DNA from: Geotalea daltonii FRC-32
GTDB lineage: Bacteria > Desulfobacterota > Desulfuromonadia > Geobacterales > Geobacteraceae
Reading direction: 5' to 3'
Assembly: GCF_000022265.1 (NCBI RefSeq)
Contig: NC_011979.1
Coordinates: 1,860,001 to 1,892,000 of the forward strand
DNA length: 32,000 nt
In this document: in pieces, positions 1-32,000 of the stretch
Layout: every line of letters begins with the position of its first letter
How positions within the stretch are numbered: the first letter of the stretch is position 1
The notes under the pieces: model-generated
What the model was told of the DNA's origin: nothing
Databases searched by the model: none
What the model saw: the letters and a program-made list of their open reading frames with translations, nothing else
Program-made: the position numbers and the translations under genes

Positions 1-410
1 ATGACGTGACCACCTATCCGTACTTCCACAAGTCACTGCCTGCCAAAAGGGGCACAACCGACTTCAAGACCTGGACCATGGGCACGGCTGACAGCACCAT
101 CGGTAAGCAGGTCATGGGCGTTGCATTCAACTACAACCTGATCAACAGGGAGAAAGGCGCCCACGTCCATAACCGCGCTTACACACGTCGACTGATGTTT
201 GACGGGATCCAGTACCTGCAGAAGGGTGCAAATACTTACTCTACCTCCACAGGTTCCATTGGTGGAACCGCTGACCCCAATGCCCAGCTATCCTTCACGG
301 GATACTCAACGGCAGTGGCTGCAGGAACTCGTCCGGCTAACCCTGTCAGCATTTCAACCCTCAAAGGCTGGCTGCTGAGATCGTCCGGTGGTCTGTACTA
401 CAGAAGGTAA
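1..410 (+). CDS. 3' end of an outer-surface multihaem cytochrome gene (5' part lies left of the window). Its C-terminal domain is paralogous to that of the 4016..6268 product.
   Basis: The reading frame (codon phase from nt 3) is open to the window edge and stops at TAA 408-410. The tail shares ordered blocks with the C-terminus of the 750-aa cytochrome: YPYF, T(x)W, AFNxxxI, A(H/A)VHNxxY and AGTRPA. No haem motif lies in the visible 135 aa. An intrinsic terminator follows. Confidence 0.55.
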   Translation, partial: DVTTYPYFHKSLPAKRGTTDFKTWTMGTADSTIGKQVMGVAFNYNLINREKGAHVHNRAYTRRLMFDGIQYLQKGANTYSTSTGSIGGTADPNAQLSFTGYSTAVAAGTRPANPVSISTLKGWLLRSSGGLYYRR

Positions 411-433
411 TATTGTTTATCTGCTGTAACTAG

Positions 434-466
434 AAACCCCGCTTCGCAAGAAGCGGGGTTTTTTTA
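434..466 (+). terminator. Rho-independent terminator
   Basis: Hairpin CCCCGCTTC (437-445) / GAAGCGGGG (450-458) with loop GCAA, followed by a T7 run at 459-465. Confidence 0.85.
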
Positions 467-532
467 TCGCTGAGGATCTTTTTCTGTGCAAATCTTTGGG
501 CCGCGGATAAAATAGGTTCTGCGGCAGAAAAT

Positions 533-1672
533 ATGAGCGATACCTTCAAAAAAAATAGCGCGGTCTGTGCTGCCTTCGGGCTATCCCTGGCTCTGCATGT
601 GGCCCTGTTTTTCCCGTTTACCGATTACGGCAGCTACAACTTTGCCAGGCCAGTGTCTTCGGCCGGAGCGGTCATGGTCGATCTGGCAATGGCCCAAGGT
701 AAATCAGCGGCCAAGTCCCATGTGGCTAAAACATCATCGGCCGGTGCAAAAGCCTGGAAGCCTTCAGTGTCTCGTGCAGCACTCTTCCACGACACACATG
801 CAGATCAAGAAGCGCTTTCCGGTGGACCTGCTGCCGAGCAAACCACTACCATCCCTGCAGACCAAGCAGCATCGAAAAAAGAAACAAGCACCGAGCACCT
901 TTCCAAGCCCCTGCTGCAAGAATTGCCTCCTCCCCTGCGCACGGCCGGCGAGTTCACCACCACATCCCATGAACGGCTCAACTACCGCATCAGCCTTCTG
1001 GGAATGCCCATCGGCGTTGCCGAACTGGAGGCGAAAAACGACAAAGGGGAAATGAAAATTTCCCTGAAGGTAAAATCCACTCCTGCCATTTCCGCCGTTT
1101 ACCCGGTCGATGACCTGATCGAGACCCGCCACATCGCCGGCAACTTCATCATTACCAAGATCAAGCAGCAGGAAGGGAACTTCAGGAGCCATCGGGGCTT
1201 CACCATCTTTCTACGTGACAAGAGTGTCTTCTGGATCGACCTTTTGCGCAATCGCAGTAGCAGGGAAACCATTCCCAATTCCCAGGTGCTCGATCTCATG
1301 TCTGCCTTTTATTACCTGAGGAACCGTCCGCTGCAGATCGGCAGCACGGAAGAGCTCCATGTTTATGACAGTGATACCTATGCTTCGGTCCCGGTGGAAA
1401 TCCTCCGTCGCGAGCGGATCAGCCTGCCCGGATTCAGGCACTCGGAAACGCTGGTGGTGAAGCCCAACCTGAAGACCGACGGCATCTTCAAGAGAACCGG
1501 CGATGTGACCATCTGGCTTACTGACGACGACTACCATGTGCCAGTGCGCATGGAAACAAGCATACCCCTCGGCAAGATCACGGCAGAACTGGTTTCGTCC
1601 CAGGTGGACAAGCTGGAACCGGCTACACCCATTACTTCCGCCCCCCCGTTACCCAAAGGGGTAACGCCCTAA
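533..1672 (+). CDS. DUF3108-domain protein with an N-terminal membrane anchor and a low-complexity linker
   Basis: 379-aa ORF. There is an N-terminal hydrophobic helix (AVCAAFGLSLALHVALFFPF) and an Ala/Ser/Lys-rich linker. The C-terminal ~230 aa (NYRISLLGMPIGVAELEA ... IWLTDDDYHVPVRMETSIPLGKITAELV) has the pattern I associate with DUF3108. No clear SD precedes the ATG. Confidence 0.5.
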   Translation: MSDTFKKNSAVCAAFGLSLALHVALFFPFTDYGSYNFARPVSSAGAVMVDLAMAQGKSAAKSHVAKTSSAGAKAWKPSVSRAALFHDTHADQEALSGGPAAEQTTTIPADQAASKKETSTEHLSKPLLQELPPPLRTAGEFTTTSHERLNYRISLLGMPIGVAELEAKNDKGEMKISLKVKSTPAISAVYPVDDLIETRHIAGNFIITKIKQQEGNFRSHRGFTIFLRDKSVFWIDLLRNRSSRETIPNSQVLDLMSAFYYLRNRPLQIGSTEELHVYDSDTYASVPVEILRRERISLPGFRHSETLVVKPNLKTDGIFKRTGDVTIWLTDDDYHVPVRMETSIPLGKITAELVSSQVDKLEPATPITSAPPLPKGVTP

Positions 1673-1712
1673 ACAACTCAAAGCTCTCTTCTTCACCTTC
1701 AATCCCCGTTTT

Positions 1713-1796
1713 ATTCGTGTCCATTCGTGTCATTCGTGGCTACAGCATGCCTTGAAAAGCTTTTTTTTGCCACTAATTTCACGAATCTGCACGAAT
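1713..1796 (+). promoter_or_regulatory. Heptamer-repeat operator array bracketing a weak sigma70-like promoter
   Basis: ATTCGTG occurs at 1713-1719, 1723-1729 and 1732-1738. The inverted form CACGAAT occurs at 1780-1786 and 1790-1796. Between them lie TTGAAA (1752-1757), a 16-nt spacer and TAATTT (1774-1779). The array sits ~170 nt upstream of the beta-barrel gene start. Confidence 0.4.
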
Positions 1797-1964
1797 GTTA
1801 ACATCTAAATTAAACTGATTAACACCTACCTTCCGTAACTAGGAAAATAATTTTCCCGAGTGGTGGAATAATAGAGAAAGGATGGTAAATTAGTACAAGC
1901 AAATTAAGCGTAACTAATTAAATGAGCTGTCGTTCTACCAATAATGGAAAGGAGGGTTCACTGA

Positions 1965-3191
1965 ATGGGCTACAAAAGGGTCTGGCATTGGTTGTTACTG
2001 GTCTTTCTGCTGAGCGGGACAAACGGCTGGGCAGCGGAAATACATGGCCGCAGTTCCACCCAGGTGCTCTGGTTCAATGACTTCTATAACGGTCGCCAGA
2101 TTGAAGCAGCCGAGTATCTTCGTCTTTCTGCAACAAAGCTGACCAGTGACGGCAAGTTTTCCATTTACGGCTATGGCCGAGGAACACAGGACTTTACCAA
2201 TGGCGAGGGGCTGAATGGGCGCCTATACTTTCTGTATGGCGACTATCGCGATCTGCTGAATGTACTCGATGTGAAGGTCGGCCGTCAGTTCGTCAACCTT
2301 TCAGCAGGAACCACCATTATCGATGGTGGCGAACTGATCGTGAAGAATATCGGTCCTGTTGGCCTGACGGTACTGGGAGGCCGTGATGTGGTTTTCGGGA
2401 TCGACGGCGAGTTGGGGCATGCCGGAAACTATGCCTTTGGCGCTGCGGCTTACCTGAACGGCCTGAGAAAGACCGACCTTGATATAAGCTGGCTTCGCAA
2501 ATGGGATTCGGGTGATGTTTCCCGTGACATCATGGGGGCGTCCTTCAAGCAGTATCTGCTGGACCGGGTGAAACTTTACGGCAATGCGCGCTATGACCTG
2601 ACTGCCGAGGTATTCAACGAGGTTCTCGGGGGGGTCAAATATTTTCCCTCTGCCAATCTGGTGCTGACCGGAGAATGGTTCCAGAGCTACCCCACCTTTG
2701 ATACCACCGATATCTTTTCCGTCTTTGCCGCCGACAGATACCAGGAAGGGGTTATTCGGGCAGATTACACAATCAACAAAATGCTGTCGGTCTATGGTGG
2801 CTATATCAGGGAGGAGTTCGGTGACGGTGCCAGCGCCAACGTCATCGAAGCCGGGATCAACTTGCGGCCGCTGCCCGATCTGCAGCTCACCTTCGAATAC
2901 GACCGGCGTGTCGGTATCGGCAGTGATGACAGCAAGCTGGACGGCGGGCTGTTCGAGGCGGCGTGGGATATGACCAAAGCCTTTCAGCTGGCAGGCGGTT
3001 TGAGTGTCGATGCCTATGATCGTGAAATCTTCCACAGCTCGACGGGTGAGCAGATTGCGCAGAAATACTGGCTCGGCAGCAGGCTGAAGCTGGCAAACAA
3101 TATGAGTGCCTCTCTGCGCATCGAAGATGACATCAATGTGACCTACAACAACAACGTTCAAGGACGTTTCATCTTTAATTACGATTTCTAG
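1965..3191 (+). CDS. Porin-like outer-membrane beta-barrel protein of a porin-cytochrome (Pcc) module (OmbB-like by position and architecture)
   Basis: SD AAAGGAGGG at 1948-1956. Signal peptide MGYKRVWHWLLLVFLLSGTNGWA|AE. Sequence is Gly/Tyr/Asp-rich with alternating beta-strand patterns and a terminal aromatic (..FIFNYDF). A periplasmic multihaem cytochrome gene starts 9 nt downstream. Confidence 0.7.
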   Translation: MGYKRVWHWLLLVFLLSGTNGWAAEIHGRSSTQVLWFNDFYNGRQIEAAEYLRLSATKLTSDGKFSIYGYGRGTQDFTNGEGLNGRLYFLYGDYRDLLNVLDVKVGRQFVNLSAGTTIIDGGELIVKNIGPVGLTVLGGRDVVFGIDGELGHAGNYAFGAAAYLNGLRKTDLDISWLRKWDSGDVSRDIMGASFKQYLLDRVKLYGNARYDLTAEVFNEVLGGVKYFPSANLVLTGEWFQSYPTFDTTDIFSVFAADRYQEGVIRADYTINKMLSVYGGYIREEFGDGASANVIEAGINLRPLPDLQLTFEYDRRVGIGSDDSKLDGGLFEAAWDMTKAFQLAGGLSVDAYDREIFHSSTGEQIAQKYWLGSRLKLANNMSASLRIEDDINVTYNNNVQGRFIFNYDF

Positions 3192-3200
3192 AAAGGGGGT

Positions 3201-3980
3201 ATGGCGGTGAAAAACTGGTTTTTTGTCTTTCTGCTGATTTCCTTGCCGGCTGTCTATGTGCAGCAGGCAGTCGCCCAGAAGGAGTCCCACCGGGATTATG
3301 CTTCCATGAAAGTTGTCGAGTGCAACGACTGTCACAAGAATGAGGGGGTCGCACTCAATCACGATGCCGACTGGCTGCGGGGGCACCGGCTGCCGGCCCA
3401 GAAGGGCGCCTCCAACTGCGGGCAGTGCCATGATCAGTCCTATTGTCTTGACTGCCATACGGGGGGAGGCATCAATGCCGATCTTTCAACCCAGAATTAC
3501 CGGCGGGATTATATCCCCAAAAGTCACAAGAGCGACTGGATAGAGATCCATCCCATAAAGGCCCAGGACAATCCCCAGTCCTGCACCCGCTGTCATGACC
3601 AGAAAAACTGCCAGGATTGCCATTCCCGGTACCGGTCCACAGACCTGCAGTTCCAGTCCCACCGGCGCCAGTTCCGGGACATCAAGGTCAGCGATATCGG
3701 CCCGAACCATGCCATCTTCACTACCGCCCAATGTCCCACATGTCACCAGGGGGGGATTCTGCCGAGCCATCAATGGTCATCGGATCATGCCTCGGAGGCG
3801 CGGCGCAATCTGCAGTCCTGCGGTACCTGCCACAGTGACGGCGATGTCTGCATGACCTGCCATAGCGCGCGCACCGGTCTCAAGGTCAATCCCCATCCAC
3901 GGAACTGGAACGGTGTCAAGGGCAACTACAGGGACAAGAGCAGCGGCAGGACCTGCGTCCGCTGCCATGACAGATTTTAA
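3201..3980 (+). CDS. Periplasmic multihaem c-type cytochrome with 9 CXXCH motifs (OmaB-like)
   Basis: SD AAGGGGG precedes the ATG and a signal peptide is present. Motifs: CNDCH, CGQCH, CLDCH, CTRCH, CQDCH, CPTCH, CGTCH, CMTCH and CVRCH in 259 aa. Confidence 0.85.
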   Translation: MAVKNWFFVFLLISLPAVYVQQAVAQKESHRDYASMKVVECNDCHKNEGVALNHDADWLRGHRLPAQKGASNCGQCHDQSYCLDCHTGGGINADLSTQNYRRDYIPKSHKSDWIEIHPIKAQDNPQSCTRCHDQKNCQDCHSRYRSTDLQFQSHRRQFRDIKVSDIGPNHAIFTTAQCPTCHQGGILPSHQWSSDHASEARRNLQSCGTCHSDGDVCMTCHSARTGLKVNPHPRNWNGVKGNYRDKSSGRTCVRCHDRF

Positions 3981-4015
3981 ACAAAGATAAATATACTGGA
4001 AAGGAGGAATCATCA

Positions 4016-6268
4016 ATGGGCAGAAGCGTATCGTTGCAGTTGTTCCTTGCCGTTTTCCTGGTGTCCGGGTTGCTTGGCGGCTGCGGCTCGTCCAAGAAAG
4101 AAGGTGAGCAACAGACTCAGGTGAGTGCCCCAACCAAAGTGGGTTCCGAAAGCTGTACCAACACCTGCCATAGTACCACCAGGGATATTACCGGCAATAT
4201 CATCGCCCAGACCTGGGCAAATACCACCCATACGACCGTGCAGGGTGTCCAGTGCGAGGATTGTCACGGCGGCGGCAGCATGCACTGGGGGGTCGGGCCG
4301 ATGCCGTTCCCCATTCCCCAGGCCGAGCAATGCAGCCAGGCCAGCTGTCATGCCTCTTTCCTTTCGGGCTTCAATCAGACCGCCCATGCCAACACCCACG
4401 CGGAAGGGGCGCCTTTCGGGCCTGACAAGTTTTTCTTCCAGGGAGACCCCGGCAGCGGCCAGGCAAGTCTGAGAACAAGAAACGGGGCTGATATTCAGGA
4501 GGTTACGCCGACCGGTCAGCCTGTGAACAAATCCCAGCACATTGTGGAATGCTCGGTCTGCCATAATCCCAACCAGCGTTTCGTCGCCTACAGTACGAAC
4601 CTTTTCAGGCCCGCCCAGAGGGTCTTCACCAGCAGTGATTCTCAGGACCAGGACGGGGAAAGCAATTTCTTCCAGAGCCGCTACATCAACCCTGCGGTTT
4701 CCTGTGCCGGTTGCCACGATGCCCATCAGCCCCAGCAGATGGTCAAAATCCCCCAGCGTAGCAACCAGGTCGGTTACCCCATCTACCGACGCTACAGCAC
4801 CCCTGAACTGGGCAGAATCCAGGGAACCGTCTTTCAACCAAATGGGGTAGTGCTTACCGGAGTCCCAGTTGCCGGCGCCGCCACCAACAACAATGAAGTC
4901 AGCCCGGAACTACTCTGCGCTGCCTGCCATACGGTCAGCAAATACAAGTTCTCCAACCTTTCCACCCACCAGGATAACGTCTATCCCCAGTGGACCCATT
5001 CGGGACACGGTGAAAGAGAAAAGCCGGCCTGGGCCGAGTTTTCGGCAAACCCTGCAGGATACATCAATCCACTTACAGGACTCGCTTATACTGATCTCGG
5101 CCATGCCACCAGCTATCCCGTCGATATGGCACTCAGGAGTTATGGCGCCACCGCAAGTGCAACGAGCAATCAGGGTAACAACAATTTTGCCTGCTTCAAA
5201 TGCCACAACGGCCTCACCTCAATTGCATACCAGAAAAATATCCAGGGAACACCGGCAGCGCCGGTAGTTTTCGGAGATGCCAGTGCTACCTGCATCACCT
5301 GCCACGATCCCCACCAAAAAGGCACCTTTGCCGGCGGGGCAAATACCACCAGCAACATCCGGGTTCCGGTGGCAATGACCAATTACTCAACTGTCAACGT
5401 CAAGGTCTTCGGCAATGTCTTTCTGGACAACCAGCCGATCCCCCAGAACAATGCCAACGAGACCATCTGCATTTTCTGTCACCAGGGCCGGGAGAGCGGC
5501 TTTACTCTCTACCGCGCCAAGCTGGCTCCGGGTAAATCAGCCGCCGGTTCCTTCTTCAATCCCCATTACCTGGGTACCGCCGCAATGCTGTGGGGAGCCA
5601 ACGGTTACGAATTCAGCGGAAAATCCTACAGTGCCAATGTGGCCCACCAGCAAGCAAACTGTGCCAGCTGCCACATGGATAATGCCACTGAAGACAACAC
5701 CATCGGCGGACATAGCTGGAATCCGAACGTTGCTTCCTGCAATACCTCCAGTTGCCACGGCGGAGGAGTCGGCCCAGCTGTTGCGGCAAAACCGGGCACC
5801 GCCGCACCTGAGGTCAACGCTTACCGGGCTGCCTTCGATACCAGCGATTATGACGGCAGCGGTGCTCTTGAGCCGATAGCAGTTGAAATAAAAGGCCTTC
5901 AGGACAAACTTATCGCCCTCCTTGCCGCCAACGGCATTTTCTACACGGATCTCAAGTATCCCTATTTCTTTGCTGATCCTGCCTTTACCACCAACTACAC
6001 GGCCTGGAACACGGCGACCGGAGGTACAACAGCTTTCAAGGCTGCGTTCAATCTGCAATTCATCATCAAGGGGCTACCATCCGCGGCGACATCTCAAACG
6101 GCTGTGCCCAATGCTTCTGCAGCCGTGCATAACTACAAATACATTATCCAGTTGCTCCGCGATTCATACGAGGAATACAATGCGGTGGCAGCAGCCAAAG
6201 GGGCAACCCTTTCCGGTGTAAGGCCGGCGGGTACAAGACCTGCAACTGTCTATGGTCCGGGTCAGTAA
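4016..6268 (+). CDS. Outer-surface lipoprotein multihaem c-type cytochrome (OmcB-like)
   Basis: SD AAAGGAGG. Lipoprotein signal with lipobox LLGG|C23. There are 8 canonical CXXCH motifs (CEDCH, CSVCH, CAGCH, CAACH, CFKCH, CITCH, CIFCH, CASCH) plus CTNTCH (CX3CH), CSQASCH and CNTSSCH (both CX4CH). At 750 aa, its size and position after the porin and periplasmic cytochrome match the Geobacter omcB arrangement. Confidence 0.85.
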   Translation: MGRSVSLQLFLAVFLVSGLLGGCGSSKKEGEQQTQVSAPTKVGSESCTNTCHSTTRDITGNIIAQTWANTTHTTVQGVQCEDCHGGGSMHWGVGPMPFPIPQAEQCSQASCHASFLSGFNQTAHANTHAEGAPFGPDKFFFQGDPGSGQASLRTRNGADIQEVTPTGQPVNKSQHIVECSVCHNPNQRFVAYSTNLFRPAQRVFTSSDSQDQDGESNFFQSRYINPAVSCAGCHDAHQPQQMVKIPQRSNQVGYPIYRRYSTPELGRIQGTVFQPNGVVLTGVPVAGAATNNNEVSPELLCAACHTVSKYKFSNLSTHQDNVYPQWTHSGHGEREKPAWAEFSANPAGYINPLTGLAYTDLGHATSYPVDMALRSYGATASATSNQGNNNFACFKCHNGLTSIAYQKNIQGTPAAPVVFGDASATCITCHDPHQKGTFAGGANTTSNIRVPVAMTNYSTVNVKVFGNVFLDNQPIPQNNANETICIFCHQGRESGFTLYRAKLAPGKSAAGSFFNPHYLGTAAMLWGANGYEFSGKSYSANVAHQQANCASCHMDNATEDNTIGGHSWNPNVASCNTSSCHGGGVGPAVAAKPGTAAPEVNAYRAAFDTSDYDGSGALEPIAVEIKGLQDKLIALLAANGIFYTDLKYPYFFADPAFTTNYTAWNTATGGTTAFKAAFNLQFIIKGLPSAATSQTAVPNASAAVHNYKYIIQLLRDSYEEYNAVAAAKGATLSGVRPAGTRPATVYGPGQ

Positions 6269-6293
6269 GGAGTTTTTTTGAGAATGGAACAGC

Positions 6294-6326
6294 AAAAAGC
6301 CCCGAGGTTTCTTTCGGGGCTTTTTG
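6294..6326 (+). terminator. Rho-independent terminator (A-tract/T-tract flanked, potentially bidirectional)
   Basis: AAAAAGCCCCGA (6294-6305) pairs with TCGGGGCTTTTT (6314-6325) around an 8-nt loop. It lies 26 nt after the cytochrome stop codon. Confidence 0.85.
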
Positions 6327-6371
6327 CATTGAATCGAACACAAATCCGATTCGTTTTGCTATAGTAAGACC

Positions 6372-6944
6372 ATGGGATGGGTAATTGCCTTCATAGCCGT
6401 GATGCTGGCGGCATCGCCTGCTGCCGCTATCGACCTGGGTGCACCGAAACTGTCGGAAAGCCTGGCGTCTCGCAAATTTTTCGACCCTGACCGCTATCTC
6501 CTGTCGGTAGCGGATAAATACCAGGTCCTACGGGGATATACCCTGCAGCCGCAGGTGGGCCTGGGCTATGTGGCCAGAGAAAGGGAGGCTGGAGTCGGGT
6601 TTGACGAATCTCTCCATAAGATCCAGGCCCACGCAGGGGGCAGGCTCGATCTGGACAACCGGTTCTACTTTTCAGCCGCAGCCAAGCTTCCTGTCTATAC
6701 CTATGGCCTCACTGATACCAGGCTCGGCCTCTTTTCTTCCCAAAACCCTTCTTCGGTTCACAGGTACGATTTTGCCCATCTTTCTTCTTCCAATCTGCTC
6801 TGGACCGGGGAATTGGGCATTCACCTGGGCCTTGGCGCCGATCTGACTATCTATTACGATCAGAACGCCTTCGACCTCTATGAGGCAGGACGCACTCTTT
6901 CCGAAGAACGGATCGGCACGCGCATCATCTTCAGGTTCAAGTAA
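6372..6944 (+). CDS. Small secreted, beta-rich hypothetical protein (possible small outer-membrane barrel)
   Basis: 190-aa ORF with signal peptide MGWVIAFIAVMLAASPAAA|ID. It has Gly/Tyr/Leu alternating segments and ends with RIIFRFK. No family was recognised and the SD is weak. Confidence 0.4.
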   Translation: MGWVIAFIAVMLAASPAAAIDLGAPKLSESLASRKFFDPDRYLLSVADKYQVLRGYTLQPQVGLGYVAREREAGVGFDESLHKIQAHAGGRLDLDNRFYFSAAAKLPVYTYGLTDTRLGLFSSQNPSSVHRYDFAHLSSSNLLWTGELGIHLGLGADLTIYYDQNAFDLYEAGRTLSEERIGTRIIFRFK

Positions 6945-7145
6945 TCCCTTGAAAAACTGCTGCGGGCTGATCTGCTGCGTTGTCGCTCGCTACACTGTGT
7001 CGTTTCGTCCCATCGCTCACTCGATCCTTGCATATCTGCCCCATCGATACGTTTTTCGTGCTCGGCCAGCTGTTTCCCCCGCTTGTGCAGCCAACCTTCC
7101 CTGATATAATAGAATGAATTTAAATTAATCCTCTGAGGTTACGTC

Positions 7146-7781
7146 ATGATCGAGATCACCGATCCCCGTATCGATAAATATATAATGGGCCTTGCTCCCG
7201 AATCCGATTCCCTGCTGCTGGAAATGGAAAAGAAGGCAAAGGCAAGCGGCTTTCCCATCGTCGATCCATTGGTGGGGAGGCTGCTTTATCTGCTCACCCG
7301 CCTGAAACAGCCGGCGCTTATCGTGGAGATGGGCTCAGGCTTCGGTTATTCCGCCTACTGGTTTGCCAAGGCCCTGAGTATCCGCGGCAAAATCGTTCTT
7401 ATCGATAAGGAGGAAGCACACATATCCCATGCGCGGAAGGTCTTCAGCGATTCGGATCTTTTTGACCGGGCCGAGTTCAGGGTAGGGGACGCCCTGCAGG
7501 TCGCCAGGGAATACCAGGGGATAGATCTTCTTTTCATCGATATTGACAAGCATCAGTATCTCGATGCCGTCATGGCCATTGCCCCCATGCTGGCCAAGAA
7601 TGCCCTGGTCATTGCCGATAACAGCCTTTGGCACGGCAATGTTGCCGAAGGAATGACGGACAGGGACACGGTCGGAATCGACAAATTCAACCGCCACATG
7701 TTCAGCAGCAATGATTTTTTCACTTCGATCGTCCCCCTGCGCGATGGGGTTCTGCTTGCCTACAAGCTGACGGAGAGCTGA
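7146..7781 (+). CDS. Class I SAM-dependent O-methyltransferase (family 3, caffeoyl-CoA O-methyltransferase-like)
   Basis: SAM motif VEMGSGFGYSAYWFA, then GKIVLIDKEEAHISHAR and DLLFIDIDKHQY, typical of O-methyltransferase family 3. GAGG lies 9 nt upstream of the ATG. Confidence 0.75.
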   Translation: MIEITDPRIDKYIMGLAPESDSLLLEMEKKAKASGFPIVDPLVGRLLYLLTRLKQPALIVEMGSGFGYSAYWFAKALSIRGKIVLIDKEEAHISHARKVFSDSDLFDRAEFRVGDALQVAREYQGIDLLFIDIDKHQYLDAVMAIAPMLAKNALVIADNSLWHGNVAEGMTDRDTVGIDKFNRHMFSSNDFFTSIVPLRDGVLLAYKLTES

Positions 7782-7790
7782 AAAAGCGTC

Positions 7791-8417
7791 ATGGCGCCAT
7801 TTGATATTCTGCGGCTGAATCGGGATGAACTGCCGAGCGAGACCCAGGCCATGGCCCGATTTCTCATCGGCAAAACATTGGTTATGGATCATGATGGAGC
7901 GAGGCTCAGCGGGCGCATTGTCGAAACGGAAGCATATCCCCCCGGAGATGCGGCAGGTCGGGCATTCAGTGGGGAAAGCCGGGCAAACCGTTCCCTGTAT
8001 ATGAATTATGGCCATGCCTTTGTCTATCTCATTTACGGACGTTACCACATGTTGAACGTGGTCAGCGAGCAGCCCGGAATCGGGGCTGCCGTCCTCTTGC
8101 GTTCGCTGGAACCACTGGAAGGCGTCCGGCTCATGGAAGAGCGTCGCGGAACGACCCGGCTTCAAGATCTGGCGCGGGGACCCGGCAGGCTGACGGCAGC
8201 CCTTGGCATCGACAGGCGTCATGACGGTATCGATCTTCTGGATAACCGAAATCTGTGGCTGGGCAGGGAAATAAGGTCTGTGACGCATATGGGCATGAGC
8301 GCCCGCATAGGCTTGACCAGGGAGGTTAATCGGCTTTGGCGGTATTACGAGGTAGGCAGTTCCTTTGTCAGCGGCACTCGGGGTATGAACAGGTTCTTGA
8401 CTGAAATGACATTGTGA
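7791..8417 (+). CDS. mpg: DNA-3-methyladenine (alkylpurine) glycosylase, Mpg/AAG family
   Basis: Motifs: LIGKTLV, GRIVETEAYPPGDAAGRAF, NRSLYMNYGHAFVYLIYGRYHMLNVVSE, AAVLLRSLEP and GPGRLTAALGI. The gene starts 9 nt after the methyltransferase gene. Confidence 0.85.
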   Translation: MAPFDILRLNRDELPSETQAMARFLIGKTLVMDHDGARLSGRIVETEAYPPGDAAGRAFSGESRANRSLYMNYGHAFVYLIYGRYHMLNVVSEQPGIGAAVLLRSLEPLEGVRLMEERRGTTRLQDLARGPGRLTAALGIDRRHDGIDLLDNRNLWLGREIRSVTHMGMSARIGLTREVNRLWRYYEVGSSFVSGTRGMNRFLTEMTL

Positions 8418-8454
8418 GATGATGGGCAACCGGTGCCAACCGGATGACAAACGA

Positions 8455-8494
8455 AAAGCCGCGGATCGGAGGGTTGTGATCCGCGGCTTTTTTA
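8455..8494 (+). terminator. Rho-independent terminator
   Basis: GCCGCGGATC (8458-8467) / GATCCGCGGC (8478-8487) with a 10-nt loop, followed by T6 at 8488-8493. Confidence 0.85.
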
Positions 8495-8737
8495 GTTTTT
8501 CACCTGTTTCTTCGGCAGCCCGGCTATCTGTTAGTTAATAACAGATCCGTATGCTTTGTGTCACTGGAATTTCTTCCAGATTACCCTTTCGGAAACAGGC
8601 TGATATAACTATAACGCAGCTTAGGGTCATGTAAAGATATTTTTGTGAAATTAATTTAATATTACTCCTCCTTCTGCCCACCAGGTGATGCTCCTCACTC
8701 AACAATAAAAATCCCTGGGTTAGAGTTAGATATAAAA

Positions 8738-9097
8738 ATGGAAAAACTGAAAGGAGTATCACCGTTGATACGCTCTCTTTACGCCTTGAATGGCATCGTC
8801 GCCGTATTGCTTTATTTGCCGCAGATCAGGACTATTCTCAGGAACAAGGAAGAAGTGGGATCTTTTTCGCTGATAACCTTCGGCGGTTGGTCTGTCGGCT
8901 CGATCATCACCGCCCTTTATGCCTGGACCTTAATCGGGGATCCCATGTTTGCGGCAGTCAGTCTGGCGAACATGCTCGGCTCCGGCACCGTTTTCACCCT
9001 TGTTGCGGGCAGGCGCCTGAAAAACCGCCACCTGCCCGCGCTAACGACAAGGCACGAAACGGATGACGCTGATAGTCTCGCCGAGAACTTCGGCTAA
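8738..9097 (+). CDS. PQ-loop / SemiSWEET-like small three-helix membrane protein
   Basis: There are three hydrophobic helices. A Pro-Gln motif follows helix 1 (LLYLPQIRTILRNK) and then ..WSVGSIITALYAWTLIGDPMF.., as in PQ-loop/SemiSWEET proteins. The start is ambiguous: ATG 8738 lacks an SD, whereas TTG 8765 has AAAGGAG (8749-8755) 9 nt upstream. The last 57 nt overlap the convergent 9041..12460 gene. Confidence 0.45.
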   Translation: MEKLKGVSPLIRSLYALNGIVAVLLYLPQIRTILRNKEEVGSFSLITFGGWSVGSIITALYAWTLIGDPMFAAVSLANMLGSGTVFTLVAGRRLKNRHLPALTTRHETDDADSLAENFG

Positions 9098-12000
9098 AGA
9101 GCGAAGGACATACTCGATCTCTTCCTCGGTATTGTCGTTCCCCAGGGAGAAGCGGACCGAGCAGTGAGCCTGCTGGGGGGTAAGCCCCATGGCGGTCAGG
9201 ACGTGGGATGGGTCCGGATTTCCCGATTTGCAGGCAGATCCGGAGGAAAAGGCGATTCCCTTCCTGTCCATGAGGAGGACCAGCGATTCCCCCCGTATTT
9301 CCGGCAGGGTCATACTGAGGGTGTTGGGGAGCCGCCCGTTTGGTGGCCCGTTGCTTTTTGCCATCGGCAGCAGCGCCCTTATTCCTCTTTCCAGCTTTTC
9401 ACGAAGGGCAGCCAGCCGCTTGGGTCCCTCACCATTCAACCGGCAGAGAGCCAGCTCTACTGCCCGGCCAAAGCCGACAATTCCGGGCACATTCTCAGTG
9501 CCGGCACGCAGCCCCCATTCCTGTCCTCCCCCCTTGACCAGCGGGGCTAACCTCAGATCCTTCCGCACATAAAGCGCCCCGACCCCCTTTGGTCCATGGA
9601 GCTTGTGGGCGGATACCGAAAGCAGATCAATCCCCAATTCAGCCACATCGATGGCTATCTTGCCGAAAGCCTGCACCGCGTCGGTGTGAAAAAGGGCACC
9701 ACAGCCATGGGCAATCTCGGCCAACTCCCTCACCGGCTGGATGGCGCCGGTCTCATTATTGGCGAGCATGATGGACACCAGCAGTGTATCCGGTCGGATG
9801 GCAACGGCCAGAGCTGACGGTTCGACAACTCCGGCCCGGTTTACCGGCAGGATCGTCAGCTCGTATCCGAGTGTCGCCAATGCCCGGCAGGGGACCAGCA
9901 CTGCGGGATGCTCGATGCTGCTGGTGATGATGTGCCGGCGTTCCCCACCTGAAGCCGCTGCCAGACCTTGAATGGCGAGGTTATCCGCTTCTGACCCTCC
10001 ACCGGTAAAGACGATGCGCCGGGCGGTGCAGTTGAGCCCCTGGGCAACGACTCTGCGGGCAGCTTCTATGGCTGTCCTGGCCGCATTGCCAAAACTGTGG
10101 ATGCTTGAGGGATTGCCGCATTGCTCCCCCAGGAAGGGAAGCATTACCTCACGTACCTCAGGGGCAACATGGGTGGTGGCATTGTGGTCCAGGTAGACCG
10201 CCTGCCGGGATTCCCTTTGAACAGTGAGAGGCTCGTATGCCGGTATTTCTTCAGCCTTGTCTTCTGTTTCAATACCTTGATTCCTTTTAATAGATCGGCT
10301 GCCATCGGCCAGTTTCATTACCCGGCAGAGCAGGGTTTTATATATGGGGAAGCCGGAGATGGGGTCGAATCGGCCGATGTCCGTAAGTTCGTTGACGTTG
10401 CATTGCTGCCATTCTGCCGGTCCCAGCGGACCGCCTCCCCCCATGGCGGCGTCAATGGTGCCGCGCATCATGTGGTCGGAAAGCCTTGCCGTAAACAGAG
10501 CGCGGCCACGGGGCGTTTCCACCCAGACCTGTTCACCTTCCCCTATGCCCGATTCCATTGCTTCCCCTCTGTTCATCATCACCGGCGGACTGTCATGATG
10601 TTCGGCAAGTGACCGGACCCCATGGTGCTGGCTGCGGAAATCGAATCTGGTCCTGCCACCGGAGTTGAAAACCAGGGGATATTCCCGTGCCAGCTCCGGG
10701 GCGGCCAGCGGCCCTTCTGCAGGCTCGGTATAGACCGGCAGAGGATCATACCCATGCTCGGCCAGGATTGAGGAGGCAATCTCGAACTTGCCGCTGGGGG
10801 TGTTGAAGCCGGGGCGGCCGTCGGCCCGAAGCAGCCCCTTTTCCCACTTCCGGTACTGCATCATGGCTGTCGGCAATCGCACTTCTCCCCCGGCTTTCCT
10901 TACCTCATCCAAAGAAAAGCCGCTGCCGTCCAGGGCATGGCGCAGGAGTTCCTCTTCCGATCTTGGATAAAGGTGCCCGTAGCCCAGGCGCCCGGCCAGT
11001 TCTGCCAGGATGAGGAAATCATTGCGCGCCTCCCCCTGCGGCTCCACAAGGCGTTCACGGATCTTGAACATCGGGCCGAAACGCATGTATGAAGTGATCT
11101 CGTAGTAGGTGGCAGCGGGCAGGACGATGTCCGCATAGGCGGAGTCGGCAGTGTGGTAGCGGTTAATGCTGACCATGAAATCCAGGGCATCCAGGGTCTT
11201 GCGCCATATTTGCGGTTGCGGCCAGGCGGTGATGATCGACCCGCCGAGGACGGTCAGGGCGCGGATCGGGTATGGTTTGTCATGCAGGACCGCATCGGGA
11301 AGGGCAATGGCGTGGGATTCACCACGATATGCGCTATAGACCGGGAAGCGGTCCCGCCCCAGAGCCTTCTTCATATCTGGATTGGGGATGAGGCGTGAGC
11401 GATTCTGGGGAAAGATATTTTCCTTCATGCGGAAGACCAGTCCTCCCGGCACGTCCAGTTGACCGGCCAGAGCCCACAACGTAAAGACGCCGCGGATGGC
11501 CTGGACGCCGCTGTCGGAATATTCCAGCCCGGTGTACATGACCGGCACGGAACCCCGAGCTGCCACCACTTCCCGTGCCAGCTCACGCACCGTTTCTGCC
11601 GGTACCCCGGTTATGCTTTCCACCACCTCCGGCCGGTAGTGCTGGACCAGCTGCTTCAATTCCTCGAATCCCACCGTCCAGTTGGCGGCGAATTTTTCGT
11701 CATAAAGCTCTTCCTCAACCAGTACGGCAATCATCCCCAGGGCCAGCGCTCCATCGGTACCGGACCGGATGGGGACCCACCTGGCGCCGGTCTCACGGGC
11801 GGTCTCACCCAGGCGCGGGTCAATGGCGATGATCCGTGCGCCACGCTCCCGCGCCTTCAGGATCTGCAGGTGATTCAGCGGCGGCGAGTCGGTGGCGGGA
11901 TTGGCCCCCCAGATGACGATCAGCTCTGCCTGCTCGATGTCCGCCTCCATTGTCACCAGCATCTCCCCCATGGTCACATGGGGAGCGATCATGGCAAAGG

Positions 12001-12460
12001 AGACGTAGCAGAGGGCGCCGACACCAAGGGTGTTGGGGGACCCGAAGGGGAAAAGGACGCTGGAGGCGGAGGACACAGCCACATCAGCCGGCTGGAAGAC
12101 ATCGCACAGTGCCATGTCGAAGCTGCCCCGGCCGGTATAAAAGGCTACCGCTTCCGGTCCCGAACTATTTTTTATTTCCTGAAAACGGGAGACGATAGTA
12201 TTGAAGGCTTCATCCCAGGAAATCCGTTCAAATTGATAGGTTCCCTTGGGGCCAGTGCGGCGCAGGGGATGAAGAAGCCGGTCCGGATCGTGGACGATTT
12301 GGGGAGAATGCCGGCCGATATGGCAGATCATCCCCAGGGGGTGCCCATTATGGGGCTCTACCTTTAGTAACCGGCCTTCCCTGATGGTGGCCGTTATGAA
12401 ACAGCCGGCAGGACAGATGCCGCACAGGCCATGGCGGATTTCGATCCTGTCCTCCGTCAC
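9041..12460 (-). CDS. Metallopterin-dependent ergothioneine synthase (MES)-like bifunctional protein: an acetylene-hydratase-related Mo/W-bis-pyranopterin domain fused to a NifS/IscS-type cysteine desulfurase
   Basis: Single uninterrupted 1139-aa ORF. The N-terminal part has the MopB Fe-S motif C13-x2-C16-x3-C20...C46, ISWDEAF, IDPR, GTDGAL and LYDEKFAANWTVGFEELK, and continues with typical MopB domains to about aa 715. The C-terminal part (aa 755-1139, nt 9044-10198) has YLDHNATT, SSIEHPAV, the PLP-lysine motif SVSAHKLHGPKG and the catalytic loop SSGSAC. The GTG start overlaps the upstream gene's stop codon (TAGTG). Confidence 0.75.
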   Translation of the reverse strand: MTEDRIEIRHGLCGICPAGCFITATIREGRLLKVEPHNGHPLGMICHIGRHSPQIVHDPDRLLHPLRRTGPKGTYQFERISWDEAFNTIVSRFQEIKNSSGPEAVAFYTGRGSFDMALCDVFQPADVAVSSASSVLFPFGSPNTLGVGALCYVSFAMIAPHVTMGEMLVTMEADIEQAELIVIWGANPATDSPPLNHLQILKARERGARIIAIDPRLGETARETGARWVPIRSGTDGALALGMIAVLVEEELYDEKFAANWTVGFEELKQLVQHYRPEVVESITGVPAETVRELAREVVAARGSVPVMYTGLEYSDSGVQAIRGVFTLWALAGQLDVPGGLVFRMKENIFPQNRSRLIPNPDMKKALGRDRFPVYSAYRGESHAIALPDAVLHDKPYPIRALTVLGGSIITAWPQPQIWRKTLDALDFMVSINRYHTADSAYADIVLPAATYYEITSYMRFGPMFKIRERLVEPQGEARNDFLILAELAGRLGYGHLYPRSEEELLRHALDGSGFSLDEVRKAGGEVRLPTAMMQYRKWEKGLLRADGRPGFNTPSGKFEIASSILAEHGYDPLPVYTEPAEGPLAAPELAREYPLVFNSGGRTRFDFRSQHHGVRSLAEHHDSPPVMMNRGEAMESGIGEGEQVWVETPRGRALFTARLSDHMMRGTIDAAMGGGGPLGPAEWQQCNVNELTDIGRFDPISGFPIYKTLLCRVMKLADGSRSIKRNQGIETEDKAEEIPAYEPLTVQRESRQAVYLDHNATTHVAPEVREVMLPFLGEQCGNPSSIHSFGNAARTAIEAARRVVAQGLNCTARRIVFTGGGSEADNLAIQGLAAASGGERRHIITSSIEHPAVLVPCRALATLGYELTILPVNRAGVVEPSALAVAIRPDTLLVSIMLANNETGAIQPVRELAEIAHGCGALFHTDAVQAFGKIAIDVAELGIDLLSVSAHKLHGPKGVGALYVRKDLRLAPLVKGGGQEWGLRAGTENVPGIVGFGRAVELALCRLNGEGPKRLAALREKLERGIRALLPMAKSNGPPNGRLPNTLSMTLPEIRGESLVLLMDRKGIAFSSGSACKSGNPDPSHVLTAMGLTPQQAHCSVRFSLGNDNTEEEIEYVLRSLAEVLGETISVIRFVPCR

Positions 12461-13527
12461 TATGAAGTACCTCCGGAGACTGCCGGGGAGAAGCCGTTCC
12501 GGCGTAACAGGAGAAGGGCGAACCAGCTACGTTCGTCAGTAAAGATCTCCTCGGCGGTAAAGCCATAGCCCTCCAGGAAAGGGAGGAATGTCTCAAGACG
12601 GAATTTCCGGCTGATCTCAGTATTTATGGCTTCACCTTCGTCAATGATAACATGCTGCCCTAGTGGCGCGATGTGGATCGCCTGGCGTTGGCTGAAGCGG
12701 GCACAGATATCCACCTGCTCCTTTGCCTCGTTGTAAACCGCCACATGCTGGACGGCAGACGGGTCTATGGAACTTCCCAGTTCCCGGTTCATGCGGATGA
12801 AAAGATTCCGGGTGAATTCCTGGGTTACGCCGGCAGCATCGTTGTAGGCGGCTTCAATGGTCTGACGCTCCTTGACCAGGTCGATGCCCAGCAGGAAGAA
12901 GTCGTCCCGGCAAAGGGACAGGGCAAGGTCATGGAGAAACAGGGACATCTCTTCGCCGGCGAAGTTGCCGATGCTGCTGCCAAGGAAGAGCACAGTCACC
13001 GGCGATATCTCGCGCAAGAGGGGGAAGGCACCCCTGTAGTCGCTGTTTATGCCGAGGACTTGTGTTGCCGGATGGCTGGCGGTTATGTTGCGGGAAGCTT
13101 CTCGCAGGGCGGCCTCGCTCACGTCGATCGGGATATATCTCACCGACTGTGCCTGGGCAAGCCAGGCCCGCAGCAGATAGTCGGTCTTTGTCGAATTGCC
13201 CGAACCGAGCTCCGCAAGTGTTGTGGCGCCGCATATTTTCCTGATGAAGCGTGCTTTGGTTGCGAGAATTTCAGCTTCAGTGCGGGTCAGATAATATTCG
13301 GGTTGACGGGTGATAAGGTCGAACAGCTCGCTGCCGCGGGCATCATAGAGAAAACGGCATTGGAGCCTGCGGGGCATGGAGCTGAGGCCGGCGGCGGTGG
13401 CGGAGGCAAAATCGATCAGCTGATCGGCCTCCGTCGAGTGCTGTCGAATGATCAGGCCGGAACGGTTCAGTGCTTTGCGAAAAGACTTGCGGACCGGCCA
13501 GGGGGCCGACGGAAAAGTTGCTTGCAT
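12460..13527 (-). CDS. egtD: EgtD-type SAM-dependent L-histidine N-alpha-methyltransferase (hercynine synthase)
   Basis: Motifs: FLYDARGSELFDLITRQPEYYLTRTEAEIL, ELGSGNSTKTDYLL, LGSSIGNF and TEISRKF, all hallmark EgtD-family blocks. I place the start at ATG 13527 because SD AAGGGAG lies 5-6 nt upstream. The longer track ORF (to 13743) would run into the divergent gene at 13628. Confidence 0.8.
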   Translation of the reverse strand: MQATFPSAPWPVRKSFRKALNRSGLIIRQHSTEADQLIDFASATAAGLSSMPRRLQCRFLYDARGSELFDLITRQPEYYLTRTEAEILATKARFIRKICGATTLAELGSGNSTKTDYLLRAWLAQAQSVRYIPIDVSEAALREASRNITASHPATQVLGINSDYRGAFPLLREISPVTVLFLGSSIGNFAGEEMSLFLHDLALSLCRDDFFLLGIDLVKERQTIEAAYNDAAGVTQEFTRNLFIRMNRELGSSIDPSAVQHVAVYNEAKEQVDICARFSQRQAIHIAPLGQHVIIDEGEAINTEISRKFRLETFLPFLEGYGFTAEEIFTDERSWFALLLLRRNGFSPAVSGGTS

Positions 13528-13627
13528 ATGACTCCCTTTGGACAGCAGGGGCAAAATGGGCAATAATATTAAAAAGTATAAATAAAGTCGGGGGAGAGTC
13601 AAATCAGGCTGAAACTCTGGAGGTAAC

Positions 13628-14134
13628 ATGAAGGGTAACGACCTGTTGCGAAAGGAATTACTGGCCCTGCTGTCCGGTGGGGAAGCCCATATGGATTTTG
13701 CCGATGTTGTCGCCCGGTTCCCCATGGAGCACATTAACAGCAAGGCACCGCATACACCCTATTCCTGCTGGCATTTCGTCGAACACCTGCGCATTGCCCA
13801 GTGGGACATCCTGCAGTTCATGATCGATCCCGATCATGTGTCGCCGGACTATCCCGAAGGTTACCGTCCGGCTCCTGACAAAAAAGCCGATGAAAAGGAT
13901 TGGTATGTGAGTGTGGAGGGGGTACTCTCAGACCTGGAGAACCTGAAGGGGATAGTCAGTAACCCGGAGACCGACTTTTTTGCCCCCATCCCCCATGCCA
14001 AAAGCTACACAATATTTCGGGAGATACTGCTGGTGGCGGACCACAACGCCTACCACATAGGCGAGCTGGCCCTGCTGCGTCAGGTACTGGGGATATGGCC
14101 GAAGGGGTTCGAATACCTTACCGGCAGGGCCTGA
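13628..14134 (+). CDS. DinB-superfamily (DinB_2-like four-helix bundle) protein
   Basis: SD GGAGG precedes the ATG. His-containing blocks HFVEHLRIAQWDIL and ADHNAYHIGELALLR are typical of DinB/YfiT-like metal-binding proteins. 168 aa. Confidence 0.6.
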   Translation: MKGNDLLRKELLALLSGGEAHMDFADVVARFPMEHINSKAPHTPYSCWHFVEHLRIAQWDILQFMIDPDHVSPDYPEGYRPAPDKKADEKDWYVSVEGVLSDLENLKGIVSNPETDFFAPIPHAKSYTIFREILLVADHNAYHIGELALLRQVLGIWPKGFEYLTGRA

Positions 14135-14337
14135 GGCAGAGCCGTAGGTGGGAAATGTTGCCTGGAAGGGTGCCGCGATTTCGGCCGTCAGTTCGGCGCG
14201 TTTCAGCTGTCTTTGGGGCTGATCAAAACCATTCAGGTGCAAGGCGCCCGAAATCTGAGGCATGAGGCGTACCGGCAGGTACGTCGCAGTGCCGAATGGT
14301 GAGGGCAACGCCGCAGATGGATGGTTTTCATCAGCCC

Positions 14338-16266
14338 CTAGGGCGAAATGATGAATGGTGCCGACAGCGCCCATACATCGCCTGAGGTGGAAACCACCAT
14401 GATCCGGCAGCCGCTGCCGACTATGCCCAGGGTTTCCACTGGTGCCGAAAGGGTGAAGGTGCCGGTGGAAGCAGGAACCACCGTCGGCGTCAGCTTGACC
14501 CAGATGCTGCCGGGGAATGGATCGCCGGAAGAGAGGGGTGTGGCCAGTTTGCCCGGATCGTCAGCCAGCAGGAAGACCTCGACACCCGACGCAAAAAGAA
14601 GCGATCCGCCCCAGGTAACCGTGGGAGGCGCCGTGCCGAATTTCCAGATGGTGCCGCCTGCGGGGGCGGTGACCCCGGTGGGGTCCTGGAAGGTGGTCGT
14701 CATGAACGGTATGACCGAGGAAATCTGCATGGGGGATGGAGGACCGTAAAACAGCCAGGTGGTCTCGATCTCCCGCCGGTTGTCGAAATCCTCTGCGGCG
14801 ACGGTGAGGTTGCCGCCGATGGCAAGGACCGGCAAGGTGCTGCTGAAGGAGGCGCTGGTATCGCTTAGGAGCAGGTCCCTATCGAAGAAATACCCTGCTT
14901 TGCCGAGGGAGTCCCAACCGTAATAGTTGAGGTAGGTGTCGAACCAGCTCGCCTTGAAGGCGGTGGGCACGGCGACGCCGTAGGTCAGGGTGCCGCTGAT
15001 TCGTGCGTCGGCCAGATAATGGCCGTCGGTTGCCCCTGTGACCGGGGATATACCGGAAAGGGCTGGGAAATAGGCAGCTGTGACCTCGGAGCGCAGCCAT
15101 GGCCTTGCCGGCATGGTTACCGTCCTCGTTTCCACCACCACGTTGTTGCTGTCGTAAATACTGAAGGTATAGACGGAGTTCGGGGCTATGGAGCCCAGGG
15201 TGGCATCGTCAATGACATACATCTCCCACTGCTTGGTGGGCAGTTGAGGGGAGGCCCAGTAGGCGTTGCCGAGCCGCATCTGCTGCGGGTACATGGCGTC
15301 CTGGGCGAGAACTATGCCGCCGGTGGGGAGACCGGGTCCTTTAACGACAGCGGAAACGAGGCCGATGTTGTCCCGGTCTTCCACCCGGACCATGAACCCG
15401 GACTCTATCCGGACGCCTGTCGGCAGGCCCAGCCATTGGGCGGTAATTCCCCTCATCTCAACTGCCGACCGATAATTGTTGCCGGTGATCTTCCATTCCC
15501 CGTTTTCCTTGACCATGATGAAGCCGTCATCGGGGAAGCCGTAGGAGCCATCCTTGAAAAAGCCTTTACCGGTAACCTTGACCGGGCTGCCGACTGCGGC
15601 GGACAACGGTTTGGCTGAGGCGGTCAGGCTGACCATCCCTTTGGAGAGAATATCCCCGAATTTATAGTCCTTCACATCGAAATCAATGGCTGCCGCCCGT
15701 CCCAGACCGTCATGGATGCCGAAACTCGTTGCATAGAACCGATCCAGATCTGCAGCGGTCAGGGCGGTCCCCTTGGCCTCTATGGTATCCTTGAAGTACA
15801 GGTAAAGCTTGGCGGTTATGGCTTGATTGACGTCTTCCTGCATGGTGACCGGCACTGCCGTGTCGGTTCCGTTAAGATCGACGGTGGTGCTGCCGGTATA
15901 GGGGGTGTTATTGTAGTTATCCTGGGCAATCACCTTGAAGACACGGCCGCTGCCATTGGGAACGGCAAAGGAGTCGGATGCGGAAGTCTGCCCGGGGGCA
16001 ACGGTGATGACCCTGACGATGTCCGTCATGTCCGGTGCGGTGACGGTAATGGTTATCTTTTTGACGATGGAAGGAAGGATGCCTGTGCTGGTGGCTGCGG
16101 TGGTCATGCCGGCAAAGACCGTTTTTGATGTTACGCCCCCTTTTGCCGCAGCCTGGCCGAAACTTACCGTAACCTTGCTGGTTCCGGCAGTGCCACTCCC
16201 GGAACAGCCTGCACATGCCATCAATATGAAAAAGAGGAGGGTGGAAAAAATGAACCGGTTACCCAT
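14338..16266 (-). CDS. Large hypothetical lipoprotein (beta-rich; contains an NTF2/SnoaL-like segment)
   Basis: Lipoprotein signal MGNRFIFSTLLFFILMA|C, followed by GCSGSG. SD AGGGGG is present, and the gene starts 15 nt after the FecR-domain gene stop. It is Thr/Gly/Val-rich with Ig-like N-terminal repeats. The segment ..GFIMVKENGEWKITGNNY.. resembles NTF2-like folds. No enzyme motifs were recognised. Confidence 0.6.
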   Translation of the reverse strand: MGNRFIFSTLLFFILMACAGCSGSGTAGTSKVTVSFGQAAAKGGVTSKTVFAGMTTAATSTGILPSIVKKITITVTAPDMTDIVRVITVAPGQTSASDSFAVPNGSGRVFKVIAQDNYNNTPYTGSTTVDLNGTDTAVPVTMQEDVNQAITAKLYLYFKDTIEAKGTALTAADLDRFYATSFGIHDGLGRAAAIDFDVKDYKFGDILSKGMVSLTASAKPLSAAVGSPVKVTGKGFFKDGSYGFPDDGFIMVKENGEWKITGNNYRSAVEMRGITAQWLGLPTGVRIESGFMVRVEDRDNIGLVSAVVKGPGLPTGGIVLAQDAMYPQQMRLGNAYWASPQLPTKQWEMYVIDDATLGSIAPNSVYTFSIYDSNNVVVETRTVTMPARPWLRSEVTAAYFPALSGISPVTGATDGHYLADARISGTLTYGVAVPTAFKASWFDTYLNYYGWDSLGKAGYFFDRDLLLSDTSASFSSTLPVLAIGGNLTVAAEDFDNRREIETTWLFYGPPSPMQISSVIPFMTTTFQDPTGVTAPAGGTIWKFGTAPPTVTWGGSLLFASGVEVFLLADDPGKLATPLSSGDPFPGSIWVKLTPTVVPASTGTFTLSAPVETLGIVGSGCRIMVVSTSGDVWALSAPFIISP

Positions 16267-16281
16267 GGAAGCTACCCCCTG

Positions 16282-17274
16282 TTAGAAATTTACATTCACA
16301 TTGACATTTGTCGTGGTCGGAACAGCCGGTGGCGGAGGAGGGGGTGGTGTGGCTGTTGCCGGTGCAACCACCGGCGGCGGAGGTGGCGGTGCCTGTGTGG
16401 TCGTCTTCACTGAAGACGTGGGAGCTGTTGTGATTGCCGACGGTATGGTGCTGCCCATAAGAGCGGTTCCTGTGGATGTCGGTGCAATAGTGGTGGTCAA
16501 CGATGCTGACTGACTGAGAATGTCTGTGCCTTCTGTCTGGTTTCCGTTTGCTGCCGGGGTTGACTGGGCCGCCGGCTGACCGGTCCCCTGGGTGCCGGAT
16601 TGACCGCCGCTTTCTGTCTTGGGCGTCGTTACACCTTTTTCCATATGCTGTGTTTCTGCCGGCAGCGCCTGGCGCGGGGGCTGTGGCGGAGCGCCGGGGG
16701 CAATGGTGGTTATATTGCCAGCCGTGACGGTGACTATCCGGTCGGGCATGCGTCGATTATAGGTATAGACGCTTCCCTGGCGGACCAGGACGCCGGTCAT
16801 GCTTCGGTCGTGGCTGACGATGAAATCGGTTCCCCTGACGCCGGCAACGGCATTGGGGGTATGAACCTCGAAACGCCGCCCCTCTCCGGCCCGCTTGACC
16901 CTGACAGGATCGACGATGGCTTCCACCTTGCCCCTCGGCAATCGCACGTTGGCGCCGTTTTCCCGCTGTCCGGAAAAATATGTCCCGATGTCGATACGGC
17001 TTCTTTGAGCAACCTTGAGGATGGTGCCGTCCTTGAACTGGATCTCCGCAAAGCTGCCGCTCCTGGTGCGGACAAAATCACCCTCACCGAGCTTGTCCCC
17101 GGTTTTGACCGTAACTGCCGGCAGTTTGCCGTTACGCAGCACATCAACGGTTCCGCTTACGATTTTGAAAGAGGCAATGTCCTCTGCCGCCAGGACTGTG
17201 CTTGAACCCATCACAACCAAGGTGAAAAGCAGAGCCAGCTGCAGGAATAGTGATCTGCCCGGTATGTCGATCAT
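16282..17274 (-). CDS. FecR-domain protein with a Thr/Ser/Gln-rich and poly-proline C-terminal tail
   Basis: Signal or anchor peptide, then FecR-type blocks (GTVDVLRNG, TGDKLGEGDFVRTRSGSFAEIQFKDGTILKVAQRSRIDI, HTPNAVAGVRGTDFIV). The tail is ..QAPPPPPPVVAPATATPPPPPPPAVPTTTNVNVNVNF. SD GAGGTG overlaps the upstream gene's stop codon. Confidence 0.7.
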   Translation of the reverse strand: MIDIPGRSLFLQLALLFTLVVMGSSTVLAAEDIASFKIVSGTVDVLRNGKLPAVTVKTGDKLGEGDFVRTRSGSFAEIQFKDGTILKVAQRSRIDIGTYFSGQRENGANVRLPRGKVEAIVDPVRVKRAGEGRRFEVHTPNAVAGVRGTDFIVSHDRSMTGVLVRQGSVYTYNRRMPDRIVTVTAGNITTIAPGAPPQPPRQALPAETQHMEKGVTTPKTESGGQSGTQGTGQPAAQSTPAANGNQTEGTDILSQSASLTTTIAPTSTGTALMGSTIPSAITTAPTSSVKTTTQAPPPPPPVVAPATATPPPPPPPAVPTTTNVNVNVNF

Positions 17275-17283
17275 GTGTTCACC

Positions 17284-18762
17284 TCAAAAGCGGACTTCAA
17301 CCCCTGTTGAATAGACATTGCGGTCATACTCGTAGAGGGCCAGGTTGGAAAAATCCGAGGCGTGGAAATACTGGAAATTGACAAATATGCCGTCGGTTAG
17401 TTCATGGCTAAGGTTGACGGTAGCCGCATAGGTGGCGTCTTCCCGCTTCATGCCATAGACCGTGTGATTGTTGAGGTAATTCTGCCAAAACCCCTCAAGA
17501 GATATAATGACGCTGGTCCTTGAAGCGAGGGGCAGAAGCAGATCTGCATTAAGCCTGTTCCCCAGATAGGACCAATTGTTACCCTGTGCATCCTCCAGGG
17601 AAAATTCGTAGCGAAGGTTGAAAAAGCCTCTCTCTTCGGCAAACAGATAGATGTAGCCCATCTGCCCTGCATAGCCGTCGGCATCGCGATTTTCAGATGA
17701 GACGGTATTCTGCAGGTAATTGCGTCTGCTGTAACCGAACGACGCCTGCCCCAGGTGATCAGATGCGAAAAAGGCGGTGGCGGTTGGTTTGACCGTAACT
17801 TGATTGGAGTATGCCTCGTAGCTCAGAAGTGTGTAGTTGAAAGACACTGGCAGGGAGAACATCAACTGTGGCGTCAGGCGATAAGCGGGCGCCAGGGTGA
17901 CTCCCTGGGAGAGCTGACTGTATTCGTCACGCTTGAAGTAAGAGTTGTTGTACAGGGAATACTGGCCATTGAAAAGCCATGGTCCCCTGGCAGGCATCTC
18001 ATAAAGGATGCGCAGATTTTGATTGCTGCTCCAGTCATGGGGCGTGGGCAGAAAGAGACCAGGTACATCCTGGGACGGTTTTACCACCACGTTGTCGTCG
18101 TACTGCAGGTTTACTCCGGCGAAAATATGCCAGTTCCGGGGTGCAGCTGCCGTCAATCTTCTTTCATATTCTCGTGCAAAACCTGCCAGCTCGGATGAAG
18201 GGTCGCCGGAGATGACCGATTTGAGGCTTTCCTGTGCCTTGTCCCGGTCCCCCTGCTTCAGGTATATCTGGGCGATCTGGAAGTCCGCCTGCTGTGCCAA
18301 GGCGGGATCGATTTCCTTGGCCTTGATCAAGGCGGCCACTGCTCCTTCGCTGTTATCGTTCCCAGCCAATACCTGCCCTTTCAGGAAAGCTACTCTGGCC
18401 GGTTTTACCCCGGCACTCTCTGCCATGGCAATGAATTTGCCCGCCTCTGCGAAATCGTTCTGCAGATAAAGTAGCTCAATGAGCTCAGGATATGCGTCAG
18501 AAACCATCGGTTCAAGCTTCAGGCTCATTTTCAGGTTGGCCACGGCTTGTTCCAGGTTGCCGGTTTGCTTCAGGGCCAGCCCGAGATGGTAAGCGACTGC
18601 TGAAGATGTTGGCTGCTCCTTTTGAGCTGCAGCCAGAATTTCCTGGGCTTCCTCGAAACGTTCCGCCTGATACTCGTTGATTCCGAGTTCAAGCTGTTCC
18701 TGGCCTGCCAGCGCGGTTGACGGCAGCAGAAAGACCATCAGCAATAATAATATACGTGGCAT
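17284..18762 (-). CDS. TPR-repeat N-domain fused to an outer-membrane beta-barrel (Slam/DUF560-like architecture; family not verified)
   Basis: SD AGGAG. Signal peptide MPRILLLLMVFLLPSTALA|GQ. About 180 aa of TPR-like helices (AYHLGLALKQTGNLEQAVANLKMSLKLEP ...). Then ~290 aa of alternating Tyr/Asn/Gly-rich strands ending ..STGVEVRF. Confidence 0.6.
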   Translation of the reverse strand: MPRILLLLMVFLLPSTALAGQEQLELGINEYQAERFEEAQEILAAAQKEQPTSSAVAYHLGLALKQTGNLEQAVANLKMSLKLEPMVSDAYPELIELLYLQNDFAEAGKFIAMAESAGVKPARVAFLKGQVLAGNDNSEGAVAALIKAKEIDPALAQQADFQIAQIYLKQGDRDKAQESLKSVISGDPSSELAGFAREYERRLTAAAPRNWHIFAGVNLQYDDNVVVKPSQDVPGLFLPTPHDWSSNQNLRILYEMPARGPWLFNGQYSLYNNSYFKRDEYSQLSQGVTLAPAYRLTPQLMFSLPVSFNYTLLSYEAYSNQVTVKPTATAFFASDHLGQASFGYSRRNYLQNTVSSENRDADGYAGQMGYIYLFAEERGFFNLRYEFSLEDAQGNNWSYLGNRLNADLLLPLASRTSVIISLEGFWQNYLNNHTVYGMKREDATYAATVNLSHELTDGIFVNFQYFHASDFSNLALYEYDRNVYSTGVEVRF

Positions 18763-18868
18763 GGCAGCTCCTGAAACAATGTTTTGTCAGGAAAAGTTTT
18801 TCACTAAATTTTCTTTCCTGTCAATACTTTTTACGTGTAATTGCAACAGATTTCCGTAAAAATAAATT

Positions 18869-19204
18869 TTAAACATCGTTATTTTTGCCCCACCTTTCAT
18901 TCATTCTCTTATGGTGGATGGCATTTTCGGCGCTGACCTCGTCCAGTATCCGCTCGGCCTCTTCTGCAGTCAGGCCGACACTGGGCCGGACGCCCATCCA
19001 ATGGGTGAGGTCGCCGCTGGGATTATCAAGGGGCTGTGGGATGGGGGGGCCCGGTTTGAACCGGTCATTGAGAAAAAGGGCGGCCTCATATTGGCCATTT
19101 CTCATCACCAGCCGCACTTCTGCAAAGAAATCGTTTTGCAGCCGTTTCATGATGATGATGTCTTTCACGGTCATGTCCGGGGGCACGTCTATCAAATCAG
19201 CCAT
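18869..19204 (-). CDS. Hypothetical protein (111 aa)
   Basis: ORF with GGAG 8 nt upstream of ATG 19204. The longer 156-aa version in the track has no SD. No family was recognised. Confidence 0.4.
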   Translation of the reverse strand: MADLIDVPPDMTVKDIIIMKRLQNDFFAEVRLVMRNGQYEAALFLNDRFKPGPPIPQPLDNPSGDLTHWMGVRPSVGLTAEEAERILDEVSAENAIHHKRMNERWGKNNDV

Positions 19205-19408
19205 GGTTTTTCTCCGATATTTTGGTAGAGCTTCGATAATGGTATTTATCGGCATGTGGTAAAGTGGCTTTAGTTTTTTTGTCGGGTGCCTGTGCAATGG
19301 CAAAGGGGGGGCAGGTTTTTCTTGAAATAGACAAATCACTACTTTATTATGGCTGGCCAGTGCTGATAGCGGTCAATTCCGGATCAGACGACGCAGCCAG
19401 GGGGGGCA

Positions 19409-20461
19409 ATGGCTTTTAAAATAGCGAAAGTACGAAGAAAGCTGTTCATTCCCCTTGTAATGTCGATGGCGGTTTTTCTCTGCGGCCTCATCTACACTGT
19501 CTATCGTTTACAGTGGGATCACATCCAGTCTGATACAGTGTTGAGGCTAGATGCTTTCCACAAGAACTACCAGAGCCAGATCCAGAACGAAACCGATCTC
19601 CTCAATGCGTTTCTCGTGCTGCTCAAGGAAGATGAAAAGCTGCAGAAAGCCTGGCTGTCCGGGGACCGTCAGGCCCTGCTGCGCGATGCATTGCCAATAT
19701 TCGAGGGGTTGCGCAATCGGAGCCGGATTACCCACTTCTACTTCATTACCACCGACAAAATATGTTTTCTCCGCGTGCATAAGCCGGAAAGCTTCGGCGA
19801 CCTTATCGATCTGACCACCGTCGACATTGCCGCCCATTTGGGTAAGCCCGCCAATGGCGTGGAAATGGGACCCTATGGCACTGTGGCGTTGCGATCGGTC
19901 CACCCGTGGTACATCGACGGCAAGTTGACGGGATACATCGAACTGGGTGAAGACGTGGAGCAGCTGACCGCACGTATCTCCAAGTTGATGAACATGGAAC
20001 TTTTGTCGGTTGTGGACAAGAAATTTCTCGACAAGGGGAAATGGGAACAGGGATTGAGGATGTCGGGGCGTTATGGGAACTGGGATCAGTACAGGAACTA
20101 CGTCGTTGTTTCCACCAACAATGATAGGCAGTATCCAGGATTGGACCGCATCCTGGAAGTTTCGGACAAGGACAGGAACTTTCTCCTAAGATCGGGCGGG
20201 CGGTCGTTGAGTGGCGGTTTTGACGCATCCATAGACGCTGCAGGAAATATTATCGGCAAATTTGTGCTTTTTTCCGATGTAACCTGGGAAGAGAGAAGCA
20301 TTTACGGACTGCTGTTGAGGCTGGGGGCGCTTACGCTGGTGATCTCCGGCCTGGCCCTGGCCTTCTTCGACTGGTACATCAGCCGCATTCATTTTCAGCA
20401 GGCAGTGTCACCGGTGGAGGAGCAGAATGTTCCGGAGGCTAAGAAGCCGGCGGAACTATGA
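19409..20461 (+). CDS. Membrane-anchored extracytoplasmic Cache-like sensor-domain protein lacking any output domain
   Basis: TM helix 1 is LFIPLVMSMAVFLCGLIYTVY. The ~270-aa periplasmic region carries blocks seen in Cache-type sensor domains of Geobacter kinases (ITHFYFITTDKICFLRVHKPESFGD, GVEMGPYGTVALRSVHPWYIDGKLTGYIELGEDV). TM helix 2 is LLLRLGALTLVISGLALAFF. Only ~30 cytoplasmic residues follow. Confidence 0.55.
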   Translation: MAFKIAKVRRKLFIPLVMSMAVFLCGLIYTVYRLQWDHIQSDTVLRLDAFHKNYQSQIQNETDLLNAFLVLLKEDEKLQKAWLSGDRQALLRDALPIFEGLRNRSRITHFYFITTDKICFLRVHKPESFGDLIDLTTVDIAAHLGKPANGVEMGPYGTVALRSVHPWYIDGKLTGYIELGEDVEQLTARISKLMNMELLSVVDKKFLDKGKWEQGLRMSGRYGNWDQYRNYVVVSTNNDRQYPGLDRILEVSDKDRNFLLRSGGRSLSGGFDASIDAAGNIIGKFVLFSDVTWEERSIYGLLLRLGALTLVISGLALAFFDWYISRIHFQQAVSPVEEQNVPEAKKPAEL

Positions 20462-20471
20462 CCGGGGCGGC

Positions 20472-21242
20472 TTATTTCCCCTCCTGAAGGCGGCCCAACA
20501 GCCTGAGCAGGCCGTCAAGTATGGTGAACGGGTGGGGAGGGCAGCCAGGGATATAAAGATCCACAGGTAGCAGCCCATCCACACCATTGTGCACCTCCGG
20601 CGAGTCCATGAAAGGCCCTCCGTTGATGGCACAGGCACCGCTGGCGATGACGATTTTCGGTGCCGGCACTGCCTCATAGGTCTTCAGCAGCGCTTCCCGC
20701 ATATTTTCAGTAACCGGACCGGTCACCAGGATGCCGTCGGCATGGCGCGGCGATGCCACGAACTGGATGCCGAATCGTCCCAGGTCCCAAGCCACCGTTG
20801 ACAGAACGTTCACATCTGCCTCACAGGCATTGCACCCCCCTGCACATACCTCACGCAGTTTCAGAGACCGGCCGAAGAGGGAAAGCATTTTTGCTTCCAG
20901 CGCTTCGGTTAATTTCCGCTCTCCATCCGAAGATACGATCAAATCCCGGCGAGTTCTTGCCGCCAGCTTCTCATCGCGGCTGAACCTGATGGCTCCATGG
21001 GGGCACGACAGGGTGCACTCCGGACAGAACAGGCATTTGCCCATATCCAGTGCCAGACAGTTTTCATTGCGGCTGATGGCGCCGAATGGACAGGCATTGG
21101 CACACAGACGGCAGTCGGCAGGGCAGGCCTCGGCGTTGAGGACAGGGTAACCGCGGAAAAGCTCAGGCAATTGTGCCGGTTCATCGGGATATTTCAGGGT
21201 GCGGTGTTTCTGGTGGATGCGGGCGAGTATGGTTTTAAGCAT
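20472..21242 (-). CDS. Fused 2x[4Fe-4S] ferredoxin (HycF/NuoI-like) and NuoB/HycG-like small subunit of an Ehr/group-4-hydrogenase-type complex
   Basis: The N-terminal part has CPADCRLCANACP and CLFCPECTLSCP. The C-terminal part has GGCNAC, SPRHADGILVTG, ASGACAINGG and IPGCPP, the four NuoB-type cluster cysteines. Confidence 0.8.
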   Translation of the reverse strand: MLKTILARIHQKHRTLKYPDEPAQLPELFRGYPVLNAEACPADCRLCANACPFGAISRNENCLALDMGKCLFCPECTLSCPHGAIRFSRDEKLAARTRRDLIVSSDGERKLTEALEAKMLSLFGRSLKLREVCAGGCNACEADVNVLSTVAWDLGRFGIQFVASPRHADGILVTGPVTENMREALLKTYEAVPAPKIVIASGACAINGGPFMDSPEVHNGVDGLLPVDLYIPGCPPHPFTILDGLLRLLGRLQEGK

Positions 21243-21284
21243 AATATCCTCAGCTAAAAATATCGTCGGCAGATCGTTCGTACG

Positions 21285-22808
21285 TTAAAGGTCGAATCCG
21301 CAGTAGGACAGGTTGAAGCTCTTATTGCACAGGGGAAAATCCGATATCTGCTGGCCGCGCAGGGCCATGGCCAGTCCCGGCCAGTTATGGAAAGATGGAT
21401 CGACAATCTTGTAACGACTGAACCTGCCCGATTCGTCGGTCAGCGCCACATGACAGACCTCTCCTCGCCAGCCTTCGGTCAAGGCCACGGCAAGCCTTTC
21501 TCCGGCCGGCGCCCCCATATGGGTAGCATGGCGACCGCTGGGCAACTGACGCAGCTGTTCCTCCAGGAACTCCAGTGATTTTTCCGCTTCCAGCCATCTG
21601 ACCAGAGTCCGCCCGTAAACGTCTCCGCTTCTGGCGGTAACCACGGGAATCTGGCTCATCTGATAGATGCCGAAAGGGAAATCCTGGCGTGTATCGGTGG
21701 CAATGCCACAGGCTCTTGCTGCTGGGCCGGTGAGGGCGAGCTCTTTGGCCGTTTCCCTGCTGACGGTACCAGTGGCTTCAAGGCGGGCAAGCACCGAAGG
21801 GGTCGCCCAGATAAGATCGACGGCATTGGTCAGATCTTTTCGCGCTGATGCCAGTCGCTGCAGGAGTTCGTCCGACTGTTTCCGGCTGCAGTCGAAGCCG
21901 GTACCGCCGGGGCGGATCAGCCCCCGGCTGAAGCGACTGCCGCAAAGGATGGCGCTCATATTGAGGAAATCGCCCCTGATACGGCCACAGTAGGACGAGG
22001 TGGGAAGGTAGCCGGTGTCGCCGGCGATGGCCCCCAGGTCCCCGGTATGATTTGCCAGTCGTTCCAGTTCCAGGCCGATACCCCGTAGTACCTCTGCCTT
22101 GGCCGGCAGATGAATATTGGCCAGAGACTCCAGGATCATGCAGTGGGCCCATGCGTGGCCGACGGTGGTGTCTCCGGCTATGGTTTCCATCTCATAGAGG
22201 GTTCGTGGTTTCGGTCCGCCGATCAATGCCGCTTCGATGCCCCGGTGCTGGTATCCCAGGGCTATTTCCAGGTGGAAAACCTCTTCGCCGTGGCATTGGA
22301 AACGGAAATGTCCCGGCTCTATCACTCCGGCATGGACCGGCCCGACTGCAACTTCGTGGACTTCCTCTCCCTCGACCCGGTAGAAATCGGTGACACCGGG
22401 GAGGATGGCGCTCCTGTCGGCTCGTCCCCAGGCATCGTAACCGGGCCTGAAGGATTGGTGGAAACGGAGCGGTTTGAACCAGGGGTGTCCTTCCGGTACT
22501 ATCCCGAATTGCTCGGCGATTTCACGCTCGAAAAGATTGGCCTGTGGACAGTAAGGGGTAATGGAGGGAAAATTGCCGCTGCATTTGCTGCGCATCACTC
22601 CGATCAAGCCGTCGGCTCTGGCTGTTAGCACAACATAGAGATTAAGCTCGGCAGGGTTTCCTTCACCGAAAAAAGCGGAGATTTTCCAGCCGTGGTCTGC
22701 GGCGTTTATAATGGCCTGGAGAAATTCTTCCAGTCTCACCTCGGGGACTGCGGCAAGTGGTAAGGACTCGCCGTTGTAAAACGTCTTCATAAAGGAGGTG
22801 TCTGTCAT
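21285..22808 (-). CDS. NuoC-NuoD / HycE-like 'large subunit' lacking the [NiFe]-binding cysteines (Ehr-type)
   Basis: ATG 22808 overlaps the upstream stop codon (ATGA), with GGAGG 7 nt upstream. Conserved blocks are VGPVHAGVIEPGHFRF and LGYQHRGIE. The CxxCxxxH site reads AGDTTVGH, and the C-terminal [DE][PL]CxxCx[DE][RL] site reads NLSYCGFDL. Confidence 0.8.
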   Translation of the reverse strand: MTDTSFMKTFYNGESLPLAAVPEVRLEEFLQAIINAADHGWKISAFFGEGNPAELNLYVVLTARADGLIGVMRSKCSGNFPSITPYCPQANLFEREIAEQFGIVPEGHPWFKPLRFHQSFRPGYDAWGRADRSAILPGVTDFYRVEGEEVHEVAVGPVHAGVIEPGHFRFQCHGEEVFHLEIALGYQHRGIEAALIGGPKPRTLYEMETIAGDTTVGHAWAHCMILESLANIHLPAKAEVLRGIGLELERLANHTGDLGAIAGDTGYLPTSSYCGRIRGDFLNMSAILCGSRFSRGLIRPGGTGFDCSRKQSDELLQRLASARKDLTNAVDLIWATPSVLARLEATGTVSRETAKELALTGPAARACGIATDTRQDFPFGIYQMSQIPVVTARSGDVYGRTLVRWLEAEKSLEFLEEQLRQLPSGRHATHMGAPAGERLAVALTEGWRGEVCHVALTDESGRFSRYKIVDPSFHNWPGLAMALRGQQISDFPLCNKSFNLSYCGFDL

Positions 22809-24238
22809 GGCCGTACCTCCAAAAGCTGGGCCGATTGCTGCAGGAGTGCTTTCAGCGGGGCCGGCAGCCATAGCCCCAGTACCAGAATGATGGCCATCAG
22901 GAACAGGGGCGGCCCGACCGTAAGGAAGCTGTCACGATAGGAGGTCCTGGTGACGGCCGGTGTCATTCTGCCCATTACCACCGGCAGCACGGAGGAGGCC
23001 ATACCGAGGAAGATGATGGCCAGGAAGAGCAGGAACAGGGCTCCGACCAGGGGTTGTTTTTGGCTGAAGATGCTGCTGACGATGGTGAATTCACTGAGAA
23101 ACGGGCTGAAGGGGGGGGAGCCGGTGATGGCGATGAATCCTGCCAAAAAGAGCGCCCCCGACCATGGGACCCGGTGCAACGCTCCTTTCACCTGTTCACA
23201 ATTCTTGCTGCCATAGGCCCGGTGAATATTCCCCGAGGTGAGGAACAGGACCCCTTTGGTCAGGCCGTTGTTGATGACGTGGAACAGCGCCCCGAAGAGG
23301 GCATCGCCACCTATCCCCAAGGCTATGGCCAAAATTCCCACGTGCTCCACGCTGGAATAGGCGAGCATTCTCTTGAAATCGGCCTGCCGCACGACAAACA
23401 CGGCGGCGAAGGCCATTGAAACAAGACCCAGGACAATCATGGCATTGTGATAGAAGGCGGTTTCGCTGGCCCGCATGCAAACCTGGTAAACCCTGATGAT
23501 GGCCAGGAAGGCGCAGTTAACCAGTCCCCCTGCCAGCAACGCTCCCACCAGGCCTGGAGCCTCTCCGTAAGCGTCCGGCTTCCAGGTGTGAAGCGGCGCC
23601 AGACCCATCTTCGTGCCGAAGCCTACCAGAAGGAAGATGAAGGCAGCATTTAGCCAGGCCGGTGAAAGCTGACCCGCTGAAGCGATCAGTGGTTCCAGCA
23701 GGAGCGTGGCTTCCTTTTGGGCGACAACGGTAGAGTAGGCAAGAAAGAAGAGGCCGAGCAGGGCCAGGGCGATGCCCACCGAACAGATGAGCATGTATTT
23801 CCAGGTGGCTTCAAGGGACCGGGCATTGCGGTTGAAGTAGATGAGAGGCGCCATGGTGAGGGTGGTGGCTTCCAGGGCAACCCAGAGTAGCCCCAGATGA
23901 TGGGAAATGGTTACCAGGGTCATGGCGGACAGGCAGACGAGAAGCCCCATGCACAGGACGCGGTTTGATCGTTCCTGGCGGTGGGAGAGGTAGCCCACCG
24001 CATAGACGGCGCAGGTAAGGAAAAGAAGGGTCTCGACGCCGAGAAACAGTTTGCCGATCGGGTCCAGCACGAGCCATCCCCCCGGAGACGGGGCGGGGGG
24101 GGCAATGAATGCATCGACGGTCAGGCTCAGATGCAGAGCGGCAAAAAGGGGAAGCACCAGCGGCCGGTGGCGGTTGGAAGGTATGAACCAGGCCAGTAGT
24201 GCGCCGACCAGTGGTAGCAGAACCAGGCTGTAAAACAT
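22805..24238 (-). CDS. NuoM/N / HyfF-like antiporter-type membrane subunit
   Basis: 477-aa polytopic protein with LEATWKY, GFGTKMGLAPLHTWKPDAYGEAP and LAYSSVEH blocks. SD AAGGAG. Confidence 0.8.
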   Translation of the reverse strand: MFYSLVLLPLVGALLAWFIPSNRHRPLVLPLFAALHLSLTVDAFIAPPAPSPGGWLVLDPIGKLFLGVETLLFLTCAVYAVGYLSHRQERSNRVLCMGLLVCLSAMTLVTISHHLGLLWVALEATTLTMAPLIYFNRNARSLEATWKYMLICSVGIALALLGLFFLAYSTVVAQKEATLLLEPLIASAGQLSPAWLNAAFIFLLVGFGTKMGLAPLHTWKPDAYGEAPGLVGALLAGGLVNCAFLAIIRVYQVCMRASETAFYHNAMIVLGLVSMAFAAVFVVRQADFKRMLAYSSVEHVGILAIALGIGGDALFGALFHVINNGLTKGVLFLTSGNIHRAYGSKNCEQVKGALHRVPWSGALFLAGFIAITGSPPFSPFLSEFTIVSSIFSQKQPLVGALFLLFLAIIFLGMASSVLPVVMGRMTPAVTRTSYRDSFLTVGPPLFLMAIILVLGLWLPAPLKALLQQSAQLLEVRP

Positions 24239-24242
24239 CTAC

Positions 24243-24881
24243 TTACTCCTTCAGTGCGGTCAGCCGCGATGTATCTATGGAAGAAAACTCGTTGCTGATG
24301 TGATTGATGACAATGCCCATGACGAAGATGCCGACAAGCAGGTCGAGAAGAACCCCTGCCTCTACCATTACCGGCATGGCTGTCGACAGGAGCAGGCCGA
24401 AGATGAAGATGCCGTTTTCAAGGATCAGGTAGCCAATAACCTGGCTTATGGCTTTACGTCTGGTGGTCAGGGCGAGAAAACCGGTCATCATGGTGGCGAT
24501 GGCCGCAGGGACAAAGAGAAGCCCCTGGTGCTCAGGCGCCAGCGGCAGTTTGGCAGCGAAGACAAAGGCAAGGGCGGTGGTTATGGCACCGATGATCAGT
24601 GTCGAAACATAGCCGATGAAGGGCTCCACCTCCCGCTTGATCTGGATCTTGTTCATGGCCCCGAAAAGAAGCCAGGGGATCATCACCCCTTTGGCCAGGA
24701 TGATGCCGACGGTTATGGCTACCAGGTGCCAGGAAAAATGATGAATTATGCCGGGAAGTAGTCCCAGGACAACTCCTTGTACGGCAACGGCGCGGATGGC
24801 GATTGCCATTCGGCTTGAGCCGAGCACGAGGAAATTGATCAGCATGACGAACACCAGCAATTGATCGGCAAATATATTCAT
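24243..24881 (-). CDS. HyfE-like small membrane subunit
   Basis: Roughly 7 hydrophobic helices, positioned between the NuoH-like and NuoN-like genes as in hyf operons. I prefer ATG 24881 (GAGG 5 nt upstream) over the track's GTG 24887. Confidence 0.65.
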   Translation of the reverse strand: MNIFADQLLVFVMLINFLVLGSSRMAIAIRAVAVQGVVLGLLPGIIHHFSWHLVAITVGIILAKGVMIPWLLFGAMNKIQIKREVEPFIGYVSTLIIGAITTALAFVFAAKLPLAPEHQGLLFVPAAIATMMTGFLALTTRRKAISQVIGYLILENGIFIFGLLLSTAMPVMVEAGVLLDLLVGIFVMGIVINHISNEFSSIDTSRLTALKE

Positions 24882-24883
24882 GG

Positions 24884-25792
24884 TCACCTCAGGATCAACA
24901 GCATTGAAAAGCCGGAAAGAATGCAGGCTGCAACCAGCAGCTGCGGAACACGGATAAGTCGAAGCCTGGCCATTATTGATTCCACGACCCCGATGGCCAC
25001 TGCCAGCCCGAGCATGAGCAGGATGAAAATGCCCCAGTCGAGGATGGCGTTGCCGCTTTTCAGGGGCAGGGCGATATTGATGAAGAACGCCCCCATGACG
25101 AACAGTTTCATGGCCGCACCGTAGAGGATATAGGCAAAGGCGGGTCCGCTGTGATCAAGGACCATCACTTCGTGGATCATGGTCAGTTCCAGGTGGGTAT
25201 TGGGATCATCGAACGGAATACGGCAGTTTTCCGCAAGAAGCACTATGAACAGCCCGCCGACGAGAAGAAGGAGTGCGGCGCCGGAGCTGAACCACATGGA
25301 GACCGACAGGTTGGACATCATTGGGGAAAGGGAAAGGGTGCCGCTCATCCTGCTCAGGGTCATCAGGGCAAAAAACAGCGTCGGTTCGGCGAGGCAGGCA
25401 AAGGTCGCTTCCCGGGCCGCGCCCATCCCCTCGAAGCTTGAACCGGTGTCAAGGGCCGCCAGGGTGGTGAAAAACCGTCCGAGGGCAAAGAGATAGGCAA
25501 AGAGTATCATGTCCCCGGCAAAGGCGATGGGAGCCTGATGGTTGCCCAGGGGGATCAACAAGGCTGCAACCAGAGTAGCGGCCAGGGTGATCACCGGCCC
25601 AGCGGTAAAGACCCAGGTGGTGGTGTCGCTGATTACCATACCCTTGCGGATCAGTTTTGCCAGGTCGTAGTAGTGTTGAAAATATGACGGGCCGATCCTG
25701 CCGGCAAAGGCGGCCTTGGTTTTTCCGATCACCCCGAGGAGGAGCGGCGGCATGAGGATGATGAGAAGTGCATGGATCAATATATCGGTCAT
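24884..25792 (-). CDS. NuoH / HycD / HyfC-like membrane subunit
   Basis: The N-terminal part (GVIGKTKAAFAGRIGPSYFQHYYDLAKLIRKG) matches the HycD/NuoH pattern. 302-aa polytopic protein with SD AGAGG. Confidence 0.8.
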   Translation of the reverse strand: MTDILIHALLIILMPPLLLGVIGKTKAAFAGRIGPSYFQHYYDLAKLIRKGMVISDTTTWVFTAGPVITLAATLVAALLIPLGNHQAPIAFAGDMILFAYLFALGRFFTTLAALDTGSSFEGMGAAREATFACLAEPTLFFALMTLSRMSGTLSLSPMMSNLSVSMWFSSGAALLLLVGGLFIVLLAENCRIPFDDPNTHLELTMIHEVMVLDHSGPAFAYILYGAAMKLFVMGAFFINIALPLKSGNAILDWGIFILLMLGLAVAIGVVESIMARLRLIRVPQLLVAACILSGFSMLLILR

Positions 25793-25826
25793 GATGAAAC
25801 CTCTGTCCGGCTAGGCTGGCACTCGT

Positions 25827-27830
25827 CTAGTAGGACCATGCCAGCAGCATCACCAGTGTGACGAAGATATAGAATACGTACAAATTCGGCTCGCCATGCT
25901 GCAGGCGGCGCATGAAAGAAAAGACCAGCCCGGCAAGCCGTACGAAAGGCAGCAGCAGTCTTTCGAGCACCGTTTCCGGGATGCGGCTGGAAAACCGCGA
26001 AGCAGCGGGGAGAAAGCCGCTGATTTTGGGTGTGGCATAGGCTGGCTGCAGAATGCCGCGGAAAAAGTGTACCAGCATTTCGGCAAAAGAGGTGGCGCTG
26101 TACTGAATTCGTGCAGAAGATTGCAGATATCCGCACCCCCAGGTGGATGAGGGAACCGGAGGATTCATCTTCAGCCGCCGCAGGTAAAGCGCGGCAAGGG
26201 CGATCATGACCAGGGCGAGGATCAGGCCGCATGCCTCCAGGAGACCCAGCGGTGCAAGAGAAGAAACGTCCGTTCCGGCCGCTAAAACTGAGGGGAATAT
26301 TGCCAGAACCGGAATCTTGACAAGATTGACGGCGGAAAGGGGCAGCAGCCCTATCCCCAGACAGCATGCAGCCAGGAGCGCCATGGGGATGAGCATCGTC
26401 AACGGGGCATCATGCATTTCTGCCCGATCCGGAGAGCGGTTGTGGCCAAGAAAGGCAATGCCGCAGAGCCTTACGAAACAGGCGAGTGCCAGACTGCCGA
26501 TGAGTGCCAGGGAAAAGATGGCAAGCCCCATGCTGGCAAAGACCGGGATGCCGGTACCATTGATGCCGGAGAAGAATCCCAGGTAGAGGAGGTATTCGGA
26601 AATGAAGCCATTGAGAGGCGGAAGACCGCAGATGGCGACACAGCCGATGAAGAAGAGAAGGGCAGTGCGAGGCATCTGCCTGGCAAGTCCTCCCATGCGC
26701 GAGAGTTCCCTGGTGCCGGCAGCATGAATTACCGCGCCGCTTCCAAGAAACAGCAGAGATTTGAAGAGGGAGTGGTTCAGCACATGGAGCAGACATCCCC
26801 CCATGCCCATCATTACCAGTGTGACATTTCCCACTGAGATGCCGATAAGGGCGGTGCCCAAGGCCATGGTGATGATGCCGATATTTTCAATGCTGCTATA
26901 GGCAAGAAGCCTTTTCAGATCTTGCTGGCCTATGGCGGAAATAACCCCGGCCAAGCCGGAAATGATACCCGCTCCGAGAATGACGAATCCCCACCAGAGA
27001 GGCACGGGAGAGAACGTGGAAAGGATGCGGATGATGCCGTAAATGCCCATCTTCAGCATTACACCTGACATCATGGCTGATACATGGCTCGGTCCATTGG
27101 CATGGGCAGCCGGAAGCCAGATATGGAGCGGCATGATGCCTGCCTTCATGCCGAAGCCGAACAGGGCGGTGAAGAAAATCACTGCTGCTCCAGGCCCCAG
27201 GGGGGACAGCGTTGCTGCGAGGGGAAAGGCAAATGAACCGGTCATCAGTCGGAGGATTATAAACATGACAAAAAGCGCCAGGGTTCCCACATGGGTGCAG
27301 ACCAGATAGACGAATCCGGCTTTGCGCACCTCGTGATCCTCATTTTCAGCTGTGATGGCAAAATAGGCTGAGACGGCCATCACTTCCCAGGAGATGAGGA
27401 AGAAGACGCTGTTGCCGGCGGTGATGAGCAGCACCATTGATGATGAGAGGAGCCCGAGAAAAAAGCCGAGGAGTCTGGAGGTGCCGGCATGCTTGTCCGC
27501 AGGCCAGTAGCCGTTGGCATAAACGGCACAGGCGCCGGAAACGAGAAAAATGGGTATAAGGAAAAAAGCGGCCAGAGGGTCGATCCGGATTTCACAGGGG
27601 CCGAAGGGGAGGCTCCAGTCAATGACAAAGTACTCCGTCATGCCATTGACAGCGACAAAGACTGCTCCGCCCAGACCGCACAGGGAGGCGAAGCAGGCAA
27701 GAAGGGTTGTCAATTTTTGGGCGACGGCAGCGCCAAGGCGTGGGAAAAGGCCGGGAACTCCTGAAAGGCCGGCGAAAATTGCCCCTGTCATGATAATACG
27801 TGCAGGGTCAATCATCTCCGATGTATTCAT
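25827..27830 (-). CDS. NuoL / HyfB-like antiporter-type membrane subunit
   Basis: 667-aa polytopic protein with GFGMKAGIMPLHIWLPAAHANGPSHVSA, LLAYSSIENIG and HSLFKSLLFLGSG blocks. SD AGGAG 8 nt upstream. Confidence 0.8.
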   Translation of the reverse strand: MNTSEMIDPARIIMTGAIFAGLSGVPGLFPRLGAAVAQKLTTLLACFASLCGLGGAVFVAVNGMTEYFVIDWSLPFGPCEIRIDPLAAFFLIPIFLVSGACAVYANGYWPADKHAGTSRLLGFFLGLLSSSMVLLITAGNSVFFLISWEVMAVSAYFAITAENEDHEVRKAGFVYLVCTHVGTLALFVMFIILRLMTGSFAFPLAATLSPLGPGAAVIFFTALFGFGMKAGIMPLHIWLPAAHANGPSHVSAMMSGVMLKMGIYGIIRILSTFSPVPLWWGFVILGAGIISGLAGVISAIGQQDLKRLLAYSSIENIGIITMALGTALIGISVGNVTLVMMGMGGCLLHVLNHSLFKSLLFLGSGAVIHAAGTRELSRMGGLARQMPRTALLFFIGCVAICGLPPLNGFISEYLLYLGFFSGINGTGIPVFASMGLAIFSLALIGSLALACFVRLCGIAFLGHNRSPDRAEMHDAPLTMLIPMALLAACCLGIGLLPLSAVNLVKIPVLAIFPSVLAAGTDVSSLAPLGLLEACGLILALVMIALAALYLRRLKMNPPVPSSTWGCGYLQSSARIQYSATSFAEMLVHFFRGILQPAYATPKISGFLPAASRFSSRIPETVLERLLLPFVRLAGLVFSFMRRLQHGEPNLYVFYIFVTLVMLLAWSY

Positions 27831-27852
27831 GGTTTATACTCCTGTGGAATAT

Positions 27853-28542
27853 TCAGCGGGCGTTTCCACCTGCCAGTTCGCCTTCTATCAATTTCACAGC
27901 GGCGATAATCTCGCTCTGTGGCCCCTGACGCTGCAGAACTGCCTTAAAACGCTGATCTCGCAGGATATACGCCAGTTTGGACAGAAGGTGCAGGTGAACC
28001 TTTACCGTGGGGCTGATGAGAAGAAAAATGGTATCTACGGGTTTATTATCAATGGCTTTGAAATCAATGGGATTGGTGAGGAAGCAGAGGGTGATCATGG
28101 CGGCATTCACGTGGAGCAGGATGGGATTTCTCACATGGGGGATGGCGATGCCGTCGCCGATGGCTGTGGTGCCAAGGGCTTCTCTAGCCATGAGCACCTG
28201 GAGGATGTAATCCCGATCTGCCTGGGGAGGGAACTTGAGGAGAGAGATAATGTTTTTCAGCACCTCGTCCTTGGTCTTTCCCTGAATATCATGATGGGTT
28301 CCCCCCGCTTTCAGGACCTGGGAAAGATGCGGCAGATGTATATCAGGTTCTTCGGGTTCGGCGAATATTTCGGGGGAAAGGTTCAGGCGCTGTTCTGTGG
28401 CCAATTCAAGAAGGTCCACCCGGTTCAGGCGGTATTCTTCATTGACCGTGCATGCTGAAATCTGGTCCTTTTTTATCCATCGCAAAACGGTTTTTTCCGG
28501 GACATGAAGCAGTTTCGCCGCTTGGGAAACGGTCAGGAGCAT
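27853..28542 (-). CDS. HTH (excisionase/MerR-like) plus PTS EIIA type-2 (PtsN-like) domain regulator
   Basis: The N-terminal part is LLTVSQAAKLLHVPEKTVLRWIKKDQI. The C-terminal EIIA-2 domain has LMAREALGTTAIGDGIAIPHVR, retaining the phosphorylatable His. It ends 22 nt upstream of the NuoL-like gene on the same strand. Confidence 0.75.
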   Translation of the reverse strand: MLLTVSQAAKLLHVPEKTVLRWIKKDQISACTVNEEYRLNRVDLLELATEQRLNLSPEIFAEPEEPDIHLPHLSQVLKAGGTHHDIQGKTKDEVLKNIISLLKFPPQADRDYILQVLMAREALGTTAIGDGIAIPHVRNPILLHVNAAMITLCFLTNPIDFKAIDNKPVDTIFLLISPTVKVHLHLLSKLAYILRDQRFKAVLQRQGPQSEIIAAVKLIEGELAGGNAR

Positions 28543-28583
28543 GTCAATTCCTTATCAAACGCATTGGGGCTAATACTTGACAG

Positions 28584-28612
28584 ATTTTGTAATGATATAT
28601 CCCTTCATGGGG
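28584..28612 (-). promoter_or_regulatory. Candidate sigma70 promoter for the HTH-EIIA / Ehr operon
   Basis: The minus strand reads TTGACA (complement of 28607-28612), a 17-nt spacer, then TATATC (complement of 28584-28589), about 40 nt upstream of the ATG. The -10 element is imperfect. Confidence 0.25.
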
Positions 28613-28693
28613 CAGATGTCAACAATTAGGTGGAGTTTCTGGAGCGTCAAATGTGCATTGGTGCAGGTGCCGGCAACCATTCGAGGAAAAATC

Positions 28694-28722
28694 TTGACAC
28701 GGAAAGGCCCATTCAATATATT
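28694..28722 (+). promoter_or_regulatory. Sigma70 promoter driving the riboswitch-TerC transcript
   Basis: TTGACA (28694-28699), exactly 17 nt of spacer, then TATATT (28717-28722). The predicted transcription start lies a few nt before the riboswitch P1 helix. Confidence 0.6.
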
Positions 28723-28730
28723 CCACTGCT

Positions 28731-28834
28731 GTAAAGGGGAGTAGCTATCGACCGGTTTATGGTCGACCCATAGCCCGTCAATACGGTGGCGACACCCGGG
28801 CATGGGGCATTTCTTCTGCATGCAAGACCTTTAT
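28731..28834 (+). promoter_or_regulatory. yybP-ykoY (Mn2+) riboswitch aptamer
   Basis: AAAGGGGAGTAGC at 28733-28745, nested helix GCTAT-CGACC...GGTCG...ATAGC, then GTCAAT, GGCGACAC, hairpin GCATG...CATGC and closing GCAAGACCTTTA. These conserved blocks follow the order I recall from the Lactococcus lactis yybP-ykoY RNA. The element lies upstream of a TerC-family gene, a classic genomic context. Confidence 0.8.
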
Positions 28835-28873
28835 CTGAAGCGACCATCTGCGCCGAAGGTAAAGGTTTTTTTA
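28826..28873 (+). terminator. Riboswitch expression-platform terminator
   Basis: Stem 28827-28836 (ACCTTTATCT) pairs with 28857-28866 (AGGTAAAGGT), followed by a T-run to 28872. The 5' arm reuses the 3' strand of aptamer P1 (CCTTT 28828-28832), so P1 and the terminator are mutually exclusive. Confidence 0.65.
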
Positions 28874-28937
28874 TTTCTTCAGCTTTTCTGATTTGACAAT
28901 TCAAGGCAGCTCATTTACTGGCAAAGGAGTTTATAAA

Positions 28938-29699
28938 ATGGAATGGTTGACAGACCCACAGGTTTGGTTGGCGCTTGTAACACTGACGGCACTTGAGATC
29001 GTGCTTGGCATCGACAACATCATCTTTATTTCCATACAGGCGGGAAAACTCCCCGTCCACCAACAAGAGAAGGCCAGGCTGGTGGGACTGGGCCTTGCCA
29101 TGTTTATCCGGATCGTTTTGCTCTTTTCTCTTGCCTGGCTGATGGGGCTGACAGCTCCACTTTTTTCCATTCTGAATAATGAGATTTCCGGTCGCGATCT
29201 GATTCTCATTTGCGGCGGGTTATTTCTGCTCTGGAAGAGCACCATGGAAATCCATGAAAAACTGGAAGGGGAAGAAGGTCATGCCTCGGCCAAAGGCGGA
29301 ATAACTTTTGCCAGTGTCATCATTCAGATTCTGATGCTGGATATAGTCTTTTCCCTTGATTCGATCATCACTGCGCTGGGGATGGCCAACAGGGTGGGGG
29401 TAATGGTTGCGGCGGTTGTTGTCGCCGTCTTCTTCATGATGCTTTTCTCGGGAAAGATCAGTGCTTTTGTCGATAGACATCCAACCATAAAGATGCTTGC
29501 TCTCTCATTTCTGATTCTGATCGGGGTGGCTTTGATCGGCGATGGTTTCGATATGCACATTCCCAAGGGCTATATCTATTTCGCCATGGCATTTTCGGTG
29601 ATTGTGGAGATGCTTAATTTAAGGATGAGGCGACAGGGAGCGCCGGTGAAGCTGCATCAGCCATATGTGGCAGAGCAGTCAGAGGGGCAGGACAAATAG
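28938..29699 (+). CDS. TerC-family integral membrane protein (putative Mn2+/metal exporter)
   Basis: ATG 28938 has AAAGGAG 8 nt upstream. Motifs LEIVLGIDNIIFIS and VFSLDSIITALG are the duplicated TerC signature. 253-aa polytopic protein. Confidence 0.8.
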   Translation: MEWLTDPQVWLALVTLTALEIVLGIDNIIFISIQAGKLPVHQQEKARLVGLGLAMFIRIVLLFSLAWLMGLTAPLFSILNNEISGRDLILICGGLFLLWKSTMEIHEKLEGEEGHASAKGGITFASVIIQILMLDIVFSLDSIITALGMANRVGVMVAAVVVAVFFMMLFSGKISAFVDRHPTIKMLALSFLILIGVALIGDGFDMHIPKGYIYFAMAFSVIVEMLNLRMRRQGAPVKLHQPYVAEQSEGQDK

Positions 29700-29714
29700 C
29701 TGTTGGTAGGAAAT

Positions 29715-31373
29715 CTATTCCGGGATCACTTGTCCGGCGATGGCTGTTTCCTGGGGCCAGAACCGACGTTGCAGTTCTTCCATCAGGGGGGCCAGGCTCT
29801 TTCGGTCGGCAGCAGAAATAGCGATTGCGCTAAGCCGCCGCGAAGCCTGGCGCACCTTCATGGCGGTCAAGGGATCCTTCTTCTTCATCTCGGTGAGGAG
29901 GTCCGTCTTGTTGAAAACCAGCAGTCTCGGTTTTGTCTCCAGCTCCAGTTCATCAAGTATTGTTTCCACCTGGGAAATGTGCTCCTCGAAGCGTGGGTTT
30001 GAACAATCAACCAAGTGGAGCAGCAGATCGGCATCCTGCAATTCTTCCAGGGTGGCCTTGAATGCACCCATCAGCGACTTGGGAAGCGAGCGGATGAAAC
30101 CGACGGTGTCGGTGATGATTACTTCCCGGTCACGGGGAAAGCGGAGCCTCCTGGTGGATGTATCGAGGGTGGCGAAAAGCAGGTTTTCAGTGAAGACATC
30201 GCTCTGGGTAAGGGTGTTGAGCAGGGTCGATTTGCCGGCATTGGTGTAGCCGACGATGGAAATGATCGGCAGCCCGGCCTTGACCCGTTTTTGCCGACGC
30301 TGATAGCGTCCGTGGGAGAGTTCCTTCAGTTCCTTTTCCAGGCGAGCGATCCTGTCGCGGATCCTTCTTCTGTCCATTTCCAGCTTTGTCTCACCCGGCC
30401 CACGGCCGCCTATGCCCCCCATCAACCGGGACATCTGTACTCCCCGCCCGGTGAGGCGCGGCAGCAGGTATTTGAGCTGCGCCAATTCAACCTGCACCTT
30501 GCCGTCAAGGCTCTGGGCCCGCCGGGCGAAGATATCCAGAATAAGCTGGCTGCGGTCGATGACCTTAAGTTCGGTCATGGCGGAAATAGACCTTATTTGG
30601 GTCGGACTGAGTTCCTGATCGAAAACGAGAAGTGATGCCCCGAGCTGGAGAGCGCGGATCACCACGTCGCGCATCTTGCCTTCTCCCATGAGAAAGCGGG
30701 GGTTGAACTGACGTGGGCGCTGAATGACCGTATCGAGCACCTCTACACCTGCAGTTCTGGCTAATTCCTTCAACTCCTCTATGGAGTCCTCTGCCTCATC
30801 AAGGGATGCCTTTGTTACCGAAATGAGAATACCCCGCTCTTCTCCCTTCATTATCACCCGCGTCCCGTTGGCAGCTTGGTGAAGAGAGGACTCGAGAGTT
30901 TCGACAAAGCTGGCAAAGTCAAGCTCGAAGCGGCTGAATGGCTGCGGGCGCTCGGTTCTGTAAGGGGCTTTGCCAGGGGTGTGGGGGGCGAGGTAGGCGG
31001 TTTGAATGGAAAACTGCCCCTCCACCGGGGAGATCTGCAAGGCGGCTATCAGGTCGAGCCGGAGCAACGCCAGGTCGGTAAGATCGTCATCGGTCAGCGA
31101 TTCTCCCTTCAGGTGGGTATGGATCAGGCGCAATTCCCGCAGGAGCTTCTTGCCCAGTGGGTAGTCGGAAAGTTCAGGGATGTAGAGCCCCCGTTCATCG
31201 CCGACGATGACGTATTCCACATCGCCGGAACGGTTGACCAGCAGCCCCAGTTGGCGTCGTATCTCCCTGGATAGTTCCACCAACTCCCTGGCAAGGTCCA
31301 GGGTTATTACTTCTTCCGGGGGGACGCGTCGGCGGTAGAGCCTTTCCAATCCTTTATGCTGGCTCGGTTTCAA
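29715..31373 (-). CDS. hflX: GTPase HflX
   Basis: G-domain motifs GYTNAGKSTLLN (G1), DTVGF (G3) and FNKTDL (G4), plus the HflX N-terminal glycine-rich region GGIGGRGPGETKLE. The track's start is TTG with no obvious SD, so the 5' end is uncertain. Confidence 0.85.
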   Translation of the reverse strand: MKPSQHKGLERLYRRRVPPEEVITLDLARELVELSREIRRQLGLLVNRSGDVEYVIVGDERGLYIPELSDYPLGKKLLRELRLIHTHLKGESLTDDDLTDLALLRLDLIAALQISPVEGQFSIQTAYLAPHTPGKAPYRTERPQPFSRFELDFASFVETLESSLHQAANGTRVIMKGEERGILISVTKASLDEAEDSIEELKELARTAGVEVLDTVIQRPRQFNPRFLMGEGKMRDVVIRALQLGASLLVFDQELSPTQIRSISAMTELKVIDRSQLILDIFARRAQSLDGKVQVELAQLKYLLPRLTGRGVQMSRLMGGIGGRGPGETKLEMDRRRIRDRIARLEKELKELSHGRYQRRQKRVKAGLPIISIVGYTNAGKSTLLNTLTQSDVFTENLLFATLDTSTRRLRFPRDREVIITDTVGFIRSLPKSLMGAFKATLEELQDADLLLHLVDCSNPRFEEHISQVETILDELELETKPRLLVFNKTDLLTEMKKKDPLTAMKVRQASRRLSAIAISAADRKSLAPLMEELQRRFWPQETAIAGQVIPE

Positions 31374-31433
31374 GCCGGTGAGATTGCCATGCAGTTGTTT
31401 TATGTGAGTTCTCCCGACAGCGAGGAATAAAAA

Positions 31434-32000
31434 TCAGAGACCAATTATATTATACCCGGAATCGACGAAATGTATCTCCCCGGTGACACCGCGGGCCAGG
31501 TCGCTGGAGAGGTAGATTGCCGCTCCGGCCACATCCTCCTGGGTGATATTGCGGCGTAGCGGCGCCTTTGATGCCACGTGGCCTGCTATCTGGTTGAAGC
31601 CGCCGACACCCGATGATGCCAAAGTGCGCAACGGACCGGCGGAAATGGCATTGACCCTTACCCCTTCCGGTCCCACTGCTTCGGCAAGGTAGCGGATGCT
31701 CATTTCCAGTGCGGCCTTGGCGACTCCCATCACATTGTAATTGGGGAACACCTTCTGTCCGCCATAATAAGTGAGCGCCAGGATGCTGCCGTTGCTCTTC
31801 TCAAGTAGCGGCATGGCTTCCCTTGAAAGGGCGATGAGGGAGTAGGCGCTGATGTCCAGAGCCATGGCGAAGCCTTCCCTGGTCGTATTGAGAAATGATC
31901 CTTTCAGTTCATCCTTGTTGGCGAAGGCGATCGAGTGGACTAGGATGTCGAGCCCTCCCCACTTCTTTTCAACCTTGGCCATGACAGCCTTTATGTCATC
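31434..32000 (-). CDS. fabI: Enoyl-[acyl-carrier-protein] reductase (NADH) FabI; the 5' part lies beyond the window's right edge
   Basis: Blocks: LDILVHSIAFA, DISAYSL, YYGGQKVFPNYNVMGVAKAALE (catalytic Tyr/Lys region), VRVNAISAGPLRTLA and GEIHFVDSGYNI. The frame is open to nt 32000. Confidence 0.85.
   Translation of the reverse strand, partial: DDIKAVMAKVEKKWGGLDILVHSIAFANKDELKGSFLNTTREGFAMALDISAYSLIALSREAMPLLEKSNGSILALTYYGGQKVFPNYNVMGVAKAALEMSIRYLAEAVGPEGVRVNAISAGPLRTLASSGVGGFNQIAGHVASKAPLRRNITQEDVAGAAIYLSSDLARGVTGEIHFVDSGYNIIGL

What the first reader, a model, noticed from the sequence alone, without database searches (positions are those of the whole stretch)
9041..12460. Single 1139-aa fusion of an acetylene-hydratase-like metallopterin domain with a NifS-type cysteine desulfurase
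One uninterrupted ORF joins two domains. The first is a MopB-family module with the N-terminal [4Fe-4S] motif C13/C16/C20/C46 and acetylene-hydratase-like blocks such as LYDEKFAANWTVGFEELK. The second is a complete class-V aminotransferase-fold desulfurase with PLP lysine in SAHKLHGPKG (about aa 953) and a persulfide cysteine in SSGSAC (about aa 1077). They are joined by a ~40-aa charged linker (nt ~10199-10320). This exact two-module architecture defines the metallopterin-dependent ergothioneine synthase described from Caldithrix abyssi. In that enzyme the desulfurase supplies sulfur to the Mo/W-pterin site, which inserts it at C2 of trimethylhistidine. It is a rare, recently recognised enzyme class restricted to anaerobes, and it is easily mis-annotated as 'molybdopterin oxidoreductase' or 'aminotransferase class V'.
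Basis: partly seen in the sequence, partly recalled or inferred. Interest (0 to 1): 0.8.

Follow-up and report, generated by a model that had tools for sequence, protein, structure and literature searches.

The report
Known ergothioneine synthase of Geotalea daltonii

Summary
Window 9041..12460 on the minus strand is one uninterrupted 1139-aa ORF. It has an N-terminal bis-MGD (MopB) module, a variable 40-aa linker and a C-terminal NifS/IscS-type cysteine desulfurase.

- Every residue that Beliaeva & Seebeck (JACS Au 2022) use to define the metallopterin-dependent ergothioneine synthase (MES) is present: the four Fe-S cysteines, metal ligand C151, PLP lysine K953, persulfide C1077, C1100 and the C-terminal C1138.
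- The protein is 54-62% identical over its full length to the four MES enzymes shown to make ergothioneine in E. coli.
- Acetylene hydratase is its best solved-structure relative.
- The stop codon of an EgtD histidine methyltransferase gene overlaps the MES start codon.
- Across fetched loci, egtD lies beside 55 of 62 MES fusions and beside 0 of 22 stand-alone NifS genes.

It is not new. The protein is exactly UniProt B9M6I9 of Geotalea (Geobacter) daltonii FRC-32, which Table S1 of that paper lists by accession. RefSeq still names it "IscS subfamily cysteine desulfurase". Activity in this organism has not been tested.

Minor leads:
- Cys119 is conserved in MES but absent from the unfused relatives.
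- A PQ-loop membrane gene converges on the MES 3' end.
- A c-di-GMP riboswitch with no gene behind it lies nearby.

The parts
12460..13527 (-). egtD: SAM-dependent L-histidine N-alpha-methyltransferase, 355 aa from ATG 13527. The mechanical ORF runs further up, to TTG 13743. The enzyme makes trimethylhistidine (hercynine), the substrate of MES.
   Evidence: NCBIfam TIGR03438 egtD_ergothio equivalog scores 304.5 bits, above its 290.9 cutoff. Pfam Methyltransf_33 gives 1e-94. The 95%-identical G. toluenoxydans orthologue is called at 355 aa. ATG is preceded by AAAGGGAG, and the TAG stop shares its G with the MES GTG start.
13575..13602 (-). Sigma-70-like promoter candidate upstream of egtD (TTGACT, 16 nt spacer, TATACT). 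This is a consensus match only.
   Evidence: 10 of 12 positions match. The region holds 4 such sites against 2.9 +/- 1.5 expected by chance, so the evidence is weak.
12470..12474 (-). GGAGG ribosome-binding site, 9 nt upstream of the MES GTG start and inside the 3' end of egtD.
   Evidence: Read directly from the sequence.
9041..12460 (-). mes: metallopterin-dependent ergothioneine synthase, 1139 aa, identical to UniProt B9M6I9 / WP_012646778.1 of Geotalea daltonii FRC-32.
   Evidence: Listed in Table S1 of PMC9516567.
10325..12460 (-). N-terminal bis-MGD (Mo/W-pterin) module, aa 1-712. It is proposed to carry the Mo/W=S that sulfurizes C2 of trimethylhistidine.
   Evidence: Pfam PF00384 and PF01568. 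Best PDB hit is acetylene hydratase 2e7z at 1.2e-72. It is 57-67% identical to the N-modules of validated MES enzymes.
12323..12424 (-). [4Fe-4S] cysteine motif C13-x2-C16-x3-C20...C46.
   Evidence: The four cysteines align with the four cluster cysteines of acetylene hydratase and with CaMES C14/C17/C21/C48. C13, C16 and C20 are invariant and C46 is at least 90% conserved in 28 homologues.
12008..12010 (-). Cys151 codon: predicted protein ligand of the Mo/W centre, equivalent to CaMES Cys153.
   Evidence: The GVGALCYVSF motif is conserved in all MES compared and invariant in alignment A1. The residue aligns with the Cys of the acetylene hydratase MYMC motif. The CaMES C153S mutant is inactive.
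12104..12106 (-). Cys119 codon: a cysteine invariant in MES fusions but absent from acetylene hydratase and from the unfused MopB relatives compared. It is a candidate additional sulfur-relay residue (hypothesis).
   Evidence: Invariant in 28 homologues and present in all four validated MES. Acetylene hydratase has Thr here. It is not Cys in the nine aligned unfused relatives (one is a gap); a tenth is not aligned at the N-terminal positions.
10205..10324 (-). Inter-domain linker, aa 713-752: charged, poorly conserved and predicted to be disordered.
9041..10204 (-). C-terminal PLP-dependent NifS/IscS-type cysteine desulfurase module, aa 753-1139 plus the stop codon.
   Evidence: Pfam Aminotran_5 at 4.6e-81. 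TIGR03402 NifS scores 485.8 bits, and the NF002806 IscS subfamily model scores 309.7 against a cutoff of 304. Best PDB hit is cysteine desulfurase 9wep at 3.4e-110.
9602..9604 (-). Lys953 codon: PLP Schiff-base lysine, equivalent to CaMES K952.
   Evidence: It aligns with SAHKMYGPKG of the solved desulfurase. The CaMES K952A mutant is inactive.
9230..9232 (-). Cys1077 codon: persulfide-forming cysteine, equivalent to CaMES C1074.
   Evidence: The CaMES C1074S mutant makes 2000-fold less ergothioneine.
9161..9163 (-). Cys1100 codon: cysteine conserved in MES, equivalent to CaMES C1097, which is non-essential there.
   Evidence: The best solved stand-alone desulfurase has Gly at this position (SNGSVRFS).
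9047..9049 (-). Cys1138 codon in the C-terminal tail RFVPCR, equivalent to the essential CaMES C1135. It is proposed as the mobile carrier that passes the persulfide to the pterin site.
   Evidence: The xFxxC[RK] tail ends 50 complete MES ORFs and 0 of 22 stand-alone NifS ORFs. The CaMES C1135S mutant is inactive.

Best explanation
Window 9041..13527 (minus strand) is the two-gene anaerobic ergothioneine operon egtD-mes of Geotalea daltonii FRC-32.

Proposed pathway:
1. [quoted passage not shown]
2. The C-terminal PLP module of MES takes sulfur from L-cysteine as a persulfide on Cys1077.
3. The sulfur passes within the same polypeptide, through the C-terminal tail cysteine Cys1138, to the Mo/W bis-MGD centre of the N-terminal module. 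That centre is ligated by Cys151 and lies next to a [4Fe-4S] cluster on C13/C16/C20/C46.
4. The resulting metal-sulfido species is attacked by C2 of the imidazole ring of trimethylhistidine, giving ergothioneine without O2.

What is shown here: the architecture, all the diagnostic residues, homology to validated enzymes, the operon coupling, and the identity of the protein with a catalogued MES homologue.

What is inferred from Beliaeva & Seebeck 2022: the chemistry, the order of the sulfur relay and the metal. None of these has been tested for this protein.
For: - Single 1139-aa ORF with MopB plus Aminotran_5 domains.
- BLASTP to CaMES: 1255 bits, 58% identity over 1148 columns.
- 54-62% identity to CaMES, EaMES, AbMES and hvMES, all of which made ergothioneine in E. 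coli.
- 74% and 71% identity to Geobacter sp. SVR A0A6F9X0J6 and Geobacter sp. M21 C6E0P4, both listed in Table S1.
- All defining residues are conserved: C13/16/20/46, C151, K953, C1077, C1100, C1138.
- Acetylene hydratase is the top PDB hit, at 1.2e-72.
- The C-module is a bona fide NifS/IscS-type desulfurase.
- The EgtD equivalog scores above its curated cutoff and has a stop/start overlap with mes.
- egtD lies within 4 kb of 55 of 62 MES fusion loci and of 0 of 22 stand-alone NifS loci.
- The C-terminal CR tail is specific to the fusions.
- The exact sequence is B9M6I9 of G. daltonii, listed in Table S1 of PMC9516567.
Against: - There are no biochemical or metabolite data for G. daltonii. 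A literature search for ergothioneine plus Geobacter found nothing relevant.
- Full-length MES has never been purified, so the mechanism in the source paper is itself tentative.
- Activities of the tested homologues varied about 1000-fold in E. coli, so sequence conservation does not guarantee high activity.
- The AF2 model of the N-module was too poor (pLDDT below 50) to check the inter-domain sulfur path.
- The reference MES sequences were machine-read from a PDF and contain errors, so the identities are approximate lower bounds.
Confidence: 0.9

Rival explanations
1. As the databases annotate it: a housekeeping IscS/NifS cysteine desulfurase for Fe-S cluster or Moco sulfuration that happens to be fused to an ordinary molybdopterin oxidoreductase of the formate, polysulfide or DMSO reductase type. 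On this view it has nothing to do with ergothioneine.
For: - RefSeq calls it 'IscS subfamily cysteine desulfurase'.
- The NF002806 IscS subfamily model is passed: 309.7 bits against a cutoff of 304.
- The MopB module gives sizeable but sub-threshold scores to the Fdh-alpha and PhsA models.
Against: - All equivalog-level cutoffs are missed, for NifS, IscS, Fdh, PhsA and DmsA.
- The fusion-specific Cys1100 and the C-terminal CR tail are absent from stand-alone NifS.
- The gene is translationally coupled to egtD, and egtD accompanies 55 of 62 fusions and 0 of 22 stand-alone NifS genes.
- Four homologues with 54-62% identity make ergothioneine.
Confidence: 0.03
2. A true MES-fold enzyme with a different physiological role in Geobacteraceae. 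It might sulfurize another heterocycle, make selenoneine from selenocysteine, or run in reverse to salvage sulfur from imported ergothioneine.
For: - Sulfur transfer between ergothioneine and trimethylhistidine at the pterin site is reversible.
- The authors speculate that related Mo enzymes may sulfurize other heterocycles.
- Unfused relatives with 41-51% identity exist, and two examined contexts lack egtD.
- From general knowledge, NifS-type enzymes commonly also accept selenocysteine.
Against: - The co-translated EgtD supplies exactly the substrate trimethylhistidine.
- The N-module is 57-67% identical to those of validated MES enzymes, far above its 41-51% identity to the unfused relatives.
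- No selenium-metabolism genes appeared among the annotated neighbours.
Confidence: 0.05
3. The long ORF is an artefact: two adjacent genes, MopB and nifS, joined by a sequencing or assembly error in the linker.
For: - The linker is the least conserved segment.
- In the same 90% cluster, G. toluenoxydans has fragments of 623, 611 and 559 aa.
Against: - The same uninterrupted fusion of similar length is found in more than 120 clusters and about 50 complete ORFs from independent genomes in many phyla.
- The identical sequence occurs in the complete 4.3-Mb G. daltonii genome and in an independent Logan assembly.
- In CaMES, the fusion is functionally obligatory.
Confidence: 0.01

Closest known systems
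Metallopterin-dependent ergothioneine synthase (MES), type enzyme CaMES from Caldithrix abyssi (UniProt A0A7V4WV16; Beliaeva & Seebeck, JACS Au 2022, PMC9516567)
   Same: - Same order and size of modules: MopB about 712 aa, linker, desulfurase about 387 aa.
- About 58-59% identity overall, with the N-module at 63% and the C-module at 57%.
- Same Fe-S cysteines, metal-ligand Cys, PLP Lys, persulfide Cys, second conserved Cys and C-terminal Cys-Arg tail.
- Same pairing with an EgtD-type methyltransferase.
- The window protein, B9M6I9, is itself in the paper's list of MES homologues.

   Different: - The host is a Geobacteraceae species, not the deep-sea hydrothermal-vent Calditrichota source of CaMES.
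- The linker sequence is unrelated (9% identity).
- This orthologue has not been assayed.
- In Geobacteraceae a PQ-loop membrane gene converges on the 3' end of mes. Whether that also holds in C. abyssi was not examined.
Tungsten-dependent acetylene hydratase (Pelobacter/Syntrophotalea acetylenica, PDB 2E7Z)
   Same: - Best solved-structure relative of the N-module: 248 bits, E 1.2e-72, 31.5% identity over 635 residues.
- Same four-Cys [4Fe-4S] motif and same position of the Cys metal ligand.
- No twin-arginine motif is evident in the first 30 residues of the window protein.

   Different: - Acetylene hydratase is a stand-alone protein of about 730 aa with no desulfurase.
- The Asp that follows the second cluster cysteine in acetylene hydratase is Pro17 here and Pro or Ser in other MES. 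By my own recollection of the acetylene hydratase literature, that Asp is Asp13, the residue that activates water.
- The chemistry differs: hydration versus C-S bond formation.
- Unfused MopB proteins of unknown function, at 41-51% identity, are closer relatives than acetylene hydratase.
NifS/IscS type I cysteine desulfurases (for example PDB 9wep, 4eb5, 1p3w, 5wt2)
   Same: The C-module aligns end to end (E 3e-110 to 1e-85) and keeps the PLP lysine and the SSGSAC persulfide loop. It passes the NCBIfam IscS subfamily model.
   Different: - It is fused to a MopB module.
- It carries Cys1100 and the C-terminal xFxxC[RK] tail, which all 22 stand-alone NifS genes examined lack.
- It misses the NifS and IscS equivalog cutoffs.
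- Sulfur is delivered intramolecularly to a pterin-bound metal rather than to scaffold proteins.
EanA/EanB anaerobic ergothioneine pathway (Chlorobium limicola) and EgtB/Egt1 aerobic pathways
   Same: The overall logic is the same: an EgtD-family methyltransferase makes trimethylhistidine, and a second enzyme then installs sulfur at C2. Like MES, EanB works without O2.
   Different: The sulfur-inserting enzyme is unrelated. It is a rhodanese-like EanB or a non-haem-iron EgtB, against the Mo/W-pterin plus PLP fusion here. Pfam found no rhodanese or EgtB-type domain in any of the window ORFs that were scanned.

Membership tests
Metallopterin-dependent ergothioneine synthase (MES) | One polypeptide with an N-terminal bis-MGD (MopB) module and a C-terminal class-V PLP desulfurase | tested here: met
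   Uninterrupted 1139-aa ORF. Pfam PF00384 and PF01568 at aa 61-709, PF00266 at 755-1118.
Metallopterin-dependent ergothioneine synthase (MES) | Four N-terminal cysteines for a [4Fe-4S] cluster (CaMES C14, C17, C21, C48) | tested here: met
   C13, C16, C20 and C46 are aligned in all MES and in acetylene hydratase.
Metallopterin-dependent ergothioneine synthase (MES) | Cysteine ligand to the Mo/W centre (CaMES Cys153) | tested here: met
   C151 lies in GVGALCYVSF, is invariant, and aligns with the Cys of the acetylene hydratase MYMC motif.
Metallopterin-dependent ergothioneine synthase (MES) | PLP lysine (K952) and persulfide cysteine (C1074) in the desulfurase module | tested here: met
   K953 and C1077.
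Metallopterin-dependent ergothioneine synthase (MES) | MES-conserved Cys1097 and the essential C-terminal Cys1135 | tested here: met
   C1100 and C1138 in the tail RFVPCR. The tail is present in 50 complete MES ORFs and in 0 of 22 stand-alone NifS ORFs.
Metallopterin-dependent ergothioneine synthase (MES) | Co-encoded with a histidine-specific EgtD-type methyltransferase | tested here: met
   TIGR03438 scores 304.5 against a cutoff of 290.9. The egtD stop overlaps the mes start. egtD is adjacent in 55 of 62 loci.
Metallopterin-dependent ergothioneine synthase (MES) | Close full-length homology to experimentally active MES enzymes, or listing in the authors' catalogue | tested here: met
   54-62% identity to CaMES, EaMES, AbMES and hvMES. 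The exact sequence is B9M6I9, listed in Table S1.
Metallopterin-dependent ergothioneine synthase (MES) | Converts trimethylhistidine plus cysteine-derived sulfur into ergothioneine; binds Mo or W bis-MGD | not testable with these tools
   This needs expression and LC-MS. Only homologues have been assayed.
Acetylene hydratase (EC 4.2.1.112) | Asp immediately after the second cluster cysteine. My recollection of the acetylene hydratase literature is that this is the catalytic Asp13; that is not a result obtained here. | tested here: not met
   The aligned position is Pro17 in the window protein and Pro or Ser in other MES.
Acetylene hydratase (EC 4.2.1.112) | Stand-alone MopB protein of about 730 aa | tested here: not met
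   It is fused to a desulfurase and identity to 2e7z is only 31.5%.
NifS / IscS cysteine desulfurase (Fe-S assembly equivalogs) | Score above the NCBIfam equivalog cutoffs (TIGR03402 NifS 530.75; TIGR02006 IscS 643.2) | tested here: not met
   485.8 and 357.7 bits. Only the broad subfamily model NF002806 is passed (309.7 against 304).
EgtD (L-histidine N-alpha-methyltransferase), for the upstream gene | Score above the TIGR03438 equivalog cutoff; conserved substrate-binding motifs | tested here: met
   304.5 bits against 290.9. The motifs EYYLTRTE, GSSIGN, AYNDAAGVT and TEISRKF align with M. smegmatis EgtD at about 40% identity. That reference sequence was partly reconstructed, so this comparison is only indicative.

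The most novel reading that the evidence does not exclude
In Geobacteraceae the egtD-mes pair may belong to a slightly larger module. The extra part would be the small PQ-loop (SemiSWEET-like, predicted three-helix) membrane protein at 8738..9097 (+), which converges on and overlaps the 3' end of mes. It could be a dedicated carrier for the cationic betaines hercynine or ergothioneine, which would make it a bacterial ergothioneine transporter of a new type.

The gene keeps this position in G. daltonii, G. toluenoxydans, Geobacter sp. SVR and two Geomonas species, even though the outer flanks differ.
Probability: 0.12. Interest if true: 0.5.

Novelty: already known. Interest (0 to 1): 0.15.

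Why it matters
The value is mainly for annotation. A published enzyme class is still labelled "IscS subfamily cysteine desulfurase" or "aminotransferase class V" in RefSeq and UniProt. This includes a cultivated and well-studied Fe(III)/U(VI)-reducing Geobacteraceae strain.

G. daltonii FRC-32 is cultivable and has a complete genome sequence. That makes it a practical host for questions the discovery paper left open:
- whether strict anaerobes really accumulate ergothioneine, and what it does in them;
- whether the enzyme uses Mo or W in vivo;
- how sulfur travels from the desulfurase to the pterin site.

Nothing here changes the understanding of the enzyme class.

Tried and rejected
- AlphaFold2 on the full-length protein with 28 homologues. 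Mean pLDDT was 57.5, the N-module was mostly below 50 and only the desulfurase module was confident. The model could not be used for the inter-domain interface or for a fold search, so no fold search was run. The alignment could not be made deeper, because only close homologues (66% identity or more) were allowed as input.\n- Search for a solved MES structure. None exists in the PDB copy. The nearest entries are acetylene hydratase and stand-alone desulfurases.\n- Literature search for ergothioneine in Geobacter, and for follow-up work on MES since 2023. Nothing relevant turned up in the held library.\n- Rfam scan for a riboswitch (Moco, SAM) upstream of egtD-mes. None was found. The only hit is an unrelated c-di-GMP-I aptamer downstream.\n- The genome-contig scan did not return the source genome. 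The organism was identified instead by exact-sequence look-up.\n- The reference sequences for CaMES, EaMES, AbMES and hvMES came from machine-read SI text with obvious reading errors. They were used only for approximate identities and motif checks, which were cross-checked against clean database sequences P0027 and P0055.\n- The M. smegmatis EgtD comparison used a partly reconstructed sequence and is only indicative. The NCBIfam equivalog score is the real test.\n- No formal phylogeny of the N-module within MopB was built, because reference sequences were not retrievable. Placement rests on ranked scores: MES 57-67% identity, then unfused relatives at 41-51%, then acetylene hydratase at 31.5%, then PsrA, then Fdh.\n- Cys712 was considered as an MES-specific relay residue and rejected. 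It is also conserved in all ten unfused relatives aligned.

Full report
**Observation**

The ORF listing shows one uninterrupted ORF at 9041..12460 on the minus strand, 1139 aa with a GTG start. Pfam finds Molybdopterin (aa 61-490), Molydop_binding (601-709) and Aminotran_5 (755-1118).

- Cysteines at 13, 16, 20 and 46.
- LYDEKFAANWTVGFEELK at 252-269.
- K953 in SAHKLHGPKG.
- C1077 in SSGSAC.

The linker is aa 713-752 (nt 10205..10324). 16 of its 40 residues are charged, against 22% overall. It is 3-20% identical to homologues, while the two domains are 52-77% identical. The AF2 model gives it low confidence.

A GGAGG lies 9 nt upstream of the GTG start.

**Is the fusion real?**

A search of 5.8 billion protein clusters returned more than 120 clusters with the same three Pfam domains. 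They are about 1090-1210 aa long and 66-97% identical.

A scan of one genome per species fetched 58 further loci with both modules on one reading frame. They come from Geobacteraceae, Myxococcota, Desulfobulbaceae, Syntrophobacterales, Thermodesulfovibrionia, Nitrospirota, Dehalococcoidia, Zixibacteria, Bacteroidota, Planctomycetota and others. The fusion is therefore ancient and conserved, not an assembly error.

**What it is**

Beliaeva & Seebeck (JACS Au 2022, PMC9516567) define the metallopterin-dependent ergothioneine synthase (MES) by these features:
- an N-terminal MPT module related to acetylene hydratase, with four Fe-S cysteines and the metal ligand Cys153;
- a C-terminal cysteine desulfurase with Lys952, Cys1074, Cys1097 and Cys1135;
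- co-encoding with an EgtD-type histidine methyltransferase.

The window protein has the equivalent of every one: C13/C16/C20/C46, C151, K953, C1077, C1100 and C1138. All are invariant in an alignment of 28 homologues except C46, which is at least 90% conserved.

Against the sequences printed in the paper's SI it is 59% identical to CaMES, 56% to EaMES, 62% to AbMES and 54% to hvMES. BLASTP to CaMES gives 1255 bits. Those sequences were machine-read, so the identities are lower bounds. All four enzymes made ergothioneine in E. coli. The window protein is also 74% and 71% identical to clean database sequences of Geobacter sp. SVR and Geobacter sp. M21, which the paper's Table S1 lists as MES homologues.

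**N-module placement**

Ranked PDB hits for the N-module:

| PDB entry | Protein | Bits |
|---|---|---|
| 2e7z | Acetylene hydratase | 248 (E 1.2e-72) |
| 2vpw | Polysulfide/thiosulfate reductase PsrA | 208 |
| 1aa6 | Formate dehydrogenase H | 173 |
| (several) | DMSO/TMAO and nitrate reductases | lower |

- Identity to acetylene hydratase is 31.5% over 635 aligned residues.
- The Fe-S cysteines and the metal-ligand Cys align with those of acetylene hydratase.
- The Asp that follows the second cluster cysteine in acetylene hydratase is Pro17 here. By recollection, not by a test here, this is the catalytic Asp13. The protein is therefore like acetylene hydratase in fold but is not an acetylene hydratase.

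An exhaustive HMMER search of 1.84 billion cluster representatives adds a nuance. At 50% clustering, only one full-length fusion representative appears near the top of the list (P0125, 1139 aa). The next relatives are unfused MopB proteins of about 715-735 aa at 41-51% identity, closer than acetylene hydratase. Two of their genomic contexts show neither egtD nor a desulfurase.

No NCBIfam MopB model is passed.

**C-module**

It is a type I NifS/IscS desulfurase. TIGR03402 scores 485.8 bits, which is below the equivalog cutoff, and the IscS subfamily model NF002806 is just passed. The best PDB hit is 3.4e-110.

Two features set it apart from stand-alone enzymes:
- Cys1100, where the best solved homologue has Gly.
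- The C-terminal tail xFxxC[RK]. It ends 50 complete fusion ORFs and 0 of 22 stand-alone NifS ORFs fetched in the same scan.

**Context**

Immediately upstream on the same strand is egtD. The mechanical ORF is 12460..13743, and the likely true start is ATG 13527, giving 355 aa as called in the 95%-identical G. toluenoxydans orthologue. It passes the NCBIfam EgtD equivalog cutoff (304.5 against 290.9 bits). Its TAG stop shares a base with the mes GTG start (ATAGTG), which implies translational coupling.

Position of egtD across the 62 fusion loci:

| egtD position | Loci |
|---|---|
| Upstream, same strand | 28 |
| Downstream, same strand | 25 |
| Other arrangement | 2 |
| Not within the fetched flank | 7 |

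Four of the seven loci without egtD are cut by contig ends. None of the 22 stand-alone NifS loci has an egtD.

Pfam on the other annotated window ORFs finds multihaem cytochromes, a methylpurine glycosylase, an O-methyltransferase, FecR and TPR proteins, and a complex-I-like membrane cluster. I see no functional connection between these and ergothioneine synthesis.

**Mechanism (inferred from the paper, not tested here)**

1. EgtD makes trimethylhistidine.
2. The PLP module abstracts sulfur from cysteine onto Cys1077.
3. The persulfide is handed on within the same chain, through Cys1138, to the Mo/W bis-MGD centre held by Cys151.
4. The imidazole C2 of trimethylhistidine attacks the metal-sulfido ligand to give ergothioneine. 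The reduced metal is then re-sulfurized.

In CaMES, the mutations K952A, C1074S, C1135S and C153S each abolish production, and the two modules must sit on one polypeptide.

**Novelty**

Exact look-up identifies the window protein as UniProt B9M6I9 / ACM20049.1 / WP_012646778.1 of Geotalea (formerly Geobacter) daltonii FRC-32. [quoted passage not shown]

The finding is therefore correct but already known. What remains open is only experimental confirmation in this organism. The original GenBank name already recognised a 'bis-(molybdopterin guanine dinucleotide)-oxotungsten-binding oxidoreductase and ...' fusion.

**Small new observations**

- Cys119 is invariant in MES fusions. It is Thr in acetylene hydratase and not Cys in the unfused relatives aligned at that position. 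It is a candidate extra relay residue. Cys712 is conserved in the unfused relatives too, so it is not MES-specific.
- A PQ-loop membrane gene converges on and overlaps the mes 3' end by 57 nt. This arrangement is kept in five Geobacteraceae loci but not in other taxa.
- A c-di-GMP-I riboswitch with no gene behind it lies at 8511..8595 on the minus strand.

**Verdict**

Confidence that this is a functional MES orthologue is about 0.9. Novelty is 'already known' and interest is low.

Noticed in passing
window 8511..8595 (-), with a promoter-like site at 8635..8608 (-) and a hairpin plus T-run at 8453..8492: A full-length c-di-GMP-I (GEMM-I) riboswitch aptamer: RF01051, 52.5 bits against a gathering score of 35, E 1e-7. 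A terminator-like hairpin follows it, but no plausible minus-strand gene does; it would read antisense into the methylpurine-glycosylase gene. The same aptamer sits in the same place in G. toluenoxydans (L001 9866..9950). A c-di-GMP-I-UAU variant lies downstream of the PQ-loop gene in Geobacter sp. SVR (L002 10023..10100), where it precedes a PAS-domain gene.
   Followed up: partly
window 8738..9097 (+): A small (110-119 aa) PQ-loop membrane protein gene (Pfam PF04193, 26.2 bits) that converges on mes and overlaps its 3' end by 57 nt. The arrangement is kept in G. toluenoxydans, Geobacter sp. SVR, Geomonas paludis and Geomonas propionica, but not in the other fetched MES loci. It has no PDB hit and no meaningful NCBIfam hit (one hit far below cutoff, E 0.007). 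It may be a betaine or ergothioneine carrier, or just a neighbour.
   Followed up: partly
window 12104..12106 (-), Cys119 of MES; also 10325..10327, Cys712: Cys119 is invariant in 28 MES homologues and in the four validated MES. It is Thr in acetylene hydratase and not Cys in the unfused MopB relatives aligned there. The parts of the discovery paper that were read do not discuss it. Cys712 is invariant as well, but the unfused relatives also keep it.
   Followed up: partly
proteins P0126, P0128, P0131, P0132 (loci L085, L086): Unfused MopB proteins of about 725-735 aa, 41-51% identical to the MES N-module. That is much closer than acetylene hydratase. They keep the Fe-S and metal-ligand cysteines, and the two contexts examined have no egtD or desulfurase nearby. 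Function is unknown; they may be the sister group from which MES arose.
   Followed up: partly
window 12460..13743 (-): The mechanical egtD ORF extends 72 codons upstream of the likely start (ATG 13527, preceded by AAAGGGAG) to a TTG. The Pfam domain begins only at residue 114 of the long form, and the G. toluenoxydans orthologue is called at 355 aa.
   Followed up: yes
window 3201..6268 (+) and 20472..27830 (-): Two multihaem c-type cytochrome genes (MtrC/MtrF-like domains, 259 and 750 aa). Separately, a six-gene cluster of complex-I-like / Mrp-antiporter-like membrane subunits with Oxidored_q6 and fused 30 kDa/49 kDa subunits, which resembles an Ech/Mbh-type membrane-bound complex.
   Followed up: no
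window 13628..14134 (+) and 14338..16266 (-): Two conserved ORFs next to the operon, 168 aa and 642 aa, with no Pfam or NCBIfam match. Both are also called in G. toluenoxydans.
   Followed up: no

Follow-up and report, generated by a model that had tools for sequence, protein, structure and literature searches.

An egtD-MES gene pair of Geotalea daltonii FRC-32 predicted to direct oxygen-independent ergothioneine biosynthesis

Two adjacent genes of Geotalea daltonii FRC-32, egtD and a homologue of the MES fusion enzymes, very probably constitute an operon for the synthesis of ergothioneine by an oxygen-independent route, a reading to which we give a probability of roughly 85% from the sequences of the two proteins and their arrangement. 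Both genes lie on the minus strand of the window, by which we mean the whole 32-kb stretch of DNA that was analyzed. The earlier note on this DNA had the coordinates of the pair right, including the TAGTG at 12458-12462, and did not state the strand. Its description of the host as a metal-reducing, Desulfuromonadales-type organism also held, since both proteins match exactly those of Geotalea (Geobacter) daltonii FRC-32, a metal reducer of the Geobacteraceae.

We infer the chemistry and the sulfur relay of the pathway from published work on the Caldithrix abyssi enzyme, CaMES (PMC9516567). EgtD would convert histidine, with SAM, into hercynine (trimethylhistidine, TMH), and MES would then sulfurize hercynine at the imidazole C2. 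The C-terminal PLP domain of MES would take the sulfur of L-cysteine to form a persulfide on Cys1077, from where it would pass via the C-terminal Cys1138 to a Mo/W-bis-MGD centre with Cys151 as ligand and the N-terminal Fe4S4 cluster adjacent to it. Attack of the imidazole ring on the resulting metal-sulfido species would release ergothioneine.

Organization and expression signals of the gene pair

The final G of the egtD stop codon (TAG, 12462-12460) is at the same time the first base of the MES start codon (GTG, 12460-12458), giving an overlap of 1 nt, and the minus strand at this junction reads ...GGAGGtacttcaTAGTGacg. Gene calling on a second contig, done independently, gave the same overlap. 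The GTG at 12460 is the earliest canonical start past the upstream in-frame stop, and the next one is a GTG at residue 34; since the start must precede the invariant Cys13, the choice of the first GTG is effectively forced. For egtD the open frame spans 12460..13743(-), the annotated start is the ATG at 13527, and a GGGAG is found ahead of it at 13536-13532. The coordinates of these and the other features are collected in Table 1.

Table 1. Positions of the egtD-MES cassette, its predicted functional elements and the neighbouring genes in the 32-kb window
Feature	Position	Strand or orientation	Details
egtD, L-histidine N-alpha-trimethyltransferase	12460..13527	(-)	355 aa; ATG at 13527; TAG 12462-12460
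MES homologue (fusion)	9041..12460	(-)	1139 aa; GTG at 12460; stop 9043-9041
egtD/MES junction	12458..12474	(-)	GGAGG 12474-12470; 9-nt spacer; TAGTG 12462-12458
Candidate sigma-70-type promoter	13575..13602	(-)	TTGACT-16 nt-TATACT; 10/12 consensus positions
Metallopterin (bis-MGD, Mo or W) module	10304..12460	(-)	residues ~1-719
Predicted Fe4S4 cysteines C13, C16, C20, C46	codons 12424-12323	(-)	CaMES C14, C17, C21, C48
Predicted metal ligand Cys151	codon 12010-12008	(-)	CaMES C153
PLP-dependent cysteine desulfurase module	9044..10213	(-)	residues ~750-1139
Predicted PLP lysine K953	codon 9604-9602	(-)	CaMES K952
Predicted persulfide Cys1077	9232-9230	(-)	CaMES C1074
Cys1100	9163-9161	(-)	CaMES C1097
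Predicted C-terminal relay Cys1138	9049-9047	(-)	CaMES C1135
DinB-family protein Geob_1693	13628-14134	divergent from egtD	168 aa
PQ-loop membrane protein	8738-9097	convergent with MES
Methylpurine-DNA glycosylase (MPG) gene	7791-8417

The candidate promoter lies within the 100-bp divergent intergenic region and ends 48 nt upstream of the egtD ATG; it was called by consensus match only, with 4 such sites in the scanned region versus 2.5 expected by chance. A single promoter in this 100-bp region probably serves both genes, and the TAGTG overlap together with the internal GGAGG probably couples their translation. The 1-nt overlap, the internal ribosome-binding site and the lack of any credible terminator between egtD and MES agree with the overlapping two-gene operon that the earlier note had proposed. 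No terminator was found directly after MES either, and the strong hairpin closest to its end (8453-8492) is part of a riboswitch unit and of the end of the MPG gene. A search of the egtD leader for Moco or SAM riboswitches returned none at E values up to 1. An orphan c-di-GMP-I riboswitch was observed 446 nt downstream of the cassette. Horizontal transfer was considered and set aside, as the GC content of the cassette (0.57-0.61, versus 0.49-0.61 in the rest of the window) is not distinctive.

The methyltransferase and the metallopterin-desulfurase fusion

The egtD product corresponds exactly to ACM20050.1 / WP_012646779.1 / B9M6J0 of Geotalea daltonii FRC-32, and both motifs that had been quoted for it, YDARGSELFDLITRQPEYYLTRTE and ELGSGNSTKT, are present in the translation. 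It matches Pfam Methyltransf_33 (PF10017) at 1.3e-94 and the NCBIfam equivalog TIGR03438 with 304.5 bits, above the curated cutoff of 290.9, and aligns without gaps to the Mycobacterium smegmatis EgtD structures (7.5e-57). All eight histidine-binding residues of the EgtD crystal structures (Y39, F47, Y56, N166, Y206, T213, E282, and S284; roles according to PMC8593015) match mycobacterial EgtD exactly, as do G161 and F216, while two changes, T163 to Ser and M252 to Ile, are both conservative. The cutoff and the intact histidine pocket uphold the proposed assignment of this protein as an EgtD-type enzyme.

The fusion is identical in sequence to ACM20049.1 (UniProt B9M6I9) of the same strain and shares 61.7% global identity with CaMES (1136 aa, locus L068). 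Pfam matches to Molybdopterin (2.6e-38), Molydop_binding (1.6e-15), and Aminotran_5 (4.6e-81, residues 755-1118) were obtained, together with a weak Molybdop_Fe4S4 match at the N terminus. The metallopterin module shares 65.9% identity with CaMES residues 1-718, and its best solved relative is acetylene hydratase 2e7z (7.2e-72, residues 9-670). The desulfurase half is recognized by NifS and IscS models at 1e-146 to 1e-107, and cysteine desulfurases of the PDB match residues 751-1129 down to 2.4e-109; we found no full-length MES structure in the PDB.

All nine residues highlighted in the CaMES paper are kept in the Geotalea fusion. In an alignment of 22 MES homologue sequences, C13, C16, and C20 are invariant, whereas C46 is conserved to at least 90%; Cys151 is also invariant, within a context (GVGALCYVSFA) identical to that of CaMES, and the same holds for the invariance of K953, C1077, C1100, and C1138. 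The identity to CaMES, the nine residues and the combination of an Fe4S4 and bis-MGD module with a NifS-like desulfurase thus bear out the MES assignment made in the earlier note.

The MES family was discovered by Beliaeva and Seebeck (JACS Au 2022, PMC9516567), with CaMES as the characterized enzyme. Mutation of its C153, K952, C1074, or C1135 abolished ergothioneine production in Escherichia coli, and the four homologues that were assayed with LC-MS in a Moco-competent host, which for CaMES was a K-12 delta-mtn strain of E. coli (CaMES, AbMES, EaMES, and hvMES, at least one of them archaeal) all made ergothioneine; full-length MES has never been purified and the mechanism of the enzyme is a proposal (PMC9516567). 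The same study counted 55 genomes in which egtD is co-encoded with MES, and its Table S1 lists B9M6I9 among the homologues with conserved catalytic residues, along with those of three more Geobacter strains. The enzyme family, the pairing with egtD and the Geotalea accession were all published in 2022, and the earlier note is a correct reading of that published prediction. Its implied claim to novelty is not supported, as the four Geobacter entries were already in Table S1 (PMC9516567). The note is right only in a narrower sense: our literature search turned up no experimental work on ergothioneine in Geobacter, no paper in which hercynine or ergothioneine is described from a member of the Geobacteraceae, and nothing for the locus tags Geob_1690 to Geob_1693.

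Distribution, neighbouring genes and alternative readings

The co-occurrence survey that had been suggested for related genomes was carried out on 80 species-representative genomes with MES loci from many phyla. In 68 of them an egtD gene is the same-strand neighbour of MES, upstream in 42 and downstream in 26, and 11 loci are without an adjacent egtD, 6 of which have an incomplete flank. For loci with egtD upstream, the gap from egtD to MES could be inferred in 41 cases, and in 31 of these it is between -20 and +20 nt. Across species-representative genomes, relatives of the fusion occur in at least 510 stretches, and close orthologues (71-97% identity) occur in Geotalea, Geomonas, Citrifermentans, Pelotalea, and others; judging from the sequences, this persistence suggests that the gene has been retained by selection.

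The genes flanking the cassette are far less constant. The DinB-family neighbour has a weak DinB_2 match (E 0.004) and carries no FGE-sulfatase or other sulfoxide-synthase domain. By tblastn and phmmer a DinB gene is present in only 4 of the 80 MES loci, and where it adjoins the cassette, three different arrangements are seen, one in the Geobacteraceae, one in the Desulfomonile MAG L062, and one on the fragment L084. A metagenome scan for this neighbour gave 5 loci, of which one is the same organism and one a fragment where an EgtD C terminus lies alongside, and all four DinB homologues sampled on long contigs lie among unrelated genes. The DinB protein was consequently rejected as a general third component on its 4/80 occurrence and 4/4 unrelated contexts, and kept as a lineage-specific lead. 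The PQ-loop neighbour is conserved only in two Geomonas loci among the 80.

It could still be that the Geobacteraceae make ergothioneine via MES with the Geotalea/Geomonas cassette embedded in a larger module that includes the DinB and PQ-loop proteins. Geob_1693 would then be an ergothioneine-dependent transferase or another ergothioneine-handling enzyme, in parallel to the DinB/YfiT-type mycothiol and bacillithiol S-transferases, and the PQ-loop protein would transport hercynine or ergothioneine across the membrane. We hold such a module to be unlikely; the evidence allows it and does not favour it.

The remaining alternatives question the product of the cassette. The fusion might have a general role as a cysteine desulfurase or in the sulfuration of cofactors, or it might be a metallopterin sulfurtransferase whose substrate is a heterocycle other than hercynine, with egtD next to it by coincidence. 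RefSeq names the protein "IscS subfamily cysteine desulfurase," the only NCBIfam model that it brings to cutoff is the IscS-subfamily NF002806 (309.7 bits versus 304), NCBIfam has no dedicated MES model, and sulfuration of other heterocycles by related Mo enzymes has been speculated upon (PMC9516567). However, the IscS match is confined to residues 755-1128 and leaves out a metallopterin module of 720 residues with 66% identity to that of CaMES, both the metal-ligand cysteine and the MES-specific relay cysteine (CaMES C1135, in the terminal ...PCR motif) are kept, and an adjacency of egtD that recurs at this frequency, over many phyla and in two gene orders, is hard to explain as incidental, which makes this reading quite improbable. 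The RefSeq name and the missing NCBIfam model also mean that automated annotation overlooks a route to ergothioneine that is widespread among anaerobes. A different objection concerns the methyltransferase, which might be a Methyltransf_33 paralogue making another betaine (for example from tryptophan or tyrosine, EasF-like), so that the product is not ergothioneine. Enzymes with substrates other than histidine do exist within Methyltransf_33, and the EasF model matches the egtD product at 150 bits, but this is far under its cutoff of 205.55 whereas the EgtD equivalog passes, and the imidazole-contacting T213 and E282 are kept together with N166, Y206, S284, and Y56. Vit et al. are said to have reported in 2015 that E282, with M252, governs the specificity for histidine versus tryptophan. 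The Ile that takes the place of M252 in the Geotalea protein is shared with the Abyssubacteria methyltransferase (Figure S1, PMC9516567), and we consider a betaine other than hercynine highly improbable.

Finally, the cassette could be intact and yet no working source of ergothioneine, being silent, carrying a weak MES, or serving mainly to make hercynine or to exchange sulfur (or selenium) on imported ergothioneine. Our literature search found no expression or metabolite data for the Geotalea cassette; in E. coli, yields were low for two of the four homologues that were assayed, with only 0.4 uM for AbMES, so that membership of the family by sequence is no guarantee of high activity, and the metallopterin module of MES reversibly exchanges sulfur between ergothioneine and hercynine (PMC9516567). 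Against this, both open reading frames are intact with good start signals, every residue checked is conserved, and the close orthologues persist across several genera, leaving a small chance to a cassette that does not deliver ergothioneine.

In the reading that we favour, ergothioneine, an antioxidant, should be made by the cassette without oxygen, and the role of the compound where oxygen is absent is a question explicitly raised with the discovery of MES (PMC9516567). G. daltonii can be cultured, which makes it a practical organism for asking whether an Fe(III)- and U(VI)-reducing strict anaerobe makes ergothioneine.

Comparison with known systems

CaMES is the nearest characterized relative of the Geotalea enzyme. 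Both have almost the same length (1136 and 1139 aa) and the same three parts, an Fe4S4 and bis-MGD module, a variable linker and a NifS-like desulfurase, and both are at home in an anaerobic host and have an egtD neighbour. At the Caldithrix locus of our sample the 6 kb downstream contain no egtD, and upstream the sequence stops at the contig edge. The hosts differ in lineage (Calditrichota versus Geobacteraceae), the 28-residue linker is only ~11% identical, and activity has been assayed for CaMES whereas the Geotalea MES is known from its sequence. The two halves have their nearest solved structures in the tungsten enzyme acetylene hydratase (2E7Z) and in NifS/IscS, which are separate single-function proteins with no two-module fusion and without the C-terminal ...PCR relay cysteine.

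The O2-dependent sulfoxide synthases EgtB/Egt1 and the rhodanese-type EanB carry out the same overall step as MES, formation of the C-S bond at hercynine C2, and the EanB route is, like that of MES, oxygen independent, but the folds and chemistry of these enzymes are unrelated to those of MES. A domain search of the plausible open reading frames of the window detected no FGE-sulfatase/EgtB or rhodanese/EanB domain, in line with the absence of both enzyme types claimed for this stretch. The methyltransferase, for its part, aligns without gaps over ~298 residues with EgtD of M. smegmatis and Mycobacterium tuberculosis (PDB 4PIM/4PIO/4UY5-7, 7SCF) and keeps the residues of the His and SAM sites. 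It differs from the mycobacterial protein in an N-terminal extension of ~22 residues and in its partner, which is MES in Geotalea whereas mycobacterial EgtD is accompanied by EgtA, EgtB, EgtC, and EgtE.

Organization of the egtD-MES gene pair

The gene for the predicted metallopterin-dependent ergothioneine synthase (MES) lies directly downstream of egtD, and the two share a single base. On the minus strand the junction reads GGAGG-tacttcata-GTG, in which the end of the spacer (three bases) together with the G of GTG gives the TAG-TG overlap. From the upstream in-frame stop to Cys13 there is no other canonical MES start, and since Cys13 is invariant in the alignment of homologues, the GTG is effectively the sole possible start. 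A scan of the window, based on consensus matches only, found no convincing terminator between the genes.

The earlier note had described this overlapping pair, and its observation is confirmed by the minus-strand sequence and by an independent gene call on a second contig with the same protein, which repeats the 1-nt overlap. The coordinates and peptide motifs that it quoted were all correct, the strand alone having been left out. Its guess of a Desulfuromonadales-type metal reducer as host was also right, as Geotalea daltonii, formerly Geobacter, belongs to the Geobacteraceae (Desulfuromonadia). No FGE-sulfatase/EgtB or rhodanese/EanB domain was detected when all plausible ORFs of the window were scanned against Pfam, which bears out the statement that neither EgtB nor EanB is encoded there.

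Features of the egtD-MES region and the surrounding window
Feature	Position	Strand	Remarks
MES ORF	9041..12460	minus	1139 aa, GTG start (ORF list)
egtD	13527 (functional start, ATG) to 12460 (ORF end)	minus	355 aa
Gene junction	egtD stop 12462-12460; MES GTG 12460-12458	minus	one base common to both
Shine-Dalgarno GGAGG	12474-12470	minus	9 nt 5' of MES GTG
Promoter-like TTGACT-16-TATACT	13602-13575	minus	consensus match only; 100-bp divergent intergenic region
Geob_1693, DinB family	13628-14134	plus	168 aa; Pfam DinB_2 at E 0.004 only; divergent from egtD
PQ-loop (SemiSWEET-like) small membrane protein	8738-9097	plus	converges on MES, 57-nt overlap with its 3' end
Promoter-like TTTACA-16-TATAGT	8635-8608	minus	riboswitch's own promoter-like site
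c-di-GMP-I riboswitch aptamer	8595-8511	minus	Rfam RF01051, 52.5 bits (gathering score 35)
Strong hairpin	8492-8453	minus	followed by TTTTCGTTTGT
Other window genes	3201-6268; 20472-27830; 27853-28542	plus; minus; minus	content typical of Geobacteraceae

A c-di-GMP-I riboswitch follows the MES stop at a distance of 446 nt, on the same strand as MES. Its unpaired model position 11 is a G, which we take to mark the c-di-GMP class and not the cGAMP class, and the hairpin with its trailing sequence looks like the riboswitch terminator. There is no credible ORF 3' of the riboswitch on the minus strand, and transcription of this unit would run antisense into genes for a methylpurine-DNA glycosylase and an O-methyltransferase. 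Seven related MES loci lack the riboswitch. Elsewhere, the window encodes two multihaem c-type cytochromes carrying MtrC/MtrF-like domains, a membrane module of the complex-I/Ech-Mbh-like type (Oxidored_q6, a fused 30/49-kDa subunit, two Proton_antipo_M and NADHdh) and an HTH_17-PTS EIIA-2 fusion protein.

Conservation of the gene pair and its neighbors

The earlier note had proposed surveying the co-occurrence of egtD and MES. A pattern scan of species-representative genomes identified at least 510 stretches that code for a relative of the fusion, and the best 80 loci were analyzed, spanning Geobacteraceae, Desulfomonilaceae, Gemmatimonadota, Acidobacteriota, Actinomycetota, Scalindua, Nitrospirae, Methanosarcinales and others. 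The two genes adjoin on the same strand with egtD upstream in 42 of the 80 and downstream in 26; in one locus egtD is on the opposite strand, and in 11, six of which have an incomplete flank, it was not found beside MES. Among the loci with egtD upstream, the distance to the MES start could be inferred in 41, and in 31 of these it lies within -20 to +20 nt, so tight coupling is typical of the family, whereas the TAGTG form of the overlap is not. Gene order appears to track lineage, with egtD upstream in Geobacteraceae, Gemmatimonadota, Acidobacteriota and Scalindua and downstream in Desulfomonilaceae, Actinomycetota/Thermoleophilia, Nitrospirae and Methanosarcinales.

Other neighbors are less constant. 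Homologues of Geob_1693, with identities of 61-71%, lie beside the cassette in Geomonas (loci L003 and L004) and in two MAGs, one of Geobacteraceae (L059) and one of Desulfomonile (L062). Their arrangements differ between loci, and on a metagenome fragment (L084) an EgtD C-terminus abuts such a homologue. None occurs in 76 of the 80 MES loci, and homologues sampled elsewhere had unrelated neighbors in four of four cases. The PQ-loop gene, also present in the independent gene call (110 aa), is conserved beside MES in two Geomonas loci only.

In six loci (L033, L035, L044, L066, L067 and L076), from Acidobacteriota, Deltaproteobacteria and Scalindua among others, the cassette adjoins a fused OpuAC substrate-binding domain-permease and an ABC ATPase, an arrangement that we take to resemble the EgtUV ergothioneine transporter. 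This suggests that uptake or export is coupled to ergothioneine biosynthesis in some lineages. A group of related ORFs, each about 250-330 aa long, also recurs by the cassette in several unrelated lineages (L017, L025, L026, L035, L077 and L080); the L026 member matches Pfam DUF5996 (2.6e-66) and the L077 member has no Pfam match.

Annotation and alternative readings

EgtD (ACM20050.1/B9M6J0, by exact-sequence match) matches Pfam Methyltransf_33 at 1.3e-94 and scores 304.5 bits with the NCBIfam EgtD equivalog TIGR03438, exceeding the curated cutoff of 290.9, whereas the paralogous EasF model stays far under its own cutoff. It aligns without gaps to the crystal-structure sequences of Mycobacterium smegmatis EgtD (7.5e-57). 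The substrate-pocket residues, whose roles are described in PMC8593015, are identical at Y39, F47, Y56, G161, N166, Y206, T213, F216, E282 and S284; T163 is replaced by Ser and M252 by Ile in the Geotalea protein. The conserved T213/E282 pocket makes specificity for a substrate other than histidine unlikely. The cassette could conceivably be silent or weakly active in Geotalea, against which stands the persistence of orthologues with 71-97% identity in Geotalea, Geomonas, Citrifermentans, Pelotalea and Geomesophilobacter.

The RefSeq name of MES (ACM20049.1/WP_012646778.1/UniProt B9M6I9, by exact-sequence match) is "IscS subfamily cysteine desulfurase," and homologues are called "cysteine desulfurase NifS" by JGI. 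Although NF002806 is the sole NCBIfam model attaining its cutoff on the protein, the IscS reading reflects only the C-terminal third and takes no account of the metallopterin module, which is conserved, of the C-terminal relay cysteine specific to MES or of the synteny with egtD. The original GenBank name had already recorded a bis-MGD oxotungsten-binding oxidoreductase fusion. An MES model is absent from NCBIfam release 20, which makes the ergothioneine function invisible to standard annotation. The analysis shows the gene structure and domain architecture, the conservation of residues and of synteny, and the identity of the organism, and we consider the predicted ergothioneine pathway supported, with a probability of about 0.85.

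The prediction itself is already known. To the earlier note's knowledge, ergothioneine had not been a recognized part of the redox physiology of this group, but the exact protein, B9M6I9 of Geobacter daltonii FRC-32, is in Table S1 of PMC9516567 among the homologues that keep all catalytic residues, together with entries from Geobacter pelophilus, Geobacter sp. SVR and Geobacter sp. M21, and the same study found a histidine methyltransferase co-encoded with MES in 55 genomes without EgtB or EanB. Our literature search found no paper in which ergothioneine was measured in Geobacter, a single co-mention of the two in a generic thiol list, and no citation of locus tags from the cassette region. 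What the analysis adds is that the gap in annotation is now documented and that an ergothioneine experiment would be straightforward in this metal reducer, which can be cultured.

Comparison with the characterized synthase

MES was described by Beliaeva and Seebeck (JACS Au 2022, PMC9516567), who obtained ergothioneine from trimethylhistidine in Escherichia coli with four homologues, at least one of them archaeal. In the Caldithrix abyssi enzyme (CaMES), Cys153 (the metal ligand), Lys952 (PLP), Cys1074 and Cys1135 were each essential, and sulfur transfer was required within one polypeptide (PMC9516567). We aligned the window protein globally with the authentic 1136-aa CaMES from the C. abyssi contig (L068). 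The two are 61.7% identical overall; the figure is 65.9% for the metallopterin module, 57.7% for the desulfurase module and about 11% for the linker. C14, C17, C21 and C48 of CaMES align with C13, C16, C20 and C46, C153 with C151, K952 with K953, C1074 with C1077, C1097 with C1100 and C1135 with C1138. Eight of these nine residues are invariant among 22 aligned homologues, and C46 is kept in at least 90%.

Following the CaMES experiments, EgtD would form hercynine, and the desulfurase domain of MES would load a persulfide on Cys1077. Cys1138 would then relay the sulfur to a Mo/W-bis-MGD center on Cys151, yielding a metal-sulfido species that the hercynine imidazole may attack to give ergothioneine.

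By Pfam, the protein begins with a weak Molybdop_Fe4S4 match, followed by Molybdopterin and Molydop_binding domains (residues about 10-709); a full-length class-V aminotransferase/NifS-like domain covers residues 755-1118. A sequence search of the PDB returned no full-length homologue. The best C-terminal matches are a series of 406-aa entries named "cysteine desulfurase" (9wep, 9wer, 9wew, 9wf8, 9wfb, 9wfe and 9wfy; 2.4e-109 to 5.5e-103), which outscores classical NifS/IscS entries on this module. The structure nearest to the N-terminal part is acetylene hydratase (2e7z, 7.2e-72), and for the C-terminal part solved cysteine desulfurases give values as low as 2.4e-109. These are separate proteins, whereas in MES the two modules are fused, and the Geotalea fusion has the published MES architecture (PMC9516567).

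Follow-up and report, generated by a model that had tools for sequence, protein, structure and literature searches.

The outer-membrane proteins of the Slam/T11SS type (the DUF560 or SlipAM family, PF04575, as in Neisseria Slam1/2 and Xenorhabdus NilB) combine an N-terminal periplasmic TPR domain with a C-terminal 14-stranded barrel and have an adjacent Sec-exported partner, with known T11SS cargo being defined by a C-terminal 8-stranded barrel (PMC12282271). In the T11SS literature examined, no mention of FecR-domain cargo or of cyclases was found. In the type 1 secreted giant adhesins such as LapA and MpIBP, the RIN, or retention module, is a periplasmic plug which tethers the adhesin via its outer-membrane pore (PMC5550230; 10.1101/198937). 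A FecR domain next to an outer-membrane barrel is found in the FecA-FecR-FecI system, and the E. coli FecR domain contacts the periplasmic part of FecA (PMC5498481). Finally, the S. meliloti CHASE2 cyclases CyaD1, CyaD2 and CyaK require the outer-membrane barrel NsrA (PMC13001267, PMC5498481), FecR-CHASE2 pairs are known from Burkholderia, including a LysM-FecR/CHASE2 kinase operon (PMC5192318), and a four-gene cluster of a CHASE2 adenylate cyclase, a phosphodiesterase, a "FecR-domain outer membrane protein" as well as a TPR protein has been noted in Campylobacterota (PMC9239204), where the TPR protein was not recognised as a DUF560-type barrel, nor the FecR domain as retention-module-like.

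The locus described here lies in a 32-kb stretch of the Geotalea daltonii FRC-32 genome (the window) and consists of three minus-strand ORFs of 492, 330 and 642 aa, found at the positions given for them beforehand. The spacers measure 9 nt between genes 1 and 2 and 15 nt between genes 2 and 3, and an SD-like purine-rich motif precedes each start (AGGAG, GAGGTG and AGGGGG, respectively), which bears out the tight coupling described in the sequence-only reading. Since all three have many homologues, they are true genes and not chance ORFs. Their features are as follows.

17284..18762, minus strand: gene 1, outer-membrane TPR and barrel protein, 492 aa (ORF, Pfam TPR, AF2 model)
18148..18693, minus strand: gene 1 TPR domain, about aa 24-205, predicted periplasmic (Pfam TPR_8, TPR_2, TPR_16, TPR_19)
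17287..18147, minus strand: gene 1 barrel domain, 14 strands, aa 206-492, VEVRF end (DSSP strands 211-491)
16282..17274, minus strand: gene 2, Sec-exported FecR-domain protein, 330 aa (PF04773, E=4e-18; synteny)
16681..17187, minus strand: gene 2 FecR-like domain, aa 30-198 (family profile against PDB; NCBIfam)
16318..16680, minus strand: gene 2 conserved post-domain motif (PPRQALPAETQHMEKGVTTP) and low-complexity linker, aa 199-319 (sequence; family comparison)
16285..16317, minus strand: gene 2 C-terminal amphipathic strand TTTNVNVNVNF, aa 320-330, beta-signal-like (sequence)
14338..16266, minus strand: gene 3, lipoprotein, 642 aa (lipobox, invariant C21; AF2 model)
15835..16182, minus strand: gene 3 N-terminal Ig-like domain, aa 29-144 (BLASTP; weak Big_11; model strands 29-144)

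The gene 1 product starts with a signal peptide (STALA before GQ), followed by Pfam TPR matches spanning aa 24-196 and a C-terminal beta region with the VEVRF end. Its AlphaFold (AF2) model (pLDDT 90.4) has 11 helices in the TPR region, between residues 36 and 205, and a 14-stranded barrel. The product itself has no PF04575 match at E up to 1, so that its membership in the DUF560/SlipAM family rests on transitive homology. Ten scanned homologues, 36-42% identical to it, score 23.5-44.8 bits against PF04575 and thus exceed the gathering cut-off of 22 bits, with six of them matching the whole 288-position profile and the other four most of it. Within the gene 1 family, PF04575 is matched by 15 of 26 members and PF24575 (TPR_Slam), below threshold, by 22 of 26, while a barrel-only profile collects 301 representatives at E<=1e-30. 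By homology, the gene 1 product is thus related, if divergently, to the DUF560/SlipAM (Slam, T11SS) family, in agreement with the Slam-like character that had been claimed for it. It shares with Slam proteins the domain order and a neighbouring gene for a Sec-exported partner, one of the partners in the trio being a lipoprotein, and it differs from them in being itself under Pfam detection.

A different reading, also raised from the sequence in its PgaA/BcsC form, is that gene 1 encodes an exopolysaccharide-export TPR-porin of the PgaA, BcsC, PelB or EpsL type. A Foldseek search with the gene 1 model returned no solved Slam structure, the matches being generic (OmpG, CymA, FadL, BcsC), with BcsC and PelBC among the top ones; there are weak matches to BBP2_2 and to NCBIfam EpsL (33 bits, far under the cut-off of 275); PgaA is also caught by PF04575 (10.1101/2020.01.20.912956); and one related locus (L001) has sugar-nucleotide enzymes, a PilZ protein and a PMT_2 protein nearby. 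The predicted barrel, however, has 14 strands rather than the 16 of the PgaA/BcsC type, no synthase or glycosyltransferase occurs among the scanned window ORFs of at least 150 aa or among the conserved neighbours, and those conserved neighbours are FecR and CHASE2 proteins, all of which makes the porin highly improbable.

The gene 2 product carries a Pfam FecR domain (PF04773, E=4e-18) at aa 67-169, directly after the signal peptide. The first approximately 77 residues of the FecR-like domain align with the RIN of MpIBP (5ix9_A) when the family profile A5 is compared with the PDB (E=1.3e-5), and among the 28 members of the FecR-protein family, 18 give a match to NCBIfam retention_LapA (best E 8.5e-8), the window protein scoring 19.6 bits, i.e. 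below the curated cut-off of 50. At the sequence level, the N-terminal domain therefore resembles the periplasmic plug of the LapA/MpIBP-type adhesins. The likeness extends to a beta-rich N-terminal domain followed by a flexible linker and, in many relatives, by very long Ig-like repeats, and to the coupling of both systems to a cyclic-nucleotide second messenger. In contrast to the adhesins, the FecR protein is Sec-dependent, as indicated by its signal peptide, with no ABC transporter, membrane fusion protein or TolC; its pore would be a Slam-like 14-stranded barrel in place of LapE/TolC, its messenger would be cAMP/cGMP made by a CHASE2 cyclase and not c-di-GMP acting via LapD/LapG, and the similarity of its FecR domain is sub-threshold. 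The best NCBIfam models for the domain are those of Leptospira, with Lsa33 and LipL45 matched by 28 of 28 family members; the models (LipL45, Lsa33 and Lsa19) are named as a lipoprotein, a surface adhesin and an adhesin, but the scores are far under the curated cut-offs (64 vs 420 bits).

Across the family the FecR domain is followed by a recurring motif, P-R/K-x-A-T..E...E..T-S-P, and a low-complexity stretch. In the window protein the latter is a Gln/Thr/Ser/Pro-rich linker with two poly-Pro runs, forming a Pro/Thr-rich tail of 120 aa which ends in TTTNVNVNVNF, an alternating strand that resembles the beta-signal of outer-membrane proteins and that the sequence-only reading had passed over. 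Strand-type endings are shared with the FecR proteins of loci L005, L007, L010, L011, L014, L049, L054, L057, L058 and L060, and, L060 apart, each of these loci has a lipoprotein gene 3' of the FecR gene.

None of the 62 loci for which downstream DNA is available lacks a FecR-domain protein, which makes the latter the barrel's invariant partner. Its ORF is immediately 3', on the same strand and within 300 nt in 58 of them (median gap 12 nt) and 1.3-3.3 kb away in the remaining 4. These loci represent four or more phyla (Thermodesulfobacteriota, Nitrospirota, Omnitrophota and Planctomycetia, plus one gammaproteobacterium), unlike the Slam systems of host-associated Proteobacteria, and the FecR gene adjoins the barrel even in two of three relatives at 21-23% identity. 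The partners range from 247 to 2610 aa; all those with an intact start have a hydrophobic, signal-peptide-like N-terminus, then the FecR domain and a remainder of 50 to 2400 aa. The long ones share a C-terminal domain of approximately 210 aa that is absent from Pfam, and those of 1000-2600 aa carry Ig-like, PKD and FN3-type regions.

The third gene behaves differently. Its homologues number 17, are full length in Geobacteraceae only (those with a named source being from Geotalea), and most barrel-FecR loci lack a lipoprotein; on this distribution the gene 3 product is a lineage-specific third component. The product has a lipobox, as noted in the sequence-only reading, whereas the cysteine was misplaced: the one invariant across homologues is C21 (CAG before C-SGSG) and not C18 (LMA before Cys). 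Described beforehand as free of recognisable enzymatic motifs, the product has no above-threshold sequence match in Pfam, NCBIfam or the PDB. The AF2 model (pLDDT 76.9) is a string of beta-sandwich domains with one alpha/beta domain, for which Foldseek finds generic Ig/FN3/MG-like strings only (TM<=0.17) and no distinctive fold. The N-terminal Ig-like domain is the only part in common with the lipoproteins of Nitrospirota and other loci (BLASTP of aa 47-150 against L049, L054, L057, L058 and L006, E 1e-9 to 1e-13), and the arrangement of a strand-ended short FecR protein followed by a lipoprotein sharing that domain alone is thus seen in two phyla. In other loci, large Ig/FN3-rich secreted proteins occupy the position of the lipoprotein gene.

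These data bear on the classical Slam/T11SS reading, in which the 642-aa lipoprotein is what the barrel flips to the surface, and the FecR protein, rather than being a substrate, acts as a regulatory or chaperone-like accessory. The Slam-like architecture of the barrel and the position of the lipoprotein gene next in the same operon fit it, as does the recurrence of the order barrel, short FecR, lipoprotein in Geobacteraceae and Nitrospirota with the N-terminal lipoprotein domain conserved; moreover, non-canonical candidate cargo genes (DUF1194) are found together with T11SS outer-membrane proteins that fall outside cluster 1 (PMC12282271). Yet the FecR protein is always present and the lipoprotein missing from most loci, the lipoprotein has no recognised Slam-cargo domain (neither TbpBBD nor lipoprotein C in Pfam), other Pfam match or distinctive fold match, and in many loci the FecR protein is itself giant and cargo-like. 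The expectation that the lipoprotein is the cargo and the FecR protein the oddity is thus reversed by the synteny (FecR in 62 of 62 loci, the full-length lipoprotein in Geobacteraceae only), and classical Slam export is unlikely here. Because a lipoprotein sharing the Ig-like domain follows the same short FecR type in Nitrospirota, it is still plausible that the lipoprotein is a client or outer component in the short-FecR subtype.

A further partner, out of sight for the sequence-only reading, distinguishes the family from the Slam systems, in that the frequent link is not to TonB-dependent metal uptake but to a CHASE2 cyclase. Of 63 loci, 34 have a gene combining CHASE2 and Guanylate_cyc no more than 8 kb away, as do 23 of the 36 with full flanks; 10 loci include a class II cAMP phosphodiesterase, and GAF or cNMP-binding proteins occur nearby. 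Most relatives of the trio resemble the published clusters of TPR protein, FecR-domain protein, CHASE2 cyclase and phosphodiesterase, and the published examples offer a precedent for a CHASE2 cyclase that takes its input from an outer-membrane barrel. The window differs from these in containing neither cyclase nor phosphodiesterase, and a CHASE2 gene is also absent from the two other Geotalea loci. Nor is the trio a FecIRA unit, as had been correctly stated: the scanned window ORFs of at least 150 aa include no ECF sigma factor, TonB-dependent receptor or glycosyltransferase. With FecA-FecR-FecI the trio shares a FecR-family periplasmic domain encoded beside an outer-membrane barrel and the idea of trans-envelope signalling; it differs in lacking an ECF sigma factor and a TonB-dependent transducer with a signalling domain, in a gene 2 protein free of a cytoplasmic anti-sigma domain and transmembrane helix, and in an output that, where one is present, is a cyclase.

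The cyclase link also allows for a periplasmic relay with nothing exported. Here the barrel would be a surface receptor or channel like FecA or NsrA, whose TPR domain binds a soluble FecR protein that passes the signal to a CHASE2 sensor, with the Pro-rich tail as a TonB-like periplasm-spanning spacer and the lipoprotein as an accessory in the inner leaflet of the outer membrane. Such a relay is consistent with the contact of E. coli FecR with FecA (PMC5498481), with the NsrA precedent (PMC13001267) and with minimal loci comprising the barrel, a FecR protein of about 270 aa and a CHASE2 cyclase (L009, L012, L016, L017 and L023). The synteny fits a purely periplasmic role just as well, since the FecR partners of Burkholderia CHASE2 kinases carry LysM and are presumably entirely periplasmic (PMC5192318). 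On the other hand, it is difficult to see how the periplasm would accommodate partners that are 1000-2600 aa long and have Ig-like, PKD and FN3-type regions as well as a conserved C-terminal domain, characterised members of the barrel's family are protein translocons, and the N-terminal domain is similar to the plug of surface-tethered adhesins. On balance, the relay appears rather unlikely, if worth keeping in mind.

The reading we prefer, tentatively and at somewhat less than an even chance, is that of a two-component core with a variable third component, in which the barrel holds or threads the FecR protein and the variable parts face outward. The core pairs an outer-membrane protein, made up of a periplasmic TPR domain and a DUF560/Slam (T11SS)-type barrel of 14 strands, with a Sec-exported protein whose N-terminal FecR-like domain is similar to the LapA/MpIBP retention plug. 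From the gene organisation, the domains, the number of strands, the family ties and the synteny described above, we infer the following topology. The barrel would treat its FecR-domain partner as Slam treats cargo. The folded FecR domain would stay in the periplasm, docked at the barrel or the TPR domain as a plug or transducer, the low-complexity linker would run through or along the barrel, and the C-terminal part would be displayed outside or at the barrel seam. In other lineages this part is the conserved domain of approximately 210 aa, or an Ig-like repeat region exceeding 2000 aa; in the window protein it is just the beta-signal-like strand. In G. daltonii, the variable outer part may be encoded separately as the 642-aa lipoprotein, possibly surface-exposed, its conserved N-terminal Ig-like domain engaging either the barrel or the strand in which the FecR protein ends. 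It has to be noted, against this proposal, that the retention-module similarity spans only about 77 residues and is sub-cut-off for the window protein, and that the C-terminal 8-stranded barrel of known T11SS cargo is missing from the FecR protein and the lipoprotein alike (by Pfam and, for the lipoprotein, Foldseek). The lack of a PF04575 match for the gene 1 product, its generic Foldseek matches and the absence of CHASE2 genes from the Geotalea loci likewise speak against it.

With no cyclase adjacent in the G. daltonii locus, its output partner may be encoded elsewhere. For most relatives, the proposal is that the FecR domain signals within the periplasm to the CHASE2 periplasmic domain of the adjacent inner-membrane class III cyclase, amounting to outside-in cAMP/cGMP signalling. 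Together, the three genes appear to encode the outer half of a cell-surface module that is widespread but uncharacterised and, as a rule, coupled to a cyclic-nucleotide cyclase.

The three minus-strand ORFs obtained by ORF calling coincide exactly with the positions given in the sequence-only reading, and the gaps of 9 and 15 nt that separate them, together with an SD-like motif 5' of every start codon, were borne out as well. Homologues of all three ORFs are present in public data, so the trio consists of real genes; a scan for promoters and terminators showed nothing above chance expectation on the operon strand.

Features of the trio (window positions)
17284-18762, minus strand: gene 1, an ORF of 492 aa (TPR domain and barrel)
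16282-17274, minus strand: gene 2, an ORF of 330 aa (FecR-domain protein)
16621-16680, minus strand: motif directly after the FecR domain of the gene 2 product, PPRQALPAETQHMEKGVTTP
14338-16266, minus strand: gene 3, an ORF of 642 aa (lipoprotein)

The product of gene 1 starts with a signal peptide, followed by matches to TPR families (Pfam) over aa 24-196, and had been read as a Slam-like (DUF560) protein; this family of T11SS proteins corresponds to Pfam SlipAM, PF04575. That reading stands with regard to the architecture and to the homologues, which pass PF04575, whereas the window protein itself shows no PF04575 match among its Pfam matches listed up to E=1; its barrel matches are weak, with BBP2_2 reaching E=0.009 (15.4 bits against a cut-off of 23.7) and covering the C-terminal 58 aa only. 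A homology search with the 492-aa protein returned 53 relatives, many of which carry a precomputed PF04575 assignment, and among the 26 family members scanned SlipAM/DUF560 was matched by 15 (best E 1.5e-11) and BBP2_2 and TPR_Slam by 22 each, the family matches to TPR_Slam (PF24575) all lying below threshold. All ten homologues scanned against PF04575 (36-42% identical to the window protein) pass it with 23.5-44.8 bits against a gathering score of 22 (P0014 44.8, P0019 37.4, P0017 35.5, P0012 35.1 and P0009 33.9 bits), the profile being covered from position 1 to 288 of 288 in six of them and over most of its length in the other four. These homologues match the window protein at E of about 1e-97 to 1e-110, and their matches to BBP2_2, DUF2860 and OMP_b-brl are confined to the C-terminal part. 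Gene 1 thus belongs to the DUF560/Slam superfamily as a divergent member on the grounds of architecture and transitive homology, and not because Pfam assigns the window protein to it.

A PgaA/BcsC-like porin for polysaccharide export, the alternative considered in the sequence-only reading, has in its favor that PF04575 also catches PgaA-type porins; these have 16 strands and T11SS proteins 14 (10.1101/2020.01.20.912956), which is why the strand number of the barrel is informative. The AlphaFold2 model, built from a 26-sequence alignment (pLDDT 90.4), predicts 11 helices (aa 2-205) followed by 14 strands (aa 211-491), and not the 16 of a PgaA, BcsC or PelB barrel. The gene 1 product scores 10.8 bits against 858 for NCBIfam BcsC, and a synthase is absent from the window, so that strand number, scores and neighbors together rule against a polysaccharide porin, which we regard as unlikely. 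The EpsL/BBP2 porin of PEP-CTERM systems was rejected on its scores, with EpsL (NCBIfam) at 33.3 bits against a cut-off of 275 and BBP2_2 below its own. Foldseek comparison of the barrel model with the PDB returned generic 14- to 16-stranded barrels (BcsC, OmpG, CymA, FadL) along with TPR proteins; none of these matches was a Slam entry, and the search therefore lacks discriminating power. By sequence, gene 1 matched only TPR proteins in the PDB, and a barrel-only profile gave no match to PDB sequences even at E=10. The best 120 matches of this profile in a set of 5.8 billion proteins are all in-family, with no annotated Slam among them, and of those that carry a source name nearly all are named 'tetratricopeptide repeat protein'. 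Relaxing the limit for this profile from E<=1e-30 to E<=1e-10 raises the number of representatives (50% clusters) from 301 to 1561.

The constant companion of this barrel is the FecR-domain protein, which had stood out in the sequence-only reading as the odd member of the trio. Synteny was assessed in 62 loci from one-genome-per-species contigs and in a few metagenome loci; ORFs were called in them and searched with iterated HMMs. A FecR-domain ORF lies on the same strand and within 300 nt of the barrel stop codon in 58 of the 62 loci with downstream DNA (median gap 12 nt), and within 1.3-3.3 kb of the barrel in the remaining four. By record title, the loci belong to Geotalea, Geobacter, other Thermodesulfobacteriota, Nitrospirota, Omnitrophota, Planctomycetia and one Competibacteraceae genome, and the FecR gene also adjoins the barrel in two of three relatives at merely 21-23% identity. 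Only Geobacteraceae, by contrast, have full-length homologues of the lipoprotein (17 matches in 5.8 billion proteins; loci L005, L010, L011 and L014 of Geobacter and L007 and L008 of Geotalea). Conservation of the trio thus holds across phyla for the barrel/FecR pair and within Geobacteraceae for the full-length lipoprotein, and the conserved unit is therefore the barrel plus the FecR-domain protein.

Some related loci depart from the simple arrangement. At the distant locus L003 (5010-9533) a protein with two FecR domains lies 5' of the barrel, with an ECF sigma factor and a zf-HC2 anti-sigma factor adjoining upstream. At L001:8001-15291 the barrel is separated from its FecR protein, of 1373 aa, by a GerE regulator and a PilZ protein, and sugar-nucleotide enzymes are encoded upstream. 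In L008 (Geotalea toluenoxydans JCM 15764; 8001-12431) several overlapping ORFs take the place of the barrel gene and likewise of the lipoprotein gene, and the C-terminus of the FecR protein is altered; all this looks like frameshifts in the draft assembly, which are more probably due to sequencing errors than to pseudogenization.

The gene 2 product carries a cleavable signal peptide (aa 1-29), directly followed from aa 33 by its domain (Pfam FecR, E=4e-18, aa 67-169), and a low-complexity, Pro/Thr-rich tail of 120 aa that ends in TTTNVNVNVNF; it has no Pfam match above threshold beyond FecR, and its search by sequence against the PDB gave one weak, irrelevant match. Neither a cytoplasmic anti-sigma domain nor a transmembrane helix precedes the periplasmic domain, and no ECF sigma factor or TonB-dependent transducer was found among the window ORFs scanned. 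On domain architecture and neighbors a classical FecIRA unit was therefore rejected, in agreement with the earlier judgment. The FecR partners range from 247 to 2610 aa, with a hydrophobic, signal-peptide-like start followed by the FecR domain in all those with an intact start. In all related FecR ORFs the domain is directly followed by the conserved motif P-R/K-x-A-T-x-x-E-h-x-x-x-E-x-x-T-S-P and then by a low-complexity linker; like the site in LapA that LapG acts on, this motif could serve for binding or processing. Three architectures can be distinguished.

Architectures of the FecR-domain partners
Class a: about 250-290 aa; Pro-rich tail, often PPITETxP; next gene usually a CHASE2 cyclase (inner-membrane class III nucleotide cyclase)
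Class b: about 300-360 aa; alternating hydrophobic strand whose last residue is aromatic or hydrophobic (NVNVNVNF in the window); next gene a 550-645-aa lipobox lipoprotein, except in the related locus L060
Class c: 430-2600 aa; conserved beta-rich C-terminal domain of about 210 aa, sometimes internally duplicated; next gene often a large modular Ig/FN3-rich secreted protein

In the class c proteins Ig-like or PKD-like regions separate the FecR domain from the C-terminal one, and the class b lipoproteins share only an N-terminal Ig-like domain (aa 47-150 in the window protein) across Geobacteraceae and Nitrospirota. The C-terminal domain of about 210 aa in the long FecR proteins (for example L020:9534-11801, L024:9489-13943, L059:9500-16168) is beta-rich and not in Pfam, with the consensus ..IWAT..V.G.Y...LSG.G..A.F....W....W.A.V..G.G...F.G.AAGT...G.FSGTAAGTVK.; the smallest such proteins, in loci L021 and L050, have FecR and this domain as their only parts. 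The same domain was looked for in the lipoproteins and not found.

The lipoprotein encoded by gene 3, which had been proposed as the cargo of the barrel, matches no Pfam or NCBIfam family above threshold, and its PDB sequence search came back empty; its lipobox cysteine had been placed at C18, and the cysteine kept across homologues is C21. The AlphaFold2 model (15 sequences, pLDDT 76.9) predicts an Ig-like domain at aa 29-144, then at aa 146-296 a helical segment and a curved sheet, which may be NTF2-like, and further beta domains thereafter. Foldseek with the whole model returned generic strings of Ig/FN3/macroglobulin-like sandwich domains with TM values of at most 0.17, from which no function can be inferred. 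Under the classical Slam reading the barrel would export this lipoprotein, and for the subtype made up of barrel, short FecR protein and lipoprotein it is a possible explanation. An 8-stranded C-terminal barrel of the TbpBBD or lipoprotein C type was not found, either by Pfam in the products of genes 2 and 3 or by Foldseek with the whole lipoprotein model; the lipoprotein thus bears no mark of a canonical Slam cargo, yet it is possibly a client of the barrel.

When the neighboring ORFs of the related loci were clustered, the third most widespread cluster was a protein of about 650 aa, which by Pfam combines CHASE2 (E=2.8e-60) with a class III nucleotide cyclase domain (E=2.7e-23). It was found in 34 of 63 loci; among the 36 that have full 8-kb flanks the count is 23. 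Ten loci encode a class II cAMP phosphodiesterase/MBL protein, further recurrent neighbors are GAF proteins, sigma-54 regulators and a cNMP-binding protein, and minimal loci consist of the barrel, a FecR protein of about 270 aa and the cyclase, with nothing more. The loci with a cyclase include L005, L010, L011 and L014 of Geobacter, and in Geobacter loci with a trio of the window type its gene lies immediately past the lipoprotein gene on the opposite strand. Neither the 32-kb window nor the Geotalea loci L007 and L008 contain a cyclase gene; in these two loci the trio is flanked by dCache_3 and DinB-like genes as in the window. A cluster of CHASE2 cyclase, FecR, TPR and phosphodiesterase genes has been noted before (PMC9239204), and the window, like that cluster type, encodes an exported FecR-domain protein together with a TPR protein. 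In Burkholderia a LysM-FecR protein and a CHASE2 kinase form an operon (PMC5192318), and in S. meliloti the CHASE2 cyclases need the outer-membrane barrel NsrA, and a FecR-domain protein belongs to their regulon, as does a TPR protein (PMC13001267, PMC5498481). The sensing input of CHASE2 was described as unknown in 2016 (PMC5192318), and the conserved outer-membrane barrel with its FecR-domain partner provides a concrete, testable input path. The main rival to a mechanism in which parts of the partner reach the barrel or the surface is a purely periplasmic relay with no translocation; against it stands the resemblance of the FecR domain to adhesin plugs.

That resemblance emerged from a 28-sequence FecR-domain profile, which matched the PDB entry 5IX9 with E=1.3e-5 over 77 residues. 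This entry is RIN, the N-terminal periplasmic domain of the 1.5-MDa Marinomonas adhesin, which is described as too large for the outer-membrane pore and hence as a plug by which the adhesin stays tethered (PMC5550230), and which has been used as template for the retention module of LapA (10.1101/198937). The NCBIfam model retention_LapA (NF033682) was matched by 18 of the 28 family members (best E 8.5e-8), with the window protein scoring 19.6 bits against a curated cut-off of 50. All 28 members matched two Leptospira models, Lsa33 and LipL45. The sequence likeness to the retention module is thus a lead and not a membership. Unlike LapA-type T1SS adhesins, the gene 2 product carries a Sec signal peptide, and neither a T1SS (ABC transporter, membrane fusion protein, TolC-like pore) nor LapG/LapD was found in the window or among the 25 most widespread neighbor clusters.

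The loci as a whole display a Slam-type barrel with an obligate FecR/retention-like partner, a variable third component and frequent coupling to a CHASE2 cyclase. In the mechanism that we infer, the barrel would handle the FecR partner, the folded N-terminal domain of which would stay in the periplasm as a plug or transducer, with the linker and the C-terminal part extending to the barrel or the surface. In the long forms the variable outer module would be fused to the partner, and otherwise it would be encoded by a separate gene, as with the lipoprotein here, and the periplasmic FecR-type domain would communicate with CHASE2 where the cyclase is present. This leads to a tentative proposal, which we consider possible rather than probable, of a Sec-dependent "plug-and-thread" system in at least four phyla, in which a Slam-type barrel holds the periplasmic FecR/retention-module domain, the rest (a giant adhesin-like region or, here, a strand recruiting a separate lipoprotein) is located outside, and the domain gates the CHASE2 cyclase, converting surface events directly into cAMP or cGMP.

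The genes flanking the trio look unrelated to the operon. Downstream lies a DinB-like gene; upstream a small Geotalea-only ORF is followed by a divergent dCache_3 protein, and farther out are an EgtD-like methyltransferase, a molybdopterin-oxidoreductase/cysteine-desulfurase fusion, a hydrogenase- or complex-I-like cluster and multiheme cytochromes. The small ORF just 5' of the barrel gene (18869-19339, minus strand) has 156 aa from the GTG start as listed, or about 111 aa from an ATG at 19204, which is as long as the homologue in L007; no family match was obtained, and homologues are found only in L007 and L008. The dCache_3 gene (19409-20461, plus strand) encodes a 350-aa membrane protein with the sensor domain and without an output domain, divergent from the operon, an arrangement kept in L007 and L008, both of which also lack the CHASE2 cyclase; this protein could conceivably take the cyclase's place as inner-membrane partner. 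The EgtD-like histidine-specific methyltransferase (Methyltransf_33; 12460-13743, minus strand) is immediately followed on its 3' side by the 1139-aa fusion (9041-12460, minus strand) of a molybdopterin oxidoreductase (Molybdopterin and Molydop_binding) with a class V aminotransferase/cysteine-desulfurase domain, the two ranges sharing position 12460; the pair may represent an unusual thio- or seleno-histidine-betaine pathway. Two multiheme cytochromes with MtrC/MtrF-like domains (3201-3980 and 4016-6268), preceded by a DUF3108 protein (533-1672) and a 408-aa protein without a family match (1965-3191), mark the region 1965-6268 (plus strand) as what may be a porin-cytochrome conduit cluster. 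The hydrogenase-4/Ech- or complex-I-like membrane cluster upstream of the trio (20472-28542, minus strand; Oxidored_q6, Complex1_49kDa and two Proton_antipo_M subunits) appears unrelated to it.

The gene cluster has already been noticed once, without analysis. Within the searchable literature no description was found of the TPR protein as a DUF560-type 14-stranded barrel, of the universal pairing of barrel and FecR protein across phyla, or of the three partner architectures, the C-terminal domain of about 210 aa and the retention-module similarity. In the T11SS literature searched, FecR appears only as a classical iron regulator gene nearby, and a 2025 survey of T11SS cargo mentions neither FecR nor CHASE2 nor cyclases. 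To our knowledge, Slam/T11SS proteins are known almost only from host-associated Proteobacteria, with cargo that has a particular C-terminal barrel. The barrel branch described here comprises about 300 representatives at 50% identity (E<=1e-30); it is found in anaerobes from the environment that span several phyla, with a FecR-domain protein as partner in every case. Both Geobacter and Geotalea are open to genetic manipulation, which makes the predictions directly testable. The sequence link between the FecR-type domain and the LapA plug suggests a common way of tethering proteins through outer-membrane pores. If the plug-and-thread proposal is true, it would provide a mechanism for the FecR-CHASE2 pairs and a function for a large uncharacterized branch of the T11SS superfamily, and would extend a Lap-like retention principle beyond type 1 secretion.
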